In this document: positions 1-64,000 of the stretch, piece after piece | Layout of the letters: every line of letters starts with the position of its first letter | How positions within the stretch are numbered: the stretch's first letter is position 1 | Assembly (NCBI GenBank): GCA_965205505.1 | Contig: CBDBHB010000007.1 | Coordinates: forward strand, 416,001-480,000 | Length of the DNA: 64,000 nt | Direction: 5' to 3' | Source: Acidobacteriota bacterium | Lineage (GTDB): Bacteria > Acidobacteriota > UBA890 > WLXD01 | Notes under the pieces: model-generated | The model's database searches: none | Told to the model about the DNA's origin: nothing | What the model saw: the letters and a program-made list of their open reading frames with translations, nothing else | Program-made: the position numbers and the translations under genes

Positions 1-170
1 GATGATCGATGCAGCGGGCTGACACGGTTGGCGGGTGGTCTCGACGACGGAATTCGCGACCGTTTTGTTAACTATTTGTTAACTTTCGCCGTCGAAACGG
101 CGGAAATGGACCGAGACGAAATGCCCCGTCCCCATCGGTATCTTCTTATTTTGAAAGAGGTTAAACCGAA

Positions 171-226
171 GTACCCAAGGAGGGACTTGAACCCTCACGG
201 GCTTGCACCCACTAGGTCCTGAACCT
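171..226 (-). tRNA. 3' half of tRNA-Leu(CAG), att-site remnant (not a full tRNA)
   Basis: Reverse complement AGGTTCAGGACCTAGTGGGTGCAAGCCCGTGAGGGTTCAAGTCCCTCCTTGGGTA: anticodon loop TTCAGGA, long variable arm, T-arm GGTTCAAGTCC; D-arm and 5' acceptor strand absent. Confidence 0.75.
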
Positions 227-282
227 GAGTTCATGCTCTGCGGCGGCTTGACAAACCTGGGAAGCAGCACGATAGGCTGCTA

Positions 283-1473
283 GTGAACTCCACCCGAAGC
301 TGCCGATCTCCCCGGAGTCCACCCGTGCCGAAGAGCCTACCAACAGTCACGCCACGGATCGTGTTGCCAGCCCTCGGGGTGTTGATCGGTGTCCTCGGAC
401 CCGCCTTCCTGCTCTCCGATCCGGGGACGATCGCCGGCCTCCGTGAAACGTTTCTGACCCGGCAGCCGGAACCCATCGTGGCAACGTTGCGGTCGAGTGC
501 AAGCGCCGGCTGTGGCAAGGCACCGCCGACGCAACCCGGCGCCACAGAGACGCTGACGTTGACCTACGATGGCCTCGAACGCACGTACAACGTGCATCTG
601 CCGCCGAGCTACAAGCCTAGCAAGCGCCACAGCCTCGTGCTGGCCTTTCACGGCTACAGCAGCAGCGCCAGGGTTGCAGAGCACGGAACCGGTATGAGCC
701 TGCATGCCGATGCCAAGGGGTACATCGCCGTGTACCCGGAATCGACGCGCTTCCGTGTCGGTGGATCTCGGCGGATCTCGTCGTGGAACGACGGCGCATG
801 CGCCAGTTCCCCGGGTCCCGAGGGACCGACCTGTACCGCTGACTCGTTCCAATATCCGTTTCCCGATGAATGCGGTCCGGCTCGATGTAACTGGTGCAAT
901 TGTGTCGACGATGTCGGTTTCGTCGCTGCCATGCTCGACGAAATCGAGAATGCCTACTGCATCAATACGCGTCGGATCTACGCGACCGGCTTGAGCAACG
1001 GCGGCATGTTCGTACAACGGATGGCATGCGACCTAGCGGACCGCTTCGCTGCCGTATCCCCGTCGCACGGACAGCTACACGTCGGGTTCAACTGTGCGCC
1101 GTCCGAGCCCATGTCGATGATGAGCGTGTGGGGCAAGCGCGACCGGATCGTACCCGGCGCTGGTGAGGTCAGCTCCGACGGATATCTGTACACGCCGGTG
1201 GCCGAGGTGACGGAGATCTTCGCCGGTCCTGAGTCACAGAGATGCGATGTGACCGACACAGCCTACAGAAGCCCGGCCGATGGCGTTCGGGGGTGGGCCT
1301 GTACACAGCGCGCCAACTGCGCCCGCAGGCGTCAGGTGGTGGCGTGTTCCTGGAACGGTGGCCATCGCTGGCCGGTATACGACGCCGGTGTGTACTTCGG
1401 GCTCGATACCGTCTGGCGTTTCTTCAAGAAGAACCGCAAACCGCCGGAAAAGCTCCCCGCCGCTCGCCGGTAG
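283..1473 (+). CDS. Secreted PHB-depolymerase/LpqC-like alpha/beta-hydrolase (esterase)
   Basis: LVLAFHG, AVYPE, DDVGFV, RIYATGLSNGG nucleophile elbow, GGHRWP; N-terminal hydrophobic segment; start uncertain. Confidence 0.85.
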   Translation: MNSTRSCRSPRSPPVPKSLPTVTPRIVLPALGVLIGVLGPAFLLSDPGTIAGLRETFLTRQPEPIVATLRSSASAGCGKAPPTQPGATETLTLTYDGLERTYNVHLPPSYKPSKRHSLVLAFHGYSSSARVAEHGTGMSLHADAKGYIAVYPESTRFRVGGSRRISSWNDGACASSPGPEGPTCTADSFQYPFPDECGPARCNWCNCVDDVGFVAAMLDEIENAYCINTRRIYATGLSNGGMFVQRMACDLADRFAAVSPSHGQLHVGFNCAPSEPMSMMSVWGKRDRIVPGAGEVSSDGYLYTPVAEVTEIFAGPESQRCDVTDTAYRSPADGVRGWACTQRANCARRRQVVACSWNGGHRWPVYDAGVYFGLDTVWRFFKKNRKPPEKLPAARR

Positions 1474-1800
1474 CATCTCCACTCGAGCATCTGTTGCCAG
1501 TTGTACTGCCCAACGCGGTGCCGCTGTTTCGAAGGTCGAGTGTCCGGGCACTCGCTGCGGGTCGGCTCGGCACAGTCACTCGCCGCCGCTGGTGCTGGCC
1601 TGGTCGAAATGCAGGCTGGCCGGGTGGCTCTCGCCGACCATGCCGGCTCGCTACGCACGCGGCGAGCTTGCCGCTCGAGGTGCAGTGGCTAGGCTGCGCT
1701 ACGGAGCCTAGTAGACGGGCTCTCGACAGGTACTTTGGCCTACGCCGCCGGATGCCGTGCGGTCATCGTCAAGTGACGTCGGAAGCTCGCTGAGCTGAGC

Positions 1801-2620
1801 CAGAGGTGGACCCCGAAATTCGGACAGCTTGCTAAGGTGGAATCCAGACCAAGGAGAAGGAGTCTGGAATGCCACGGAAGAGACGAAGCTACACGGTCTC
1901 TCGCAAGCGGGTGCGCCGCCTGATGCGGCTGCTGCGGTTGCAAGCTATCTTCCAGCGGCCCTGGACGTCTCAGCCGCACCCGGAGCACAGGATCTATCCC
2001 TACCTGCTGGGCGATCTGCAGATCACGCGACCGAACCACGTTTGGTGTGCGGATGTGACCTACATCCCGCTGCAGCGAGGTTTTCTGTACCTGGTTGCGG
2101 TGATGGACTGGGCGAGACGCAAGGTGCTGTCCTGGCGCCTGTCCAACACGCTCGATGCGAGCTTCTGCGTCGAGGCCTTGCAAGAGGCTCTCGAGCGCTA
2201 CGGTGCGCCCGAGATCTTCAACACTGATCAGGGTAGCCAATTCACCAGCGTCGATTTCACCGACGCGCTCAAGGAGGCCGGCATTCGGATCTCCATGGAC
2301 GGCAAGGGCCGCTGGATGGACAACGTCTTCATCGAGCGGCTATGGCGATCACTGGAATACGAGCAAGTCTATCTGTCAGAGTACGCGACTGGCTCCGAGG
2401 CTCGGGCCGGGATCGGCTGCTGGATGGACTTCTACAACGAGCGCCGACCGCACTCGTCGCTCGACGACCGGACGCCCGAGGAGGCGTACACTGACGACGG
2501 GGCTGAAAGGAGCCTGGGGCTACGCCCCGTCTCCTGTCAGCCCAAGGCAGCCTGAATCATGAACCCGGATTCCACCTTAGCTGTGACCCAAACCTGTCCA
2601 AAGGATGGGGTCCACCTCTG
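1801..2620 (+). mobile_element. IS3-family element with internal deletion (orfA start fused in frame to orfB core)
   Basis: IRs CAGAGGTGGACCCC...GGGGTCCACCTCTG; ORF 1869-2555 MPRKRRSY|TVSRKRV with DDE motifs WCADVTY, DQGSQF, IERLWRS; full-length sister copy at 20753-22055. Confidence 0.9.
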
Positions 2621-2667
2621 ACTGCCGCTTTTGAGCCAGGTTGCCGACCCCAACGACTAAGGCAGCT

Positions 2668-4480
2668 CACTGTGCAGACAGGAACTCCTGGACCGTACGC
2701 GACGCCTGTTCCTGCCTGCCCTCTCTGCCAACGTGGGGTGAGACGATGGAAGTTGGATAATTACTGACCCACGGGGCGGCTCGGAGTGGCACAGATGTTG
2801 GAGTTGGAGAATAACGGAACAGGTAAGCAGGTCGTTGGATCTGCGGCGGAGGGACGCGTAGGCGACCGGAGACGCAGATCCAACGATCGCGCCTCGAAGA
2901 TACCGGATCCGGAACTGGTGGAACGCCCGCGTCGGCGCAAGTTCAGCGCCGAGTACAAGCTTCGCGTTGTGGGCGAAGCGGATCGATGCACCAAGGCCGG
3001 CGAGGTCGGCTCGCTGTTGCGCCGCGAAGGGCTGTACTCGTCGCATCTGTCGGAGTGGCGCAAGCAACGTGACGCCGGGGCGCTGGTGGCGCTCACCAAG
3101 AAGCGAGGTCGACCGGCGACGGATCCCCGAGACGCGAAGATCGCCAACCTGCGCGGCCGCCTCGAGCGCACCGAGGCGGAACTCGAGAAAGCACGGCGGG
3201 TGATCCAAGTGTAGGGAAACGTCTCCGCGCTTCTGGGGGATCTGCTCGATCCCAGGGGCGCGAACGGGAGTACCAAGAAATGATCGAGCAGACCGTCCAG
3301 GAGCTCACGCCCATCATCGGGACGCGCCCAGCATGCCGGTCTCTGGGAGTGTCGCCAGCAACGATGTATCGACGACGTCGGCCACCCGTGCCAACAGTGA
3401 GCCGTCCTGGAGCGAAGCCTGCCAGGGCACTCTCGGACACGGAGCGCGAGCAGGTGCTGGCCGAGCTGCACAGCGAGCGGTTCCAGGACTGTGCGCCAGC
3501 CCAGGTATGGGCGACGCTGTTGGACGAGGGCCGCTACCTGGCCTCGGAGCGCACGATGTACAGAATCCTCGCCGCCGAGGGCGAGGGACGGGAGCGACGC
3601 AACCAGCTCGTTCATCCACCTTACTACAAGCCCGAGTTGCTGGCTGAACAACCCAACGACTTGTGGAGCTGGGACATCTCGAAACTGCTGGGGCCCAGCA
3701 AGTGGACCTACTTGTACCTGTACGTAGTGCTGGACGTGTTCAGCCGCTACGTAGTCGGGTGGAGCGTGCAACACCGCGAGAGCGGTCCTCTCGCCGAGCA
3801 GCTCATCGGCCAGGCCATCGAGTAACAGCGGATCACGCCTGGCCAACTCACCCTGCATGCTGACCGCGGCAGCTCGATGAGGTCCAAGCCCGTTGCCTTC
3901 CTGCTCGCTGATCTGGGCGTCACCAAGACGCACTCAAGGCCGTATACGTCATCGGATAATCCGTACTCGGAGGCTCACTTCAGGACGCTCAAGTACCGGC
4001 CGGAGTTCCCGGCGCGGTTCGACTCCATCCAGCAGGCTCGCAGCTTCTGCCGCGCCTTCTTCCATTGGTATAACCACTGCCACCGTCACTCCGGCATCGG
4101 CCTGGTGACTCCAGCGACCATGCACCACGGCCTCGCCCAGGCGGTCCAGCACAAGCGCGCCGAAGTTCTTCTGGCGGCCTTCCGCGCGCGGCCCGAGCGC
4201 TTCGTCAGCAGCGTGCCTCAACCACCGCCGGTGCCCACCGTGGCCTGGATCAACAAACCCGCCAGCATGGAGAATGCTCACTAATTTACGAAACCCACCG
4301 TCTCATCCGCGTTGACAGGCACCGCTGTCGGGCGGGTAGCCGTGCCTGCGCAGGATCCGCTTAACCAGTATGCGGAGGTTGCGCGCGTACGTTCTCCCGC
4401 AGCGTCCAGTCGATCGTGACGTCGCCGCGCACGGTCTGCACCAGCTTGCGGGCAATACTGCGCAGAATCTCGTCAGTCAC
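2668..4480 (-). pseudogene. hsdR: C-terminal remnant of type I restriction subunit HsdR (DUF3387 region), split by an IS
   Basis: Minus strand 4480-4325 reads [49 protein letters not shown] and continues RQEQASRTVQE beyond the IS at 2718. Confidence 0.75.
2719..4324 (+). mobile_element. IS3-family element, inactivated by nonsense codons, 3-bp target duplication CTG
   Basis: orfA 2786-3214 (RRKFSAEYKLRVV), orfB 3280-4284 (WSWDISK, HADRGS, DNPYSEA) with in-frame TAA at 3823; imperfect IRs containing TGCCAAC/GTTGACA; CTG at 2716-2718 and 4325-4327. Confidence 0.85.
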
Positions 4481-5123
4481 CTCGCTGTGTTGAGCCAACT
4501 ATGACCTCGAGCCTTCTCGCAATCCTGCGATCGGAACGACCCCGATGCTCGCGGCGGCTCTTGCGGTCGAGTGAGGGGCAACAGCGCAACGGATTTTCGC
4601 AGATTGCGCTTCCATTAACCGAGCCCTCAGGCGAAGGACTGGGGCCCCACCCTTTGCTTTCGGCTCTGCTGTCGGTTTCTCTAGCTGCTGCTGTCTCGCT
4701 GCTGTGTCTTCTGCTTAGGCCTTTTCATTAGTCTTCCGTTTCCTACCGCGGTCTCGGCGGCAGTAGCGCTAGGCCGCGCTGGCGCGACCCTTCTATCCTA
4801 ATTCGGCCGAAGCCCCCAATGCCTCTGGAAAGCTCCCTGTGGCTACCTGTAACGCGATCCGAAACACGGTAGGGGGGAATTTCTGTCGAATACAGATCGG
4901 TCCTTTAGGATCGATCCTGCAGACAGCAAGAGTTCGCACATTCCGTACAATATTCGCCACGATTGCGCCGAGCGAGAGCGAACGGTACCTTTCCCCCGGG
5001 GCCGGGGAACAGCGGGAGGGACGCGAAGAGCCCGCCCGCGTGGGAACAATGCCCGGCCATCCTACCGGTCACTCTATAGAATACGCCCCTCCACTCTGAG
5101 GACCAACTGAGGAACTCGCGCCG

Positions 5124-5495
5124 ATGAAGATCGCTTACGTTTTCGCCACATCAGGCCACACAGCCAGCTACAAGCTCGGGCAGATGATCCTTCCGCAGCT
5201 GGAGCAGGATGCCCACGGCGTCGATGTCGTGGGGATGATGTTCTTCGACGACAACACGTATCTGCTGCGGCAGGGCGATCCAATGGGAGAGCGTCTCTCG
5301 CGGGTCGCGCGGGAGAATGGGATTCTGCTTATGATGTGCGACACCTGCGCTGTCGAGCGCGGACTGGCTGCAGGCGAGACTTGGCCCGGCACGTGCGAGC
5401 CTCTGGGAACGGTCGAGGGAGTCCGTGTCGGTTGCTTTCCCGACCTGTACGAATGCCTGGCCGGCAACCCTCCTGACCAGGTGATCACGCTGTAA
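5124..5495 (+). CDS. SaoD/DsrE-family protein
   Basis: MKIAYVF..YKLGQMILPQLE..HGVDVVGMMFFDDN, CxxC (CDTC), GCFPDLY; GAGGA RBS. Confidence 0.75.
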   Translation: MKIAYVFATSGHTASYKLGQMILPQLEQDAHGVDVVGMMFFDDNTYLLRQGDPMGERLSRVARENGILLMMCDTCAVERGLAAGETWPGTCEPLGTVEGVRVGCFPDLYECLAGNPPDQVITL

Positions 5496-5944
5496 CCGGT
5501 CGCGGAATGCCCTTCGAGGGCCAGCCCGGGACCATCGCGGGCGCTTCCTCTATCGGAGCCGGCCTCCGCACTCGCGGGACGCTCCCTAGAAAGCGCTGCG
5601 GCTGCCCGGTCCACGGCGCGCTCGCGAAGACACCGAAAGCCCTCGCCTCGTGCTTGCTGTGCAACTCGAACGGATCCGTGACGCTACGGTAGGCCTCGAC
5701 CGCGCCCGTCCCGAACTCGATGTGCTTCCAGGCTCAGGCGTCGTCGTCGGTGAAGCCCGGAGTCCCGAAAGTCTCCTGGGTGAGCAGGGCCACAAGGCCC
5801 ATGCCGCCCCACCGCTGGACGGCTTGACCGTTACGCAAGGCCGTGTAATCGACCTGGTGCAAATCCTGGCCACTGCCGGAGCAGGAGGGCCGGAGGGGCG
5901 AGTCGAGCATTAGCCTCCTGGTTCGTAGTTTGCACCGAGGAACG

Positions 5945-6379
5945 TCACCAGTCGCGCCGCCCACACCCGGAACACGAGAGAGTCGCGTGCCGCCCGGCCA
6001 CGTAGTTCGTGACCTCTAGGGTGTAGTAGCTTGCCCCTGTCGAGTTGTTCGTGGGAATCCGGATATCGAAAGTAGCTTGGCCTCTGTCGGGGACTGGACC
6101 GTAGCTATCAGCATCCTCAGCAAGCAGCACGCCTGCTGCGCTGTAGACTTTCGCCCGAACTTTCGAAAGAGGGTTAATCGTCCTTCTCGACGTGTTCTGC
6201 ACCGTCCCACCGATGAAGTCGAGCACGAAGCTCGACACCCTGGTGATGTCGAACACCGTGACCTCGGTGCCATCGGTGCTGGGGGCGGTGCTCGGGGTGG
6301 AGCGGCAGGAGACGCAGTACAGGATGGCTGCGGTGACACTTACGCGGATCGCCGACCGCCTAATCAGCAGTTGCCGGGC
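5945..6379 (-). pseudogene. FxLYD-domain-like exported protein, 5'-truncated by IS
   Basis: IGGTVQNTS..VRAKVYSAAGVLL..GQATFDI pattern; Pro/Thr-rich linker; upstream part replaced by IS end at 6380. Confidence 0.5.
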
Positions 6380-7640
6380 TGACCTGACCCCGCGGTTAGT
6401 ACCACGTCGTATCTCAGTAACACGGTGCCGACAAGGGGTTGTTGAAGCCGGCGGAGCGTAGCGGAGCCGGGTTCAACAACAGCGCCTTAGGGGCCGGTGG
6501 TCGATAGCCCAGCGAGCTGTGCGGTCGAACTCGGTTGTACTGCTGCCGCCACCTCTCGATCAGAACCCGTGCCTGCTTGAGCGTGTAGAAGATCTCCCGG
6601 TCCAGCAGTTCGTCGCGGAGCTTGCCGTTGAAGCTCTCCACGTAACCGTTGTCCCACGGCGAGCCCGGCTCGATCAACAGCGTGCCCACGCCGAGTCGGC
6701 GCAGCCAGTCGCGAACGGCCGCGGCAGTGAACTCAGGTCCGTTATCCGACCTGATGTGATCGGGTATTGCCCCGGTGCACGAACAGCCACCCGAGCCGCT
6801 CGAGCACTTGCTCGGAGTTGAGCTTGCGCGCCACGTCGATCGCCAGGCTCTCGCGGGTGTACTCGTCCACGATCGTCAACATCCTCATGGACCGGCCATC
6901 GTGCGTCCGGTCATGGATGAAGTCATACGCCCACACGTGGTTCTTGCGCTCCGGTCGCAGCCGGATACACGAGCCATCGTTGAACCAGAGCCGGGCTCGT
7001 TTGGGCTGCCTCTTCGGCGCTTTCAGGCCTTCGCTACGCCAGATCCGCTGCACTCGTTTGTGGTTCACGAGCCCGCCCTCCATGCGCATCAACGCCGTCA
7101 CCCTCCGGTACCCATAACGTCCATACTCCCGAGCTAACTCCACGATCCTGTCCCTCACCAGTTGCTCGTCGTCCGCCGGCCTCGGCACCTATCGCGGTGT
7201 CCTCCTGGGCTGCCTGAGCACCCGGCAGGATCGTCTTTCGGTTACGCCCAGCTGCCGTCGTACGTGAGCTACCGCCTCGCGCCGACGTGCTGGGCTCAGA
7301 AGTTTCCCTCCGCGTCCTCCTGGAGGATCGCCAGGTCGAGCTCCTTGTCCGCCACCAGCTTCTTGAGCCGGGAGTTGTCCTTCTCGAGCTGTTTGAGCTT
7401 CCGCGCCTGGTTCAGCTTCAGCCCGCCGTACTCGCGCCGCCACCGGTAGTAGGTGTGCTCGGTGATCGCTAGCTTGCGACAGGCATCCTTGACCGTCGCG
7501 CCTCGCGCCAGCTCCACTTAACCCTCCCGGAGCTTGCGCACGATCTGCTCGGCGCTGTGCCTCTTGACCGGCATTCTGACCTCCCTTTCTGGTCCCAGAT
7601 CGTGTGATTACATCTGGACCCGTTTTCGGGGGTCAGGTCA
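6380..7640 (-). mobile_element. IS3-family (IS407-like) element, degenerate
   Basis: TGACCTGACCCC / GGGGTCAGGTCA IRs; orfA from 7574 with internal TAA; orfB frameshifted ([26 protein letters not shown]). Confidence 0.9.
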
Positions 7641-8011
7641 GAGGACGCGAGTGCTGATCTCACCCAACGGATCGGGGTCTATGTGGTGGCTGTGGCACTG
7701 CCCGTCTTTTCCGACAGTCTGGACGTCATCCCAGTCGTCGGTGCATGGGTCAATTCAGTGCTTGACGGTGTTGCGACCGCCCTGCAGGGCATGGCCGTCG
7801 CGTACGTACTGATGCAGGCCAAGGCCGTCCACGGTCGCCTCCGGGGCCTCCTGCGAGCACGCACCGCGCAGTCTGCGCATAGCTGCGCATACCTGAGTAT
7901 TATTGTCCACAGGGGGGGCATCGAAAGTCAGGGCCGCCTCGCGCCCGGTACATTTGTAAACAAACGAATCTGCGCGAAATTTCCCACACGATTCCCACAG
8001 CGATCCGACAC

Positions 8012-8320
8012 GTGCCGATCGAGCCAGAAAGCCTCCGCCGCGCGCGCTGGAACCAGCGGTATCGCCGGTGGCGCGCCGGGATCCTCCGGAGCGAGCCGCT
8101 GTGCCGTCCCTGCGCCGAAGCGGGCATCACGGTCGCCGCCGAGCACATCGACCACATCGAGCCTGTGCACCTGGCGCCGGAGCGCTTCTGGGACCGCACC
8201 AACATCCAGCCATTGTGCCGAGACTGCCACGAGCGCAAGCACCGCGCGGCAAGGGTCGCGCATTTGCCCAATTTAAAATGTCCCTTAGCCCAAATAATTA
8301 CCATTCCACAACTCGTGTGA
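8012..8320 (+). CDS. Phage packaging-type HNH endonuclease (HK97 gp74-like)
   Basis: EPLCRPC..AEHIDHIEP..FWDRTNIQPLCRDCHERKH. Confidence 0.8.
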   Translation: MPIEPESLRRARWNQRYRRWRAGILRSEPLCRPCAEAGITVAAEHIDHIEPVHLAPERFWDRTNIQPLCRDCHERKHRAARVAHLPNLKCPLAQIITIPQLV

Positions 8321-8381
8321 GACACGCTTATCCTAGTAGGCGATTAAATAGGCAACTATTCCTGTTCGCAGATTGGGGACC

Positions 8382-8790
8382 ATGCAGCCCCTTCCGCCGC
8401 TTGAATGTCTGCGCTTCTTCGAAGCCGCGGCCCGCCGCGAGAGCTTCGCCAAGGCGGCTGAGGAGCTCCACGTCACATCCTCGGCCGTTGCGCACCGCAT
8501 CAAGGACGGAAGGCCCGGCGGCCCGGTCGACCTGCATGACTGGCCCCTGCTGTATGATCTCGGACATGACTGGCCCCTGCTGTATGATCTCGGATGGGAC
8601 GCTGACTGGCCGTACTGGTTCGCGCGCCAGGGCCAGCCGTCGCCGGACCTCTCGCGGGCGTCGGGCTTCCGCCTCTACAGCATGGTGGTCGACGCCGCAT
8701 TGGAGGGCATGGGGACGGCTATCGGACGCTCGGCGGTGATCGCGCGGGAGATGGAACGGGGCGCGCACCAGCGCCCTGGAGTAGACGTAA
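8382..8790 (+). pseudogene. LysR (GcvA-like) regulator with large internal deletion and a 30-bp tandem duplication
   Basis: LPPLECLRFFEAAARRESFAKAAEELHVTSSAVAHRIK joined directly to the C-terminal substrate-domain part; CATGACTGGCCCCTGCTGTATGATCTCGGA x2 at 8535-8594. Confidence 0.8.
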
Positions 8791-9200
8791 TGAGTCGCCA
8801 CCTTGTGTGCAGCGCCCTCGTGGTCGCCACACTCACCCTCGCGGTGTGCAGTTCGGCCTGTGTTCAGACACAGAATGAACACAGGCCAGCCGCACAAGCC
8901 CTCGCAGACCTCCGCGCCAGCGCCGAGGCGGGCGACGCCGAGGCGGTCGCTTGGTACCGCCGCGCCGCCGAGCAGGGCCACACGCGCGCGCAGTACAACC
9001 TCGGGGGCATGTACGGCCAGGGCCTCGGCGTGCCACCGGATGCCGTCGAGGCCCACATGTGGTTGACCATCGCCGCCTCTCGGTCAACCGGCGCGGAGCG
9101 TGAGCTAATCGTGACGGCGTCGCGCCGCCGTCGCCGTGCGGATGACGCCGACAGACTTGCGCGAGGCGGAACGCCGCGCGCAGGCGTGGCACGCGGCGCA
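8790..9200 (+). pseudogene. Sel1-repeat exported protein, deleted/frameshifted
   Basis: Signal-peptide-like start MSRHLVC; AVAWYRRAAEQGHTRAQYNLGGMYGQGLGV..EAHMW; C-terminal MTPTDLREAERRAQAW is in another frame. Confidence 0.75.
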
Positions 9201-9362
9201 CCAGGGCATGAGGAACCGTACCGCGCCGCCGAGCGACACGGGACGCGAGAGCTTGATTATCGCTCTCGCTTCTGAAATGGGCGGGGGACGACGTTCTTCG
9301 GCCAGCCGCACAGCTGCGGAGGCACGAAGTAGGGCAGCCTGCCTACAGGGAGAATTGTTGCG

Positions 9363-12182
9363 ATGACAGAGAGGCACGCGTATATGGACAGTACAGCATG
9401 GCATTCGCCGAGGCGGCTTCTTGTGACGGCGGCAGTGCTAGTCGTCCTGACACCGGCATCAGGCGCCGCGAGCATGCAGGCCCCTGAGCTGTCGGGCACA
9501 GTCACCGACACGACGGGCCGCGCGCTGCTCGGCGTCGCCGTGGAGGCGCGACCCGCGGGGGTTGCTGGTCCGGTTCAAGCCGCCTCAACCGACAGTACTG
9601 GCATGTTCACGCTGAGTGAACTTGAGCCTGGTGCCTACGACGTGACGTTCACGCGGCCCGGGTTCCGGGAGGTCATGCGTGCCGGGGTGGAGGTCGGGGC
9701 TGGTGCCGCGACCATTCTCGATGTCCAAATGGCGGTCGAGATTGAGGAGTACGTCGTGGTCGTGGGGAGCCGCGCTCAGCCGCGGTCGGTAACTGAATCG
9801 TCGGTCCCGATTGACGTCATCCCGTCCCAAGATATCGTCAACCAGGGCTCGACGACGCTCGATTATCAGCTGCGGACGCTGGTTCCTTCGTTCAACGTCG
9901 CCACGCACCCGATCAGCGACGCAGCAACGCTCGTAAGGCCGGTTAGTCTGCGCAATCTCGCGCACGACCATACGCTGGTGCTAGTCAACGGCAAGCGTCG
10001 TCACCGCTCGTCGGTTATCGCCTGGTTTGCTGGTGTGACGGATGGGTCGCAGGGGCCGGACATCTCGACGTTTCCGTCGATCGCCCTGCGGCAGGTGGAG
10101 GTGCTGCGCGACGGCGCGACGGCGCAGTACGGCTCGGACGCTATCGCGGGCGTGGTGAACTTCCTGCTCAAGGATGCCCGGGGGGCGGGCAGCCTCGCGT
10201 TGCACACTGGCACCTATCGGGCGGGCGACGGCGATGCGTACAGCATCGCGGGCAACGTTGGGCGGCCGCTTGGCGACACGGGATTCGTCAACCTCAGCTT
10301 CGAGTACGGTAACGCCGACCCGACGAACCGCAGCGTACAGCGCGCCGACGCGGCGGCGCTGGTTGCGGCCGGCAACACGGCCGTCGCTGAGCCCGCCCAG
10401 ATCTGGGGCAACCCGACGGTCGAGGACGACCTGAAGTTGTTCGGCAACTTCGGCCACCCGTTCTCCAACGGGTTGACGTTCTACGGCCACGCCAACTACG
10501 CCCGGAAGAAGGTGACGGAAGGATTCTATTTCCGGAATCCCAACAACCGGGTCAACGTCTATAGCCTCGACGACGGCGAGACGCTGCTGATTGGCGACGT
10601 ACTGGACGCGCAGGACGGCATCATCGACGGATCCGCAAACTGTCCCACGGTGCGCATTACTGACAACGTGCCGGATCCGGTGGCCTTGGCACAGGTGTTC
10701 GCCGATCCGCAGTGCTTCTCGTTCCAGGAGATCGCCCCAGGGGGCTTCACACCGCAGTTCGGCGGAGTAGTGCACGACATGTCGGTGGTGGCCGGCCTGC
10801 GGCGGACCGCGGAGAGCGGCCTGACCTGGGATGCCAGCGCCAGCTACGGCGTGCACGAGTCGGATTTCTTCTTCCGGAACACTGTGAACGCTTCACTCGG
10901 CCCGGACACACCACGCGAGTTTGATCCCGGTCTTTATCGGCAGGAGGACACAAATCTCAATTTTGATGTTTCCTATCCTGTCACGGAGCGGGTCAACATC
11001 GCGGCCGGCGCGGAGTGGCGCAACGAGCGCTTCACGATCGGCGCTGGCGGCCGTCCGTCGTGGGAGGTCGGACCGTACGCGGCGCAAGGCTTCGTCTCTG
11101 GCTCGAACGGTTTTCCTGGCTTTCCCGACTACACGGCCGGGGCTTGGCGTCGCAGCAACTTCGCGGTTTACGGTGACCTCGAAGTGCGGGGTGAGCGGTG
11201 GACGGTCGGCGGCGCCCTCCGATTCGAGCACTTCGACATCTTCGGCGCTACGACGAACGGCAAGTTGTCGGCCCGCTATGGGCTGAGCGACGCGGTTTCA
11301 ATTCGCGGCGGCATCAGCACCGGGTTCCGTGCGCCGACGCCCGGCCAGCAGAACACGCTTAACGTGCAGACGACCATCGATCCGGAAACGCTGCAGCTGG
11401 TCGACAGCGCCAACGTGCCATCCACGTTCCGGGCAGCGCAGCTGCGGGGCGGCCAGCCACTCGAACCAGAGACCTCACTGAACCTGACCGCCGGGCTGGC
11501 AGTCGACACTGGCCCGTTCACGCTGACTGTCGATTACTTCCGCGTGACCGTCGACAACCGCCTGGCCTTGTCGCAGACGTTCACCCTTGCCGACGATGAG
11601 CGCGCGATCCTTCTGGAGGAAGGGATCGCGTCGGCGGGCACCTTGAAGTTCTTCCGGTTCTTCATCAACGACTTCTCGAGCCAGACGCAGGGAGTGGACC
11701 TCGTGTCGACCTACACACCCCGCGCGTTCCGCGGCAACACGGTGTTCAGCGTCGCGCTGAACTATACACACACGGCACTGACGGAAGAGGCGGACTTGCT
11801 CACCCCCGGTGACGTGCTCGGCCTAGAACGCGGGGTGCCGAAGCTCCGCTGGAACGTTGCTGTCAAACAGCGGGTGGGGAAGGTGGGTCTGATGGGCCGC
11901 CTGCAATACTATGGCGCCTGGGTCGATCACTTCGACGCGCGGTTCGTGCGCGGCGCCGACGCGCCGATTTTGGACGGTCGCTACATTTTCGATCTCGAGG
12001 CGAGCATGCCGATCACCCGCGGCGTGACGTTGGCCATCGGTGGCCAGAACGTCTTCGATACCTTCTCGCAGCGGATGGACCTGTTCGCCGATATTTTCGG
12101 CCTGCCGTATAGCCAGTTCACACCGTGGGGCTTGAGTGGCGGATACTACTATGGCCGCCTCAACTACAGCTGGGGTGGCTAA
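9363..12182 (+). CDS. TonB-dependent receptor with N-terminal carboxypeptidase-regulatory-like domain
   Basis: LSGTVTDTTG, VVVVGSR TonB box, TLVLVNGKRRH, VEVLRDGATAQYGSDAIAGVVNF, C-terminal YYYGRLNYSW. Confidence 0.92.
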   Translation: MTERHAYMDSTAWHSPRRLLVTAAVLVVLTPASGAASMQAPELSGTVTDTTGRALLGVAVEARPAGVAGPVQAASTDSTGMFTLSELEPGAYDVTFTRPGFREVMRAGVEVGAGAATILDVQMAVEIEEYVVVVGSRAQPRSVTESSVPIDVIPSQDIVNQGSTTLDYQLRTLVPSFNVATHPISDAATLVRPVSLRNLAHDHTLVLVNGKRRHRSSVIAWFAGVTDGSQGPDISTFPSIALRQVEVLRDGATAQYGSDAIAGVVNFLLKDARGAGSLALHTGTYRAGDGDAYSIAGNVGRPLGDTGFVNLSFEYGNADPTNRSVQRADAAALVAAGNTAVAEPAQIWGNPTVEDDLKLFGNFGHPFSNGLTFYGHANYARKKVTEGFYFRNPNNRVNVYSLDDGETLLIGDVLDAQDGIIDGSANCPTVRITDNVPDPVALAQVFADPQCFSFQEIAPGGFTPQFGGVVHDMSVVAGLRRTAESGLTWDASASYGVHESDFFFRNTVNASLGPDTPREFDPGLYRQEDTNLNFDVSYPVTERVNIAAGAEWRNERFTIGAGGRPSWEVGPYAAQGFVSGSNGFPGFPDYTAGAWRRSNFAVYGDLEVRGERWTVGGALRFEHFDIFGATTNGKLSARYGLSDAVSIRGGISTGFRAPTPGQQNTLNVQTTIDPETLQLVDSANVPSTFRAAQLRGGQPLEPETSLNLTAGLAVDTGPFTLTVDYFRVTVDNRLALSQTFTLADDERAILLEEGIASAGTLKFFRFFINDFSSQTQGVDLVSTYTPRAFRGNTVFSVALNYTHTALTEEADLLTPGDVLGLERGVPKLRWNVAVKQRVGKVGLMGRLQYYGAWVDHFDARFVRGADAPILDGRYIFDLEASMPITRGVTLAIGGQNVFDTFSQRMDLFADIFGLPYSQFTPWGLSGGYYYGRLNYSWGG

Positions 12183-12624
12183 GCTGCTTCCGGACAGGTT
12201 TGGAGGGCCAGACCTATCCTCCGGTCGGCCGCGGCACGCGGTCAGAACCCGCCTCGTCGACGTGGAGCAAGGGGAGTTGCCGAGTCCGAGTCAATCACCG
12301 TACACATGCTGTGCCGATTTAAAGAGCGTGCCCGTCAAGGCGAAGGTGCGGCAGTGAAATCGCGATTCCGCGTCCCGATCGCGGCGCGGACGGGTTGCCA
12401 TGTAAAGCGAATGGTGCGACGTGCCGGAAGGCATGCTATGTGCACGTCGGAACCGTGGGATAGTCGGGACACTAAAAAACGGGGAAAGTCGGGGACGCCG
12501 CGGCCACCTCACTAAAAAATCTGCTCAGCAAAGCAAATAAGCCTACATTGAGGCGCGAATTCAGCGGATTCTGTGCGCTCAGGACCGTGCCCCATGCTCT
12601 CAGGTGCACGAGGAGGATTGGAGG

Positions 12625-14715
12625 ATGAGGATCTTGTCGCCCCTGCGTCCGCTGATGGCGCCGTTGTTGTCCGCGGCTTTATTGGCGCCGCTTCTCAGCA
12701 CGACGGCGCGCGCGGCACCGATACGAGATCCGGCCCAGCAGGAGCAGGAAGAGCAGCAGCAGGAGCAGCAGACGACCAACATCCAAGAGGTCGTCGTTGT
12801 AACGGCGTCGCGCACCGAGGAGCTGTTGCTGGAGGCACCGACTGCGATCACCGTTATCGCCGCCGACGACATCGCGCTGAGCGCGGCGCAGAACTACGCT
12901 GACCTGATGCGCGGTGTGCCTGGACTGAACGTCATCCAGACGAGCGCTCGGGATGTCAGCATGTCGTCGCGCTCGTCCACCAACACACTGGATGCATCCC
13001 AGTTGGTGCTCATCGACGGGCGGACCGTGTACCTGGACTTCTTCGGGTTCGTCGCCTGGGACCTGTTGCCGCTGGATTTCTCCGAGATCGAGCAGATCGA
13101 GGTGATTCGCGGTCCGGGATCGGCGGTCTGGGGAGCCAACGCTCTTAGCGGCGTAGTGAACATCATCACCAAGTCCCCGAGGCAGTACGGCAACGCATTC
13201 CGGGTGCGCATGGGTGGCGGTGAGCGCGGCACTGGATTCGCCTCGATCACCTATTCGGGCATACGCGGCAAAACATCATTTCGGGTGACCGGGGCCTATT
13301 CAACTCAGGATCCGTGGGACCGACCGGGTCCGTTGCCCAACGGCATCTCGCGGGATACGTTTTCGAATCAGGGCTCCCGACAACCGAAGTTCGACTCCCG
13401 TGTCGATGTTGACACGGGAGTCGACTCGTACTTGTCGCTTTCCGCCGGTGTCGCCGGCACGGGCGGCACGATCCACTCCGGCATTGGCCCATTTTCGATC
13501 TTCGACGGCATGACCTTCTCGTACGCGCGTGCCGATTACAACTGGCGGCTGTGGAACTTTCGGGCCTACGCTAACTTCGTCGACGGCGACTCCCTCAACA
13601 TACTGAACGGACTGCCGTTCAATTTCAGGACCCAGACCTACGATTTCTCGGTTACGAACACGTCGCTCCTCGGGGATCATGCAGTCACCTACGGTGGAAA
13701 CTATCGCAAGCTGAGTTTCGACCTGTCGATTGCCCCGGGGGAGGACAACCGTACCGAGGGAGGGAGCTTCGCCACCTTCGATCTCGATATCAATGACTAC
13801 GTGACGATCAACGCCGGAGTTCGAGTCGACTACTTTGATGTCATCGACGGCGCGGTGACCTCGCCGCGCGGGGCGATTCTGTTTCACCCGGCCGGATCAT
13901 CAAACCACGTGATCCGCGCCGGCTTCGGTCGTGCCTTCCGCGTTCCCTCGCTGGTCAATAGCTACCTCGAGGTGGAGATCTTCAACGCCGTCAACGTGGG
14001 CCCACCGATCGGGCAGATCGTCTTTCCGACCACTGTCGTGGGGAATCCCGAACTGGTCGAGGAGCGGCTGGATCAGTTCGAGATCGGCTACCGCGGCTCG
14101 GTGGCGAACGGCAAATTGTCCTGGGACATCGCTGCCTACCGCACCGAGACCAAGGACAGCATCGACTTCTACACCAGCGAGACGTATACGGCCTTCAACC
14201 CACCTCCAGACTGGTCGCTGCCGACGTTCCTGTTGCCGCCCTTCGGTCCCGTGGCGCTGCCGGCGCTGTTCACCTACCGCAACATCGGCGAGATCGTCAA
14301 CAAGGGCTTCGAGGTCAGCTTACGATACCTTCCGATGGCGCGCAATACGGTGATGGCCAACTACTCGTATCAGGCCGAGCGCGAGGTCAAGGGCATCCCT
14401 GAGCAGGACATCGGGATCTCGCCAGAGCACCGCTTCAACGTCTCGTACAACGGCTGGAGCGGCAATCTGTACTACGGCGCTTCCGTCAATCACGTCGGCG
14501 AGGCTTACTGGACGGATGTCCTAGACTCCCGCTTCTGGGGCACCACCGAGGCCTACACGACGCTCGACACGACGCTCGGCTACATGTTCCTCGACGGCAC
14601 GGCAGAGGCTTCAGTGCGCGCTACGAACCTCACCGATGTCGGCGTGCTGCAGCACATCTATGGCGACATCATTGGTCGGCGCGTGGTGTTTGAGCTGTCG
14701 GTCAGCATCAGATAG
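12625..14715 (+). CDS. TonB-dependent receptor
   Basis: GGAGG RBS, signal peptide, EVVVVTASR, VLIDGR, IEQIEVIRGPGSAVWGANALSGVVNIITK. Confidence 0.9.
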   Translation: MRILSPLRPLMAPLLSAALLAPLLSTTARAAPIRDPAQQEQEEQQQEQQTTNIQEVVVVTASRTEELLLEAPTAITVIAADDIALSAAQNYADLMRGVPGLNVIQTSARDVSMSSRSSTNTLDASQLVLIDGRTVYLDFFGFVAWDLLPLDFSEIEQIEVIRGPGSAVWGANALSGVVNIITKSPRQYGNAFRVRMGGGERGTGFASITYSGIRGKTSFRVTGAYSTQDPWDRPGPLPNGISRDTFSNQGSRQPKFDSRVDVDTGVDSYLSLSAGVAGTGGTIHSGIGPFSIFDGMTFSYARADYNWRLWNFRAYANFVDGDSLNILNGLPFNFRTQTYDFSVTNTSLLGDHAVTYGGNYRKLSFDLSIAPGEDNRTEGGSFATFDLDINDYVTINAGVRVDYFDVIDGAVTSPRGAILFHPAGSSNHVIRAGFGRAFRVPSLVNSYLEVEIFNAVNVGPPIGQIVFPTTVVGNPELVEERLDQFEIGYRGSVANGKLSWDIAAYRTETKDSIDFYTSETYTAFNPPPDWSLPTFLLPPFGPVALPALFTYRNIGEIVNKGFEVSLRYLPMARNTVMANYSYQAEREVKGIPEQDIGISPEHRFNVSYNGWSGNLYYGASVNHVGEAYWTDVLDSRFWGTTEAYTTLDTTLGYMFLDGTAEASVRATNLTDVGVLQHIYGDIIGRRVVFELSVSIR

Positions 14716-14910
14716 TGACGGCATGGTCCGACTCACCAGTCGGGCTCGGGGATCACCTCGCCCGCTACCGATCTGGACGATCGGTGGTACGGGATTGGCC
14801 TGTCATGCTAGCGATGCTACACTCGGCGCCGCACCACAGAAATGGGCGAGGCTAGGGTTCCTCGTGGCGTAGGACTGAGAACCCCGCCGCTGAACCAGGA
14901 GTGAACGTTT

Positions 14911-15909
14911 ATGCGCAAGGCAAGTGTTGTGTTCACCGTAGCCGTTCCGACGATCGCCGTAGCCGCGCTTGTGATCGCGGGGCTCGACGTTCGCCCGTTG
15001 AGGGCAGGTGACCACTTCGACTCGCCCAGCGTCCTCAAGGACGGCCGCACTGACATCGGCGATGTCTACATCTTCCCGGCCCAGAAGAAGAAGAGAGAAA
15101 CGACGCTGATCATGACCGTGGCCCCGCTCGCGGGCCTATTGAGCCCGGCGGAGTTCAACGACGAGGCCCACTACATCTTCAACTTCGACAACGACGGAGA
15201 CTTCAAGGTCGACCGCCAGTGGGCGGTGGCCTTCGATGGTGACAACATGCAGGTCAGCCTCGATGGCGTAGAGATGGGCTCAGGCTCATATGGGCGGCGG
15301 CCAATCCGGCTCGACGGTGGCGGTCGGGCGAATGCAGGGATGTTCGACGATCCCTTCTACTTTGATCTGCTGGCGGCGCAGAACGGGCTGGCGTTCTGTC
15401 CGGGGGGTATGGGTTTCGATTTCTTCTCCAACGCCAACGTGATGGCGATCATCCTTGACATACCGAACGGCAGCGTCGGGCTAGATGTGCTGCCCGGGGT
15501 GAACTTCTGGGGCTCAGTGCAGATAGGTAACAAGCAGATCGACCGCATGGGCCGTCCGTTCATCAACCTGTTTTTGGTGGGGCCATTGAAAAAGAACCAG
15601 AACGCCTTCAACAAGAACAAGAGGCCCCACAACGACCCCAAGAGGTTCGGCACGGTGGTCAACAACAACGTGATGGCGCTCGGCGCCGACGAAGCGACCG
15701 CCGCGGTGCTGGTGGCCGCGCTGCTGCCCGACGTGATGCAGTACAGCCGGCAGGCAGAGAGTATGTTCCCGAACGGCCGCGGGCTCGCTGACGACGTTGC
15801 CAACATCACCCTGGCGTTGTTGACCAGCAACCCGGCAGCGACCGACTGCGTCGACGGCAACGACGGGGAGTTCTCCAAGAAGTTCCCGTACCTCGCCGCC
15901 GCCCACTGA
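14911..15909 (+). CDS. DUF4331-family exported protein
   Basis: DHFDSP..TDIGDVYIF, DDPFYFDL, QIDRMGRP, FPNGRGLADDV, FPYLAAAH. Confidence 0.85.
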   Translation: MRKASVVFTVAVPTIAVAALVIAGLDVRPLRAGDHFDSPSVLKDGRTDIGDVYIFPAQKKKRETTLIMTVAPLAGLLSPAEFNDEAHYIFNFDNDGDFKVDRQWAVAFDGDNMQVSLDGVEMGSGSYGRRPIRLDGGGRANAGMFDDPFYFDLLAAQNGLAFCPGGMGFDFFSNANVMAIILDIPNGSVGLDVLPGVNFWGSVQIGNKQIDRMGRPFINLFLVGPLKKNQNAFNKNKRPHNDPKRFGTVVNNNVMALGADEATAAVLVAALLPDVMQYSRQAESMFPNGRGLADDVANITLALLTSNPAATDCVDGNDGEFSKKFPYLAAAH

Positions 15910-15959
15910 CCGGGCGAGATGAAAGCCGACGATCGACGCATCCGGATCAGGCAGCCAAC

Positions 15960-16400
15960 CCGCACAGGTGCGGATTAGCTGCATGCGTGTCAGGGAAGCG
16001 TAGCTGGTCCCGGACTTCGTCGGGAGCGGAAACGATGTGATTGTCCACTAGCTGTGGAGCCCGCGTCCTGGCGCCGACTGCCCCGCTACGGGTGAGCCGC
16101 AGCACTCGAAGAGACTCGACCTTGCGCGCTTTGCTCTTCGGTGTGCTGGTTCGTCTGCCTTCCACAACAGCTCGCGCGGCTGCCTCCGCCTCGGAGGTAT
16201 CGCTCTTGCCCCTGCTGCGACAGAGCAGAGCGATCAGGCCGGGCGACCTCGAAGACTTCGATCCCTACCTCTGACAGATGCCGAGTCACGCCAGCACCAT
16301 AGCTGCCAGTTCCCTCGACACCGACCTGGCATACATCGCCAAAGCCGCGCATCCAGCGTAGTAGCGCACGATTGCCGCATCGAGGACCGGGAGACGGGCG
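15960..16400 (-). pseudogene. IS110-family transposase fragment
   Basis: VGVEGTGSYGAGVTRHL..EVFEVARPDRS..QGKSD characteristic N-terminal RuvC-like segment; frameshifted. Confidence 0.75.
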
Positions 16401-16502
16401 CCATGATAGCGAGCCATCGGCTCGGACCCCCGTCGAGCGCACGGCCTGGCGCCGGTCCTGGTGATCGCTGACGAGCCGCCACAGTGGCGTCAACGCGGCT
16501 AG

Positions 16503-16670
16503 CGCATGCACGCCGCGCTGGTCACCGCGCTCGGCAAGCATGCCGTGAGCAAGTTCATGGCGATCGGTACCTGCCCCGACGACTCGCACCACTGATTCTC
16601 GCGCATACTGCGCGGCGGGTGCGGGATCTACAACCAGATGCACGCCGCGGCCGACGGGAGCTCGGACTAT
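16503..16670 (+). pseudogene. Possible phage terminase large subunit fragment
   Basis: RMHAALVTALGKHAVSKFMAIGTCPDDSHH*FSRILRGG..QMHAA resembles the ATPase C-motif region of satellite/phage terminases; internal stop. Confidence 0.4.
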
Positions 16671-17352
16671 CACCCAGAGGTCGATACGGAAGGCGAACCC
16701 GGCGCTGAGGCGCAGCCGACGCTGGCCAAGGTCATTGAACGCGAGAAAAACCTCGCGCGAATCGGTGGTCCGGACCTCGACTGCTGGCGGACGTACCGGC
16801 TCAACCGCGGCACTCCGGTGCTCGGCGATCGCGAGAAGATCGTGAGCCTCGACGACTGGAACGCATGCGTGTACGAGCGTCGAGATCTCCCGAAAAGACC
16901 GGGCCTGTGGCCATCGGGTTCGACCTGGGCGGGTCCGTGAGCATGAGTTTCTTCGCGGCGTACCTGCATGACTGGCCCCTGCTGTATGATCTCGGATGGG
17001 ACATCGACTGGCCGTACTGGTCACGACACCGGCATGAGTCAGCACTCGCTCGCCGCCAAGTAGCGTGCCCTAAGCTGCGGTGAGCTCTCCGTCGGGCCTG
17101 TACCACCGGGCCCACCACCACCACCGGACGCGCGAGCTCGTGCGCTCTCGTGCGTTTCGTCGCTCTCGGGCCCATGCTCACGCGGCACACCACTCGATCG
17201 CGATAAATACCACGGGCTCAACATCTTACGGGGGGGGCATCAAGTGAATGACCGCGCTCAGGTGTAGACCGCGCCAGCCGTCGCGTTTGTAAGCAAAACG
17301 ATTTGGCAGGCATAAAATGTCTACTCAAATGAGAATCCAACGCGAATCTCCG

Positions 17353-17432
17353 ATGGACCCCGAAGTCATCCGGCGCATGCGCTCGACGAAGCGCTACCAG
17401 CGGTGGCGTGCCGACATCCTCCGGAACGAGCC
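17353..17432 (+). pseudogene. N-terminal remnant of an HNH endonuclease paralogous to 8012-8320
   Basis: MDPEVIRRMRSTKRYQRWRADILRNEP vs IEPESLRRARWNQRYRRWRAGILRSEP. Confidence 0.7.
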
Positions 17433-17975
17433 CGGGCACCGAAAGCCGAGATGTTGAGGTGATCGAGGAACGTGAAGTTGACGTCGGCGCCGATCACCGT
17501 GTTCGTGGCGCCGTCCGGTCCCTCGACGTTGGTCACCAGCGCGCCGACAGACGATCGCTCGAGGACATCCTGTCGCCAGCGCAGGGCCGTGTAGTTGCGC
17601 CCCTCGCCGAGATCGGAGTCGCCCGTCTGCACGTTCAGCAACCCGATGTTGCCGCTGCCCACCTTGCCGGTCATCTTGACGCCGAAGTCGATCGGTAGTG
17701 GCTCGCCGAACTCCGACAGCCCGATGTTGCGCGAGTGGAACAATTGAAGCACCGGCCCATCGAAGCCGCCGGACTGCTGCCCGAAGCTGAAGTTGTTGGC
17801 CCCCTCCAGGAAGAAGTCGCGTTTCTCGGGGAAAAACAGGTCGAAGCGTGTCAGGTTGACGCGTTGCTCGTCGAGCTCGACCTGGGCGAAGTCGGTGTTG
17901 TAGGTCAAATCGGCGGTCAGGTTCGAGGTGAGCTGGATCTTGAGATCGTCGATGCCGAGCTGCTCGTCGATGCCG
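17433..17975 (-). pseudogene. Internal fragment of DUF5916 (CBM9-associated) outer-membrane protein
   Basis: DLTYNTDFAQVELDEQRVNLTRFDLFFPEKRDFFLEG..LFHSRNIG. Confidence 0.8.
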
Positions 17976-17984
17976 CCGCCTCCC

Positions 17985-18132
17985 AGGCCTCCAAGACTCG
18001 CTCACGGGGCCCGCGGATTGCCCAACGGGCCAGGTACTCGGCGAGCGGGGGCGGAGTGTAGTAACCGCCCCTGAGCTTCTGCCCCTGAGCTGGAGTCTTG
18101 CCCTTAAATCGCGATTGTACCAGCGTCGTCAT
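17985..18132 (-). pseudogene. N-terminal fragment of N6-adenine DNA methyltransferase
   Basis: QKLRGGYYTPPPLAEYLARWAI..RVLE, truncated just before motif I. Confidence 0.75.
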
Positions 18133-18208
18133 CGGATGCCCACCGTCACCTAATGCGGATTCCTGAGTCTACCCTGAGCGGGAGCCCTCTGCGGAATCGT
18201 GGCTGCCT

Positions 18209-19479
18209 TGACCTGCCCCCCAATAATCGGGCCAGTTTGAGAGTTAGGAATTGAGGCTCTCAGGAAGGCTCGGGAAGGGGGAGAAATGGCCCGGAAGCGA
18301 TACACGGTAGAGCAGATCATCGCCAAGCTCAGGGAGGCAGAGATCGAGCTGGCGCAAGGAGCCAAGACGCCGGAAGCGTGCCGGAAGCTGGGCATCAGCG
18401 AGAACACGTAGTACCGGTGGCGTAAGGAGTACGGCGGCCTGAGGGTGGATCAGGCACGGCGACTCAAGGAGCTGGAGCGCGAGAACGGGCGGCTCAAGAA
18501 GCTGCTGGCGGAAACGATGCTCGACAACGCCATCCTCAAAGAGGTGTCGTCGGGAAACTTCTGAGCCCGGCGCGCCGGAGCCGGGCAGTGCGACACGCAC
18601 AGCAGTCGCAGGGGGTGTCGGAGAGGCGAGCCTGCCGAGTGCTGGGCCAGGTGCGCTCGACGCAGCAATATCGGCCCAAGGCGCCTGGAGACGAAACACC
18701 GCTGGTGAAGCGAATGACCGAACTGGCGACGCAGTACGGACGCTACGGGTACCGTCGGATCACGGCTCTGATGGAACGCGAAGGGTGGCGGGTGAACCAC
18801 AAGAGGATCGAACGGTTATGGCGTCGTGAAGGACTGAAGGTACCGAAAAAGCAGCCCAAGCGCGGACGCTTGTGGCTCAACGATGGATCGTGCGTGCGGC
18901 TGAGGCCGGAAAGGAAAGATCACGTGTGGGCCTATGACTTCGTGCACGAACGAACTCACGACGGGCGAGCGGTTCGTCTGCTGACGATCGTGGATGAGTA
19001 CACCAGGGAGTGCTTGGCCATCGATGTGGCGCGCAGGCTCAACTCCGAGAACGTGTTGGATCGACTCGCTGAGCTGTTCGTGAACCGTGGTGTTTCCGAC
19101 CACATCCGCTCCGACAACGGACCGGAGTTCACTTCTCGGGTAGTGCGTGGCTGGCTCGAGCGGGTCGGTGTGAAGACGTTGTTCATCGAGCCCGGCTCGC
19201 CGTGGGAAAACGGCTATGTGGAGAGCTTCAACGGCAAGCTACGCGACGAGCTGCTGAACGGGGAGATCTTCTACACGCTCAAGGAGGCGCAGAGCTTGGT
19301 GCAAGCCTGGCGCCGCAAATACAACCAGGTGCGGCCACACAGCTCGTTGGGCTATCGGCCGCCTGCACCGAAAGCGACGTTGTTGCAGCCGGCTACGCTC
19401 CGCTCCGCCGGCTGCAACAACCTCTTGCCAGCACCGATTCTATGAGTTACGAAGTGGCCTCAACACTTGGGGCAGGTCA
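18209..19479 (+). mobile_element. IS3-family (IS407-like) element; orfA has a premature TAG, orfB open
   Basis: TGACCTGCCCC / GGGGCAGGTCA IRs; orfA from 18286; GGGAAAC slip site; orfB to 19445. Confidence 0.92.
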
Positions 19480-19880
19480 ATGGACACGAAGATCACCCCG
19501 TCCTCCCGGAGCAGTTCGCGCAGGAGCTTGAGGCGCGGGATCATCATGCAGCACCACTTGTCGTGGCGGGTCAGGTCGTCGCGGTCCACCACCCGGCCCA
19601 GCCAGTCCCGCATGAGGGGCGAATTCACGTTGTCGTTGTACGCCCAGCCCTCGTTGCCCGTGTTGTAGGGCGGATCGATGTAGATGCACTTCACCTTCCC
19701 GTGATAGGTCGGCAGCAGAGACTTCAGCGTGGCCAAGTTGTCGCCGTGGACGATCAGATTGTCGTGGAGGCTCGCCTTCTCGCTCGTCCCCTTCTCGCGC
19801 ACCGGCAGCAGCTCGTGGAAGGGCACGGCCAGGTGATGGTTCTCGACGAAGACCTTCCCCTTGAAGTGGAACCGTGGCAA
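19480..19880 (-). pseudogene. mod: Type III RM Mod (DNA methyltransferase) N-terminal part, truncated by IS
   Basis: NLIVHGDNLATLKSLLPTYHGKVKCIYIDPPYNTG..RHDKWCCMM.PRL..DGVIFVSID. Confidence 0.88.
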
Positions 19881-20752
19881 GGAGCCCTCCTCTGGCGCGT
19901 CCAGGGTATCTCAAGCGCTCCGCCCGCTAGCATCGGACGGATGTTCACTCCCCAAACTAATGCCTCATCCCAGGGCCGCGCAGGTTGCGAGGCCATCGTC
20001 CGCGGCCGATGCCACTACAGGGACGGGCTGGCCCGCGGACGCGCCTCAACCCGGACTGGCGCCTGTTTCCACAACAAGGTGCTGGAGACCATCGGTCCTA
20101 TCGGGGGCCGGCTCACAGTATACGCCGCGCGGGGCACGCCCCGCTGCCCGGTGTTGTAGGGCGGGTCGATGCGGCGAGAGTAGGGAACCGCAAGGGCTGC
20201 TTCCTGACGAGCGCCGTTCGGTTCCAGGTGTAGGAAGATGCCCGGCGACATGCGGCGACGATTGGACTGCCCTCGAATCGACGGCAACTCGACCATCCGC
20301 GTTTGAGGCTCTCCGAGAGGCGATGGAGGCGCCGCTGGCGGAGGCCGATCCGCATCCGGGACTACGCTGGAACGCCCGGGACATCGCCGTTTTCCCCGTT
20401 GTTGACACCACCCGAATCGGGCTCCTCAATGTACGGGTATGGAGATTCTGACGGCCCAGATGTCCAAGCGTCGGCAGCCCGAGTTACCACCAGATTGCCT
20501 AGCTCTAACCCACTTGAACTAGATGAGTTACGCGCACTAGATGGCGGACGATCTTTCCTCCTCCTCCGACGTACGCGACACCGGCCCGACCGACCCTAGC
20601 TCGCACCCTCAACGGCTCCGCCTTCGACCGTTTGCGTTTTCTCTGGGAGAGTCCGTGCCGGACCCCGATCCTCTCGCCCCCCGGGGACCCGGCCGGCCCG
20701 TGGGGGGGGTGGGGGTGCGCGAGTGGTGGTCGGCGATTCGCCTCGACGAGAG

Positions 20753-22055
20753 GAGAGCTGGACCCCATCCTTTGGACAGGTTTGGGTCACAGCTAAGGTG
20801 GAATCCGGGTTCATGATTCAGGCTGCCTTGGGCTGACAGGAGACGGGGCGTAGCCCCAGGCTCCTTTCAGCCCCGTCGTCAGTGTACGCCTCCTCGGGCG
20901 TCCGGTCGTCGAGCGACGAGTGCGGTCGGCGCTCGTTGTAGAAGTCCATCCAGCAGCCGATCCCGGCCCGAGCCTCGGAGCCAGTCGCGTACTCTGACAG
21001 ATAGACTTGCTCGTATTTCAGTGATCGCCATAGCCGCTCGATGAAGACGTTGTCCATCCAGCGGCCCGTGCCGTCCATGGAGATCCGAATGCCGGCCTCC
21101 TTGAGCGCGTCGGTGAAGTCGACGCTGGTGAATTGGCTACCCTGATCAGTGTTGAAGATCTCGGGCGCATCGTAGCGCTCGAGAGCCTCTTGCAAGGCCT
21201 CGGCGCAGAAGCTCGCATCGAGCGTGTTGGACAGGCGCCAGGACAGCACCTTGCGGCTCGCCCAGTCCATCACCGCAACCAGGTACAGAAAACCTCGCTG
21301 CAGCGGGATGTAGGTCACATCCGCACACCAAACGTGGTTCGGTCGCGTGATCTGCAGATCGCCCAGCAGGTAGGGATAGATCCTGTGCTCCGGGTGCGGC
21401 TGAGACGTCCTGGGCCGCTGGAAGATAGCTTGCAACCGCAGCAGCCGCATCAGGCGGCGCACCCGCTTGCGAGAGACCGTGTAGCCCTGACGACGTAGCC
21501 AGCGTTTCATCTGACGGGAGCCGTAGAACGGCGTCTCCAAAAACTGCTCGTCGATCAACCGCATCAGGCGCAGGTTCAACGGACTCTCGCCCTTGCCCTC
21601 GTAGTAGAACGACGAGCGCGCGATCGACACCAAGCAGCACTGTCGCGCGATGCTGAGCCTTGCGTGGTCGCGATCAACCATCGCTACTCTCCGGCCGCGG
21701 CTCAACGACCGAAGACTTTGGATAAAAAATCCCGCTCGATGACGAGCTCTCCGATCTTCGCCCGCAGCTCCTTGATCTCCGCCTCCCGAGAGACCTCATC
21801 CCGCTCTTGCTTGCCCGAGAAGCCGGGCCAGTACCTTCTGCCGAGCCTTCTTCTTCCAGTTGGCGATCAGGTTCGGATGCACATCGTAGCGGGCTGCCAG
21901 CTCCGCCATCGTCGCTTCCTCCCGAAGCGCCTCCAAAGCGACCTTCGCCTTCAGCTCAGCAGGATAACTTCGTCTCTTCCGTGGCATTCCAGACTCCTTC
22001 TCCTTGGTCTGGATTCCACCTTAGCAAGCTGTCCGAATTTCGGGGTCCACCTCTG
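20753..22055 (-). mobile_element. IS3-family element, full length (orfA frameshifted)
   Basis: Same IRs as 1801-2620; orfA 21987 onward MPRKRRSYPAELKAKVALEAL; orfB 20818-21705. Confidence 0.92.
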
Positions 22056-22252
22056 TATAGAGCGACAGCCGCAACGTAGAGCAGAGCGCAAGTACCGCCC
22101 GCCGCGGCGGCCAGCTCGTGGCGTACCGATGAGACTCCGGTCGCCAAGACCACGGCCTTGGACTGGACTTGTGCCGGCAAACGAGCGTCACTGTGGGTGC
22201 CTTCGGCCGACGGTTCCGGACCGAACATATGTGCACGAAAACCCAACCCGGC

Positions 22253-22722
22253 ATGGCCCCACGCGGGGCCGATGAGATGGCCGCCCTTCAGGAGCGGATC
22301 GCGGCGCTTGGGGCGATACAGCTGCCCACGCTGCGTGATGAATGGTGGCGTCTTTACCAGACACTCCCGCCCCGGCGGCTCAGCCGCGATCTGCTGATCC
22401 GGGGCATCGCCTACAAGCTGCAGGAAAACGCCCACGGTGGCTTGAGCAAGGCCACCCAGCGCCGCCTTCGGACACTGGCCAAGACCTTCGCCCAGACCGG
22501 CCGTGTGGCCCCCGGGAGGGGTCCGCGGCTGCGCCCTGGCGCGCGGCTGGTGCGGCAGTGGCGCGGTCGAACCTACGTGGTCACCGTCACCGAAACTGGC
22601 TTCGAGTACACCGGTAAGCTGTATCGCTCCTTGAGCAGTATCGCCCGGCGTATCACCGGCGCCCATTGGTCCGGCCCCCGCTTCTTCGGCGTTCAGGGAG
22701 CGCCGCGCGCCAAGGGCTCGCC

Positions 22723-22726
<4 letters not shown>
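22253..22726 (+). CDS. DUF2924-domain protein
   Basis: LRDEWWRLY..LSRDLLIRGIAYKLQENAHGGL..PGARLVRQWRG..YRSLSSIARRITGAHWSGPRFFG. Confidence 0.9.
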
Positions 22727-24462
<1,736 letters not shown>

Positions 24463-24699
24463 TCTTTGAATGGGCACCGTCAACGGCCAAAAACCCGTAC
24501 CACCGCAAGGGGCTCGAGAGACATCGGCGCCGCAAGCTGGCGCCAGAGCGCACCGTGGTGTCTCTGTTGGCTTCAGGGGCAGCATCGAGTGCCGCTAAAG
24601 TCCTGAGAATAAAAGGGATATAGGCGGCGGTCTTGATAACTCCCGCAGTAATCTCAATGGCTCAAGTGGTAGGCGGAGGGCCGAGCATGAGAAGACCGG

Positions 24700-25066
24700 G
24701 TACGAACACCGGACGCCGGTGACCGCCGAAGCACTTGCCGCCCTGGAAGAGGCGCGAAAGAGGAATCCCGGAGTCGGGGACACTCCGGTGCTGCCCGCGC
24801 CGAGGGATCCCTCGACATGCCTGAGCCGCGCGCGGGCGGGCGTCTGGTGGGGCAAGGCCCAGAAGCTCGCGGGCCTGGAGCCCCGGCGTGGGAGAGGCTG
24901 GCACTCGCTGAGGCGGAAGTTCGCCTCGGACCTGATGGACCAGGCTCAAGGTGCTTTGCGAACTGGGGGGTTGGAAGACGGCCCAGACCGTGCTCCAGTG
25001 CTACCAGCGGGCGGACAAGACACAGCTCAGGCAGGCTCTGGAGAGCCGCCGGCGAGTTCGCGTCTA
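24700..25066 (+). pseudogene. Tyrosine integrase C-terminal fragment
   Basis: GWHSLRRKFASDL then (frameshift) LGGWKTAQTVLQCYQ. Confidence 0.75.
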
Positions 25067-25169
25067 GAGTACAATCGGCGGGAATCAAACGGCGGGAATC
25101 CGGTCTATCGAACCCGTAAGTACAATCACCACAGTCAGATGCGAACCCGTGAGCATCTGTTTGGTAGAT

Positions 25170-25783
25170 AGATCCAGCCTGCGGAACGCCTCGTACTCCG
25201 TGCTCCAGGCGTTGGTCAGCCGGCAGATCGCCGACGGCGACAGGTCGCTCGCCTCCTGCCCCAGTAGGATCGGCAGCGCCTCCTTGAAGTCGCCCGTCGA
25301 CAAGCCCCTCAGGTACAGCACCGGCAACACCTCAGCCAACTTTGGCGAACGCCGCATGTACGGCGGCAGGATCCGACTGCTGAACCGCTGCCTGAGTCCC
25401 TGCTCGTCGAGCCGCTTATCGTTGATCCGCGGTGCAGCTACCTGGACCGTCCCGCACCCCAGCGTGATCTTGCGTGCCCAAGCTCGTCCGTTGCGTACTA
25501 CCTGCCGGCGGCCCGCTTCCTCTAGCTGCCCCGCGTAGCGCTGGACATACTCCTGAACCTCCCACTCCAGCGCCGCTGCCAGCATTTGCAGCGCCCCCTG
25601 CCGGGCGAGCTCATCCACGTCCAGCCTCAGCTGCTCTTCCGCACCTTCAGTCCTACCGATAATCTTGAGCACGGGTGGCGTCTCCTTCCCGGCCTCCATA
25701 GCCGGCTGCTGGTTGTTGAAATCCCCAGCGAAGGTTACGCCGCCTTTCTTTTCTCTCCCATCCACAACTTTCGGTTATATCTC
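25170..25783 (-). mobile_element. IS256-family remnant (left end + transposase N-terminus)
   Basis: VVRNG..APRIND..FSSRILPPYMRRS..LYLRGLSTGDF; terminal GAGATATAACCGAAAGTTGTGGAT. Confidence 0.85.
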
Positions 25784-25914
25784 CGACCACGGTCGCGCTT
25801 CAGGCTAGCATTTACACACCTCCGCCTGAACTTTATCCAGGAACGCCGAAGTCTTAGGGGAGAGGGTCTCCATATTGTCGGTGAGCGCCCGGCGAGTAAA
25901 GCGCCCGTGCCAGG

Positions 25915-26439
25915 CTAACCGCCGGCTGCCGATCCCATCAGGCTGAGGAGCAGAACTGCCGGAATGATGAGGGCCAGCCACGCGACGAAACAGACGACTG
26001 CCGCGCGCCACGTGGTCGTGAAATCCAGCGCTTGACGCACGGCAATCACCATGGCGATCAACATCCACACCGAGACGACGCTGAGCACGATCGGACCGAT
26101 ACCGGGCAGGCCTCCGAAGATACGAAGTACACCGGGCGCCTGGGCGAATCCCAGCGTTCGCATCAGCTGGCCCATGTCTGCGTGCGTCTGCGATTCTGGC
26201 AACAGACGGGTGCCGATGAAATATGTCAAGAAGGCCCAGATGACCCACGACAGTAACGCGGCGACAATCGTACCGATGACTCCAATACCGAGGGTCGCGG
26301 CCCCGCTGCCCGCTGCTAGACTGGACAAGAGCACCACACCCATGGCTTGTCCTGTCGCGTGGCTGTCCGCCTCCACTTCCTCGTAAATCTGTACGTCGAG
26401 CTTCGCGACACCGATCATTCTTCTCGGAAAACTGGTCAC
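25915..26439 (-). CDS. Yip1-family membrane protein
   Basis: GAGGAGG RBS + GTG; IYEEVEAD..ATGQA, RTLGFAQAPG, AVRQALD; about 5 TM segments. Confidence 0.8.
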   Translation of the reverse strand: MTSFPRRMIGVAKLDVQIYEEVEADSHATGQAMGVVLLSSLAAGSGAATLGIGVIGTIVAALLSWVIWAFLTYFIGTRLLPESQTHADMGQLMRTLGFAQAPGVLRIFGGLPGIGPIVLSVVSVWMLIAMVIAVRQALDFTTTWRAAVVCFVAWLALIIPAVLLLSLMGSAAGG

Positions 26440-26946
26440 GGCAGAGACCTCCTCACGGCGCCCGTCGACATGATGGCCATCCTGGTGAGCGTGTGTGCCC
26501 GGATTTTCATTGTGGACCCGAGTGGGAACCCTTATACACCGAGCACCCGCCACGAAACCAACTAACCGTGTTTTTGATTGTGGCCGTTGAGTGGTTGCGG
26601 GGCGCTGACGACAGCGGCACAGGACTAAACTGTCCGAGCCTGCAGGTGCGCCGGTGGCGTGGACTGAGCTCGAGGGAGCCACCGAATGGGCTAGCAGGGA
26701 AGAACGGCTGAAGCGGTTCAGTTGGAAACCGGGCGACTTAGAGGTGCGTGACCCAACCCCGACTGTGCTTGCGAAGGCCAACCGCGTGCTTACGAGGTTG
26801 GTCGAGGAGTATCGGGTTGACGGTCCTCAGACCGAGTCAGCATAGAGGAAGGCCTCCCCACTTCCCCGTCCGGGATGGGCCTTTCTTTGTTTTCCTTCCT
26901 CACGATCCTGCAATCGGAACGACTAGGTGCCGGAGACGGTCCTACC

Positions 26947-27216
26947 TCAGCTCTGTTCGTCCTGATAGAAGGCTTCCTCTGCGGTGATTTCGTCCTGATA
27001 GAACACTTCCTCTGCGGTGACGTCCGAGGACCGGTCCTTGTCTGGCGGATCGGCTGCGGGAGTCGTGGTGGTGCTGCGGGCGCTCCGAGACACCGCGAAC
27101 AGAAGCGCAATGACCAACAGCAAGAAGAACGCGACCAACAGCGGAGATACCATCGTGTTTATCCTCCTAGGGGGGCGATCTTGGGCGAGGGTAGCACCGT
27201 CCATGGTGCTTTCCAT
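26947..27216 (-). CDS. Small single-TM hypothetical protein with 11-aa tandem repeat
   Basis: One hydrophobic helix; TAEEVFYQDEI/TAEEAFYQDEQ (33-bp unit, 26956-27020). Confidence 0.45.
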   Translation of the reverse strand: MESTMDGATLAQDRPPRRINTMVSPLLVAFFLLLVIALLFAVSRSARSTTTTPAADPPDKDRSSDVTAEEVFYQDEITAEEAFYQDEQS

Positions 27217-27219
27217 CGG

Positions 27220-27414
27220 CTAGAGGTACCGCGCCACGGCCCCGCGTTCGGCGCTTGCACCGGCTGAGTAGTGAGCGACCATCCGGGCGGTCTTCCAGGC
27301 ACCGGCGAGCATGACCTCGGTAGTGGATGCTCCGCGGCCCGTCAGTTCCGATGCGAGCCCGACGCGCCCGGAGTGGGCGGTAAGTCGTGCCTCGATGCCG
27401 GCGGCTGCTGCTGC
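27220..27414 (-). pseudogene. Cre-like tyrosine recombinase C-terminal fragment
   Basis: LTAHSGRVGLASEL..EVMLAGAWKTARMVAHYS..GAVARYL. Confidence 0.8.
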
Positions 27415-27947
27415 GCTGATCGTCCCCGGCGCCGGGGACGAGCCCCGGCCGGACCCGAGCCTGATGCGGCTGCTCGTGCGCGCCTTCGGGATCCGTGATC
27501 GACTGGACCGCAACCCCGATCTCACGATCCAAAGGATCGCCGAGGCCGAGGGTGTGGTGGCCTCCTACGCCACCCGACTGCTGCGGTTGAGCTTCCTGGC
27601 GCCGGACATCGTCGCGGCCATCCTCGAAGGCCGCCCGCCGCTGGAGTTAACCGCCAACAAGCTCATGCGCGACACGCGACTGCCTCTGGAATGGACCGCG
27701 CAGCGGCAGCGTCTAGGGTTTCCGACCGCTTAGTCTTTGAATGGGCACCGTCAACGGCCAAAAACCCGTACCACCGCAAGGGGCTCGAGAGACATTGGCA
27801 CCGCAAGCTGGCGCCGGAGCGCACCGTGGTGTCTCTGTTGGCTTCAGGGGCAGCATCGAGTGCCGCTAAAGTCCTGAGAATCAAAGGGATATAGGCGGCG
27901 GTCTTGATAACTCCCGCAGTAATCTCAATGGCTCAAGTGGTAGGCGG
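27415..27947 (+). repeat. Partial third copy of the serine recombinase 3' end and element right end
   Basis: Near-identical to 24143-24676. Confidence 0.93.
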
Positions 27948-27983
27948 TGCACCCAGTCTGGAGCGAACCTGTCTCTGCCCGAT

Positions 27984-28176
27984 TTCCCTGTTAAACAGGG
28001 AAAAACAGGGAATTTTATCGATTTAGCCCCAAATCGGCCCGATCGAGGTCTCTTAACCCACTGATATTATGGGGCTTAGGGACCGAATTCCCTACGCAAC
28101 GGAACAGGGAATTTTCTGGCGGCGAACAGGGAATTTCTGCGGCCGAACAGGGAAATCCGTGCGCCGGAACAGGGAA
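27984..28176 (+). repeat. AACAGGGAA iteron-like repeats
   Basis: Direct copies at 27994, 28004, 28103, 28125, 28146, 28168; inverted TTCCCTGTT at 27984. Confidence 0.85.
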
Positions 28177-28884
28177 ATACGATCGGGGGGCTCGGTGGTC
28201 GGTTGCCGTGCCTTCGGCCGACGCGAAGTTGACTGACGCCTCACTGGCTCACCGAGCTGCGGGAGCAGCTCGGGCGGTTGAAGCATGAGCGACCGAAGCG
28301 GCGTGCGATTCGGTGTCCACGTTTCCGCAGCGGGAGGCCTGAACCGGACCCCCGAGCGCGGTTGCGGGAGCGTTGAAGCGTGCGGCGCGCGATCCCGTCA
28401 CGCTCTGCTGCCTCAATGATCCGCCCTGCCGGGGCTGCGCCGCCGTGCTCGTGCAAGTATCCAGGTTGCAGTCGGACTCCCCCCGCTGAAACGCGTTCGG
28501 GTGCACGGCCGATCGAGTCCCCAAAGTGGGGCGCGAGCACCCTAAGATGGGGGGTTTCGTCGGCCGAAATCCCCCGCGCTGCAACGCGCGAGCCACCCGC
28601 GCCTCCTAAGATGGCTCATGCTGCCATCGCCGATCATGGACTTGTCGCCGACTTCGCCAAAGGTTCCGACCCCTTCGTCGGCCTGGTCGCCGCCGGCCAC
28701 TCAATAGCAGTGGCCTATGAGTCGCTGCACCCGGACGCAAGGCCCCGGGTCGGCGTTCACCTCCGCCTTCCCAGACGGACCCTCGTCGAGGGATCACCGG
28801 CCACTATCCCCTCGACCCCCACCCCCACGGGCCGGCCGGGTCCCCGGGGGTGAGAGATGTCCGGTTACAGTCGGACTCCCCCCG

Positions 28885-29446
28885 GCCTGAATCTGGATGA
28901 GTTCCAGAAATCACAGGCGGAGTCGAAACAGCATGATGCCGACAGCACAGTGAAGCTCCGTATCGCCGCAACCTGGATCTGGGCGCTAGCCCAGGTCCAG
29001 AACGATCCGGTGGGGGAGATTACATGGGAGGCTGTCAAGGTCTCAGGCACCGAGCCGCTGGCGGTACGGACTGCTAACAAGCTCCAGCAGCAGGAGCTGT
29101 TGATGCCTGCCATGGGTGGTGCGCGACTACGCATGGCGCTCGAGAGCGCCGGCCTGTGGGATGGCCGCAACCACGTCACCTTCGCGGAGCTCGCGGAGTG
29201 GTTTTCCCGCTATCTGTACCTGCCGCGCGTGCGGGACCGGGACACGCTGATCGAGGCCACAAGAGTGCCGGCCAGATTGCTGACGAGGTCATCAGCCATC
29301 TCGGTGCGTTGCCCGGGGCGAGAGTCAAGGTGGCCATGGAGATCCATGTCCAGATGCCGGAGGGTGCCGATGAGCACCTCGTGCGCACGGTCAAAGAAAA
29401 CGCCTCAACACTGAAGTTCGACCACGTGGCATTCGAGGACGAGTAG
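28885..29446 (+). pseudogene. DUF499 AAA-ATPase C-terminal remnant (internally deleted)
   Basis: LNLDEFQKSQ..LAEWFSRYLYLPRVRD; terminal QIADEVISHL..VRTVKENASTLKF..FEDE. Confidence 0.7.
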
Positions 29447-29700
29447 TCCGGCTGCAGCTTTTGCAGTGCCCACGGGGTCCTCGCTGGTGGCGTAATCGCA
29501 TTGAGTCGCTTTAGGGATCCGTCGAAGTAGGACCGTTTTGTCTGCGCCAGTGACCTGCCCACCCGGCGGCCCAAACAACACTGAGTTCGGCGGTATCGGC
29601 GCCCGCCTCCCACGGGGGATTCTCCGAAAAGAGCGAACAGCTTTACCGTCGGGTGCAGGGGCCTGTTGGGCGGCGGGATTGGTCCGCCACGGATCCATGT

Positions 29701-30114
29701 TCATCTTGGCGATTCCTCGCACCCTCCCGTCGCAGAAGAGCCCGGTTTCGTGAACACGCGGACAAGCTGAGCCGCCTTGAGACCCTGACCCATCGGATAC
29801 TCGGTCCACGCGAGTGTCCCTGCCGCCGTATGAGCCGCGAGTAGTTGCTTGAGTAGCTTGCCGAGGACTATGCGCGGGATCTCGGCACGTCGGCCCGCAT
29901 ACCACTCGAACGGATCTCGTGCTCCCTTCGTCGCGTTGCAGCTTGAGCAGGCCATTACGAGGTTGTCGATTGTGTCGGGTCCTCCCTTGTCGCGCGGGAT
30001 GATGTGCTCCCACTGCAGGGAATCACTCTCGGTCCCGCAGTACGCGCAGCCACAAGAAGTGTCCTCGAGATCCTGGAAGCGGCGCTTGAACGCGGCGTCG
30101 AACAGCTCGCCCAC
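29701..30114 (-). CDS. HNH endonuclease (possibly 5'-truncated)
   Basis: CAYCG..LQWEHIIPRDKGGPDTIDNLVMACSSCNATKG. Confidence 0.8.
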   Translation of the reverse strand: MGELFDAAFKRRFQDLEDTSCGCAYCGTESDSLQWEHIIPRDKGGPDTIDNLVMACSSCNATKGARDPFEWYAGRRAEIPRIVLGKLLKQLLAAHTAAGTLAWTEYPMGQGLKAAQLVRVFTKPGSSATGGCEESPR

Positions 30115-31422
30115 GCTACGGGGGCACCGGTGCGGCGCCGCTGACCGGCCCGCTGCCGAAGCGGGAGACCGTCAACGGCTGGAAGGAAGGCACCACGATC
30201 CCGGCCGAGTACTACCTGGACCCGCAGCACTTCGACGCCGACGAGGCGTTCGTGGCTGAGAACTTCTGGCAGTACACCGACCAGGCGAGCCGTATTCCGA
30301 ACCCGGGCAACTTCTACGTCTTCCAGTTCGGCCGCGCCGAGTCGATCCTGATCGTGCGCGGGCAGGACAACGAGATCCGCGGCTTCTACAACGTGTGTCG
30401 CCACCGCGGCTCGCGTCTGTGTCGCCACGATGCGGACTCGATTCCCTCGGACCCGCGTCTGTCGGTCAAGCAGCTCGGCCAGACGGGAAACTCTCCGGTG
30501 TTCCGGTGTCCGTACCACGCGTGGACCTATGACACCGAGGGCAGCCTCATCTATGCCTACGGCATGCAGGATGACTTCGATCCGGCCGACAACGGCCTGC
30601 TGCCGTGCCACACGCGAGTCGCGGCCGGGCAGGTGTTCGTCAACCTGTCGAAATCCGACACGCCACCGGACTTCGACGCCGCCGTGAGTCGCCTGCGCGG
30701 TATTGCCGACAAGTACAGCCTCGCCGAGCTGAAGGTCGGGGCGCGCGAGTACTACCCGATCAACGCCAACTGGAAGCTGGCGCTGGAGAACTTCAAGGAG
30801 TGCTACCACTGCGGGCCGGCCCACACGCCGCTGGTGACCACCCACAACTGGAGCAACGAGGTCACCCCAGAGCAGCGCGAAGAGCGTGCCGCGGCGGTCG
30901 CGGCATGGGTTCCAGAGAAGGCATGGCGCGACCGACGTCCGGCCGCGGGCATGGGTGGTCAGGGCATGGCAGACGGAGCCGGAGTACAGCTTCGGCGGGA
31001 TGCTCAATCCCGGCTACGTGACCGGCACGATCGACGGCAAGGCATCGTCGCTCCTGCTGCCCAACATCGATGGCTGGAACCACGAGACCAACGTGGTGAC
31101 GACGGCCGAGTCGACCGGCTACTGGCAGTGCTACGACGACCACGTCGCCGTGGCGCGGTTCAGGCCGCGGACGGAGAAGTTCACCGACTGCGAGATTGTC
31201 TGGCTCGTGCACCCGGATGCTCGCGAAGGCATCGACTTCGATCCCGAGCACGTCAAGGGGCTCTGGCACGTGACGATCCAGGAGGACATCTGGATCACCG
31301 ACAACAACCACGCCGGCATCGAGTCGGGCGCCTACTCAGCAGGTCGATACTCCAGCCACGAGGGCGGCTGCTCCGGTTTCATCAGCCGCTACATGAAGGA
31401 GATCGTCAAGGCGGGGGACTGA
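30115..31422 (+). pseudogene. Rieske non-heme iron oxygenase alpha subunit, 5'-truncated, one frameshift near 30960
   Basis: NVCRHRG..CPYHAWTY Rieske motif; NWKLALENFKECYHCGPAH; C-terminal QEDIWI in the 30886-31422 frame. Confidence 0.85.
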
Positions 31423-31449
31423 CGCGCGTCCGCAACGTGTGCTAACGCG

Positions 31450-31788
31450 TCAGTAGACTCTGCCGCCGAGCGCAGCGCGCCGGCTCGTCGTCAACAGCGA
31501 CACCTTCTCAGGGTTCTCGTCGGAAGGAGCACCCAGGATCAGCACCTCCGACATGAACCCGGCGATGTTCTTCGGCTCGAAGTTGACGACGCAGAGCACT
31601 TGGAGGCCGAGCAATTCCTCCTCCGTGTAATTCGTCGCCTGTGCAACAGAGCGTTTGGAACCGATGTCTGAATCGCCGAAATCCACGGTGACCTTGTAGG
31701 AGGGATTGCGAGCCCGGGGAAACGGATCAACGGCAACGATCGTTCCGACGCGGATGTCGATCTTCATGAAGTCATCGAATGTCGCCAT
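31450..31788 (-). CDS. csaA: CsaA/Trbp111-type tRNA-binding chaperone
   Basis: TFDDFMKIDIRVGTIV..VVNFEPKNIAGFMSEVLILG. Confidence 0.85.
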   Translation of the reverse strand: MATFDDFMKIDIRVGTIVAVDPFPRARNPSYKVTVDFGDSDIGSKRSVAQATNYTEEELLGLQVLCVVNFEPKNIAGFMSEVLILGAPSDENPEKVSLLTTSRRAALGGRVY

Positions 31789-31802
31789 GTGGCCCGTGTG
31801 TC

Positions 31803-33884
31803 CTACTCGCGACTACCGATCAACTGCGCGGTCGTCGTCGGCTTGAGGTACTTCTCCCACCACCCCAGCTCGGTCATCATGCGGTGCACGTTGTTCCAGG
31901 GGCCACGGATTCCGTGCGCCATCCCTTCGTAGATGACGAGCCTCGTGGGTACGCGCTGCTTCTTGAGCGACGTGTAGAGCTGGATGGCACCTTCGAGCGG
32001 CACGCGATAGTCCACTGCACCGTGTACGAAGAGCGTCGCCGCCTGCACGCCTCCCGAGTTGAGGTAGGCAGACTGGCGGATCATGACATCAAGCGCCTCG
32101 GGGTCCCACGGGGGCCCGAGGAACTCGAGCTCCTTAGTACGCGCGACGTCGGACAAAGCGTAGTTGCTCGTCCAGTTGGAGGCGCCGGCACCGGAAACCG
32201 CCGCCCTGAAGCGGTCCGGGTACCGGGTGATGAGCCAGTTGGTCAGGATCCCACCGTACGAATGACCCGTCGAGCCCACTCGGGCCCGATCCACGGGATA
32301 CCGCTCGATCAGATGGTCCATGCCGGCGAGCACGTCCTCGCCGTCGTTCGTCCCCCATCCTGCCCACGTACCCCATTTGAAGTCGTCCCCGTAGCCGGTC
32401 GAGCTGCGGAAGTTGGCAAGGAACACGAAGTAGCCGTTCGCCGTGAAGTACAGGTTCTTGAAGTTGAATCCGTACCCCGAGGCGGAGTGCGGACCGCCGT
32501 GGTTGACGACGATGAGCGGGTACGATCCCTGCGGGTCGTAGTTGTGTGGATAGAGCAGGAATCCCTCCACCGGTGTCCCGTCGAAGCTCTCGTAGAGGAT
32601 CCTCTCCGACGGGCGACTCGCGAGCTCGACCTCGGCGAGAAACTCGGCGTGCACGTTGGTGAGCCGGCGCTCGTTGCGCCCGTCGATGTCCGAGACGTAG
32701 ACCTCGGAAGGCCGTTCGAACTCTCCTACGGTGTAGGTCATGCGTTGGAACGCCGGATCGATGTCGAGATCTCCGATGCGACGTTGGCCCGTCGTCACCT
32801 GCTCTACTTCACCGCCCTCCGGAGACACACGGAAGAGGTGGCGCGCACCCCCGATACCGGTGGTGAAGTACATGTAGCGGCTGTCCGGAGCCCACATCGG
32901 CGAGCCGGCGTCGAGATCCCAGTCGCCCGTCAGGTTCACCGGCTCGCCACCACCGGCGGGCCGGACGTAGAGATCGCGGGGCCCACCGTGTCGAAGGTCC
33001 TGCTGCGTGATCATGTCTGTGCCGAAGGAGCGGACGTACGAAACCCAGAGCCCATCCGGCGAGAAGCTCGCCCCGGAGTACACGTAGCCGTCGTCGGTGA
33101 CTCGGGTGAGCTGCCCCTCGATCGTTATCAGGAAGAGATCCGACCTGCCATACGCGAGCTCGTCGAGCACGGACTCATCGGCGGTGAACAGCAAGCTCCT
33201 CCCGTCGGGGTTCCAGCTGATGTTGCCGGGTCGGAGGCCGAGACGCGTGAGCTGTCGCGCCGGGGCGCTCCCCTCGAGGGGATCGATGAAGATCTCCGTC
33301 AGCGGTGCCTCGTCTGGCGCGGGTAGTGGGAACCTCCGCCCGTCGCGCCTGAACGGATACCAGTCGAAGTCCTCGCCCACGAACCTCGACTGGTGCCGCC
33401 GCTCGAACTCCGTCATCTCCGGCGCTGGGGGCTTTGGCAGCTCCATGTCTTGTGTGCGGGCCACCCAGCGGCCGTCCGGGCTCACGGCACCCTCGGGCGT
33501 GAAGCTCCGGTCACGGACTGCCAGCTGCGTGGGTCGAGCGGGGTCGACGAGCCAACGAGCCCCCCGGTGAGTGAAGCGCAGGCGGCCGTCCTCGGCCCAC
33601 TCCGGATCCGCCACGTCTGTACCCGTGTGCTGAACGCGCACGGGCTCACCGGAAGCATCGGCCCGGACGATCCACGACGTGGTCTCGGTCCCGTTCGTCG
33701 CCTCGATGCGCACGGAAACGGTGTAGGCGACCCATTCCGCGTCCGGCGAGATCTGCAGGTCGCCGACCGACTTCACCCGGTAGTAGTCCTCGAGAGCCAA
33801 GGGGCGCCCTTGAGCGAACACCTGGGCGGCGACCGAAACAGTGCCGACGAGTGATAGACCGAGACAGAGGAGCGTGCGTCGCAT
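31803..33884 (-). CDS. S9-family (prolyl oligopeptidase/acylaminoacyl) peptidase, secreted
   Basis: Signal peptide, PD40-like propeller repeats, HGGPH, GHSYGG, HGAVDYRV, AHG. Confidence 0.92.
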   Translation of the reverse strand: MRRTLLCLGLSLVGTVSVAAQVFAQGRPLALEDYYRVKSVGDLQISPDAEWVAYTVSVRIEATNGTETTSWIVRADASGEPVRVQHTGTDVADPEWAEDGRLRFTHRGARWLVDPARPTQLAVRDRSFTPEGAVSPDGRWVARTQDMELPKPPAPEMTEFERRHQSRFVGEDFDWYPFRRDGRRFPLPAPDEAPLTEIFIDPLEGSAPARQLTRLGLRPGNISWNPDGRSLLFTADESVLDELAYGRSDLFLITIEGQLTRVTDDGYVYSGASFSPDGLWVSYVRSFGTDMITQQDLRHGGPRDLYVRPAGGGEPVNLTGDWDLDAGSPMWAPDSRYMYFTTGIGGARHLFRVSPEGGEVEQVTTGQRRIGDLDIDPAFQRMTYTVGEFERPSEVYVSDIDGRNERRLTNVHAEFLAEVELASRPSERILYESFDGTPVEGFLLYPHNYDPQGSYPLIVVNHGGPHSASGYGFNFKNLYFTANGYFVFLANFRSSTGYGDDFKWGTWAGWGTNDGEDVLAGMDHLIERYPVDRARVGSTGHSYGGILTNWLITRYPDRFRAAVSGAGASNWTSNYALSDVARTKELEFLGPPWDPEALDVMIRQSAYLNSGGVQAATLFVHGAVDYRVPLEGAIQLYTSLKKQRVPTRLVIYEGMAHGIRGPWNNVHRMMTELGWWEKYLKPTTTAQLIGSRE

Positions 33885-34226
33885 GGATGTATTCCTCCAG
33901 CGCAAGCTTCGAAGAAGGACCGAGAATCAGGCTCCGCATTCTAGATTGCGAGGCCTTGCCGGACCATGGACGCCCGTTCAAGTGGGGTCACTTGCCTGGC
34001 TGTTGACACTCGTCGACGAGGAAGGGAGCCCAGGGCTTGAAATAGGCTGGGTGGGGCGTTACGGCCCAGGGCATCCTGACGCCAGCGCAGCGCGGTGGTC
34101 CTTCTCCGTGGATCTCCGCGCTCACCGGCGATAGGCTTCAGGCGCTCACCCTGCTCGGGCAACACCATGCGCTCGCGCACCACACCAGGCCCCTACGATC
34201 AATGCACCCCACCCCACGGAGGCGAG

Positions 34227-35564
34227 ATGGCCAAGCATGAGATCGATCGACGCGCTTTTCTAGCAACGTCGGCAGCCACAACAGCGGGAATGCTCACCGC
34301 TGGCACGGTGAACGCGGCCCCGAGCGGCGGCTTCACGGCCCGCACGGTGGTGCCCGGAAGCACGATCGGAGCCCATCCGCCACCGCCGTTCTCCAAGGCC
34401 GAGTATCAGGAGAGGCTGCGCCGCGTGCGCGGACGGATGGCGCAGGACAACATCGACATGTTGTTCGTCACCATGCCCGAAGACATGTGCTACCTGCACG
34501 GTCTGGAGCTGAGCTGGTATCAGCAGAACTGTCCCGAGAGCTGGGCCCCGAGCTCGATCACCGCCGTGCACGTCGACCACGAAGACCTCATCCACTTCGA
34601 CAGCCACGACGAGCTCATGGCGGCGACCTCCGTCGCCACCGATATCCGGCGTCCCCGACCCGGTGGTGAGCGCGCCTGCGAGGGGCACGCCATGGAGCTG
34701 GAGGCGTCCGGGTGGCTCAACGGCACGGTGGGGCTGCAGTACAACAGCTATCGTCCGCGGCCCCTCCACATGAAGCAGATCGAGGCCGTGTTCCGCGATC
34801 GTGGTTGCGAGCTCATCGACGCTTCCGGCGTCATGATCGATGTCAAGGTGCACAAGTCGCCGGCCGAGATCGAGGTGGTCGAGGAGGCGGGCCGCATCGC
34901 CGACGTCGGCCTGCAGGCAGCCAGGGACAACGTCCAGCCCGGCATGACGGAGCTGGAGCTCTACGGCGAGATCGTGCGCGCCATGACCCGTGCCGGCGGT
35001 GGGATGTCGGGCCTGCTGTGCGCCGTCAAGGCAGGGGGCAACCATTTCATCCACGGCATTGCATCGGAGCGCGTGATCCAGGAGGTCGATCACGTCGTCG
35101 TCGATGTCTGCGGGGTCAAGAATCGCTACCACTGCAACACCTGCCGGGCCTTTTTCGTCGGTGAGCCGCCCAAGGAGATGGTGGATCTGTACGCGATGAA
35201 CGGCCGGGCCATGGACGTTGTTCACGCTACCGGCAAGCCCGGCCTACCGCTCAACGAGCTGACCCGGACCTTGCGAGAGTTCTACAAGGAAACCGGTGCC
35301 TGGCAGCTGGCCCAGCAGGGCAAGATAGATGGCTGGCTCGGTGGCTATGAGCTGGGGATCAGCTTTCCGCCGGATTGGTGCGGTTGGTGGACCTTCACCG
35401 TCGGCGAGGAGGATCGCTCGGATTGGGTCATGCAAGAGCGCCAGGTGAGCAACTACGAGAGCTTCGCGACCGGAAGCACGGGACTGATCGATACCTTCAT
35501 CTACGAGAAGGGTGGATGCCGCTCGCTCACGACGATGCCGCCGGAGCTGATCGTGGTCGCCTGA
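34227..35564 (+). CDS. M24-fold (creatinase/ectoine-hydrolase-like) protein with Tat signal
   Basis: GGAGG RBS; IDRRAFL Tat motif; FSKAEYQERL, HKSPAEI, PGMTELEL, DVCGVKNRYHCNTCR. Confidence 0.85.
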   Translation: MAKHEIDRRAFLATSAATTAGMLTAGTVNAAPSGGFTARTVVPGSTIGAHPPPPFSKAEYQERLRRVRGRMAQDNIDMLFVTMPEDMCYLHGLELSWYQQNCPESWAPSSITAVHVDHEDLIHFDSHDELMAATSVATDIRRPRPGGERACEGHAMELEASGWLNGTVGLQYNSYRPRPLHMKQIEAVFRDRGCELIDASGVMIDVKVHKSPAEIEVVEEAGRIADVGLQAARDNVQPGMTELELYGEIVRAMTRAGGGMSGLLCAVKAGGNHFIHGIASERVIQEVDHVVVDVCGVKNRYHCNTCRAFFVGEPPKEMVDLYAMNGRAMDVVHATGKPGLPLNELTRTLREFYKETGAWQLAQQGKIDGWLGGYELGISFPPDWCGWWTFTVGEEDRSDWVMQERQVSNYESFATGSTGLIDTFIYEKGGCRSLTTMPPELIVVA

Positions 35565-35764
35565 CGCGAGGCGTCCGGGGCACCGTGCCCGAGGTGGCTC
35601 ATACCCGGCTGAAACGTCTCGTCAATGGGTCGATGGCCAAGATCGGCGATGCGTGCCGAGTAGGTGTCCGTCAACATGCCAAGAACGGCGAAATCCGGCT
35701 ACAAGCGGCGAACTGCCGTTGTTAAACAACGCGCCGTAAACTGTTGAAAACACTGGGTATCAAA

Positions 35765-35808
35765 GGCGCGCCCGGAAGGATTCGAACCTTCGACCTGCGG
35801 ATTAGAAG
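35765..35808 (-). tRNA. 3' half of tRNA-Arg(TCT), att-site remnant
   Basis: Reverse complement CTTCTAATCCGCAGGTCGAAGGTTCGAATCCTTCCGGGCGCGCC: begins at the anticodon loop; no 5' half. Confidence 0.85.
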
Positions 35809-35974
35809 GGCGTCACGGCTCGTTCCCGCAACTGGTTAGAAACAAAGGGAGAGCCTTGCGTGACGCTGCTTCTCCGCTCTCAAACGAGTCGATTCTATCG
35901 ATAGGTTTCGACCGGTTTCTACGCGCCAACCGTGAAAGAAACCGTGTAACGCTCCCGGAACTCAAGAGGACGGC

Positions 35975-36553
35975 GTGAGCGACCCCAAGCCACAGGGCGC
36001 CCGAGACGCTGAGCCTCGGCGGAGCCGCGTCGAGAAGTGGCGAGACGAAGCTCGGCGACTCAAGGCCCCGAGATTCGGCAGCGACGAGGAAGGCAGGCTC
36101 GTACTCGCCAAGGAAGACCGGTCGACGCACGTCGAGCTTTCGGAGACCACGGGGCTTCCGGCCGGACCAGGGAGTGCGCATCTAGTGCAACAGGTGGCGA
36201 CATGTCTCGCGCATCAACTCGGTGACCCGGTAGAGGCTGCGAACCGTGCAGCCGAGCTGATGCGCGCCGTCGAGCCGAGGGACGCTGTAGAAGGGATGGT
36301 TGCGAGTCAGCTCGTAGCGACCCACCACGCCGCGATGGAGATGCTCTCTCGGGCTCTCCACCCAGACCAGCCGAGCGACATCAGCAACTCGTGCTCGTAC
36401 CGAGCGGAGCGACTGCTCAAGCGATCGGCGGAGTTGATCGAGGCGCTCGCCAAGTACAGGGGGCGCAAGACGGAGCAGAAGGTGACGGTCGAGCACGTCA
36501 CCGTGAGCGATGGCGGTCAGGCGATCGTAGGTGCCGTGGCGAAGAACGAGTGA
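35975..36553 (+). CDS. Mobile-element hypothetical protein
   Basis: EPRDAVEGMVASQLVATHHAAM..QKVTVEHVTVSDGGQAIVG, a motif typical of genes paired with HGGxSTG proteins. Confidence 0.7.
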   Translation: MSDPKPQGARDAEPRRSRVEKWRDEARRLKAPRFGSDEEGRLVLAKEDRSTHVELSETTGLPAGPGSAHLVQQVATCLAHQLGDPVEAANRAAELMRAVEPRDAVEGMVASQLVATHHAAMEMLSRALHPDQPSDISNSCSYRAERLLKRSAELIEALAKYRGRKTEQKVTVEHVTVSDGGQAIVGAVAKNE

Positions 36554-36577
36554 CCCGGGGGGGGAGGAGTATCGAAC

Positions 36578-36901
36578 TTGAGAAAACAAGCCCATGGACG
36601 CCGCGGATCGTGTGGCGCCAGGACTCGGAGCGGTGCCCCGTGCAGGCGCAGTCCAGGCAACGTGAACTCTCGCTGCCACTACCACGGCGGTGCTCCAGGA
36701 ACAGGAGCGCGGCCGGGTAACACGAACGCACTGAAGTCGGGCCGATTCACCCGCGAGGCGATCGCTCGACGGTCGGGAGAGCGTCACCTGTTAGCGGAGC
36801 TCGACGCTCTGACCGCCGATGTACTCGAGCGGGCGAGGTTCAATTCACCTCGAACTGGCGGAACAGAACGGCAGCGCGAAGACGACCGACGAGTTTCATG
36901 A
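36578..36901 (+). CDS. HGGxSTG-domain-like Zn-binding protein
   Basis: CGARTRSGAPC..RCHYHGGAPGTGA..GNTNALKSG. Confidence 0.75.
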   Translation: MRKQAHGRRGSCGARTRSGAPCRRSPGNVNSRCHYHGGAPGTGARPGNTNALKSGRFTREAIARRSGERHLLAELDALTADVLERARFNSPRTGGTERQREDDRRVS

Positions 36902-37805
36902 GGCCGAAGATCAGACGAGGACCCAGATAGTCGAGTAGCCATAGCCCGAAGATCGCTAGCGCGACACTGGTGACCTCGTTCTGTAGCACCCACGAGCCTA
37001 CGTGCCCGTCAGGGGCAATCGCGTAGCTGATTCCGAGTAGCAGGAGCAACGCACCCGCGAATGTGACGGCCGTATTCATGGGTGCGTGATACCCGAGGAA
37101 GTTGATGCGTTCCTCGACCACCAATCGCGGCGTCTTCTCTGAGTAGCCACCAAGCGACGCGATGAACTCGTTCGAATCACGAAGCTTCCGCCCGAAGAAG
37201 ACCCGAAGCGCCCAGTGGCCGGAATCCAACAGGCTGGACAACACGCGGAGTGCGATCGACTTTGCTCTCAGTCGTGAGCGGATGCTGGCTTTCCGAAGTC
37301 CCATTGAGGTGCGGCAGTGCAGATCGAACAACTCATCCAAGACCTGACGCCCAGCTAGGGACCGGTTCTTCTTGTCGAAGAAGAGATCTACGTCATGGTT
37401 GAACGCGAGGTCGTCGGTTCTCTGCAGCGGCACAGGTTCCGGGGTTTTGCGACTGTTCTCGACCGACTCCAAAGTCGGGAACTCGTCACTCGTGGGGTCA
37501 TAGAAGGGGCTGCGGACCCACGAGTAGCAGAACGTGCCTATCCAGACGCGGACCGGCGCTGCCTCTCGCGTGGAGGTGATATCCGGGTCGTCAGGGTCTT
37601 CGTAGACGACGTGGATGATCGCGACCACGTCGGGGCTACCGTCGCGATACCTAGGCGGCTTGTACGGAAGAGAGTGGGGGTACTCGCGCTGGACGCTGAA
37701 CCCCGCCTTAACGTCCGATAAGACCGTAGGCTGGAAGTAGTCACTGTCATCGAGGTCGAAGTGTTCGAGGAGCTCTTCGCCTGCGGTGAACGGGAACTTG
37801 CTCAT
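36840..37805 (-). CDS. Hypothetical protein with C-terminal transmembrane helices
   Basis: 321-aa ORF, GGAAGGA RBS, two hydrophobic C-terminal segments. Confidence 0.65.
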   Translation of the reverse strand: MSKFPFTAGEELLEHFDLDDSDYFQPTVLSDVKAGFSVQREYPHSLPYKPPRYRDGSPDVVAIIHVVYEDPDDPDITSTREAAPVRVWIGTFCYSWVRSPFYDPTSDEFPTLESVENSRKTPEPVPLQRTDDLAFNHDVDLFFDKKNRSLAGRQVLDELFDLHCRTSMGLRKASIRSRLRAKSIALRVLSSLLDSGHWALRVFFGRKLRDSNEFIASLGGYSEKTPRLVVEERINFLGYHAPMNTAVTFAGALLLLLGISYAIAPDGHVGSWVLQNEVTSVALAIFGLWLLDYLGPRLIFGLMKLVGRLRAAVLFRQFEVN

Positions 37806-37831
37806 CGCTAGTTAAGTTCCTTCCCAGGTGT

Positions 37832-38345
37832 TCAGAACAGACGCTCCTTCCAAGCCTTGTACCCTTCGCAATTCGCCGCCAGGTCGGCGATCTCCTCCGA
37901 CGAGAATCCCAGTTCAGCCAGGAAAGAGAGCTCCAACAAGACTCGCATCACGAAGTTGTATCGAAGGTAGTCCTCTGAGCCCGCGAAGACCTCGCCGTCG
38001 GGCGGCAGATGCGTAAGCCAGTTGCGAAGATCCACGATCTGGCCGGTCACGGACTTGGCGTCCGGCACGATCCGCTCTAGGGCCGCCTCGTGTTCCCGAA
38101 CCAGAAGGCCGAATCGCTTTCGAAGTGAGTAGTCGTAGCCGTATTTCAGCCTGGCCTTGAGGGAGCTCTTGAACGACTGCTCTAGATCGCCGGGGATGGC
38201 GCCCGCGAGGCTCGGAAGTACGTCGTTCTCGTAGTTCGCGGGGTCCATGTGCGTTCCGCCGTGAAAGCGTCGGTGAAGTGCCTCCACCGCTTGCGTAAAC
38301 GCGAGGAAACGGCCCTCGAGTCTGCCCGTATCAATCTGCACCTGG
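37832..38345 (-). pseudogene. ApeA-like HEPN domain, C-terminal remnant
   Basis: RFLAFTQAVEALHR..SLRKR..IVDLRNWLTH (Rx4H). Confidence 0.75.
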
Positions 38346-38399
38346 CGAGGAGAGAGGCTTGTACCCGAACCCCTGCGTAGACTCAGCTTCGAGCCACCT

Positions 38400-39331
38400 C
38401 TTGGATCGGGCAACGCAGCGACCCTGGACTCCAAGAAGGTGGATCAGTTCGCGAGGGAAGCCACCGTGTACATCTTCGCCGTTTGTCCGGAACTGAGAAT
38501 TCAGCCGCACCGAATCGCGATTGATGCCCCAAGCGCTCCACGCAGGCAGGGGATCCCGCGCAGGACCGCCGAAGTTGCCATGAATGCGTCCGGCATAAGT
38601 TGCTTCGGAACCCCGTCCGCATCTGAGTTTGACTCGATTCGAACCAAGGTGAGCGCACACCTGGCGTCGGGTGGGGCTGAGAGTCACATGCCACACGCGA
38701 ACCAACTTTGGATGCTGGTAGGTTTTTCTCTCTTAAGCACCTCAGCGAAGTCGCCCCTTGCATCGAGGTCTTCCCCCAGGCCACGGCAAGGGCGCTGGAG
38801 ACGGGGCAGATCCACAAGTCAGACGCACGCGGTCTCGCGGCTCAGCTCAGTCACGCATCGTCACAGACCGGCTGGCCCTCTGACTGCCCGGATGACCCAG
38901 ACTTTGAAGAGATCGCGTGGGCTCCGGCGCCCGACAGGCTGGACGCGTACCTCTGCGCCTGGGTAGCCGCCCTTCCTGAGGAGAATCGAGTCGCCTTCGG
39001 GGACCCGCCTGACGATGTCATCTGGGTGCCGAAGATCGACGTGGTTCCCCCGGGCGCGTTGTGGTCGCCAGTGCGGCAAGTCGGACATCGCCGCGTCGAA
39101 GTCAACCGAACTCGCCCTAGCGTTCGCGCCACGCTGCTTTGCCCCGCCTGCTCTGCACACGAGTTCAAGCGCTGGCCGTGGGGCTGGGATTCTCATGCCG
39201 CGTTCCGATGCCGGGGTCTCGCTGGCCAGGACCCTGGGGAGCGGAAGCGCGAGTTCCGACTTCGGTTCGGCGATCTGCTGCCCCGACAGGACACGCACAG
39301 GGCCGAGATGGCGCGACACGGCCTACGCTGA
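38400..39331 (+). pseudogene. DUF429-like nuclease, 5'-truncated and frameshifted near 38725
   Basis: IAIDAP, IEVFPQA, DRLDAYLCAWVA; C-terminal CPAC. Confidence 0.65.
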
Positions 39332-39660
39332 GCAAGACGACCGCAGATCCCTTCCCTGGAAGCTACGGAACACTGGCTCGGCAACAATCTTTGTCTGCAT
39401 GCCTGACCCAGTTCGTCATAGTGTTCTCTCTGGGGGGAAGCAGACGCGACCTATTAGTCTCCTCGCGGGCCGTCTACCAACGTTCAAATTGCGGCGCTAA
39501 ACCGGCTACATGCGCCGTATCGGAGGAGAGGTGCGATGGCCCTCCAGCCAGATTGAGGCACGGCCGCCGTCCTCATCGGGCTATCTCTCGCGTCAGTCTC
39601 TGCCAGTCCAGCTGCCACGCAGCCAACGATTCACTGCGTCTCGGTTTGGCAAGGTGCCGC

Positions 39661-40071
39661 ATGACATCAGGGTCCCTTTTCGACACGCCCTCCGAACGCG
39701 TCCTGCGCGCCCTCCCCGCGCCCGTAACCTCAATTGTCGAGGGATTCCTCGCCGAAGACCTGATCCCAGCCAGAGATCTTCGGGCCCGGATTCCCGCCTA
39801 CATCCATGAACTCGAGCAAGCCAAGAGTGCCCATGAGTTCCTCGACATCCATCTAGCCAAGAAACTGGCCGATCAGTGCCTCCAGCTTCTTGACGGCATC
39901 GACATCGATACATCCGCGGAATCGCGTCGGTTGATCCAGGCCGCAATCCAGTACTTCCTCTTCGACGAGGATGCCGACAGCGACAAGCGCTCGCTGATCG
40001 GTTTCGACGACGACGACCTCGTCGTCGAGCTTATCGCTCGAGAGATCGGCCGGGAGGACGTCCTTGGCTAG
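39661..40071 (+). CDS. Small acidic YkvA/DUF1232-like protein
   Basis: AAIQYFL..D.D..LIGFDDD; overlaps the helicase start. Confidence 0.5.
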   Translation: MTSGSLFDTPSERVLRALPAPVTSIVEGFLAEDLIPARDLRARIPAYIHELEQAKSAHEFLDIHLAKKLADQCLQLLDGIDIDTSAESRRLIQAAIQYFLFDEDADSDKRSLIGFDDDDLVVELIAREIGREDVLG

Positions 40072-42949
40072 GACGGCTTCCAGCGAACCACTCGCCCCTG
40101 GCGCCCGCGTCGAGATCCGCGACGAAGAGTGGATGGTGAGAACCACGAAGCACGCGCTTCCGGGAGGTCGTGCTGTCCACGCTACAGGCATGTCGGAGCT
40201 GGTCCGCGGCAAGGACGCCATTTTCCTTTCGGACCTCGACGAAATCAAAGTCCTACGACCCGAGGAGACATCACTCGTCCACGACGATTCGCCCCGCTAC
40301 CGCAAGTCCCGCCTGTACCTGGAAGCCCTCCTCCGCCGCACACCGCCGACCGACACGGACGCCACGATCTACATCGGCCACCGCGCCGCGATCAACCGCA
40401 CCGACTATCAACTCCAGCCTGCCGCCAAAGCTCTTCGCCAGCCGCGCCCTCGGATCCTCATGGCCGATGGCGTCGGCCTAGGAAAAACGATCGAGGTCGG
40501 CATCCTGCTGTCGGAGCTGATTAAGCGCGGCAGAGGCGAACGGATCCTCGTCGTTGCACTCAAGTCCGTGCTCACGCAGCTGCAGGAGGAGTTCTGGGCG
40601 CGCTTCACGATCCCGCTAGTGCGACTCGACTCGGTCGGAATTCAGCGGGTGCAGTCGGTGATCCCTTCCAACATGAATCCCTTCTACTTCTACGACCGCG
40701 TGATCATTTCGGTCGACACGCTCAAGCGCGACCAGAAGTACCGCCGCTATCTCGAGGAATGTCACTGGGACGCAATCGTTATCGACGAGTGCCAGCACGT
40801 CGCCGTGCGGGCGAAAGTAGGCGGCCTGCAGGAGTCGCAGCGTGCACGCCTTGCCCGCCTGCTCTCGCGTACCAGCGACGCGCTCATCATGACCTCGGCA
40901 ACCCCGCACGATGGCCGCCCGCAGAGCTTCGCCAGCCTCATGCGGCTGCTCGAGCCTACGGCCGTCGCCGATGATGAGAACTACACGAGCGAAGAGGTCG
41001 AAGACCTTTTCTTGCGACGCTTCAAGAAGGACATTGCGCACGAGGTCCGCGATGCCTTCAAGGAACGCGAGACGGCACTCGAGAAGCTGGATGCCTCCGC
41101 CCGCGAGAACGACGCGCTCGAGTGCCTTTCAAAGATCGAGTTCAGGACCATCGCGCGGAAGCTCGGCAGCGTGAAGGGCGGCAGAGGCATCCTATTTCGG
41201 ACGCTGCTCTTGAAGGCCTTCCTGTCGTCCCCGGCGGCCTGCTCCTCGACCATCGAAAAGCGCCTCAATCACAAGGCCCTCGAGGTAGACCATCCCGACA
41301 CCGCCCACGATCGCCGGGTCCTCGGCGAGCTCAAGCAACTAGTCGACGCCATCACGCCCGAGGAATTCCAGAAATACGTTGCTCTCCGCAGGAAGCTCGC
41401 TGACCTCGGAGTCGGCAAACGCAACAACGACGAGCGGGTCGTTGTGTTTTCCGAGCGCATCGACACCATCAAGTACCTGGCCGAACGCCTGAAGAAAGAC
41501 CTCAAGCTCAGAGCCGACCAAGTCGAGGTGTTCCATGGCACCCTCGACGACGTTCGCCAGCAGGGGCTGGTCAAGAGCTTCGGCACCGAATCGAGCCCGA
41601 TCCGCCTGCTCATCTGTTCGGACGTTGCCTCCGAAGGCATCAATTTGCATTTCTACTGCCACCGCATGGTGCACTTCGACTTGCCGTGGTCGCTGATCAC
41701 GCTCGAACAGCGCAACGGACGCATCGACCGCTACGGTCAAACCAACAAGCCGCTCATCGACTACCTCCTCACCATTCCCGCTGACCCCAAGCTCAAGGGC
41801 GACCTCCGCGTACTCGAACGTCTCATCGAAAAGGAGGAGCACGCCCATAAGAACCTCGGCGATGTCGCGTGGCTGCTGGCCCTGCATGAAGCCGAAGCCG
41901 AGGAAGATCACATCGCGCGTGGAATCGAAACCGGCGAGCCCGCCGAAGAAGTCATCCCTGATGATCCCGAGCACACCGATTTCATGGCGATGCTGTTTGG
42001 CCAGGACGTGCCGAAGGAAGCAACCCCCGATGTGCGCGAGCAACCTCTGAGCCTCTTTCTCGATGACCTCACCTATGCCCGTGAGGCCTTTGGCGAGATC
42101 CTTGCCGACGACAGCGACGGCATCGAGTGGCACGACCACCTGGACGGATTCACGCTCAGCCCACCAGACGACCTCGCGCTTCGCTACAAGTACATGCCAC
42201 GCGAACTGCAGACGAAGTCGGGTGAGCTCAAGCTCACGACCAGCGCTGCCTACGTCATGCAGTCGTACGACGAGTCGCGCCAAGACGAGTCCCGCTGGCC
42301 TGAATGGCAGCTCTTCTGGGAACAGCATCCGGTAGCCGAGTGGCTCAATGACCGCGTACTCGGAAGCTTCGAGCGCCACGAAGCTCCCATTCTCCGGGTA
42401 GACAAGGGCCTGGAAGCAGGCCAGCGCGTCGTCGTGTTCCAAGGTGTTATTTCGAATCACCGAAGCCAGCCAGCCGTCATCGAGTGGTTCGGTGTGCGCT
42501 TCGATTCCGGTCATTCCGTGGACATCGCGTCGCTCACCGATCTCATCAACGAGACCGGCCTGCAGGGCGACATTGCGAACCCCGGTACGGGCGTTGCCGA
42601 CGAGCTCAGCGAGGAACTCGCCCATCTCCTTAAGCCCGCCGTTGGGCATGCCGAACGGCACATGGAGGAGCTGCGCGCACACCGCGCCGGGGAGCGTGCC
42701 GAACCGCTTCGTGAAGGCATGCGCAAGCTAAAGCGTTGGTACGACAAATCCCTCGAAGATCTCCAAAAGTGGGAGAGCGCAAGATTGGCTCGGGGCATGC
42801 GAAAAGACGAGCGGGAGCGCTTCGCACGCCGTAAGACGTACATCGAAAAGACCTATGAAGAGCGCCAGCTCTTTGTAGACGAGGCCATGAAGACGGTGAG
42901 AGAACCCTACCTTCGCGTCGCCGCCGTTCTCATCCCACTGGAGCGCTAG
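40064..42949 (+). CDS. SNF2-family helicase, DISARM DrmD-like
   Basis: PGARVEIRDEEW, MADGVGLGKTIE, DECQH, SATPHDG, SEGINL, EQRNGRIDRYGQ. Confidence 0.88.
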   Translation: MARTASSEPLAPGARVEIRDEEWMVRTTKHALPGGRAVHATGMSELVRGKDAIFLSDLDEIKVLRPEETSLVHDDSPRYRKSRLYLEALLRRTPPTDTDATIYIGHRAAINRTDYQLQPAAKALRQPRPRILMADGVGLGKTIEVGILLSELIKRGRGERILVVALKSVLTQLQEEFWARFTIPLVRLDSVGIQRVQSVIPSNMNPFYFYDRVIISVDTLKRDQKYRRYLEECHWDAIVIDECQHVAVRAKVGGLQESQRARLARLLSRTSDALIMTSATPHDGRPQSFASLMRLLEPTAVADDENYTSEEVEDLFLRRFKKDIAHEVRDAFKERETALEKLDASARENDALECLSKIEFRTIARKLGSVKGGRGILFRTLLLKAFLSSPAACSSTIEKRLNHKALEVDHPDTAHDRRVLGELKQLVDAITPEEFQKYVALRRKLADLGVGKRNNDERVVVFSERIDTIKYLAERLKKDLKLRADQVEVFHGTLDDVRQQGLVKSFGTESSPIRLLICSDVASEGINLHFYCHRMVHFDLPWSLITLEQRNGRIDRYGQTNKPLIDYLLTIPADPKLKGDLRVLERLIEKEEHAHKNLGDVAWLLALHEAEAEEDHIARGIETGEPAEEVIPDDPEHTDFMAMLFGQDVPKEATPDVREQPLSLFLDDLTYAREAFGEILADDSDGIEWHDHLDGFTLSPPDDLALRYKYMPRELQTKSGELKLTTSAAYVMQSYDESRQDESRWPEWQLFWEQHPVAEWLNDRVLGSFERHEAPILRVDKGLEAGQRVVVFQGVISNHRSQPAVIEWFGVRFDSGHSVDIASLTDLINETGLQGDIANPGTGVADELSEELAHLLKPAVGHAERHMEELRAHRAGERAEPLREGMRKLKRWYDKSLEDLQKWESARLARGMRKDERERFARRKTYIEKTYEERQLFVDEAMKTVREPYLRVAAVLIPLER

Positions 42950-42951
42950 CC

Positions 42952-45900
42952 ATGGCCCTCGACCTCGGCGGCATCCAAAACGTGGAGTTCTACTCCGGCC
43001 ACTACCTTGACGCGGTGCTCGAGGGCGACCTCAAGGCCCTTTTCAGGCGCTGGGCCGACGACAAGAAAGAACTCGGCACCCGACAGCCGCAGGAGCGGCT
43101 CAACGCACTCGCCGAGCGCTACTTCAACTCCCGTGCTCAGGTCGAGGGCGAGCGCGACACCGTCGAACGGTGGCGCCTCTGCCGCGACTTCCACGTCCAC
43201 TTCATCCAAGCTCTCGGCTACGAGCACAAACCCAGCGCGGAGCTGCTCGACGACGACACCGTATGCCCGACGCTGCTGGCGCTACGGCGCGACGGCAACC
43301 CGTTCCTTTGGATCATCGACGCCCCCTCCGCACTTGAAGACGATGACGACCCGCTCGTCGCCAGGCCTCTCTCAGCACAACTTCCGACCGATGCAGAGGG
43401 CCGCAAACTTCCCAAGCTTTCCTGGCGCGAGTTCTTAGGGGAAGTCCTGTTCCGCATGGACTCCTGCCCGCGCTGGGTGCTGTTCCTGGCCGGCACCGAA
43501 GCCCTTCTCATGGAACGCAACAAGTGGCCGCAGGGTCGCTACCTGCGCTTCGACTTCGGCGACCTCTTCAGCCGCCGCGAAGCCAAAGCTCTGCGAGCCA
43601 CCGCAGGCCTGCTGCACCGCGACGTGCTCGCCCCCGACGCCGGCGTCTGCCTCCATGACACGCTCGACGAGAATTCCCACAAGCACGCCTTCGCGGTTTC
43701 CGGGGACCTCAAGCACGGCGTGCGCCGCTCCGTCGAGTTACTCGCCAACGAGGCGGTCTACTACCGCCGAGAAGTGCAGAAGCTCGGTGTCTTCAATGAA
43801 GAGGAGCTGGCTCGGAAGCTTACGTCCGAGTGCCTCACCTGGCTCTACCGCATGCTCTTCCTCTTCTACGTCGAGGCGCGCAGCGCCGAGCTCGACGTCG
43901 TTCCCATGGGCTCCAACGCCTACCGTGAGGGCTACAGCCTCGAGAAGCTCCGCGACCTCGAGCAGGTCCCGCTCACAACCCCCAAAGCGCAGAACGGCTA
44001 CTACATCCACGAGAGCCTGCGCACGCTGTTCCGCATCGTTAACCAGGGCTTTCCCGAAATCAGGGAGGACGGGCATCTCTACGAGGGCACGTCCCATAAC
44101 TCCATGGAGATCGACGCCCTGAACAGCCCGCTGTTCGACGATGACCGCCTCGAGATTCTCAAGGGCGTCAAGTTCCGCAACCACGTTCTCCAGGAAGCTC
44201 TTCAACTCCTCTCCCTCTCAGCCCAGAAGAGGAGGAAAGCCCGTGGCCGCATCTCCTACGCGCAGCTCGGCATCAACCAACTTGGCGCCGTCTACGAGGG
44301 CCTCCTCTCCTACACCGGTTTCTTCGCCACCGAACACCTCTACGAGGTGGCTGCCGAGAAAGACTGCAAGCGGCTCTCAGGCAAGCCCGCTGCCGAACGC
44401 GAGGCGCTCAAGACCTACTTCGTGCCGGCAAGACGCATCGGCGGCTACAACGAAGGCGAGATCGTCAAGGACGAGAACGACAAGAAGGTCGTGCACCTGA
44501 GAGGCGACTTCATCTTCCGCCTCGCCGGCCGCAATCGCGAGAAGTCGGCCAGCTACTACACGCCGGAAGTCCTGACCCGGTGCCTCGTCAAGTACGCTCT
44601 CAAGGAGTTGCTCTGGGAGGAAGGCGAAGAAGGTGCAAAGCCCACTCCCAAGAAAACCGCCGACGAGATCCTCGCCCTCACCATCTGCGAGCCTGCCATG
44701 GGCTCGAGTGCCTTCCTCATCGAGGCTGTGGACCAGCTGGCCGACGCCTATCTCGATGCCCGCCAGGAGGAGCTGGGCGAGACCATCCCGCCCGAGAACT
44801 ACCAGCGCGAGAAGCGCCGGGCGAAGGCTCGCCTCGCCACCAACAACTGCTACGGCGTGGACCTGAACCCCACCGCCGTCGAGCTCGCCAAGGTCTCCCT
44901 CTGGCTCGCCACCCTCCGCGAGGAGGGCAAGTGCCCCTGGTTCGGCCTGCGCCTCGCCACCGGCAACAGCCTGGTGGGCGCCCGCCGCGAGGTCTTCAGG
45001 ACGGATGATGTCACGCGTCCCAACAAGAGAGACAACCCCAATTGGCTCGGCCTCGTTCCCGAACCCGTACCGCTCCATCATGGTTCGAGCAGGGGAGCTC
45101 GCCCCGAAGCAGGTGGCAGGCCCGCCTCGACCGAAGGGGAAGATTGGGAGCACTGGACCGCGCCCCCGCGCCCGAAGGGCACCATCTACCATTTTCTGCT
45201 CCCGGCCGAGGGCATGGCTGCCTTCGACAGGGACGATGTCATCAAGCGGCTCGCGCCCGAGTCTGTGAAGCACATCAAGGAGTGGCGCAAGGAGTTTTGC
45301 AAGCCCTTCAACAAGAAGGACGCGGAACGCCTCGAGCAGATCTCCGATGCGGTGGATCGCCTCTTCGCCCAGGTGGTGCGCGAACGGATGCTGGCCACTC
45401 GGGAGACGAGCGACCGCATCCCCGTCTGGGGCGAGCCCCCGAGCGCCGAGCAGGCCCGCCTCCTTGTGCGCGATCAGGAAGAAGTGGCAGCGTCCCTGGA
45501 GCATCGCAGTTCAGCCTACCGCCGCCTCAAGGTCGCGATGGACGCCTGGTGTGCGCTCTGGTTCTGGCCCATCGAAGAAGCGAGCGTCCTGCCCGACCGC
45601 GCCACCTGGCTTGCCCAGCTGGAGGTGATTCTGAAGGGACAGATCACGCACGAACCAGTCTACGAGCAGGGCAATCTCTTCGCTGCTCTGGCACCCGCGG
45701 CGCAGGGCGAGGCCGCGGCGAGCCGGAATGTGGAAAGGGAAATCGCGTCGTTAGGTGGGGACGGGGCCGAACGACTGAGACGGCTGCGGGCGTTGTCGGA
45801 CGTCTTCCGCGACCGTCGGGCGAATTACCTCGAAGAGTGCGGGCTAGCGGACATGGACGCAGTGCTCGAAGGGGACACCAGCCTATGCACCACGCAGGTC

Positions 45901-46092
45901 ATTGCGGACCGACTCCGCTTCCACCATTGGCAATTGCGCTTCGCAGAGGCATTCGCGGAAGGGGGGGCTTTGACCTGACTCTTGGGAATCCGCCATGGGT
46001 CAAGATCGAGTTTGACGAGATTGGACTCGTATCGGATACCGATCCTCGCCTTGGCGTCCGCAAGGCCAGTGCGTCAGAGATTTCCGGGCGGA
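42952..46092 (+). pseudogene. Large Eco57I/DrmMI-like adenine methyltransferase; frameshift at G7 and truncated by IS
   Basis: QLGAVYEGLL, SYYTP, EPAMGSSAFL, YGVDLNP..ELAKVSLW, FHHW; GFD..GNPPW lies in a shifted frame after 45967. Confidence 0.88.
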
Positions 46093-47352
46093 TGACCTGA
46101 CCCCACGGTTAGTACCACGTCTTATCTCAGTAACTCGGTGCTGACAAGGGGTTGTTGAGGCCGGCGAAGCGGAGCGTAGCCGGCTTCAACAACAGCGCCT
46201 CCGGGGCCGGTGGTCGGTAGCCCAACGAGCTGTGCGGTCGCATGCGGTTGTACTGCTGCCTCCATCTCTCGATCAGAACCTTTGCCTCCTTGAGCGTGTA
46301 GAAGATCTCGCCGTTGAGCAGCTCGTCTCGGAGCTTGCCGTTGAAGCTCTCCACGTAGCCGTTCTCCCACGGCGAGCCCGGCTCGATGAACAGCGTGCCC
46401 ACACCGAGCCTACCGAGCCAGTCGCGAACCGCCTCGGCGGTGAACTCCGGTCCGTTATCGGACCGGATGTGCTCAGGTATGCCCCGGTGCACGAACAACC
46501 ACCCGAGCCGCTCGAGCACGTCCTCACAGTTGAGCTTCCGTGCCACGTCGATCGCCAGGCTTTCTCGTGTGTACTCATCGACGATCGTCAGCAGCCTCAT
46601 AGCCCGACCCTCGTGCGTCCGGTGATGAACGAAGTCATACGCCCAGACGTGATCTTTGCGCTGTGGTCGCAGCCGGATGCACGAGCCATCGCTGAGCCAC
46701 AGCCGGGCTCGTTTGGGCTGCTTTGTCGGTACTTTCAGCCCCTCACGCCTCCAGATACGCTGCACTCGTTTGTGGTTCACCCACCAGCCCTCCATACGCA
46801 ACAACGCCGTCACTCGCCGATACCCGTAGCGCCCGTATTGTCGGGCTAGATCCACGATCCGCTCCGTCAACATCTGCTCATCGCCCGGTTCTCTTGGCAT
46901 GTACCTGTGTGTCGTGCGTGGTTGTTTCAGTACCCGGCACGCCCGCCTCTCGGAGACGCCCAGCCGCCCCTGTACATGCGCCACCGCCTCGCGCCGTCGA
47001 GCTGGGCTCAGAAGTTTCCCTCCGCGACTTCCTTCAGGATCGACAGGTCGAGCTCTTTCTCCGCCACCAGTTTCTTGAGCCGGGCGTTTTCTTTCTCCAG
47101 CTGCTTGAGCCTTCTGGCCTGGTTGACCTTCAGCCCCCCGTACTCCCGCCGCCACCGATAGTAGGTGTGCTCGGTGATCGCTAGCTTGCGGCAGGCATCC
47201 TTGACCGTCCCGCCTTGCGCCTGCTCCACTTCAGCCTCCCGGAGCTTGCGTACGATCTGCTCGGCGCTGTGCCTCTTCGTCGGCATTCTGACCTCCCCTT
47301 TTCGACCCAGATCGTGAGATTACCTCTGGATCCGTTTTGGGGGGTCAGGTCA
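46093..47352 (-). mobile_element. IS3-family (IS407-like) element, apparently intact
   Basis: TGACCTGACCCC / GGGGTCAGGTCA IRs; orfA 47008-47286; GGGAAAC slip site; orfB to 46127. Confidence 0.93.
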
Positions 47353-48340
47353 GGCCCAACCCTCGACAAAGCGCCGCGTCGTCAGAGTAGGGGGCCGACC
47401 GCCTCCCGAAACAAGATCCCAGAATGCGCTGAGATCCCAGGCGGCGAGCCGCTCGGCACGTTTCGCTTCTTCAACCGCCCATTGCTCCAACGAGCTCGTA
47501 TAGGTGTCGATCCAGTCCTCATGCCCGCGCGCTTCGGCCAGCATCAGGTTGTACAGCAGGCTGGCTCCGTGCATGACCTCCGAGAAGATCCGCGCGTGTG
47601 TCAGCTGCCGACGGAGGCGCGTTGGGAACTCCGCCGCTGCCACGTGCTCCCAGGCAAAGCCCACGCGATCCCAGGGCTCTTGCACCTGGTCCACGAGGTG
47701 GGCCAAGAGCGTGCAGGAGTGCTGCGCTCAGGATGCGCTCCCGCAGATACTCGGCCTCACTGAATCGGAGCCTAAGCTCGGCGCCCTCCGGAAAACCGGC
47801 TGGCGGGTCAGGGATGTGTGGATGCCAGTTGGTGGGCTCCGGGCTTGAAGCTTCGTTTTCACGATCCCGCGCTTGACGACCCTTGAGTCGAACATAGAAC
47901 TCGTCGAGGCTGCGGTGGTATTGAGCCTGGGATCCCTGAAACTGCAGAATCCCCCAACGCCGAAGCCCCGCCCAGTAGACGCTGCTAGGCATCCGCTTCA
48001 CGGCTGCTCCTGCCTCGCCGCCGATGACACCTTTGACGTCGTCGCTCTCAGAGAGGTGCTTGATCAGACGTCCTTCGGCGCGGCGGAAGCGAATCCCGAT
48101 GCGTGAGCTCCGCACCGCTCGCCGCTCGAAGTCACGACACATCCAGGGGATGAAAAGGAAGTACCGGGCGCGGGTCTGGATCGTCGTCGTGCCAGGGAAC
48201 AGCAACTCGGCCAACGGGTCCCGAACCCCTGCCAGGCCGAGCTCGTCGCGCGTGTCACGTACCTGGAACAGCGAGATGACGTCGAGCGCGCGGCGTCGCT
48301 CCTGTTCCGAATAATCCAGCCACGCGAAGCTAGAAGTCAT
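47353..48340 (-). pseudogene. DUF6361-family protein, frameshifted and truncated by IS
   Basis: MTSSFAWLDYS..RDELG..LFPGTTTIQTRARYFLFIPW; FSEVMHGASLLYNLMLAE in a second frame. Confidence 0.75.
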
Positions 48341-48437
48341 CGCCTCAGATCCGTCTAGGCTCCGGGAAAGGCTGCCGTCCATTGACCCTGTCTTTCGGAG
48401 CGGCGCTGATGCCGGTTCGGTGGCTCGAACTCCATCT

Positions 48438-48520
48438 GAAGCGCAGGTGGTACCAGCCGCCCTTGTTGAGCACGTGGGCTGTCGGGTTGTCCTCGTGGAG
48501 CCGCTGCATAATCATCACGT
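48438..48520 (-). pseudogene. Terminase large subunit micro-fragment
   Basis: VMIMQRLHEDNPTAHVLNKGGWYHL resembles the IMQRLHEDD..G.W.HL terminase motif. Confidence 0.55.
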
Positions 48521-48910
48521 GCGCTGCGCCCCTCGAAGCTCCGCGCGTCGAGAGCGTCTGACTGGCGCGGCCCTGACTTTCGATGCCCCCGGTTGAACAG
48601 GCATACGCAGGTGTGCGGAGACGCCGGCCAGCGGCCGACCAGAGGCAGGGTAAGCGCAAAACGGCCCGCAAGGCACCTCAGCAGCGTATACACAGGCAAA
48701 AACCTCGTGCGGTGATGCGGGATCCTCCCCCATTATGGCTGCGTCTGTCGAGGTCGTGGAGAATCTCCACCCGGACAAGACAAGAATTCGGCGCGCTGCC
48801 CGCGCTCAAGAACTTACGATCTCCTCCAAGAGCGCCCTGGTCGATGAACCGCAGTCCAACCGCCGGCACGCCGCGGGTCCGAAACCACCGCCGTGGGCCG
48901 TGCGTTCGCT

Positions 48911-49279
48911 CTAGAACGCGATCGCACCTGCCCTCAGCAGATTGGTCAGGTGGGCAACCGCGTTCGACTTCCGTCTCTTGAAATAGAAGACTCGTCCTTG
49001 CTCGTTGTCGCTCACGTGATAGCAATTCCAGCGCTCCAGCCCCATGTCATTGAGCCGTCTATCCAAGTCCTCCAGATCAGCGTTTGCTACCTTGAGTGAC
49101 GTGTACTCGATGGCCCAGAGGTCCTGGAGCTCCTCTGCCGACAGGTCACGCAATTCGCTTGCCCTCGTCCGCGCTTCATCAAGTATCTCCTGAGCATCCT
49201 CTTGCAACTCAGCCAACGGAGCCTGCTGACACCCGACAGAAAGCACCATCATTGACACGACAATTCGTATGGTTCGCAT
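48911..49279 (-). CDS. Predicted lipoprotein (DUF4177-like C-terminus)
   Basis: Lipobox SVGC; EY..L..RLNDMGLERWNC..FYFKR. Confidence 0.65.
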   Translation of the reverse strand: MRTIRIVVSMMVLSVGCQQAPLAELQEDAQEILDEARTRASELRDLSAEELQDLWAIEYTSLKVANADLEDLDRRLNDMGLERWNCYHVSDNEQGRVFYFKRRKSNAVAHLTNLLRAGAIAF

Positions 49280-49309
49280 ATCGTTCTCACCCTATCTAGC
49301 CAGCGACAG

Positions 49310-49418
49310 TGACCTGACCCCGCGGTTAGTACCACGTCGTATCTCAGTAACTCGGTGCTGACAAGAGGACGTTGAGGCCGGCGAAGCGGAACGCAGCCGG
49401 GTTCAACAACAGCGCCTT
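49310..49418 (-). mobile_element. Isolated right end of the IS407-like element
   Basis: Matches 6380-6488 and 46093-46200. Confidence 0.85.
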
Positions 49419-49769
49419 GATCGGCCCTCAGGCTCGCCCACAGCGCGCCGCGTTCACTACCTGGAGCGGGTATGCGTCGTGTGCCACGTGGTACGCCACC
49501 GGGTTGAGCACGATGCTCGTCTTGCCCCATTGGCTCGATTCCCATCACGACGACGTGTCGATGCCGGGCTCGCGGAAGGCGTCGAGGACTCCGCGTTGAA
49601 ATGGCGCGTGTCGGAAACGGTCCGCTGGCGCGGCAGTTCGAGTGCGCGGGCCCAGAGGTCGCGGTGACCTCGAGCTCGGCGCGCACCGCCTTCGGGCCGC
49701 CCCATGCGCGCGGCTCGTGCCACCCGGCTTGAGATCGTGGCCGGCCAGGCGAGCATGATCGTCTTGCAG

Positions 49770-49890
49770 CTGATGGTGCGGTTCATCGAGGAGCATCGTG
49801 ACGGCTACTCGGTTGAGCCGATCTGCGCGCAGGTGCCGATCCACCTCGTCCAGGTACTATGAGCACAAGAGTCGTCAGGCAGATCCCACG
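49770..49890 (+). pseudogene. IS3-family (IS51-like) orfB N-terminal scrap
   Basis: RFIEEHRDGYSVEPICAQVPI. Confidence 0.6.
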
Positions 49891-50154
49891 AGCGCATCGG
49901 GGCTGCGCGAGATCCTGGGGCGCAAGGGTGCCGCATCAACGCCAGTTTGGGAAGCTTGCCGTCGATGTGTGTCAGACGGATCACGCGATGCGCTCCAGCG
50001 CCAGCAGCTCTTCGAGGCGCTCCTCGACCTCAGCGCGGGTTAGGTCCTCCCCGAGGTACGACCACGCGTACCAGCCAGCGACGTACGGTTTGAACCACCT
50101 TGAGTGCTCGAACAGGTCCGGCTGCTCGAGCACGACCTTGTGCTGCACCTGGAG

Positions 50155-50310
50155 TTAGCAGCGCTGGCAGAGTGCCACGAGGTTCCACCGCACGGTCAAG
50201 CAGTAGCCGGCGTCCGGGTCGTGGCGGTGGTCACAGCGGATGCAGTGCCAGAACGACGCCTGCTTCACGCGGCGCGCGATCGCCGGCCAGTCGCGCGGGT
50301 AGTCGTTCAC
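50155..50310 (-). pseudogene. Degenerate phage HNH-like fragment
   Basis: YPRDWPAIARRVK..WHCIRC..LTV..NLVALCQRC. Confidence 0.55.
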
Positions 50311-51029
50311 GCGGTGCTCTGCCGAAGCCGTTAATACCAACCAGATACCAACCGCCCCTGCCGGATACGTCGTTTCAGGCCGATTTCAGTGGGCCTATGC
50401 CCCGCCGGTACGGCGCGCGGTGTACGGGTTACAGTCGGACTCTTCGCGACGAAACGCGTTCGGTCCACGGCCAGTGGGATCCCCAAGGTGGGGCACAAGC
50501 ACCCAAAGATGGGGAGTTCGTCCGCCGGAATCCCCACGCGCTGCAACGCCCGAGCGCCCAAAGATGGGCCCGGGCTGGGCTCCCCGAGCCGGGTCACACT
50601 CGGGGTGCTAGTGCCGATGGCGCTGGACTAGCGCGTCCTCGAGCGCCTAGGCGGAGAAGATACGCACGGCGAACTCGATCCTGGACCGTGGCGAGGCACG
50701 ACTCCAACCTGCGGCGCTTCGTGTTCCAGGACATCGGGGTGCCGATCCACGCCGCGCGGGTGATAGATAGCGAGCCAGCTGAGCGCACGCACCGTAGGCT
50801 TGATGGCTATTGGTGAGGCGAGCCAGGAGCGCCGACCGAAAACAAGTTCCCGCTCGGACTGGGACAAGCTCCCTAAACCCAGGTTCGGGAAAAGTTGAGA
50901 GGTTGACTCGGAAGGGTTCGCGCAGGAGTCCGAATGCGACGTTGAAGGCCACTCGAATGCCACTTGCGCGTGGCCGATTTGTCGGTTCTACCCGCAACGG
51001 TCGCGACGCGCCGCCGCCGATCATGGTCC

Positions 51030-51575
51030 CTACCGATTGCCGGTGCGCTGCAGCAGCAAGGCCGCGAAGCCCGGGAAGAACGCCACACACCAGCTCACGA
51101 GGTTACGCCAGTACAACGGCCCCGGGTCATGGGCGCCCAACCAGATGTCGGAGATCATCCAGAATGCCAAACTCGCGACCACCGCGGCGATGGCCCCGCG
51201 CGTGACCGTGCGTGATGCGCTCTCGCTATCGCGCGCGACGCCGTTGCCCACGAACGCGAAGGCGATCCACAGTCCCATCCAGGCGATCACCATGGCGGTA
51301 ACGAAACCGACAAGCGGGGACAGGAGATAAAATGCCGCCGCCGCGAGCACGCCGATCAATAGGCCCGCGAGGGCCGCGAAACCGGTCCGTCGACAGCCGG
51401 TTGCGCACGCGGTCACGGCGCCCATTACGGCGAGCAGCAGAGCTCCGTGCGTTAAGCCGTACAACATGCGGTGCTCGGAGATGGCTGCGGCCCAGAAGGC
51501 ATCTGCCGCGGTGCTGGTGACCGCCATCACAAGGGTGGCGATCAAGCTTTCACGAAGTCCTGAAACCGCTCGCAT
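51030..51575 (-). CDS. Multi-pass membrane protein
   Basis: GAGGAGGGGAG RBS; about 6 hydrophobic segments. Confidence 0.7.
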   Translation of the reverse strand: MRAVSGLRESLIATLVMAVTSTAADAFWAAAISEHRMLYGLTHGALLLAVMGAVTACATGCRRTGFAALAGLLIGVLAAAAFYLLSPLVGFVTAMVIAWMGLWIAFAFVGNGVARDSESASRTVTRGAIAAVVASLAFWMISDIWLGAHDPGPLYWRNLVSWCVAFFPGFAALLLQRTGNR

Positions 51576-52101
51576 GGGCTCCCCTCCTCAGCGGATTAGG
51601 TACAGATCGGTCCGACGCCGTAGCGACCAACGTCGTTGTCCCCACGGCGTCACCTCGGTTGCCCGCCTCTAGCATCATTCGTACGCGCTGCCTGTCCCAC
51701 TCCGGGACCGGCGTCGTTCGAGAACCTGCAGCTCGGGAGAAAATATACTGGCCAGCTCGAGGTCATTTTCTCAATAGTAATCCCTGGGGTACGGGTACTG
51801 GATTGTGGCGGGTCCCCGGCCGGCCCCTAGGGGGGCTCGGAGGGCGGGTGGTGGTCCCTTGAGGGCATCGCCAGCGGGACGGCAGGCGGGATGGGGGAAG
51901 CCACCAGCCGGGAAGCTCTAACCCATGGCACTAGCGGGATTCCGCGCATACACTGGCGGATGGACTGTCCGCTGGCACTCACGCTCCTTGAGCGCTGGCA
52001 GCGTGTCAGCTTCCTGCTTTTGTCCGGGTGGAGGTCGTCCACGACCTAGACGGACGCAGCCACAATGGTAGGAGGCCGCATCATCGTCGGGGGTCTCGCC
52101 T

Positions 52102-52935
52102 GTGCACACGCTGCTGAAGCGCTTCGCGGGTCGTTTCGCGCTCACCCTGTCGCTGGTCGTGTTGGAAGCCGCGGGATGGACCCTGTTCCCGCTGGCCATC
52201 GGCCGGGCCATCGACGGGGTCCTGACAGATTCGCCGCGCGGGCTCTACCAGTTGGCCGGGCTCGGTATCGTCGCCATGGGGATCGGGATCGCCCGGCGGA
52301 TCGTCGACAGCAGGGCATACGCCCGGATCTACGCGCGGCTGGGGGAGGAGCTTCTCGAGCAGCATCCCGAGACCGGGACATCGACAACGACGGCGCGTCT
52401 AGGGATGCTGCGGGAGATCGTCGAGTTCTTCGAGAACTCTCTGCCCGGGCTCATCACCAGCCTCGTCGGACTCGCCGGGACGATCCTCATCCTGTCGGCC
52501 CTGAACTTTCCGGTCTTCCTCGCCTGCCTAGCCGTCACAGGCGCCACGATTGCCCTGTACGCGCTGACCGGAGGGCTGACCACGCGCTACAACGAAGGGC
52601 TCAACGACGAGCACGAACGGCAAGTCGACGCCGTCGCCAGCGGTGACGCCGTCCGTGTCGGCTTACACCTTCGCGACATGATGCGCTGGAACATCAGGCT
52701 CTCGGATCTGGAAGCCGCCAACTTCGGGATCGTGTGGCTGTTCATGATCGGCTTGCTGGTGTTCACCATCGGAGAGGCAGCGGACCAGACCTTCGAATAC
52801 GGAATGGTCTTCGCCGTCGTGATGTACGTCTTCCAGTTCGTCGAATCGGTCATGTTGCTTCCCTTCTACTACCAGCAGTGGCTGCGCTTGCGGGAGATCT
52901 CGGGTCGGCTCTCCGCCATCGGCCTGGCGACCTGA
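52102..52935 (+). CDS. ABC-transporter six-transmembrane-domain protein (stand-alone)
   Basis: LFPLAIGRAIDG, RRIVDSRAYARIY, REIVEFFE, IRLSDLEA. Confidence 0.8.
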   Translation: MHTLLKRFAGRFALTLSLVVLEAAGWTLFPLAIGRAIDGVLTDSPRGLYQLAGLGIVAMGIGIARRIVDSRAYARIYARLGEELLEQHPETGTSTTTARLGMLREIVEFFENSLPGLITSLVGLAGTILILSALNFPVFLACLAVTGATIALYALTGGLTTRYNEGLNDEHERQVDAVASGDAVRVGLHLRDMMRWNIRLSDLEAANFGIVWLFMIGLLVFTIGEAADQTFEYGMVFAVVMYVFQFVESVMLLPFYYQQWLRLREISGRLSAIGLAT

Positions 52936-52990
52936 GAGAGGGCGAGCCGACGGCACTTGCGGCCGATCTCTAAGCCAGCCCGTGCCAGGC

Positions 52991-53662
52991 TCAGGTCCGC
53001 GGATGCTTCCGGACCGCGAGTTCGGCGGTACGCAGGACCTGGGCGCATCGGCTTTGGGACCACAGCAGGACTCTCCCCGCAGAAACGCCCGCGAGGGCTG
53101 GACCGGGTTTCTGGTCGCACACATACCGCAACGGATCGAGGAAGCCTATTACGGCACCGACGTTCTTCCACCCGGCCATTGTGGCCCGTACGTGGTCGAG
53201 CGACTCGGGGTATTCAACGTCGCAGACGTGGATGGCTATCGACGGGATCAACCCAGGGAGAATTTCTTGGACCACCTGCTCGATACCACGCAGGGACGGA
53301 ATGGCGTCGCCGTAGTGACCAGGATCGACGTCGTTCGCCCAGAGATGCAATTTCGCCTGCCGCAAAGTCGCTAGCAAGCTCACGATTAGAGCCCCGTTCG
53401 CCCCGCAGTCGGGCCGATGCCTCAGACAGCGTCTGATGACATCGACGAAGTCGCCTCCTCCGCTGCTGTCAGCAATCTGCTGGAGCGCGCCCGACGAGAT
53501 CCCGACAGACTGCGGATGGGGGCGCCACTCCGAAAGAGCGGGCATCGCGAAAGCCGTTGCGAAACCGAGACTCTCGCCGGGCTCAATCCGATCCAGAAGC
53601 AGCGCAGCCGTCTCAGCTACAACCAGGTTTTCGAGAAGAGTACCGACGTTCTGAATCGGCAT
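52991..53662 (-). CDS. Hypothetical protein (possibly a fragment)
   Basis: 223-aa ORF; IGFLDP motif; no family recognised. Confidence 0.45.
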   Translation of the reverse strand: MPIQNVGTLLENLVVAETAALLLDRIEPGESLGFATAFAMPALSEWRPHPQSVGISSGALQQIADSSGGGDFVDVIRRCLRHRPDCGANGALIVSLLATLRQAKLHLWANDVDPGHYGDAIPSLRGIEQVVQEILPGLIPSIAIHVCDVEYPESLDHVRATMAGWKNVGAVIGFLDPLRYVCDQKPGPALAGVSAGRVLLWSQSRCAQVLRTAELAVRKHPRT

Positions 53663-53745
53663 GCCCGTTGGTCCGGCTAGCAGTATGGGGTCTCAGCTGC
53701 GGGCCGCGCGGCGGACCGTCCGCTGCGAGCGCTGGCTAGGCGACG

Positions 53746-54509
53746 TCACGCCAAGTATCCAGGCGTCCCATAAGTGAACCGCTCTCTCCATATGAGCTCC
53801 AGTACGTCGTTGGTGAAACGACGCGTGGCCACGTTACAGAAAGCGTCGACGATCGCAGAGCTGCCAGACCCGCGGCCCTCGATCACGTCCATCCAGAACG
53901 CGGGCTTGTAGCGGACGAGATTCCCGAGGATGTAAAGGCCGGCATAGAGGACAGCGGTTGAGGATACGATTCCGCATTCATGCCGTTCGACCAAGAAATA
54001 CCGGCTGTCGATCGCGTGCCGCGTGATCGACAGGTTCGGCGGCAGGTCAGGCCCAGGCTCCGAGCGAAGAAACGCCGTTTGTGAGCCATCGGCGGTTTCT
54101 TCAAAGCCGTCGGCAAGGGCAGGCAAGTGCTCGGCTATCTCCGCGTGCGGAAGTCCGCAGGCCGTGATGATCAGCAGGTGGCCCGCGTCCGTTGGCCGCG
54201 GCTCGTGGCGCAGCTTTATCATGGGTGGCTTCGCGCCATAGTGACGATAGTGCAACGGCATCAGGTCGGGTATTCGGCCGACCATTTCTTGAAATCGAAC
54301 AGCTACGTTCTCCTCAAGCGGGCCGTCGCCCACAACGGAGCAGAGGCCGGGGAACACTCCCGCCGCCTTGGTGACACCGAACTCGGCTTCGACTGACCAA
54401 TCTCCGGGAGACTGCACGTAGTCTGTCAGCCGTTCGCTGTTCGGTCGCGTGGCGAGCCCGTGGTATCTGATTTCGTGAAGTTCAGCGCCTTCCGACGAGG
54501 CGAGGATCG
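53746..54509 (-). pseudogene. YaaC-like protein, 5'-truncated
   Basis: HGL..GVF..; LYAGLYILGNLVRYKPAFWMDVI. Confidence 0.7.
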
Positions 54510-54654
54510 CGCGGGGCCGATGAGATGGCCGCCCTTCAGGAGCGGATCGCGGCGCTTGGGGCGATACAGCTGCCCACGCTGCGTGATGAATGGTGGCGTC
54601 TTTACCAGACACCCCCGCCCCGGCGGCTCGGCCGCGATCTGCTGATCCGGGGCA
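54510..54654 (+). repeat. Short fourth piece of the DUF2924 gene
   Basis: Near-identical to 22262-22406. Confidence 0.9.
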
Positions 54655-55010
54655 CGGTCACCGTCGCCGACCTGATGGACCGCTTCCTCGATGACTACCT
54701 CCAGAACAAGAAACGGCCGCCGAAGGCGTCGACCTTACGGAGCTACGACAGCCTGATCCGCTGCCATGTTGTGCCTACTCTGGGGAAGAAGCGCGTGGCC
54801 GAGATAGCCATGGCGGACCTGGAGCGAATGCACCGGCGAATGCGGCGACTCCGTACGTGGCGAACCGCACCCTGACCGTCCTACAGCACGCCTTCGACCT
54901 GGCCGAGGGCGCCAGCCCTGGCGCCTGCGCTGCCATTCGCGTCGCCTTCTGGACGGGCTGGCGGATCGGCGAGGTGCTCGCCCTCGAATCGGACAACCTC
55001 GATCTCGATT
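54655..55010 (+). pseudogene. Tyrosine integrase remnant (internally deleted)
   Basis: TVADLMDRFL..STLRSYDSLIRCHVVP.LG; ANRTL; TGWRIGEVLAL. Confidence 0.7.
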
Positions 55011-55102
55011 CGAGGCTCGAGGGGTCGCCGACGGGCATCGACGAGCGACGACGGACAACTCTAGGATTATCATTGGCTAGGAAGAGAACCGGAGCTGCAA
55101 CC

Positions 55103-57119
55103 ATGCCGGACACGATCGACGGCTACGAAATCCAAGGCTCACTTGGCTCAGGCGCTTTCGGGCGGACCTATCGGGTGACGAAGGGCGGCAACGTCTACGC
55201 GATGAAGGTGCTCAAGCCCGAGGCGATACGCACCGAAGTCGACCGCGAGCGTTTCCAGCGCGAGTGCCGGGCCCTGCAGAAGATCGAGAGCGAGTACGTC
55301 GTCGCGTACTATGACCATGGAGTCTTTGACGACGACGGCCGCGAAACCTACTACATCGTCATGAGCTTCGTCGAGGGCACCGACTTCGACCGGCTGCTGC
55401 GCCGCGAGAGCCCTCCCCGTCCCGAGGCGGAGATCCGCGCCGTGCTGGGACAGGTACTCGCTGGTCTGGCCGACATCCACGAGTGCAACATCGTCCACCG
55501 AGACCTCAAGCCGGCAAACATATTCGTCGCGAAGGACGGCGCGGTGAAGATCGGCGACTTCGGCCTCGTGAAGATGATCGACTACACGACGTTGACGATG
55601 ACGGGCGAGACCCTTGGCACGCCACTGTACATGTCGCCCGAGGAGATGCTCGACCGAGAGATCGACCACCGCAGTGATCTGTTCTCATTCGGCGTGCTGC
55701 TGTACCAGCTTCTGACTGGCCACTTCCCGTTTCCTGCGGGGAACATCATGCAGCTGATGCATGCTGTCACGCAGTATCCGCCGGAACGGCCGACGCTCCA
55801 CAACCCGGATTTGTCTAACCGCCTGGAGAACTTGGTACTGCGGCTTCTCGAGAAGGAGCCCTTCCTCCGGCCGTCCAACGCGGCGGAGGTGGCGGAGTTG
55901 CTGGAGCGTACGCCCTTCTACCGGGCGGATGAAGCTCCGGCACCGGAGGCCGAGGCGTGGAGCTTCGGCAAGCGGATGTGCTTCATCCGACTGCTGCACA
56001 ACGAGAAGAGCGTGACCGAACGGTTCCTGTCGGACCACACAATCGACGGGGTGGTCTTCCAGGCCAACTACATCCCACGGTACCGAGGGCAGCTGGAGGT
56101 GCTGCGTGACCACGGCGTGCCGTATCTCTTCGATCCGAGCACGAACCGCCTGACGTACTCGAAATTCAGCGAGACGAAGGGCCTGCGGGAGCTGCCGTAC
56201 GTGCTGGACAAGATGAGTAGGCTGACGCCGGCGAAGCTGCGCTCGATCGCCGACATCCGCAGGTATGTCAGGGAGGTGCTGAACTGGCAGATCCAGCATC
56301 GATGCAGGTACCTGGTCGCTCCGTTTCACTTCAGCAAGACGCTGACCTCGGAGTGGATGGAGATCGACCTGAAACTGATCTCGGAGGCTCGTGAGTACCT
56401 ATCGTCGAAGGGGCGCGAGGAGCGGCTGTTCGCGGCGGTCTGCACGAACCTCGAGGACCTTACGGACAAGGAGAACCGACGGCACTTGGTCAATCGGTAC
56501 TCGAAACATCCGGTAGACGGTTATCTGTTCTACATCGACCTCGTGCAGGAGCAGACGAGCGTGCCGGGTCAGCTGTACGGGTACCTGAACATGCTCGTGG
56601 ACTTCAGAGCGCTGGGAAGGCCCCTGATCGCCTGCCGGGTGGGCAACCTAGGCCTCGGCGTGGTGTCGCTCGGCATCGACGCCTTCACTACTGGAATCGC
56701 ATCGCTGAGCTTCTTTTCGGAGAAGACGCTGCTGGAAGATCGTCCGACCGGGTACACGATGCAGCTCAAGTACTACCTGCCGGAGTTGCTGTCGAACGTC
56801 CAGATCGGCGCCGCGATCGATGTGCTGAGCTCAGGTCAGTACGCGAGGCTCGTCTGTGGCTGTCCATACTGCGGTGGCCGTGTGGACGAGGTGACCTTGA
56901 GCAGGGCCGCCAAGCCGCATTTCCTCTACCGCCGGCGTCCAGGAGATGGAGGCCATCAACGCCACGAACGACGGCGCGCGGCTCGGCGATTTCCTAGACA
57001 AGACAGAGCAGGCGCTGAAGTTGACGACCGAGATCCGGCACAAGCTGGGTGTCGCCATCCCCAACCAGCATTTCAAGACCTGGCTCGAGGTCTTTCCCGA
57101 AGTGGCCAAGCGGCTCTAG
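55103..57119 (+). CDS. Ser/Thr protein kinase fused to a TGT/beta-protein-like TIM-barrel domain with Zn site; +1 frameshift near 56937
   Basis: LGSGAFG, AMK, HRDLKPAN, DFG, GTPLYMSPE, DLFSFG; C-domain YLFDP, YLVAP, GIDAFTTGI, CGCPYC..H; shifted frame ends at TAG 57117-57119. Confidence 0.8.
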
Positions 57120-57784
57120 CAGCGTAAGCCAGTGGCGTGGATCTGCTGCCAGATTCGCTCGTTGGTCATTAGGAACATCTCTTCGCTGCGCGGCTTGCGG
57201 CGGCGCGGGTGGAACACGATCTCGGCCGCGTCGTGGGAGACGGTCATCAGTCCGACGTTGTGCTTGCGGAGGATCTCGTCGCGCACGCGAGCTCGATGCC
57301 GCGCGGCGATGGCCAAGTAAGTCTTGTGGGCGAAGTGCTGGTAGCGCTTGGCCTGGCACAGTCCCTCGAACCAGTTCTTCATCTTGGCCTCAACGGCCCA
57401 GATCTCCTCGGCCACGGGTCTGTACTCGCCGAGGAGCTGGAAGGTGTCGTCGTCGGTCCTCTCGACGAAGTTCTCGGCGAGTAAGAAGCGCAGCACGTCG
57501 TAGCGGAGGCGCCTGGCCGAGATACCGGTGTGTTCGAGAAGCCGGTCGAAGGTCGCCCCCTCGAACTTCCGTAGCGCGTGGACGACCTGGACCTCGGCCC
57601 GGCGGGGCAGGGTCGTGGTCTGACGCTGGCGGAGCCGCTGGCGGACTCCATCGTCGCAAGGCCGGGCGGCAACGACATCGGCCACGCCGTAGCCGACGCC
57701 AAGCTCCTCGACCACGATGCTGTCTGCCCACAGCCCAGCTAGACAGGCCTTGATCGGCTCGATCATCTCGCTTTCGTAGCGCAC
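57116..57784 (-). CDS. wHTH + PD-(D/E)xK nuclease-like protein (sce7726/MmcB-like)
   Basis: AGGA RBS + GTG; EELGVGYGVADVV; central HTH; WAVEAKMKNW..QAKRYQHFAHKTYLAI; VGLM. Confidence 0.75.
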   Translation of the reverse strand: MRYESEMIEPIKACLAGLWADSIVVEELGVGYGVADVVAARPCDDGVRQRLRQRQTTTLPRRAEVQVVHALRKFEGATFDRLLEHTGISARRLRYDVLRFLLAENFVERTDDDTFQLLGEYRPVAEEIWAVEAKMKNWFEGLCQAKRYQHFAHKTYLAIAARHRARVRDEILRKHNVGLMTVSHDAAEIVFHPRRRKPRSEEMFLMTNERIWQQIHATGLRC

Positions 57785-58508
57785 AAGCGTGTTCCTGTCG
57801 TCGCTCGAGAGCTGATTCTCGTTGCCAGAGTATATGCCGATGAAGCCGGCGGCGCGAAACGGCACCGCCCCTGGCAACGCACCGCCCGGGAAGATCCCCT
57901 GCGGTCTCCGGCCGCCTCTTGACCCGTCTTGGAGTGGCGCATCGGCCCTGACGTGCGCTCCATCAAGTACGCGGCGGTGGCGGACAACGGCGAGCGGCTG
58001 CAGGACGACGCGGTCCCTAGAAGCGAACTTCGGCGCCCGCGATGGGGCGCTGTTCGTGGCGCTATACGCGGAGCACGCAGGCAAGGTGTTGCGGGTGTTC
58101 TTCGTGGATGCCGGCGGCTCGCCGGGCTTGGCCCATGGGTGCGCGGCTCGCACCATGGCATCAAGCGGGCCGCCGAGCTGGCGGGACTGCCTGAGCGCAG
58201 AGGAGATATCCGGTGTTGTGCGATGCCGTTGTCGCTGAGCTCCGGCACCGGCCTGAGGTGCACGGCTTTCCTACTCAGTAGGCCCTCGCGCCTCGTTGCC
58301 GGTCGGCGGCGTAGATGATGTGGTCCGAGACTGATGCCGGGATCAGATGCGCGGTCCAGTTCAACAGCGTCAGCGCGCGACTCAAGCGGGCCGGTATGGA
58401 GCGGAGCAATGCTTCGTTCGTGGCACGGGCTGCAGAGGGCGACGACAAGTCGGTACGGCTCGGCCAGAGGATCTGGATAGATCCCCAGCAGGGGCCTACG
58501 ATATCTCC

Positions 58509-58883
58509 ATGACCAGCTTCCGGATTTTAGTGACGGTGCTCGCCGTGATTCACGCGGTGTTCACAGGATTCACGGCCCTGGTTGGAACATTCGCGAACGG
58601 TGGAGACGTTTGGCAACGGTTGCTGCTGATCCTCCTTCACCCTCTTGGCGCTGCGGGAGTGCTTCTGCTTGTGTTGCGGCCCCGCCTCACCACGACGACG
58701 ATCCTCGCCCTAGTGGCGCTCCTGATGGCGAACGTGATCGCCGACCTAGGCGTTGCGCAGCTGATGGCCGCGGGCAGAGTGCGGGGAGATTGGGAGCTTG
58801 CGCTGACATTTTCGGTGGTTCCGGCGATCGGGATCGTCTACGCGCTGGCCCTGCTGCGCACGGCTCGCGGAATCGCCGGGTAA
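58509..58883 (+). CDS. Small four-TM membrane protein
   Basis: Hydrophobic helices from MTSFRILV. Confidence 0.65.
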   Translation: MTSFRILVTVLAVIHAVFTGFTALVGTFANGGDVWQRLLLILLHPLGAAGVLLLVLRPRLTTTTILALVALLMANVIADLGVAQLMAAGRVRGDWELALTFSVVPAIGIVYALALLRTARGIAG

Positions 58884-59254
58884 AGGCACGCCGCCGGATC
58901 GATATAGTCGATGTGGCAGCGGCGACGGCGAGGACGGAGAAACGGGGAAAAGACACTCCCCGCACAAATGGACCCGGCCTAGAGGCGTTGATCAACACGC
59001 GGTCCTGGTCGGTGAGCACTATCGAGGCGCTCGTCAACGAGGGCATGGCTCTTCTGCACGAGCGCGTGAGCAAGGAGAACGCCGGTCCGGTGGAGGTCCT
59101 GGAGTCAGTTGAATGCCGGTGACTAGAAACGGCGCGCCTCGCGTGTCTTGCCTAACGGCGATCGCCTGCTAGGTGATGGCCCCATAGACCGAGCGCTTGA
59201 GATGACGATCTGTTCCAGAGTGGCGGCGTTAACCACCCTCGCCGATCCGCGTTC

Positions 59255-59290
59255 AAGATCCGCCTCCAGAGGAAGATCCGCCTCCAGAGG
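59255..59290. repeat. 18-bp tandem duplication
   Basis: AAGATCCGCCTCCAGAGG x2. Confidence 0.85.
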
Positions 59291-59320
59291 AGAGGCCTAC
59301 CCAGGATCGGGGCGGGGTGG

Positions 59321-60073
59321 TCAGTCGAAGACGTGGACCCCTAGAGAGAAAGACACAACGCCGTCCGCCGCGTACCTGTAGTCGAGCCGCGCCCCCTCAT
59401 CGACGACTATCCAGTCGGTGAGCGAGCGCGAGTAGCGGACCCGGAAGTCCAGCGGCCACTTCAGGTGTAGCGTCGTACCCACGCCGATCGCCCACGGCCA
59501 TCTTGCGAGGCGCTCGCGGTCTTCACTGGCCGTTCCGGTCTCGGGATTCGTCGCTCCGGAAGCGAACTCGGTCCACATTCGACGGATTCCACCGAAGAGG
59601 TAGACCCGCGAGCGGCCGTCCCCTAGCCCGCGCCCGAATAGGATGTTGCCACCCGCCCCGTACAGGTCGCTGAAGTCCCACTGGCCGGGCCATACATCGT
59701 GAACGTTCCCGTTCGGGGTCGGAGAAATCGCGCCCTCAAGCTTGCGTCGGCTGGAGACGGCACTCTCGACCTCGCCGCCCACGAGCCAGTTCCCCGGGAG
59801 CTCCAAGAGTAGCCCGACCGAGAGGTTGCCGGCGAGGGCGATGCCCGAAGAGGACGATGTGCTTGAACTCGATCCTCCCTGGATGGTTACTTCCTTGGTG
59901 TGTTCGACCGTAATCCGGCTTACCTCGGGAGCCAGGCGCACAAAGAAGACGGACTGCGCGTGGGCTTCGCCCACCCCAATGCACAGGCTGGCAACCGCCA
60001 GCAAGCCAATCAGTGCCCCTAGTCCACGCTCGTGAGTTTCCAGAATGCTTCGCCTCTGTTTCCAGTGAACCAT
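59321..60073 (-). CDS. Probable outer-membrane beta-barrel protein
   Basis: Signal peptide AHA/Q, alternating amphipathic strands, terminal FSLGVHVF. Confidence 0.6.
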   Translation of the reverse strand: MVHWKQRRSILETHERGLGALIGLLAVASLCIGVGEAHAQSVFFVRLAPEVSRITVEHTKEVTIQGGSSSSTSSSSGIALAGNLSVGLLLELPGNWLVGGEVESAVSSRRKLEGAISPTPNGNVHDVWPGQWDFSDLYGAGGNILFGRGLGDGRSRVYLFGGIRRMWTEFASGATNPETGTASEDRERLARWPWAIGVGTTLHLKWPLDFRVRYSRSLTDWIVVDEGARLDYRYAADGVVSFSLGVHVFD

Positions 60074-60797
60074 GATTGATCGATAAATCGAATGGCCATC
60101 CTAACGTACAGTCGGTGCCAGGAGGCGCTGATCCGACAAGTACTCGAAGAGTTCCGTCGATGCGAGGATGCCAGTGGCGCGGCGTGGGGGCTCGTGGGTC
60201 GCAGGAGGGGTCTTTACGGTCGTCGGTGGCCGTCGTTCTCGTCCGCGAGCTTGTTGATTTGCTTGGCATTTCGCCCGATCGCCCTCGCGAGCTCTCCGAT
60301 CTTCGCCCGCAGCTCCTTGATCTCCGCCTCCCGAGAGACCTCATCCCGCTCTTGCTTGCCCGAGAAGCCGGGCCAGTACCTTCTGCCGAGCCTTCTTCTT
60401 CCAGTTGGCGATCAGGTTCGGATGCACATCGTAGCGGGCTGCCAGCTCCGCCATCGTCGCTTCCTCCCGAAGCGCCTCCAAAGCGACCTTCGCCTTCAGC
60501 TCAGCAGGATAACTTCGTCTCTTCCGTGGCATTCCAGACTCCTTCTCCTTGGTCTGGATTCCACCTTAGCAAGCTGTCCGAATTTCGGGGTCCACCTCTG
60601 TATAGAGCGACAGCCGCAACGTAGAGCAGAGCGCAAGTACCGCCCGCCGCGGCGGCCAGCTCGTGGCGTACCGATGAGACTCCGGTCGCCAAGACCACGG
60701 CCTTGGACTGGACTTGTGCCGGCAAACGAGCGTCACTGTGGGTGCCTTCGGCCGACGGTTCCGGACCGAACATATGTGCACGAAAACCCAACCCGGC

Positions 60798-61271
60798 ATG
60801 GCCCCACGCGGGGCCGATGAGATGGCCGCCCTTCAGGAGCGGATCGCGGCGCTTGGGGCGATACAGCTGCCCACGCTGCGTGATGAATGGTGGCGTCTTT
60901 ACCAGACACTCCCGCCCCGGCGGCTCAGCCGCGATCTGCTGATCCGGGGCATCGCCTACAAGCTGCAGGAAAACGCCCACGGTGGCTTGAGCAAGGCCAC
61001 CCAGCGCCGCCTTCGGACACTGGCCAAGACCTTCGCCCAGACCGGCCGTGTGGCCCCCGGGAGGGGTCCGCGGCTGCGCCCTGGCGCGCGGCTGGTGCGG
61101 CAGTGGCGCGGTCGAACCTACGTGGTCACCGTCACCGAAACTGGCTTCGAGTACACCGGTAAGCTGTATCGCTCCTTGAGCAGTATCGCCCGGCGTATCA
61201 CCGGCGCCCATTGGTCCGGCCCCCGCTTCTTCGGCGTTCAGGGAGCGCCGCGCGCCAAGGGCTCGCCTTGA
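60798..61271 (+). CDS. DUF2924-domain protein (copy 2)
   Basis: Same protein as 22253-22726. Confidence 0.9.
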   Translation: MAPRGADEMAALQERIAALGAIQLPTLRDEWWRLYQTLPPRRLSRDLLIRGIAYKLQENAHGGLSKATQRRLRTLAKTFAQTGRVAPGRGPRLRPGARLVRQWRGRTYVVTVTETGFEYTGKLYRSLSSIARRITGAHWSGPRFFGVQGAPRAKGSP

Positions 61272-63007
61272 ACGAGGCGACTGCTCCTGCCTGCCGCAAC
61301 GGCAACTGGCGCGTGCGCTGCGGTATCTACACCCGCAAGTCCCACGAGCATGGGCTGGATCAAGCCTTCAACTCCCTGCAGGCGCAGCGTGAAGCTTGTG
61401 AGGCCTATATCGCGAGCCAGAAGCACGAAGGCTGGATGGCTCTACCCAATCACTATGACGATGGCGGTGTATCCGGCGCCACGATGAATCGGCCAGGGTT
61501 GCAGCGTCTGCTGGCCGATATTCAAGACGGGCGGATCGACGTCATCGTGGTGTACAAGGTGGACCGGCTGACCCGGGCGTTATCGGACTTCGCCCACATC
61601 GTGGAGGTGTTGGACCGGTACGAGGTGTCGTTCGTGTCGGTAACCCAGCAGTTCAACACCACCAGCTCGATGGGCCGGCTGACGCTCAACGTGCTGCTGT
61701 CATTCGCGCAGTTCGAGCGCGAGGTCACCGGTGAGCGCATTCGCGACAAGATCGCCGCCTCCAAGAAAAGAGGTCTGTGGATGGGAGGCAACCCGCCCCT
61801 GGGCTACGACGTCCAGGACCGGAAGCTGATTGTCAACGAGCCGGAGGCCGGAACCGTCCGCTATATCTTCCGCCTGTACCGTCAGCTCCGATCGGTGCGG
61901 GAGCTACGTGAGCGGCTCGGGGCCGAGGGCGTCACTAGCAAGCGCCGGGTGCTGCGCGACGGCCGCGTCACCGGTGGCAAGCCCATCAACCGGGGGGCGC
62001 TCTACTACCTGCTGCGCAACCGCATCTACCGGGGACAGATCGTCCACAAGGACAAGGCCTATCCCGGCGAACATGAAGCCATCATCGATCGGGAGCTGTG
62101 GGATGCGGTGCAGGCGACCCTGACCGACAACACCCGGGGCACCCGCCGCCGGGGCTCCCGGCGGCCCAGCCTGCTTACGGGCCTGCTGGTGGACGAGCAG
62201 GGCGAAGGCCTCACGCCCACCCATGCGGTTAAGAAGAACCGGCGCTACCGCTATTACGTCTCCCGCCACCTGATCATCGAGGGCAAGCAAGCCGACCGCA
62301 AGGGGTGGCGCATCCCAGCGGCGGATCTGGAGGGTCTCGTCGTGGCCCGTCTGCGGGAATGGCTCGGTGATCCGGCAGCGGTGAGCGCTGTGGTGCAAGG
62401 CGACCGCCCCGATGCAGCAGCCCTAGCAGCTTTGATCGCCAGCGCCAAGAAGCTCGCCGAACGGTGGCCGAGCCTGAAACAGGATCAAGCCAGGGCGTAT
62501 CTCAAGAGCCTCCTGCGGCGCGTCATCATCCGGTCCGGCAGCATCCAGATCCAGATCGCCGCGGACCGGGTCACCGAGGCGGTGTGCTCGGAGCCCGATG
62601 GCGGGCCGGTGCTGCCATCAACCCTCACCCACGACACCATCACCCTGGAGATCCCCGCCGTGCTCCAGCGCGCCGGCATGGCGGTGAGGCTGATCGTCCC
62701 CGGCGCCGGGGACGAGCCCCGGCCGGACCCGAGCCTGATGCGGCTGCTCGTGCGCGCCTTCGGGATCCGTGATCGACTGGACCGCAACCCCGATCTCACG
62801 ATCCAAAGGATCGCCGAGGCCGAGGGTGTGGTGGCCTCCTACGCCACCCGACTGCTGCGGTTGAGCTTCCTGGCGCCGGACATCGTCGCGGCCATCCTCG
62901 AAGGCCGCCCGCCGCTGGAGTTAACCGCCAACAAGCTCATGCGCGACACGCGACTGCCTCTGGAATGGACCGCGCAGCGGCAGCGTCTAGGGTTTCCGAC
63001 CGCTTAG
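61268..63007 (+). CDS. Large serine recombinase (copy 2)
   Basis: Differs from copy 1 at three visible residues (S/G, R/H, V/L). Confidence 0.93.
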   Translation: MNEATAPACRNGNWRVRCGIYTRKSHEHGLDQAFNSLQAQREACEAYIASQKHEGWMALPNHYDDGGVSGATMNRPGLQRLLADIQDGRIDVIVVYKVDRLTRALSDFAHIVEVLDRYEVSFVSVTQQFNTTSSMGRLTLNVLLSFAQFEREVTGERIRDKIAASKKRGLWMGGNPPLGYDVQDRKLIVNEPEAGTVRYIFRLYRQLRSVRELRERLGAEGVTSKRRVLRDGRVTGGKPINRGALYYLLRNRIYRGQIVHKDKAYPGEHEAIIDRELWDAVQATLTDNTRGTRRRGSRRPSLLTGLLVDEQGEGLTPTHAVKKNRRYRYYVSRHLIIEGKQADRKGWRIPAADLEGLVVARLREWLGDPAAVSAVVQGDRPDAAALAALIASAKKLAERWPSLKQDQARAYLKSLLRRVIIRSGSIQIQIAADRVTEAVCSEPDGGPVLPSTLTHDTITLEIPAVLQRAGMAVRLIVPGAGDEPRPDPSLMRLLVRAFGIRDRLDRNPDLTIQRIAEAEGVVASYATRLLRLSFLAPDIVAAILEGRPPLELTANKLMRDTRLPLEWTAQRQRLGFPTA

Positions 63008-63377
63008 TCTTTGAATGGGCACCGTCAACGGCCAAAAACCCGTACCACCGCAAGGGGCTCGAGAGACATCGGCGCCGCAAGCTGGCGCCGGAGCGCACCG
63101 TGGTGTCTCTGTTGGCTTCAGGGGCAGCATCGAGTACCGCTAAAGTCCTGAGAATAAAAGGGATATAGGCGGCGGTCTTGATAACTCCCGCAGTAATCTC
63201 AATGGCTCAAGTGGTAGGCGGAGAGGGTGTCCGCAGACATAGGGTTTCGTCAGGGTTCGGGAAGTTCCGATAGGATCGTATATCGTATTGATAGTCAGTC
63301 ATTTATGGTTCCTTGATGCTTCAAGGCGTTTCGGGTAGTCTCACTTTCTATGTGGGATATAGAAGGGGGACAAAACG

Positions 63378-64000
63378 ATGCCTCGAAGCGGCAAGAAACT
63401 GTCGGCGGCGTTCGTCAAGACGGTCACGAACCCCGGCAAGTACTACGATCAGAACGGCTTGATCCTACGGGTGCTGCTCAACGGCGGCAAGCAGTGGGTG
63501 CAACGGCTGGTCATTCACGGCAAGCGCCGGGACCTGGGGCTGCGGACCTATCCGCTAGTGTCGCTGGCTGAAGCACGCCAACAGGCATTCGAGAACCGAA
63601 AGCTGGCACGTGCCGGCGGCGATCCGGCGGTGCGCCGTCCCGACATGCCGAGCTTCGCGCAAGCCGCCGAGAAGGTCATCGAGATGCACCGCGCTTCCTG
63701 GAAGGAGGGCGGCAAGAGCGCGGCGCAGTGGGAAGCGTCCCTTCGCGACTACGTGTTGCCCCGCATCGGAGACAAGCGCGTCGACCAGGTGAATACGGCG
63801 GACGTGATGGCCGTGTTGCTGCCGATCTGGTCCGACAAGCCGGAAACCGCACGGCGGGTGCGCCAGCGCATCGGCGCGGTGATGAAGTGGGCTGTTGCTC
63901 AAGGCTTGCGGCAGGACAACCCGGCCGGCGACGCTATCGCCCAGGCACTGCCACGGCACCACAAGGTCAAACAACACATGCGCGCCTTGCCGCATGGTGA
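63378..64000 (+). CDS. P4-like tyrosine integrase with arm-DNA-binding domain (runs off the window; absent from the ORF track)
   Basis: MPRSGKKLSAAFVK..PGKYYDQNGLILRV..GGKQWVQR..GKRRDLGL..YPLVSLAEAR..KPETARRVRQRI..DNPA. Confidence 0.9.
   Translation, partial: MPRSGKKLSAAFVKTVTNPGKYYDQNGLILRVLLNGGKQWVQRLVIHGKRRDLGLRTYPLVSLAEARQQAFENRKLARAGGDPAVRRPDMPSFAQAAEKVIEMHRASWKEGGKSAAQWEASLRDYVLPRIGDKRVDQVNTADVMAVLLPIWSDKPETARRVRQRIGAVMKWAVAQGLRQDNPAGDAIAQALPRHHKVKQHMRALPHG

Follow-up and report, generated by a model that had tools for sequence, protein, structure and literature searches.

The closest known systems to the locus analysed here are the P4 gop-beta-cII and TIM-B systems, in which a barrel resembling tRNA-guanine transglycosylase (TGT) is accompanied by a convergent nuclease. 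According to the text section of the TIM-B preprint, dated October 2026, TGT-like barrels regulate effectors and are paired with convergent, overlapping nuclease genes; the role proposed for the barrel is that of a constitutive negative regulator silencing a toxic effector, and the effectors given in that section do not include a kinase (10.64898/2026.10.19.760177). For gop-beta-cII, defence against lambda and P1 and neutralisation of Gop by P4 beta are described in the excerpt used here (PMC9122126). PD-lambda-2 of E. coli consists of three genes encoding a HigB-like RNase-type toxin, an Xre-peptidase and a TIM-B component, and the latter (PD-lambda-2C, related to a P4 antitoxin) was needed for defence, not for toxin neutralisation, in the part of the study considered (PMC9519451). 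The TGT fold has also been recruited into immunity in DpdA, which inserts bases into DNA, and in Cap10, a TGT-family enzyme of CBASS that conjugates a base to a protein. Hanks kinases such as Stk2 are linked to defence as well, and the idea of a sensor coupled to a Ser/Thr kinase is common to PD-T4-6, MADS mad6, MkoA, BREX PglW and the module presented below.

As far as the cited sources describe P4 and TIM-B, our locus resembles them in having a barrel related to deazaguanine transglycosylases, a convergent nuclease of the restriction fold with overlapping 3'-ends, and an integrase nearby. It differs from them in the fusion of the barrel to a Hanks kinase, in the lack of a Gop-like gene, and in a winged helix within the nuclease. 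The locus is part of a window of 64,000 nucleotides, meaning the whole stretch of DNA that was analysed, and all coordinates are positions in this window:

54525 to 54872, plus strand: remnant ORF with a 5' fragment of DUF2924 and the N-terminal SAM-like domain of an integrase (PF14659, E 3.8e-7); 145-nt repeat D3
55103 to 57119, plus strand: kinase-TGT-like fusion gene, about 671 codons after frame correction; uncorrected, the ORF continues out of frame as far as 57127
55124 to 55882, plus strand: Hanks-type Ser/Thr kinase domain, residues 8-260 (Pfam PF00069, E 5e-54)
55955 to 57116, plus strand: predicted TGT-superfamily (beta/alpha)8 barrel with Zn subdomain and C-terminal helical extension, residues ~285-671
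56855 to 56920, plus strand: CxCx2C-x15-H motif, candidate Zn site (C585, C587, C590, H606)
56934, plus strand: frameshifting 1-nt insertion, by which the final ~62 residues are replaced
57116 to 57119, no strand: CTAG palindrome in which, once the frame is corrected, both convergent genes have their stop codon
57116 to 57784, minus strand: intact partner gene for a 222-aa predicted PD-(D/E)xK nuclease whose D and ExK strands flank an inserted winged helix-turn-helix
57810 to 57831, no strand: 22-nt unit, one copy, 26-47 nt upstream of the start codon of the partner gene

An earlier note, made from the sequence alone, had described this pair as a candidate defence module. The motifs listed there for the fusion protein (GSGAFG, HRDLKPAN, DFG, SPE, LFDP, LVAP, GIDAFTTGI and CGCPYC-x15-H) are all present in the translation of 55103-57127(+), as are GVADVV, AVEAK and QAKRY..FA in that of 57116-57784(-), and the start codons of both genes are the same as in the homologues. 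Its description of a complete Hanks kinase was borne out by the Pfam match, which covers residues 8-260 with 183.9 bits (cut-off 31.7), and by the translation, in which the G-loop, the VAIK Lys, the alphaC Glu, HRD, the Asn, DFG and the APE-like residues are all found. We collected 76 clusters of homologues of the fusion protein, mostly of 665-683 aa, and kinase Pfam families were recorded for 71 of them. Invariant in 57 fused proteins were K35, E54, H132-R133-D134, N139, D152, G154, T165, P179-E180, D192 and R256.

The kinase matched the PADLOC models mad6 (E 2e-71) and PD-T4-6 (E 4e-68) over residues 3-277 only, and every PADLOC match of the fusion protein stopped by residue ~284. Similarity to housekeeping PknB-type kinases was equal (NF033483, 219 bits, cut-off 450). 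Membership in PD-T4-6 or MADS was rejected, since these matches are limited to the generic kinase domain; the PADLOC models of PD-T4-6, mad6, MkoA and PglW do not cover the barrel. CapK/CapS, with an anti-sigma-type kinase and a STAS substrate, is unrelated (PMC13373217), and the TGT homologues of BREX/BRC are described with a GNAT and without a kinase (PMC12839542). A kinase-motif scan of the genome contigs returned 80 kinases (L001-L080) that were generic and set aside. The architecture of a kinase joined to a TGT barrel was not found in the literature searched; the supplementary tables of the TIM-B preprint and of defence surveys might still include such a case. The view that the locus falls outside any named system thus stands insofar as no PADLOC match extends beyond the generic kinase, but it has to be qualified by the analogous TIM-B class in the partially covered preprint. 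Because this class, with its convergent nuclease, has already been described, the idea of such a pair is less isolated than it had seemed.

The model of the C-terminal domain was built from an intact homologue of 82% identity, not from the frameshifted protein of the window, and reached a pLDDT of 96 and a pTM of 0.93. All top 50 matches of a Foldseek search against the PDB were TGTs (E ~1e-7, TM 0.45-0.57). VIA-align gave Z scores of 22.6 for ArcTGT 1iq8 (301 aligned residues, rmsd 3.2), 20.4 for the bacterial TGT 3unt, 18.8 for QTRT2 6fv5, 16.8 for Cap10 9ntn_B and 16.6 for DpdA 7ui4, and unrelated barrels reached at most 13.6, 3 to 9 Z units below the TGT-family chains. Judged from this model, the domain of ~390 aa belongs to the TGT superfamily at fold level, as the earlier note had supposed in calling it a TGT-type Zn TIM barrel. 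TGT, DpdA and Cap10 share this fold with it over ~270-306 residues at 8-15% identity.

On the sequence level the relationship is distant. PF01702, the Pfam model of TGT, was absent among the matches of the fusion protein at E values up to 1, and its only match in the whole genome was the canonical tgt gene, which lies on a different contig (C8). The barrel matched no Pfam or NCBIfam family, and the same was true of 10 stand-alone relatives; no PADLOC model matched the barrel alone, and the ESM Atlas returned only unnamed clusters for barrel and partner. None of 18 stand-alone barrel relatives had a partner homologue within ~1.2-1.5 kb. Against PDB sequences the family profile had a sole match, which fell in the Zn region of 1iq8 (ArcTGT; E 0.011), and in a local hhalign comparison the three Cys of the motif align with the TGT Zn Cys triplet and GID(A/G)F with TGT GVDLF. 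C585, C587, C590 and H606 were each kept in at least 90% of the 57 fused proteins. Among 114 family members this level was reached by C585, C590 and H606 (C301, C306 and H322 when numbered from the C-domain); the middle Cys, C587 (C303), was not among them. In TGTs the spacing from Cys to His is ~23-26 residues; since it is 15 residues here, the identity of the ligand His is uncertain.

D344-P345 and W418 of the barrel were invariant in the 57 fused proteins, down to 27% identity, and T347, R349, P365-Y366, Q396, P407, E428, D472, R512 and Y558 were kept in at least 90%. For TGTs we take D102, D156 and D280 (Z. mobilis numbering) to be the catalytic and substrate-binding Asp residues. A local hhalign of the barrel family against 25 TGTs was collinear over 334 columns with P 0.0027 and a probability of 11%; in this alignment of 11% probability D526 of the GID motif falls on the nucleophile Asp and E483 on E235, the invariant D344 sits 5-7 positions off D102, and, unlike in TGTs, a Pro (P123, C-domain numbering) stands at the guanine-binding Asp D156. 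An hhalign against a single TGT sequence reached a probability of 3.8% and was discarded. D526 was invariant in 15 close sequences and kept in less than 90% of the 57 fused proteins.

These residues bear on two interpretations of what the barrel does. The first is that it is an active nucleobase-transfer enzyme whose reaction switches the Hanks kinase, which would amount to a base-exchange-coupled, phospho-signalling form of immunity; the target of the reaction might be a nucleic acid, the nuclease or the kinase itself. As the invariance of D526 is confined to the close clade, base exchange may not be the activity of the barrel, and we regard this interpretation as doubtful. If true, TGT enzymes would have been drawn into immunity independently for a third time, after DpdA and Cap10, here as a zinc-retaining family of its own that is widespread across bacterial phyla. 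The second is a modification-restriction system of the Dpd type, in which the barrel would mark host DNA with a modified base, the nuclease would cut unmarked DNA and the kinase would have a regulatory role. DpdA ranks within the top five structural matches of the barrel (Z 16.6), and the partner resembles restriction-type nucleases (PaqCI, Z 10.7) and carries a winged helix of the DNA-binding type. However, neither a DpdB-like ATPase nor base-synthesis genes nor any other third gene recurs beside the pair, the Pro in the alignment of 11% probability occupies the position of the guanine-binding Asp, and a strain with a broken barrel (see below) retains the nuclease, although without self-marking such an enzyme would be toxic to its own host. 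We also know of no modification-restriction system that needs a Hanks kinase. A Dpd-like function therefore seems very unlikely.

The facing ORF, proposed in the earlier note to encode a nuclease with a central helix-turn-helix, gave a model with a pLDDT of 95. Its structural matches were 3dnx (Z 12.6, 131 aligned residues; Foldseek E 2.3e-5), PaqCI (10.7), 2okf (9.6), NucS 2vld (9.5), 1y88 (9.3) and Can2 (8.6), and matches to winged-helix structures span residues 56-123. E27, D36, E132, K134, Q144, R147 and Y148 were invariant in 42 sequences. The fold matches together with these invariant residues of catalytic type identify the protein, at the level of the model, as a PD-(D/E)xK nuclease with an inserted winged helix. 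Across the 42 sequences no Ser or Thr was invariant, hence a conserved phospho-acceptor in the partner is not evident. Longer, fused forms of the partner were not found in a weak search, and none of the Pfam, NCBIfam and PADLOC models covers it. The 22-nt unit upstream of its gene occurs once in the window and twice in the sequencing runs X4 and X5.

The best structural match, 3dnx, is a member of PF06319, the MmcB-like repair family, which the ESM Atlas offered as a lead only (0.75). This match, together with a gene annotated as 'damage repair protein' and a YolD-like gene adjoining the homologous pair on a Priestia plasmid, would be in line with a DNA-damage or repair signalling pair without a role in conflict, where the barrel would read a modified or damaged base, the kinase would pass on the signal and the MmcB-like nuclease would act on the lesion. 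Yet only 2 of 401 genomes from the phylum contained the fused form, it was absent from the 4 other genomes of the genus, the neighbourhoods vary and the flanks are mobile elements. Sporadic spread, varied neighbourhoods and mobile flanks are not marks of a repair pathway, and we consider this explanation highly improbable.

The two genes adjoin in 37 out of 39 related loci, and in the remaining 2, which lack a visible partner, the contig ends inside the kinase gene. With the pair on the Priestia plasmid, this upholds the claim of a conserved two-gene module. The convergent layout holds for the 12 loci of clade A, to which the window belongs, and for the Priestia plasmid, but the genes are co-directional in the 25 more distant loci of clade B. 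Among 123 neighbour ORFs of 17 loci no recurring third gene was detected. Complex prediction for fusion protein and partner, suggested as a check on the pair, supports it weakly: the score was 0.42 against 0.00 for the best control. Of 80 solved complexes, 58 passed the mark used, as did 2 out of 110 mismatched pairs; the passes at scores up to 0.60 comprised 7 of the solved complexes plus both mismatches. At least 72% of the contacts agreed between runs, and the pLDDT of the partner was at least 85.

For the comparison with P4 and TIM-B we used Pfam PF14350 (Beta_protein), the PADLOC models gop, beta and cll, and the NCBIfam family sce7726, which represents the cII family. The cited pairing of beta-protein barrels with sce7726-like nucleases was confirmed, as the sce7726 gene was convergent to a PF14350 gene in 3 of 4 genomes with an sce7726 match (G103, G298 and G100 show this TIM-B/sce7726 layout), and the sce7726 proteins matched the PADLOC cll model with E values from 1e-17 to 2e-24. 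The partner of our module has the order of nuclease motifs, E..G..D...ExK...Q...Y, in common with the sce7726/cII nucleases. Assignment to this family was nevertheless rejected: NF033832 (sce7726) reached 16.4 bits where the cut-off is 70, with a match (E 0.0065) limited to residues 144-201, hhalign gave 1.1% for the E..G..D segment of sce7726 and 0.2% for P4 cII, and the cll model matched neither the partner nor four relatives. Likewise, the barrel was not accepted as a member of the TIM-B/Beta_protein family. PF14350 matched neither the fusion protein nor the 10 stand-alone relatives nor anything else in the genome of the window, the PADLOC models beta and PD-Lambda-2_C did not match the barrel, and hhalign gave a probability of 1.0%. 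TIM-B relatives do match PD-Lambda-2_C, whereas the PD-lambda-2 models miss our barrel; a TGT-related barrel is the likeness between the two systems, PD-lambda-2 having neither a kinase nor a nuclease partner. The module barrel keeps CxCx2C, in contrast to four aligned TIM-B sequences without it.

The kinase gene of the window is not intact. Beyond HFLYRR its frame differs from that of 14 out of 14 aligned homologues, and the tail conserved among them, VQEMEAIN...FKTWLEVFPEVAKRL with its stop codon, is found in a different frame of the window. A DNA alignment with 5 homologues revealed one surplus base. Near-identical strains on contigs of runs X4, X5 and X6, which come from three other studies, are one base shorter at 56934, and the base is present in run X1, probably the source sample, at a depth of 10. 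The insertion would strip the barrel of its C-terminal helices in this strain, so that the window copy is probably impaired. The locus had been called near-intact, and near-intact rather than intact it is, with a whole partner gene and a frameshifted kinase gene. After correction the fusion gene ends with TAG at 57117-57119; with both stops inside the CTAG palindrome, the convergent overlap is 2 nt instead of 12. A second natural break was seen in homologue L115, where an in-frame TAA interrupts the barrel and the nuclease gene is intact. In both natural copies the barrel is broken, but the reading frames of kinase and nuclease are preserved.

These alleles are relevant to the possibility of an addiction module of the TIM-B type, in which the barrel silences a toxic effector (kinase, nuclease or both) through a small product or a covalent mark and thereby stabilises a mobile element, defence being a by-product. 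Such a role has precedents in the neutralisation of Gop by P4 beta (excerpt of PMC9122126) and in the proposal for TIM-B barrels with convergent, overlapping nucleases (text section of 10.64898/2026.10.19.760177), and it would agree with the convergent, overlapping layout in the window, in the 12 clade A loci and on the Priestia plasmid (36-nt overlap) as well as with the plasmid and integrase-linked contexts. However, two natural copies with a broken barrel would not be expected of an essential antidote, except where the loss extends to the complete fusion protein, and an intact nuclease beside a broken barrel fits a sensor rather than an indispensable antitoxin. Sequence homology to TIM-B (hhalign 1.0%) and cII (0.2%) was not detected, and antisense control cannot be general since the genes are co-directional in 25 loci. 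We therefore regard an addiction function as unlikely.

Homologues of the module occur in Patescibacteria, TA06, Eiseniibacteriota, Thermoanaerobaculia and on plasmids of Bacillota. The mobilizable plasmid p6_CACC119 of Priestia megaterium bears a convergent pair (WP_322552809.1 and WP_322552810.1) with 25% identity and an hhalign probability of 99.7%, in which E27, D36, E132 and K134 of the nuclease are retained. In the window the pair directly follows the integrase remnant, as had been noted before, is followed by a serine recombinase and lies ~9 kb from an SNF2/type IIG locus. An expected linkage of the homologues to defence islands was not evident from raw counts: the 123 neighbour ORFs of the 17 loci were heterogeneous and mostly housekeeping-like (ArgJ, RNB, semialdehyde dehydrogenase, MFS, FeoB), 2 were integrases, and the defence matches (raw counts at E <=1e-10: type IV restriction enzyme, HEC-06, PDC-S45, DnaG-like, other kinase) had only 1-2 members each. 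A scan of viral contigs with barrel patterns gave 52 pattern matches of which 0 were confirmed, and tblastn against 50,697 phage records returned no match to the module. The pair is a sporadic, horizontally moving two-gene unit with conserved linkage.

The folds, the residues of catalytic type in three domains, the strict linkage, the sporadic spread and the mobile contexts are the observations on which we base our preferred explanation, to which we assign a probability of about 0.5: a self-contained, mobile two-gene conflict module directed against phages or mobile elements, in which the barrel senses and the kinase and nuclease act. The barrel would bind, or act chemically on, a ligand bearing a nucleobase, whether this base is free, part of a nucleic acid or conjugated to a protein, and as a sensor or regulator might set the activity of the fused kinase, the direction of control being inferred. 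The output would consist of the kinase and of the nuclease, which the winged helix may aim at DNA, and the two proteins probably either form a complex or stand in a kinase-substrate relationship. A defence phenotype is what we would expect from such a module, and a defence role is plausible. Whether defence or addiction, the module has probably not been described before.

The copy in cultured Priestia megaterium (p6_CACC119) makes the module testable, and the natural frameshift allele of the window and the intact alleles of near-identical strains provide a ready comparison. The versions of Pfam, NCBIfam and PADLOC searched here fail to detect the module; if it is defensive, current annotation pipelines miss it. 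In the sources covered here, the recent and unexpected immune roles of the TGT fold comprise the insertion of bases into DNA (DpdA), base-protein conjugation (Cap10) and the control of effectors (TIM-B). The present family adds a predicted TGT-type barrel that retains its zinc motif, is hard-wired to a eukaryote-like kinase and is tied to a nuclease, and through this fusion the possible control of a kinase by a base-handling domain can be approached directly.

The pair under study comprises two facing genes:

55103-57119, forward strand, kinase-barrel gene, frame-corrected (the uncorrected ORF runs to 57127)
57784-57116, reverse strand, partner gene of 222 residues with a GTG start

The forward ORF opens at ATG 55103, and its 674-residue translation carries a Pfam Pkinase domain at residues 8-260 (E 5e-54). 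The catalytic signature is complete in the window protein, and K35, E54, HRD 132-134, N139, DFG 152-154, P179-E180, D192 and R256 are invariant among 57 proteins of the same architecture with identities down to 27%. This supports the description in the earlier note of a complete Hanks kinase joined to a domain of about 390 residues. PADLOC matches (mad6, PD-T4-6, MkoA) were confined to the kinase domain and not stronger than the match to housekeeping PknB-type kinases, and the last ~390 residues matched no family in Pfam, NCBIfam or PADLOC. The fusion thus matches no PADLOC system beyond its kinase domain, in line with the earlier note, which did not recognise it from a named system.

Searching 1.84 billion representatives with the C-terminal domain of the window protein yielded 324 proteins at E <=1e-3, 68 of them at <=1e-10; many of the 324 are 390-430 residues long and stand alone. 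From an alignment of 114 members of the family, with an intact homologue as its first sequence (L103, 82% identical to the window), AlphaFold2 predicted eight strand-helix units and, after them, a helical extension (pLDDT 96, pTM 0.93). The best 50 Foldseek matches in the PDB were all tRNA-guanine transglycosylases (TGTs; E ~1e-7, TM 0.45-0.57, 12-14% identity). In a second structural aligner that works independently of Foldseek, the top match was ArcTGT 1iq8 (Z 22.6 over 301 residues, rmsd 3.2), followed by bacterial TGT (20.4), QTRT2 (18.8), Cap10 of type IV CBASS (16.8) and the DNA insertase DpdA (16.6), with the best-scoring unrelated barrel at 13.6. The TGT-like zinc TIM barrel suggested by the earlier note was thus recovered. 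Compared with PDB sequences, the family profile matched one entry, 1iq8, in its zinc region (E 0.011). With 25 TGTs from the phylum as target, local hhalign gave a collinear match over 334 columns at a probability of 11% (P 0.0027). It paired three barrel cysteines with the cysteine triplet of TGTs, GID(G/A)F with GVDLF, DGYLFYID..E with GYGIGGLAVGE, LVAPFHF with VLDEC, and a Pro with the guanine-binding Asp of TGTs. The Asp in GVDLF we take to be the nucleophile by Z. mobilis numbering. At the end of strand 3 lies the invariant D344, and invariance of D526 is limited to the close clade. The Pfam TGT model PF01702 did not match the barrel; its sole match in the genome is the ordinary tgt gene. 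Fold matches, profile match and hhalign together place the predicted barrel fold in the TGT superfamily, with the zinc motif retained.

Start and length of the partner are consistent with 68 homologue clusters of ~219 residues. Its lone family signal, to NCBIfam sce7726, stayed below threshold (16.4 bits vs a cut-off of 70). The model built from 42 sequences (pLDDT 95) has a restriction-endonuclease-like core, structurally closest to 3dnx (Z 12.6), PaqCI (10.7), XisH-like 2okf (9.6), NucS (9.5), AF1548 (9.3) and Can2 (8.6). Residues ~56-123 form a winged helix-turn-helix that many MarR/ArsR-type regulators match; it interrupts the core between the D36 strand and the E132-x-K134 strand. The 42 sequences share E27, D36, E132, K134, Q144, R147 and Y148 without exception. 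By fold, the facing ORF therefore is the wHTH-PD-(D/E)xK nuclease it had been taken for.

A metagenome scan with barrel-specific patterns provided 38 loci, to which G201, the sole other genome of the phylum with the fusion, was added. A partner homologue directly adjoins the kinase-barrel gene in 37 of these 39 loci, and the remaining two (L112, L113) terminate within the kinase-barrel gene. The partner is convergent, as in the window, in 12 loci, each with a barrel that shares at least 75% identity with that of the window, and co-directional directly downstream in 25 loci with 40-49% identity; these counts are not independent owing to near-duplicates such as L130-L132, L134-L136, L116/L117 and L119/L120. 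The earlier claim of a convergent two-gene module thus holds for the adjacency, and for the orientation in the window's own clade and on the plasmid described below. The kinase part was found in 34 of the 39 loci; four of the other five are cut at the contig start, and at L109 it is missing although 3.7 kb of DNA lie upstream, with the partner retained at least partly. All 10 distant fused proteins examined (barrel identity 22-30%) carry an N-terminal Pkinase domain. A further pair lies on a mobilizable plasmid:

NZ_CP140272, 27082-29751, Priestia megaterium plasmid pair (L151)

Here, a 677-residue 'serine/threonine-protein kinase' with a 25% identical barrel is convergent, with a 36-nt overlap, to a 223-residue gene encoding a clear homologue of the partner (hhalign probability 99.7%, E 8.6e-27). 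On one side of this pair lie a Y-family 'damage repair protein' and a YolD-like gene, on the other a zinc-ribbon protein, with BRCT-domain and DEAD/DEAH helicase genes beyond. The 123 ORFs that neighbour the pair in 17 non-redundant loci include no third family shared more widely than by two closely related contigs, and none of 18 stand-alone barrel relatives had a partner homologue in its flanks. Complex prediction from both alignments scored 0.42 against 0.00 for the best of three controls, which lends the pairing weak support: 58 of 80 solved complexes reached this mark, as did 2 of 110 mismatched pairs, and scores <=0.60 that pass it belonged to just 7 of those 80 complexes plus both mismatches. 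The runs share at least 72% of contacts, with partner pLDDT at least 85. The two genes form one unit.

The kinase gene is FRAMESHIFTED in the window strain. Downstream of HFLYRR its translation is Arg-rich, unlike all 14 aligned homologues, and the conserved homologue tail, ending FKTWLEVFPEVAKRL, was found in a different frame of the window DNA; a DNA alignment with five homologues located one extra base. Among public sequencing runs aligned to 54400-58300, contigs of X4, X5 and X6, from three different studies, have one base fewer at 56934, with 4-5 other differences from the window per ~3.3-3.6 kb, and the extra base is also present in the contig of X1 (depth 10), probably the sample of origin. 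Thus, the insertion is a real strain-specific mutation of an allele that otherwise circulates intact. It replaces ~62 terminal residues, in the structure model most of three long C-terminal helices after the zinc motif. In the corrected frame, the stop codon of the gene is TAG 57117-57119, and the CTAG palindrome at 57116-57119 is common to both convergent stop codons. Of the near-intact locus reported earlier, the partner gene is intact and the kinase-barrel copy is a frameshifted allele. The 5' region of the nuclease gene shows copy-number variation: a 22-nt unit (57810-57831, 26-47 nt upstream of the start codon) is single in the window, X1 and X6, and a tandem double in the X4 and X5 contigs. 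At L115, an in-frame TAA interrupts the barrel of the fusion gene (L115:2825), and the partner gene is retained at least partly.

The fused form occurs in 2 of 401 genomes of the phylum, that of the window and G201; the other four genomes of the genus lack it. Another 17 of the 401, nearly all of the window's order, have just a distant stand-alone relative of ~405 residues; within the order, such relatives (~391-405 aa, 19-25% identity) were found in 17 of 25 other genomes searched and may represent a vertically inherited branch of the family. The paralogue in the window's own genome lacks CxCx2C and adjoins an acyl-CoA synthetase-like gene. Named homologues come from Eiseniibacteriota, Thermoanaerobaculia, TA06, Uhrbacteria and other Patescibacteria, and also from Bacillota. 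The features concerned are:

L082 (window genome G000, contig C5:25533-26243) and L085-L101, stand-alone barrel relatives
21743-24443 and 60288-62988, direct repeat of at least 2.7 kb, two copies 38,545 nt apart
39998-45978, SNF2 helicase, then type IIG restriction-methyltransferase, ~9 kb upstream of the pair
53746-54612, reverse strand, YaaC-like protein (PF14175, E 3.5e-15)
52991-53662, reverse strand, unannotated 223-aa protein

Upstream of the pair lies a remnant ORF, a DUF2924 fragment joined to an integrase SAM-like domain, and downstream a DUF2924 and large serine recombinase unit with a second copy 38.5 kb upstream; a single composite mobile island may account for the ~36 kb that separates the copies. 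By Pfam, the repeat contains an IS3-like orfA remnant, DUF2924 and the large serine recombinase; its blocks D1-D3 are 100% identical, and a third copy of the DUF2924 5' end (145 nt, 54510-54654) is fused to the integrase remnant immediately upstream of the kinase gene. The helicase (DrmD E 1e-97, DrmA E 1e-69 in PADLOC) and the restriction-methyltransferase (E 1e-149; DrmMI E 2e-58) constitute a putative DISARM-like or helicase-coupled type IIG locus. Neither the YaaC-like protein nor its 223-aa neighbour matched PADLOC; they may be a further small accessory pair. At the loci outside the window, most neighbours are ordinary genes of metabolism and transport; two integrases, two DnaG-like primases and single matches to a type IV restriction enzyme, HEC-06 and PDC-S45 are also among them, the defence-model matches being raw counts. 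Copies of the pair were not found in phage records or viral contigs. Distribution and context are those of a small mobile accessory module.

The earlier note names beta-protein/sce7725-like barrels as partners of sce7726-like nucleases, and in 3 of 4 genomes with an sce7726 match this gene is indeed convergent to and overlaps a PF14350 (Beta_protein) gene:

L148, L149, L150 (genomes G103, G298, G100), sce7726 genes convergent with PF14350/TIM-B genes, ~50-100 nt ORF overlap

In the fourth (G279, L147), it is co-directional with a 323-aa gene matching neither PF14350 nor PADLOC. The sce7726 proteins matched the PADLOC model of P4 cII (cll), and the PF14350 proteins those of beta and PD-Lambda-2_C. 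In P4, gop and beta share a strand, with cII convergent and int adjacent. The gop-beta-cII system confers protection from lambda and P1, and in the absence of beta Gop is toxic (PMC9122126); PD-lambda-2C, 'related to a P4 phage antitoxin', is required for defence (PMC9519451). An October 2026 preprint unites these barrels as 'TIM-B', relatives of deazaguanine transglycosylases, lists effectors and notes the convergent overlapping nuclease; its main-text section on the effectors names no kinase (10.64898/2026.10.19.760177). In organisation our pair is similar. It differs by the kinase fusion, the lack of a Gop-like gene, the winged helix inserted in the nuclease and the TGT zinc motif, which four aligned TIM-B sequences lack. 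By every test run the pair falls outside the TIM-B class: no profile of this class matched it, and hhalign probabilities were 1.0% for the barrel against TIM-B, and 0.2% and 1.1% for the partner against P4 cII and sce7726.

We favour a conflict module, because catalytic-type residues are conserved in three domains, the strict linkage survives inversion, the distribution is sporadic and mobile, and TIM-B, Cap10 and DpdA provide precedents. The barrel would handle a base-bearing ligand and thereby set the state of the fused kinase, and the nuclease would be the DNA-directed output. Ligand, sign of regulation, phosphorylation of the nuclease by the kinase and defence phenotype are all four what we infer. 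An addiction module in which the barrel acts as a negative regulator appears unlikely. Two natural copies, in the window and at L115 (in-frame TAA), combine a broken barrel with an intact nuclease gene, which argues mildly against the barrel as an indispensable antidote. A Dpd-like modification-restriction system and a repair-signalling pair both seem improbable. The pair first noticed from the sequence is real and better founded than by reading alone. This candidate conflict module is not a categorically new system and adds to a recently recognised kind, in which a TGT-related barrel occurs with a nuclease.
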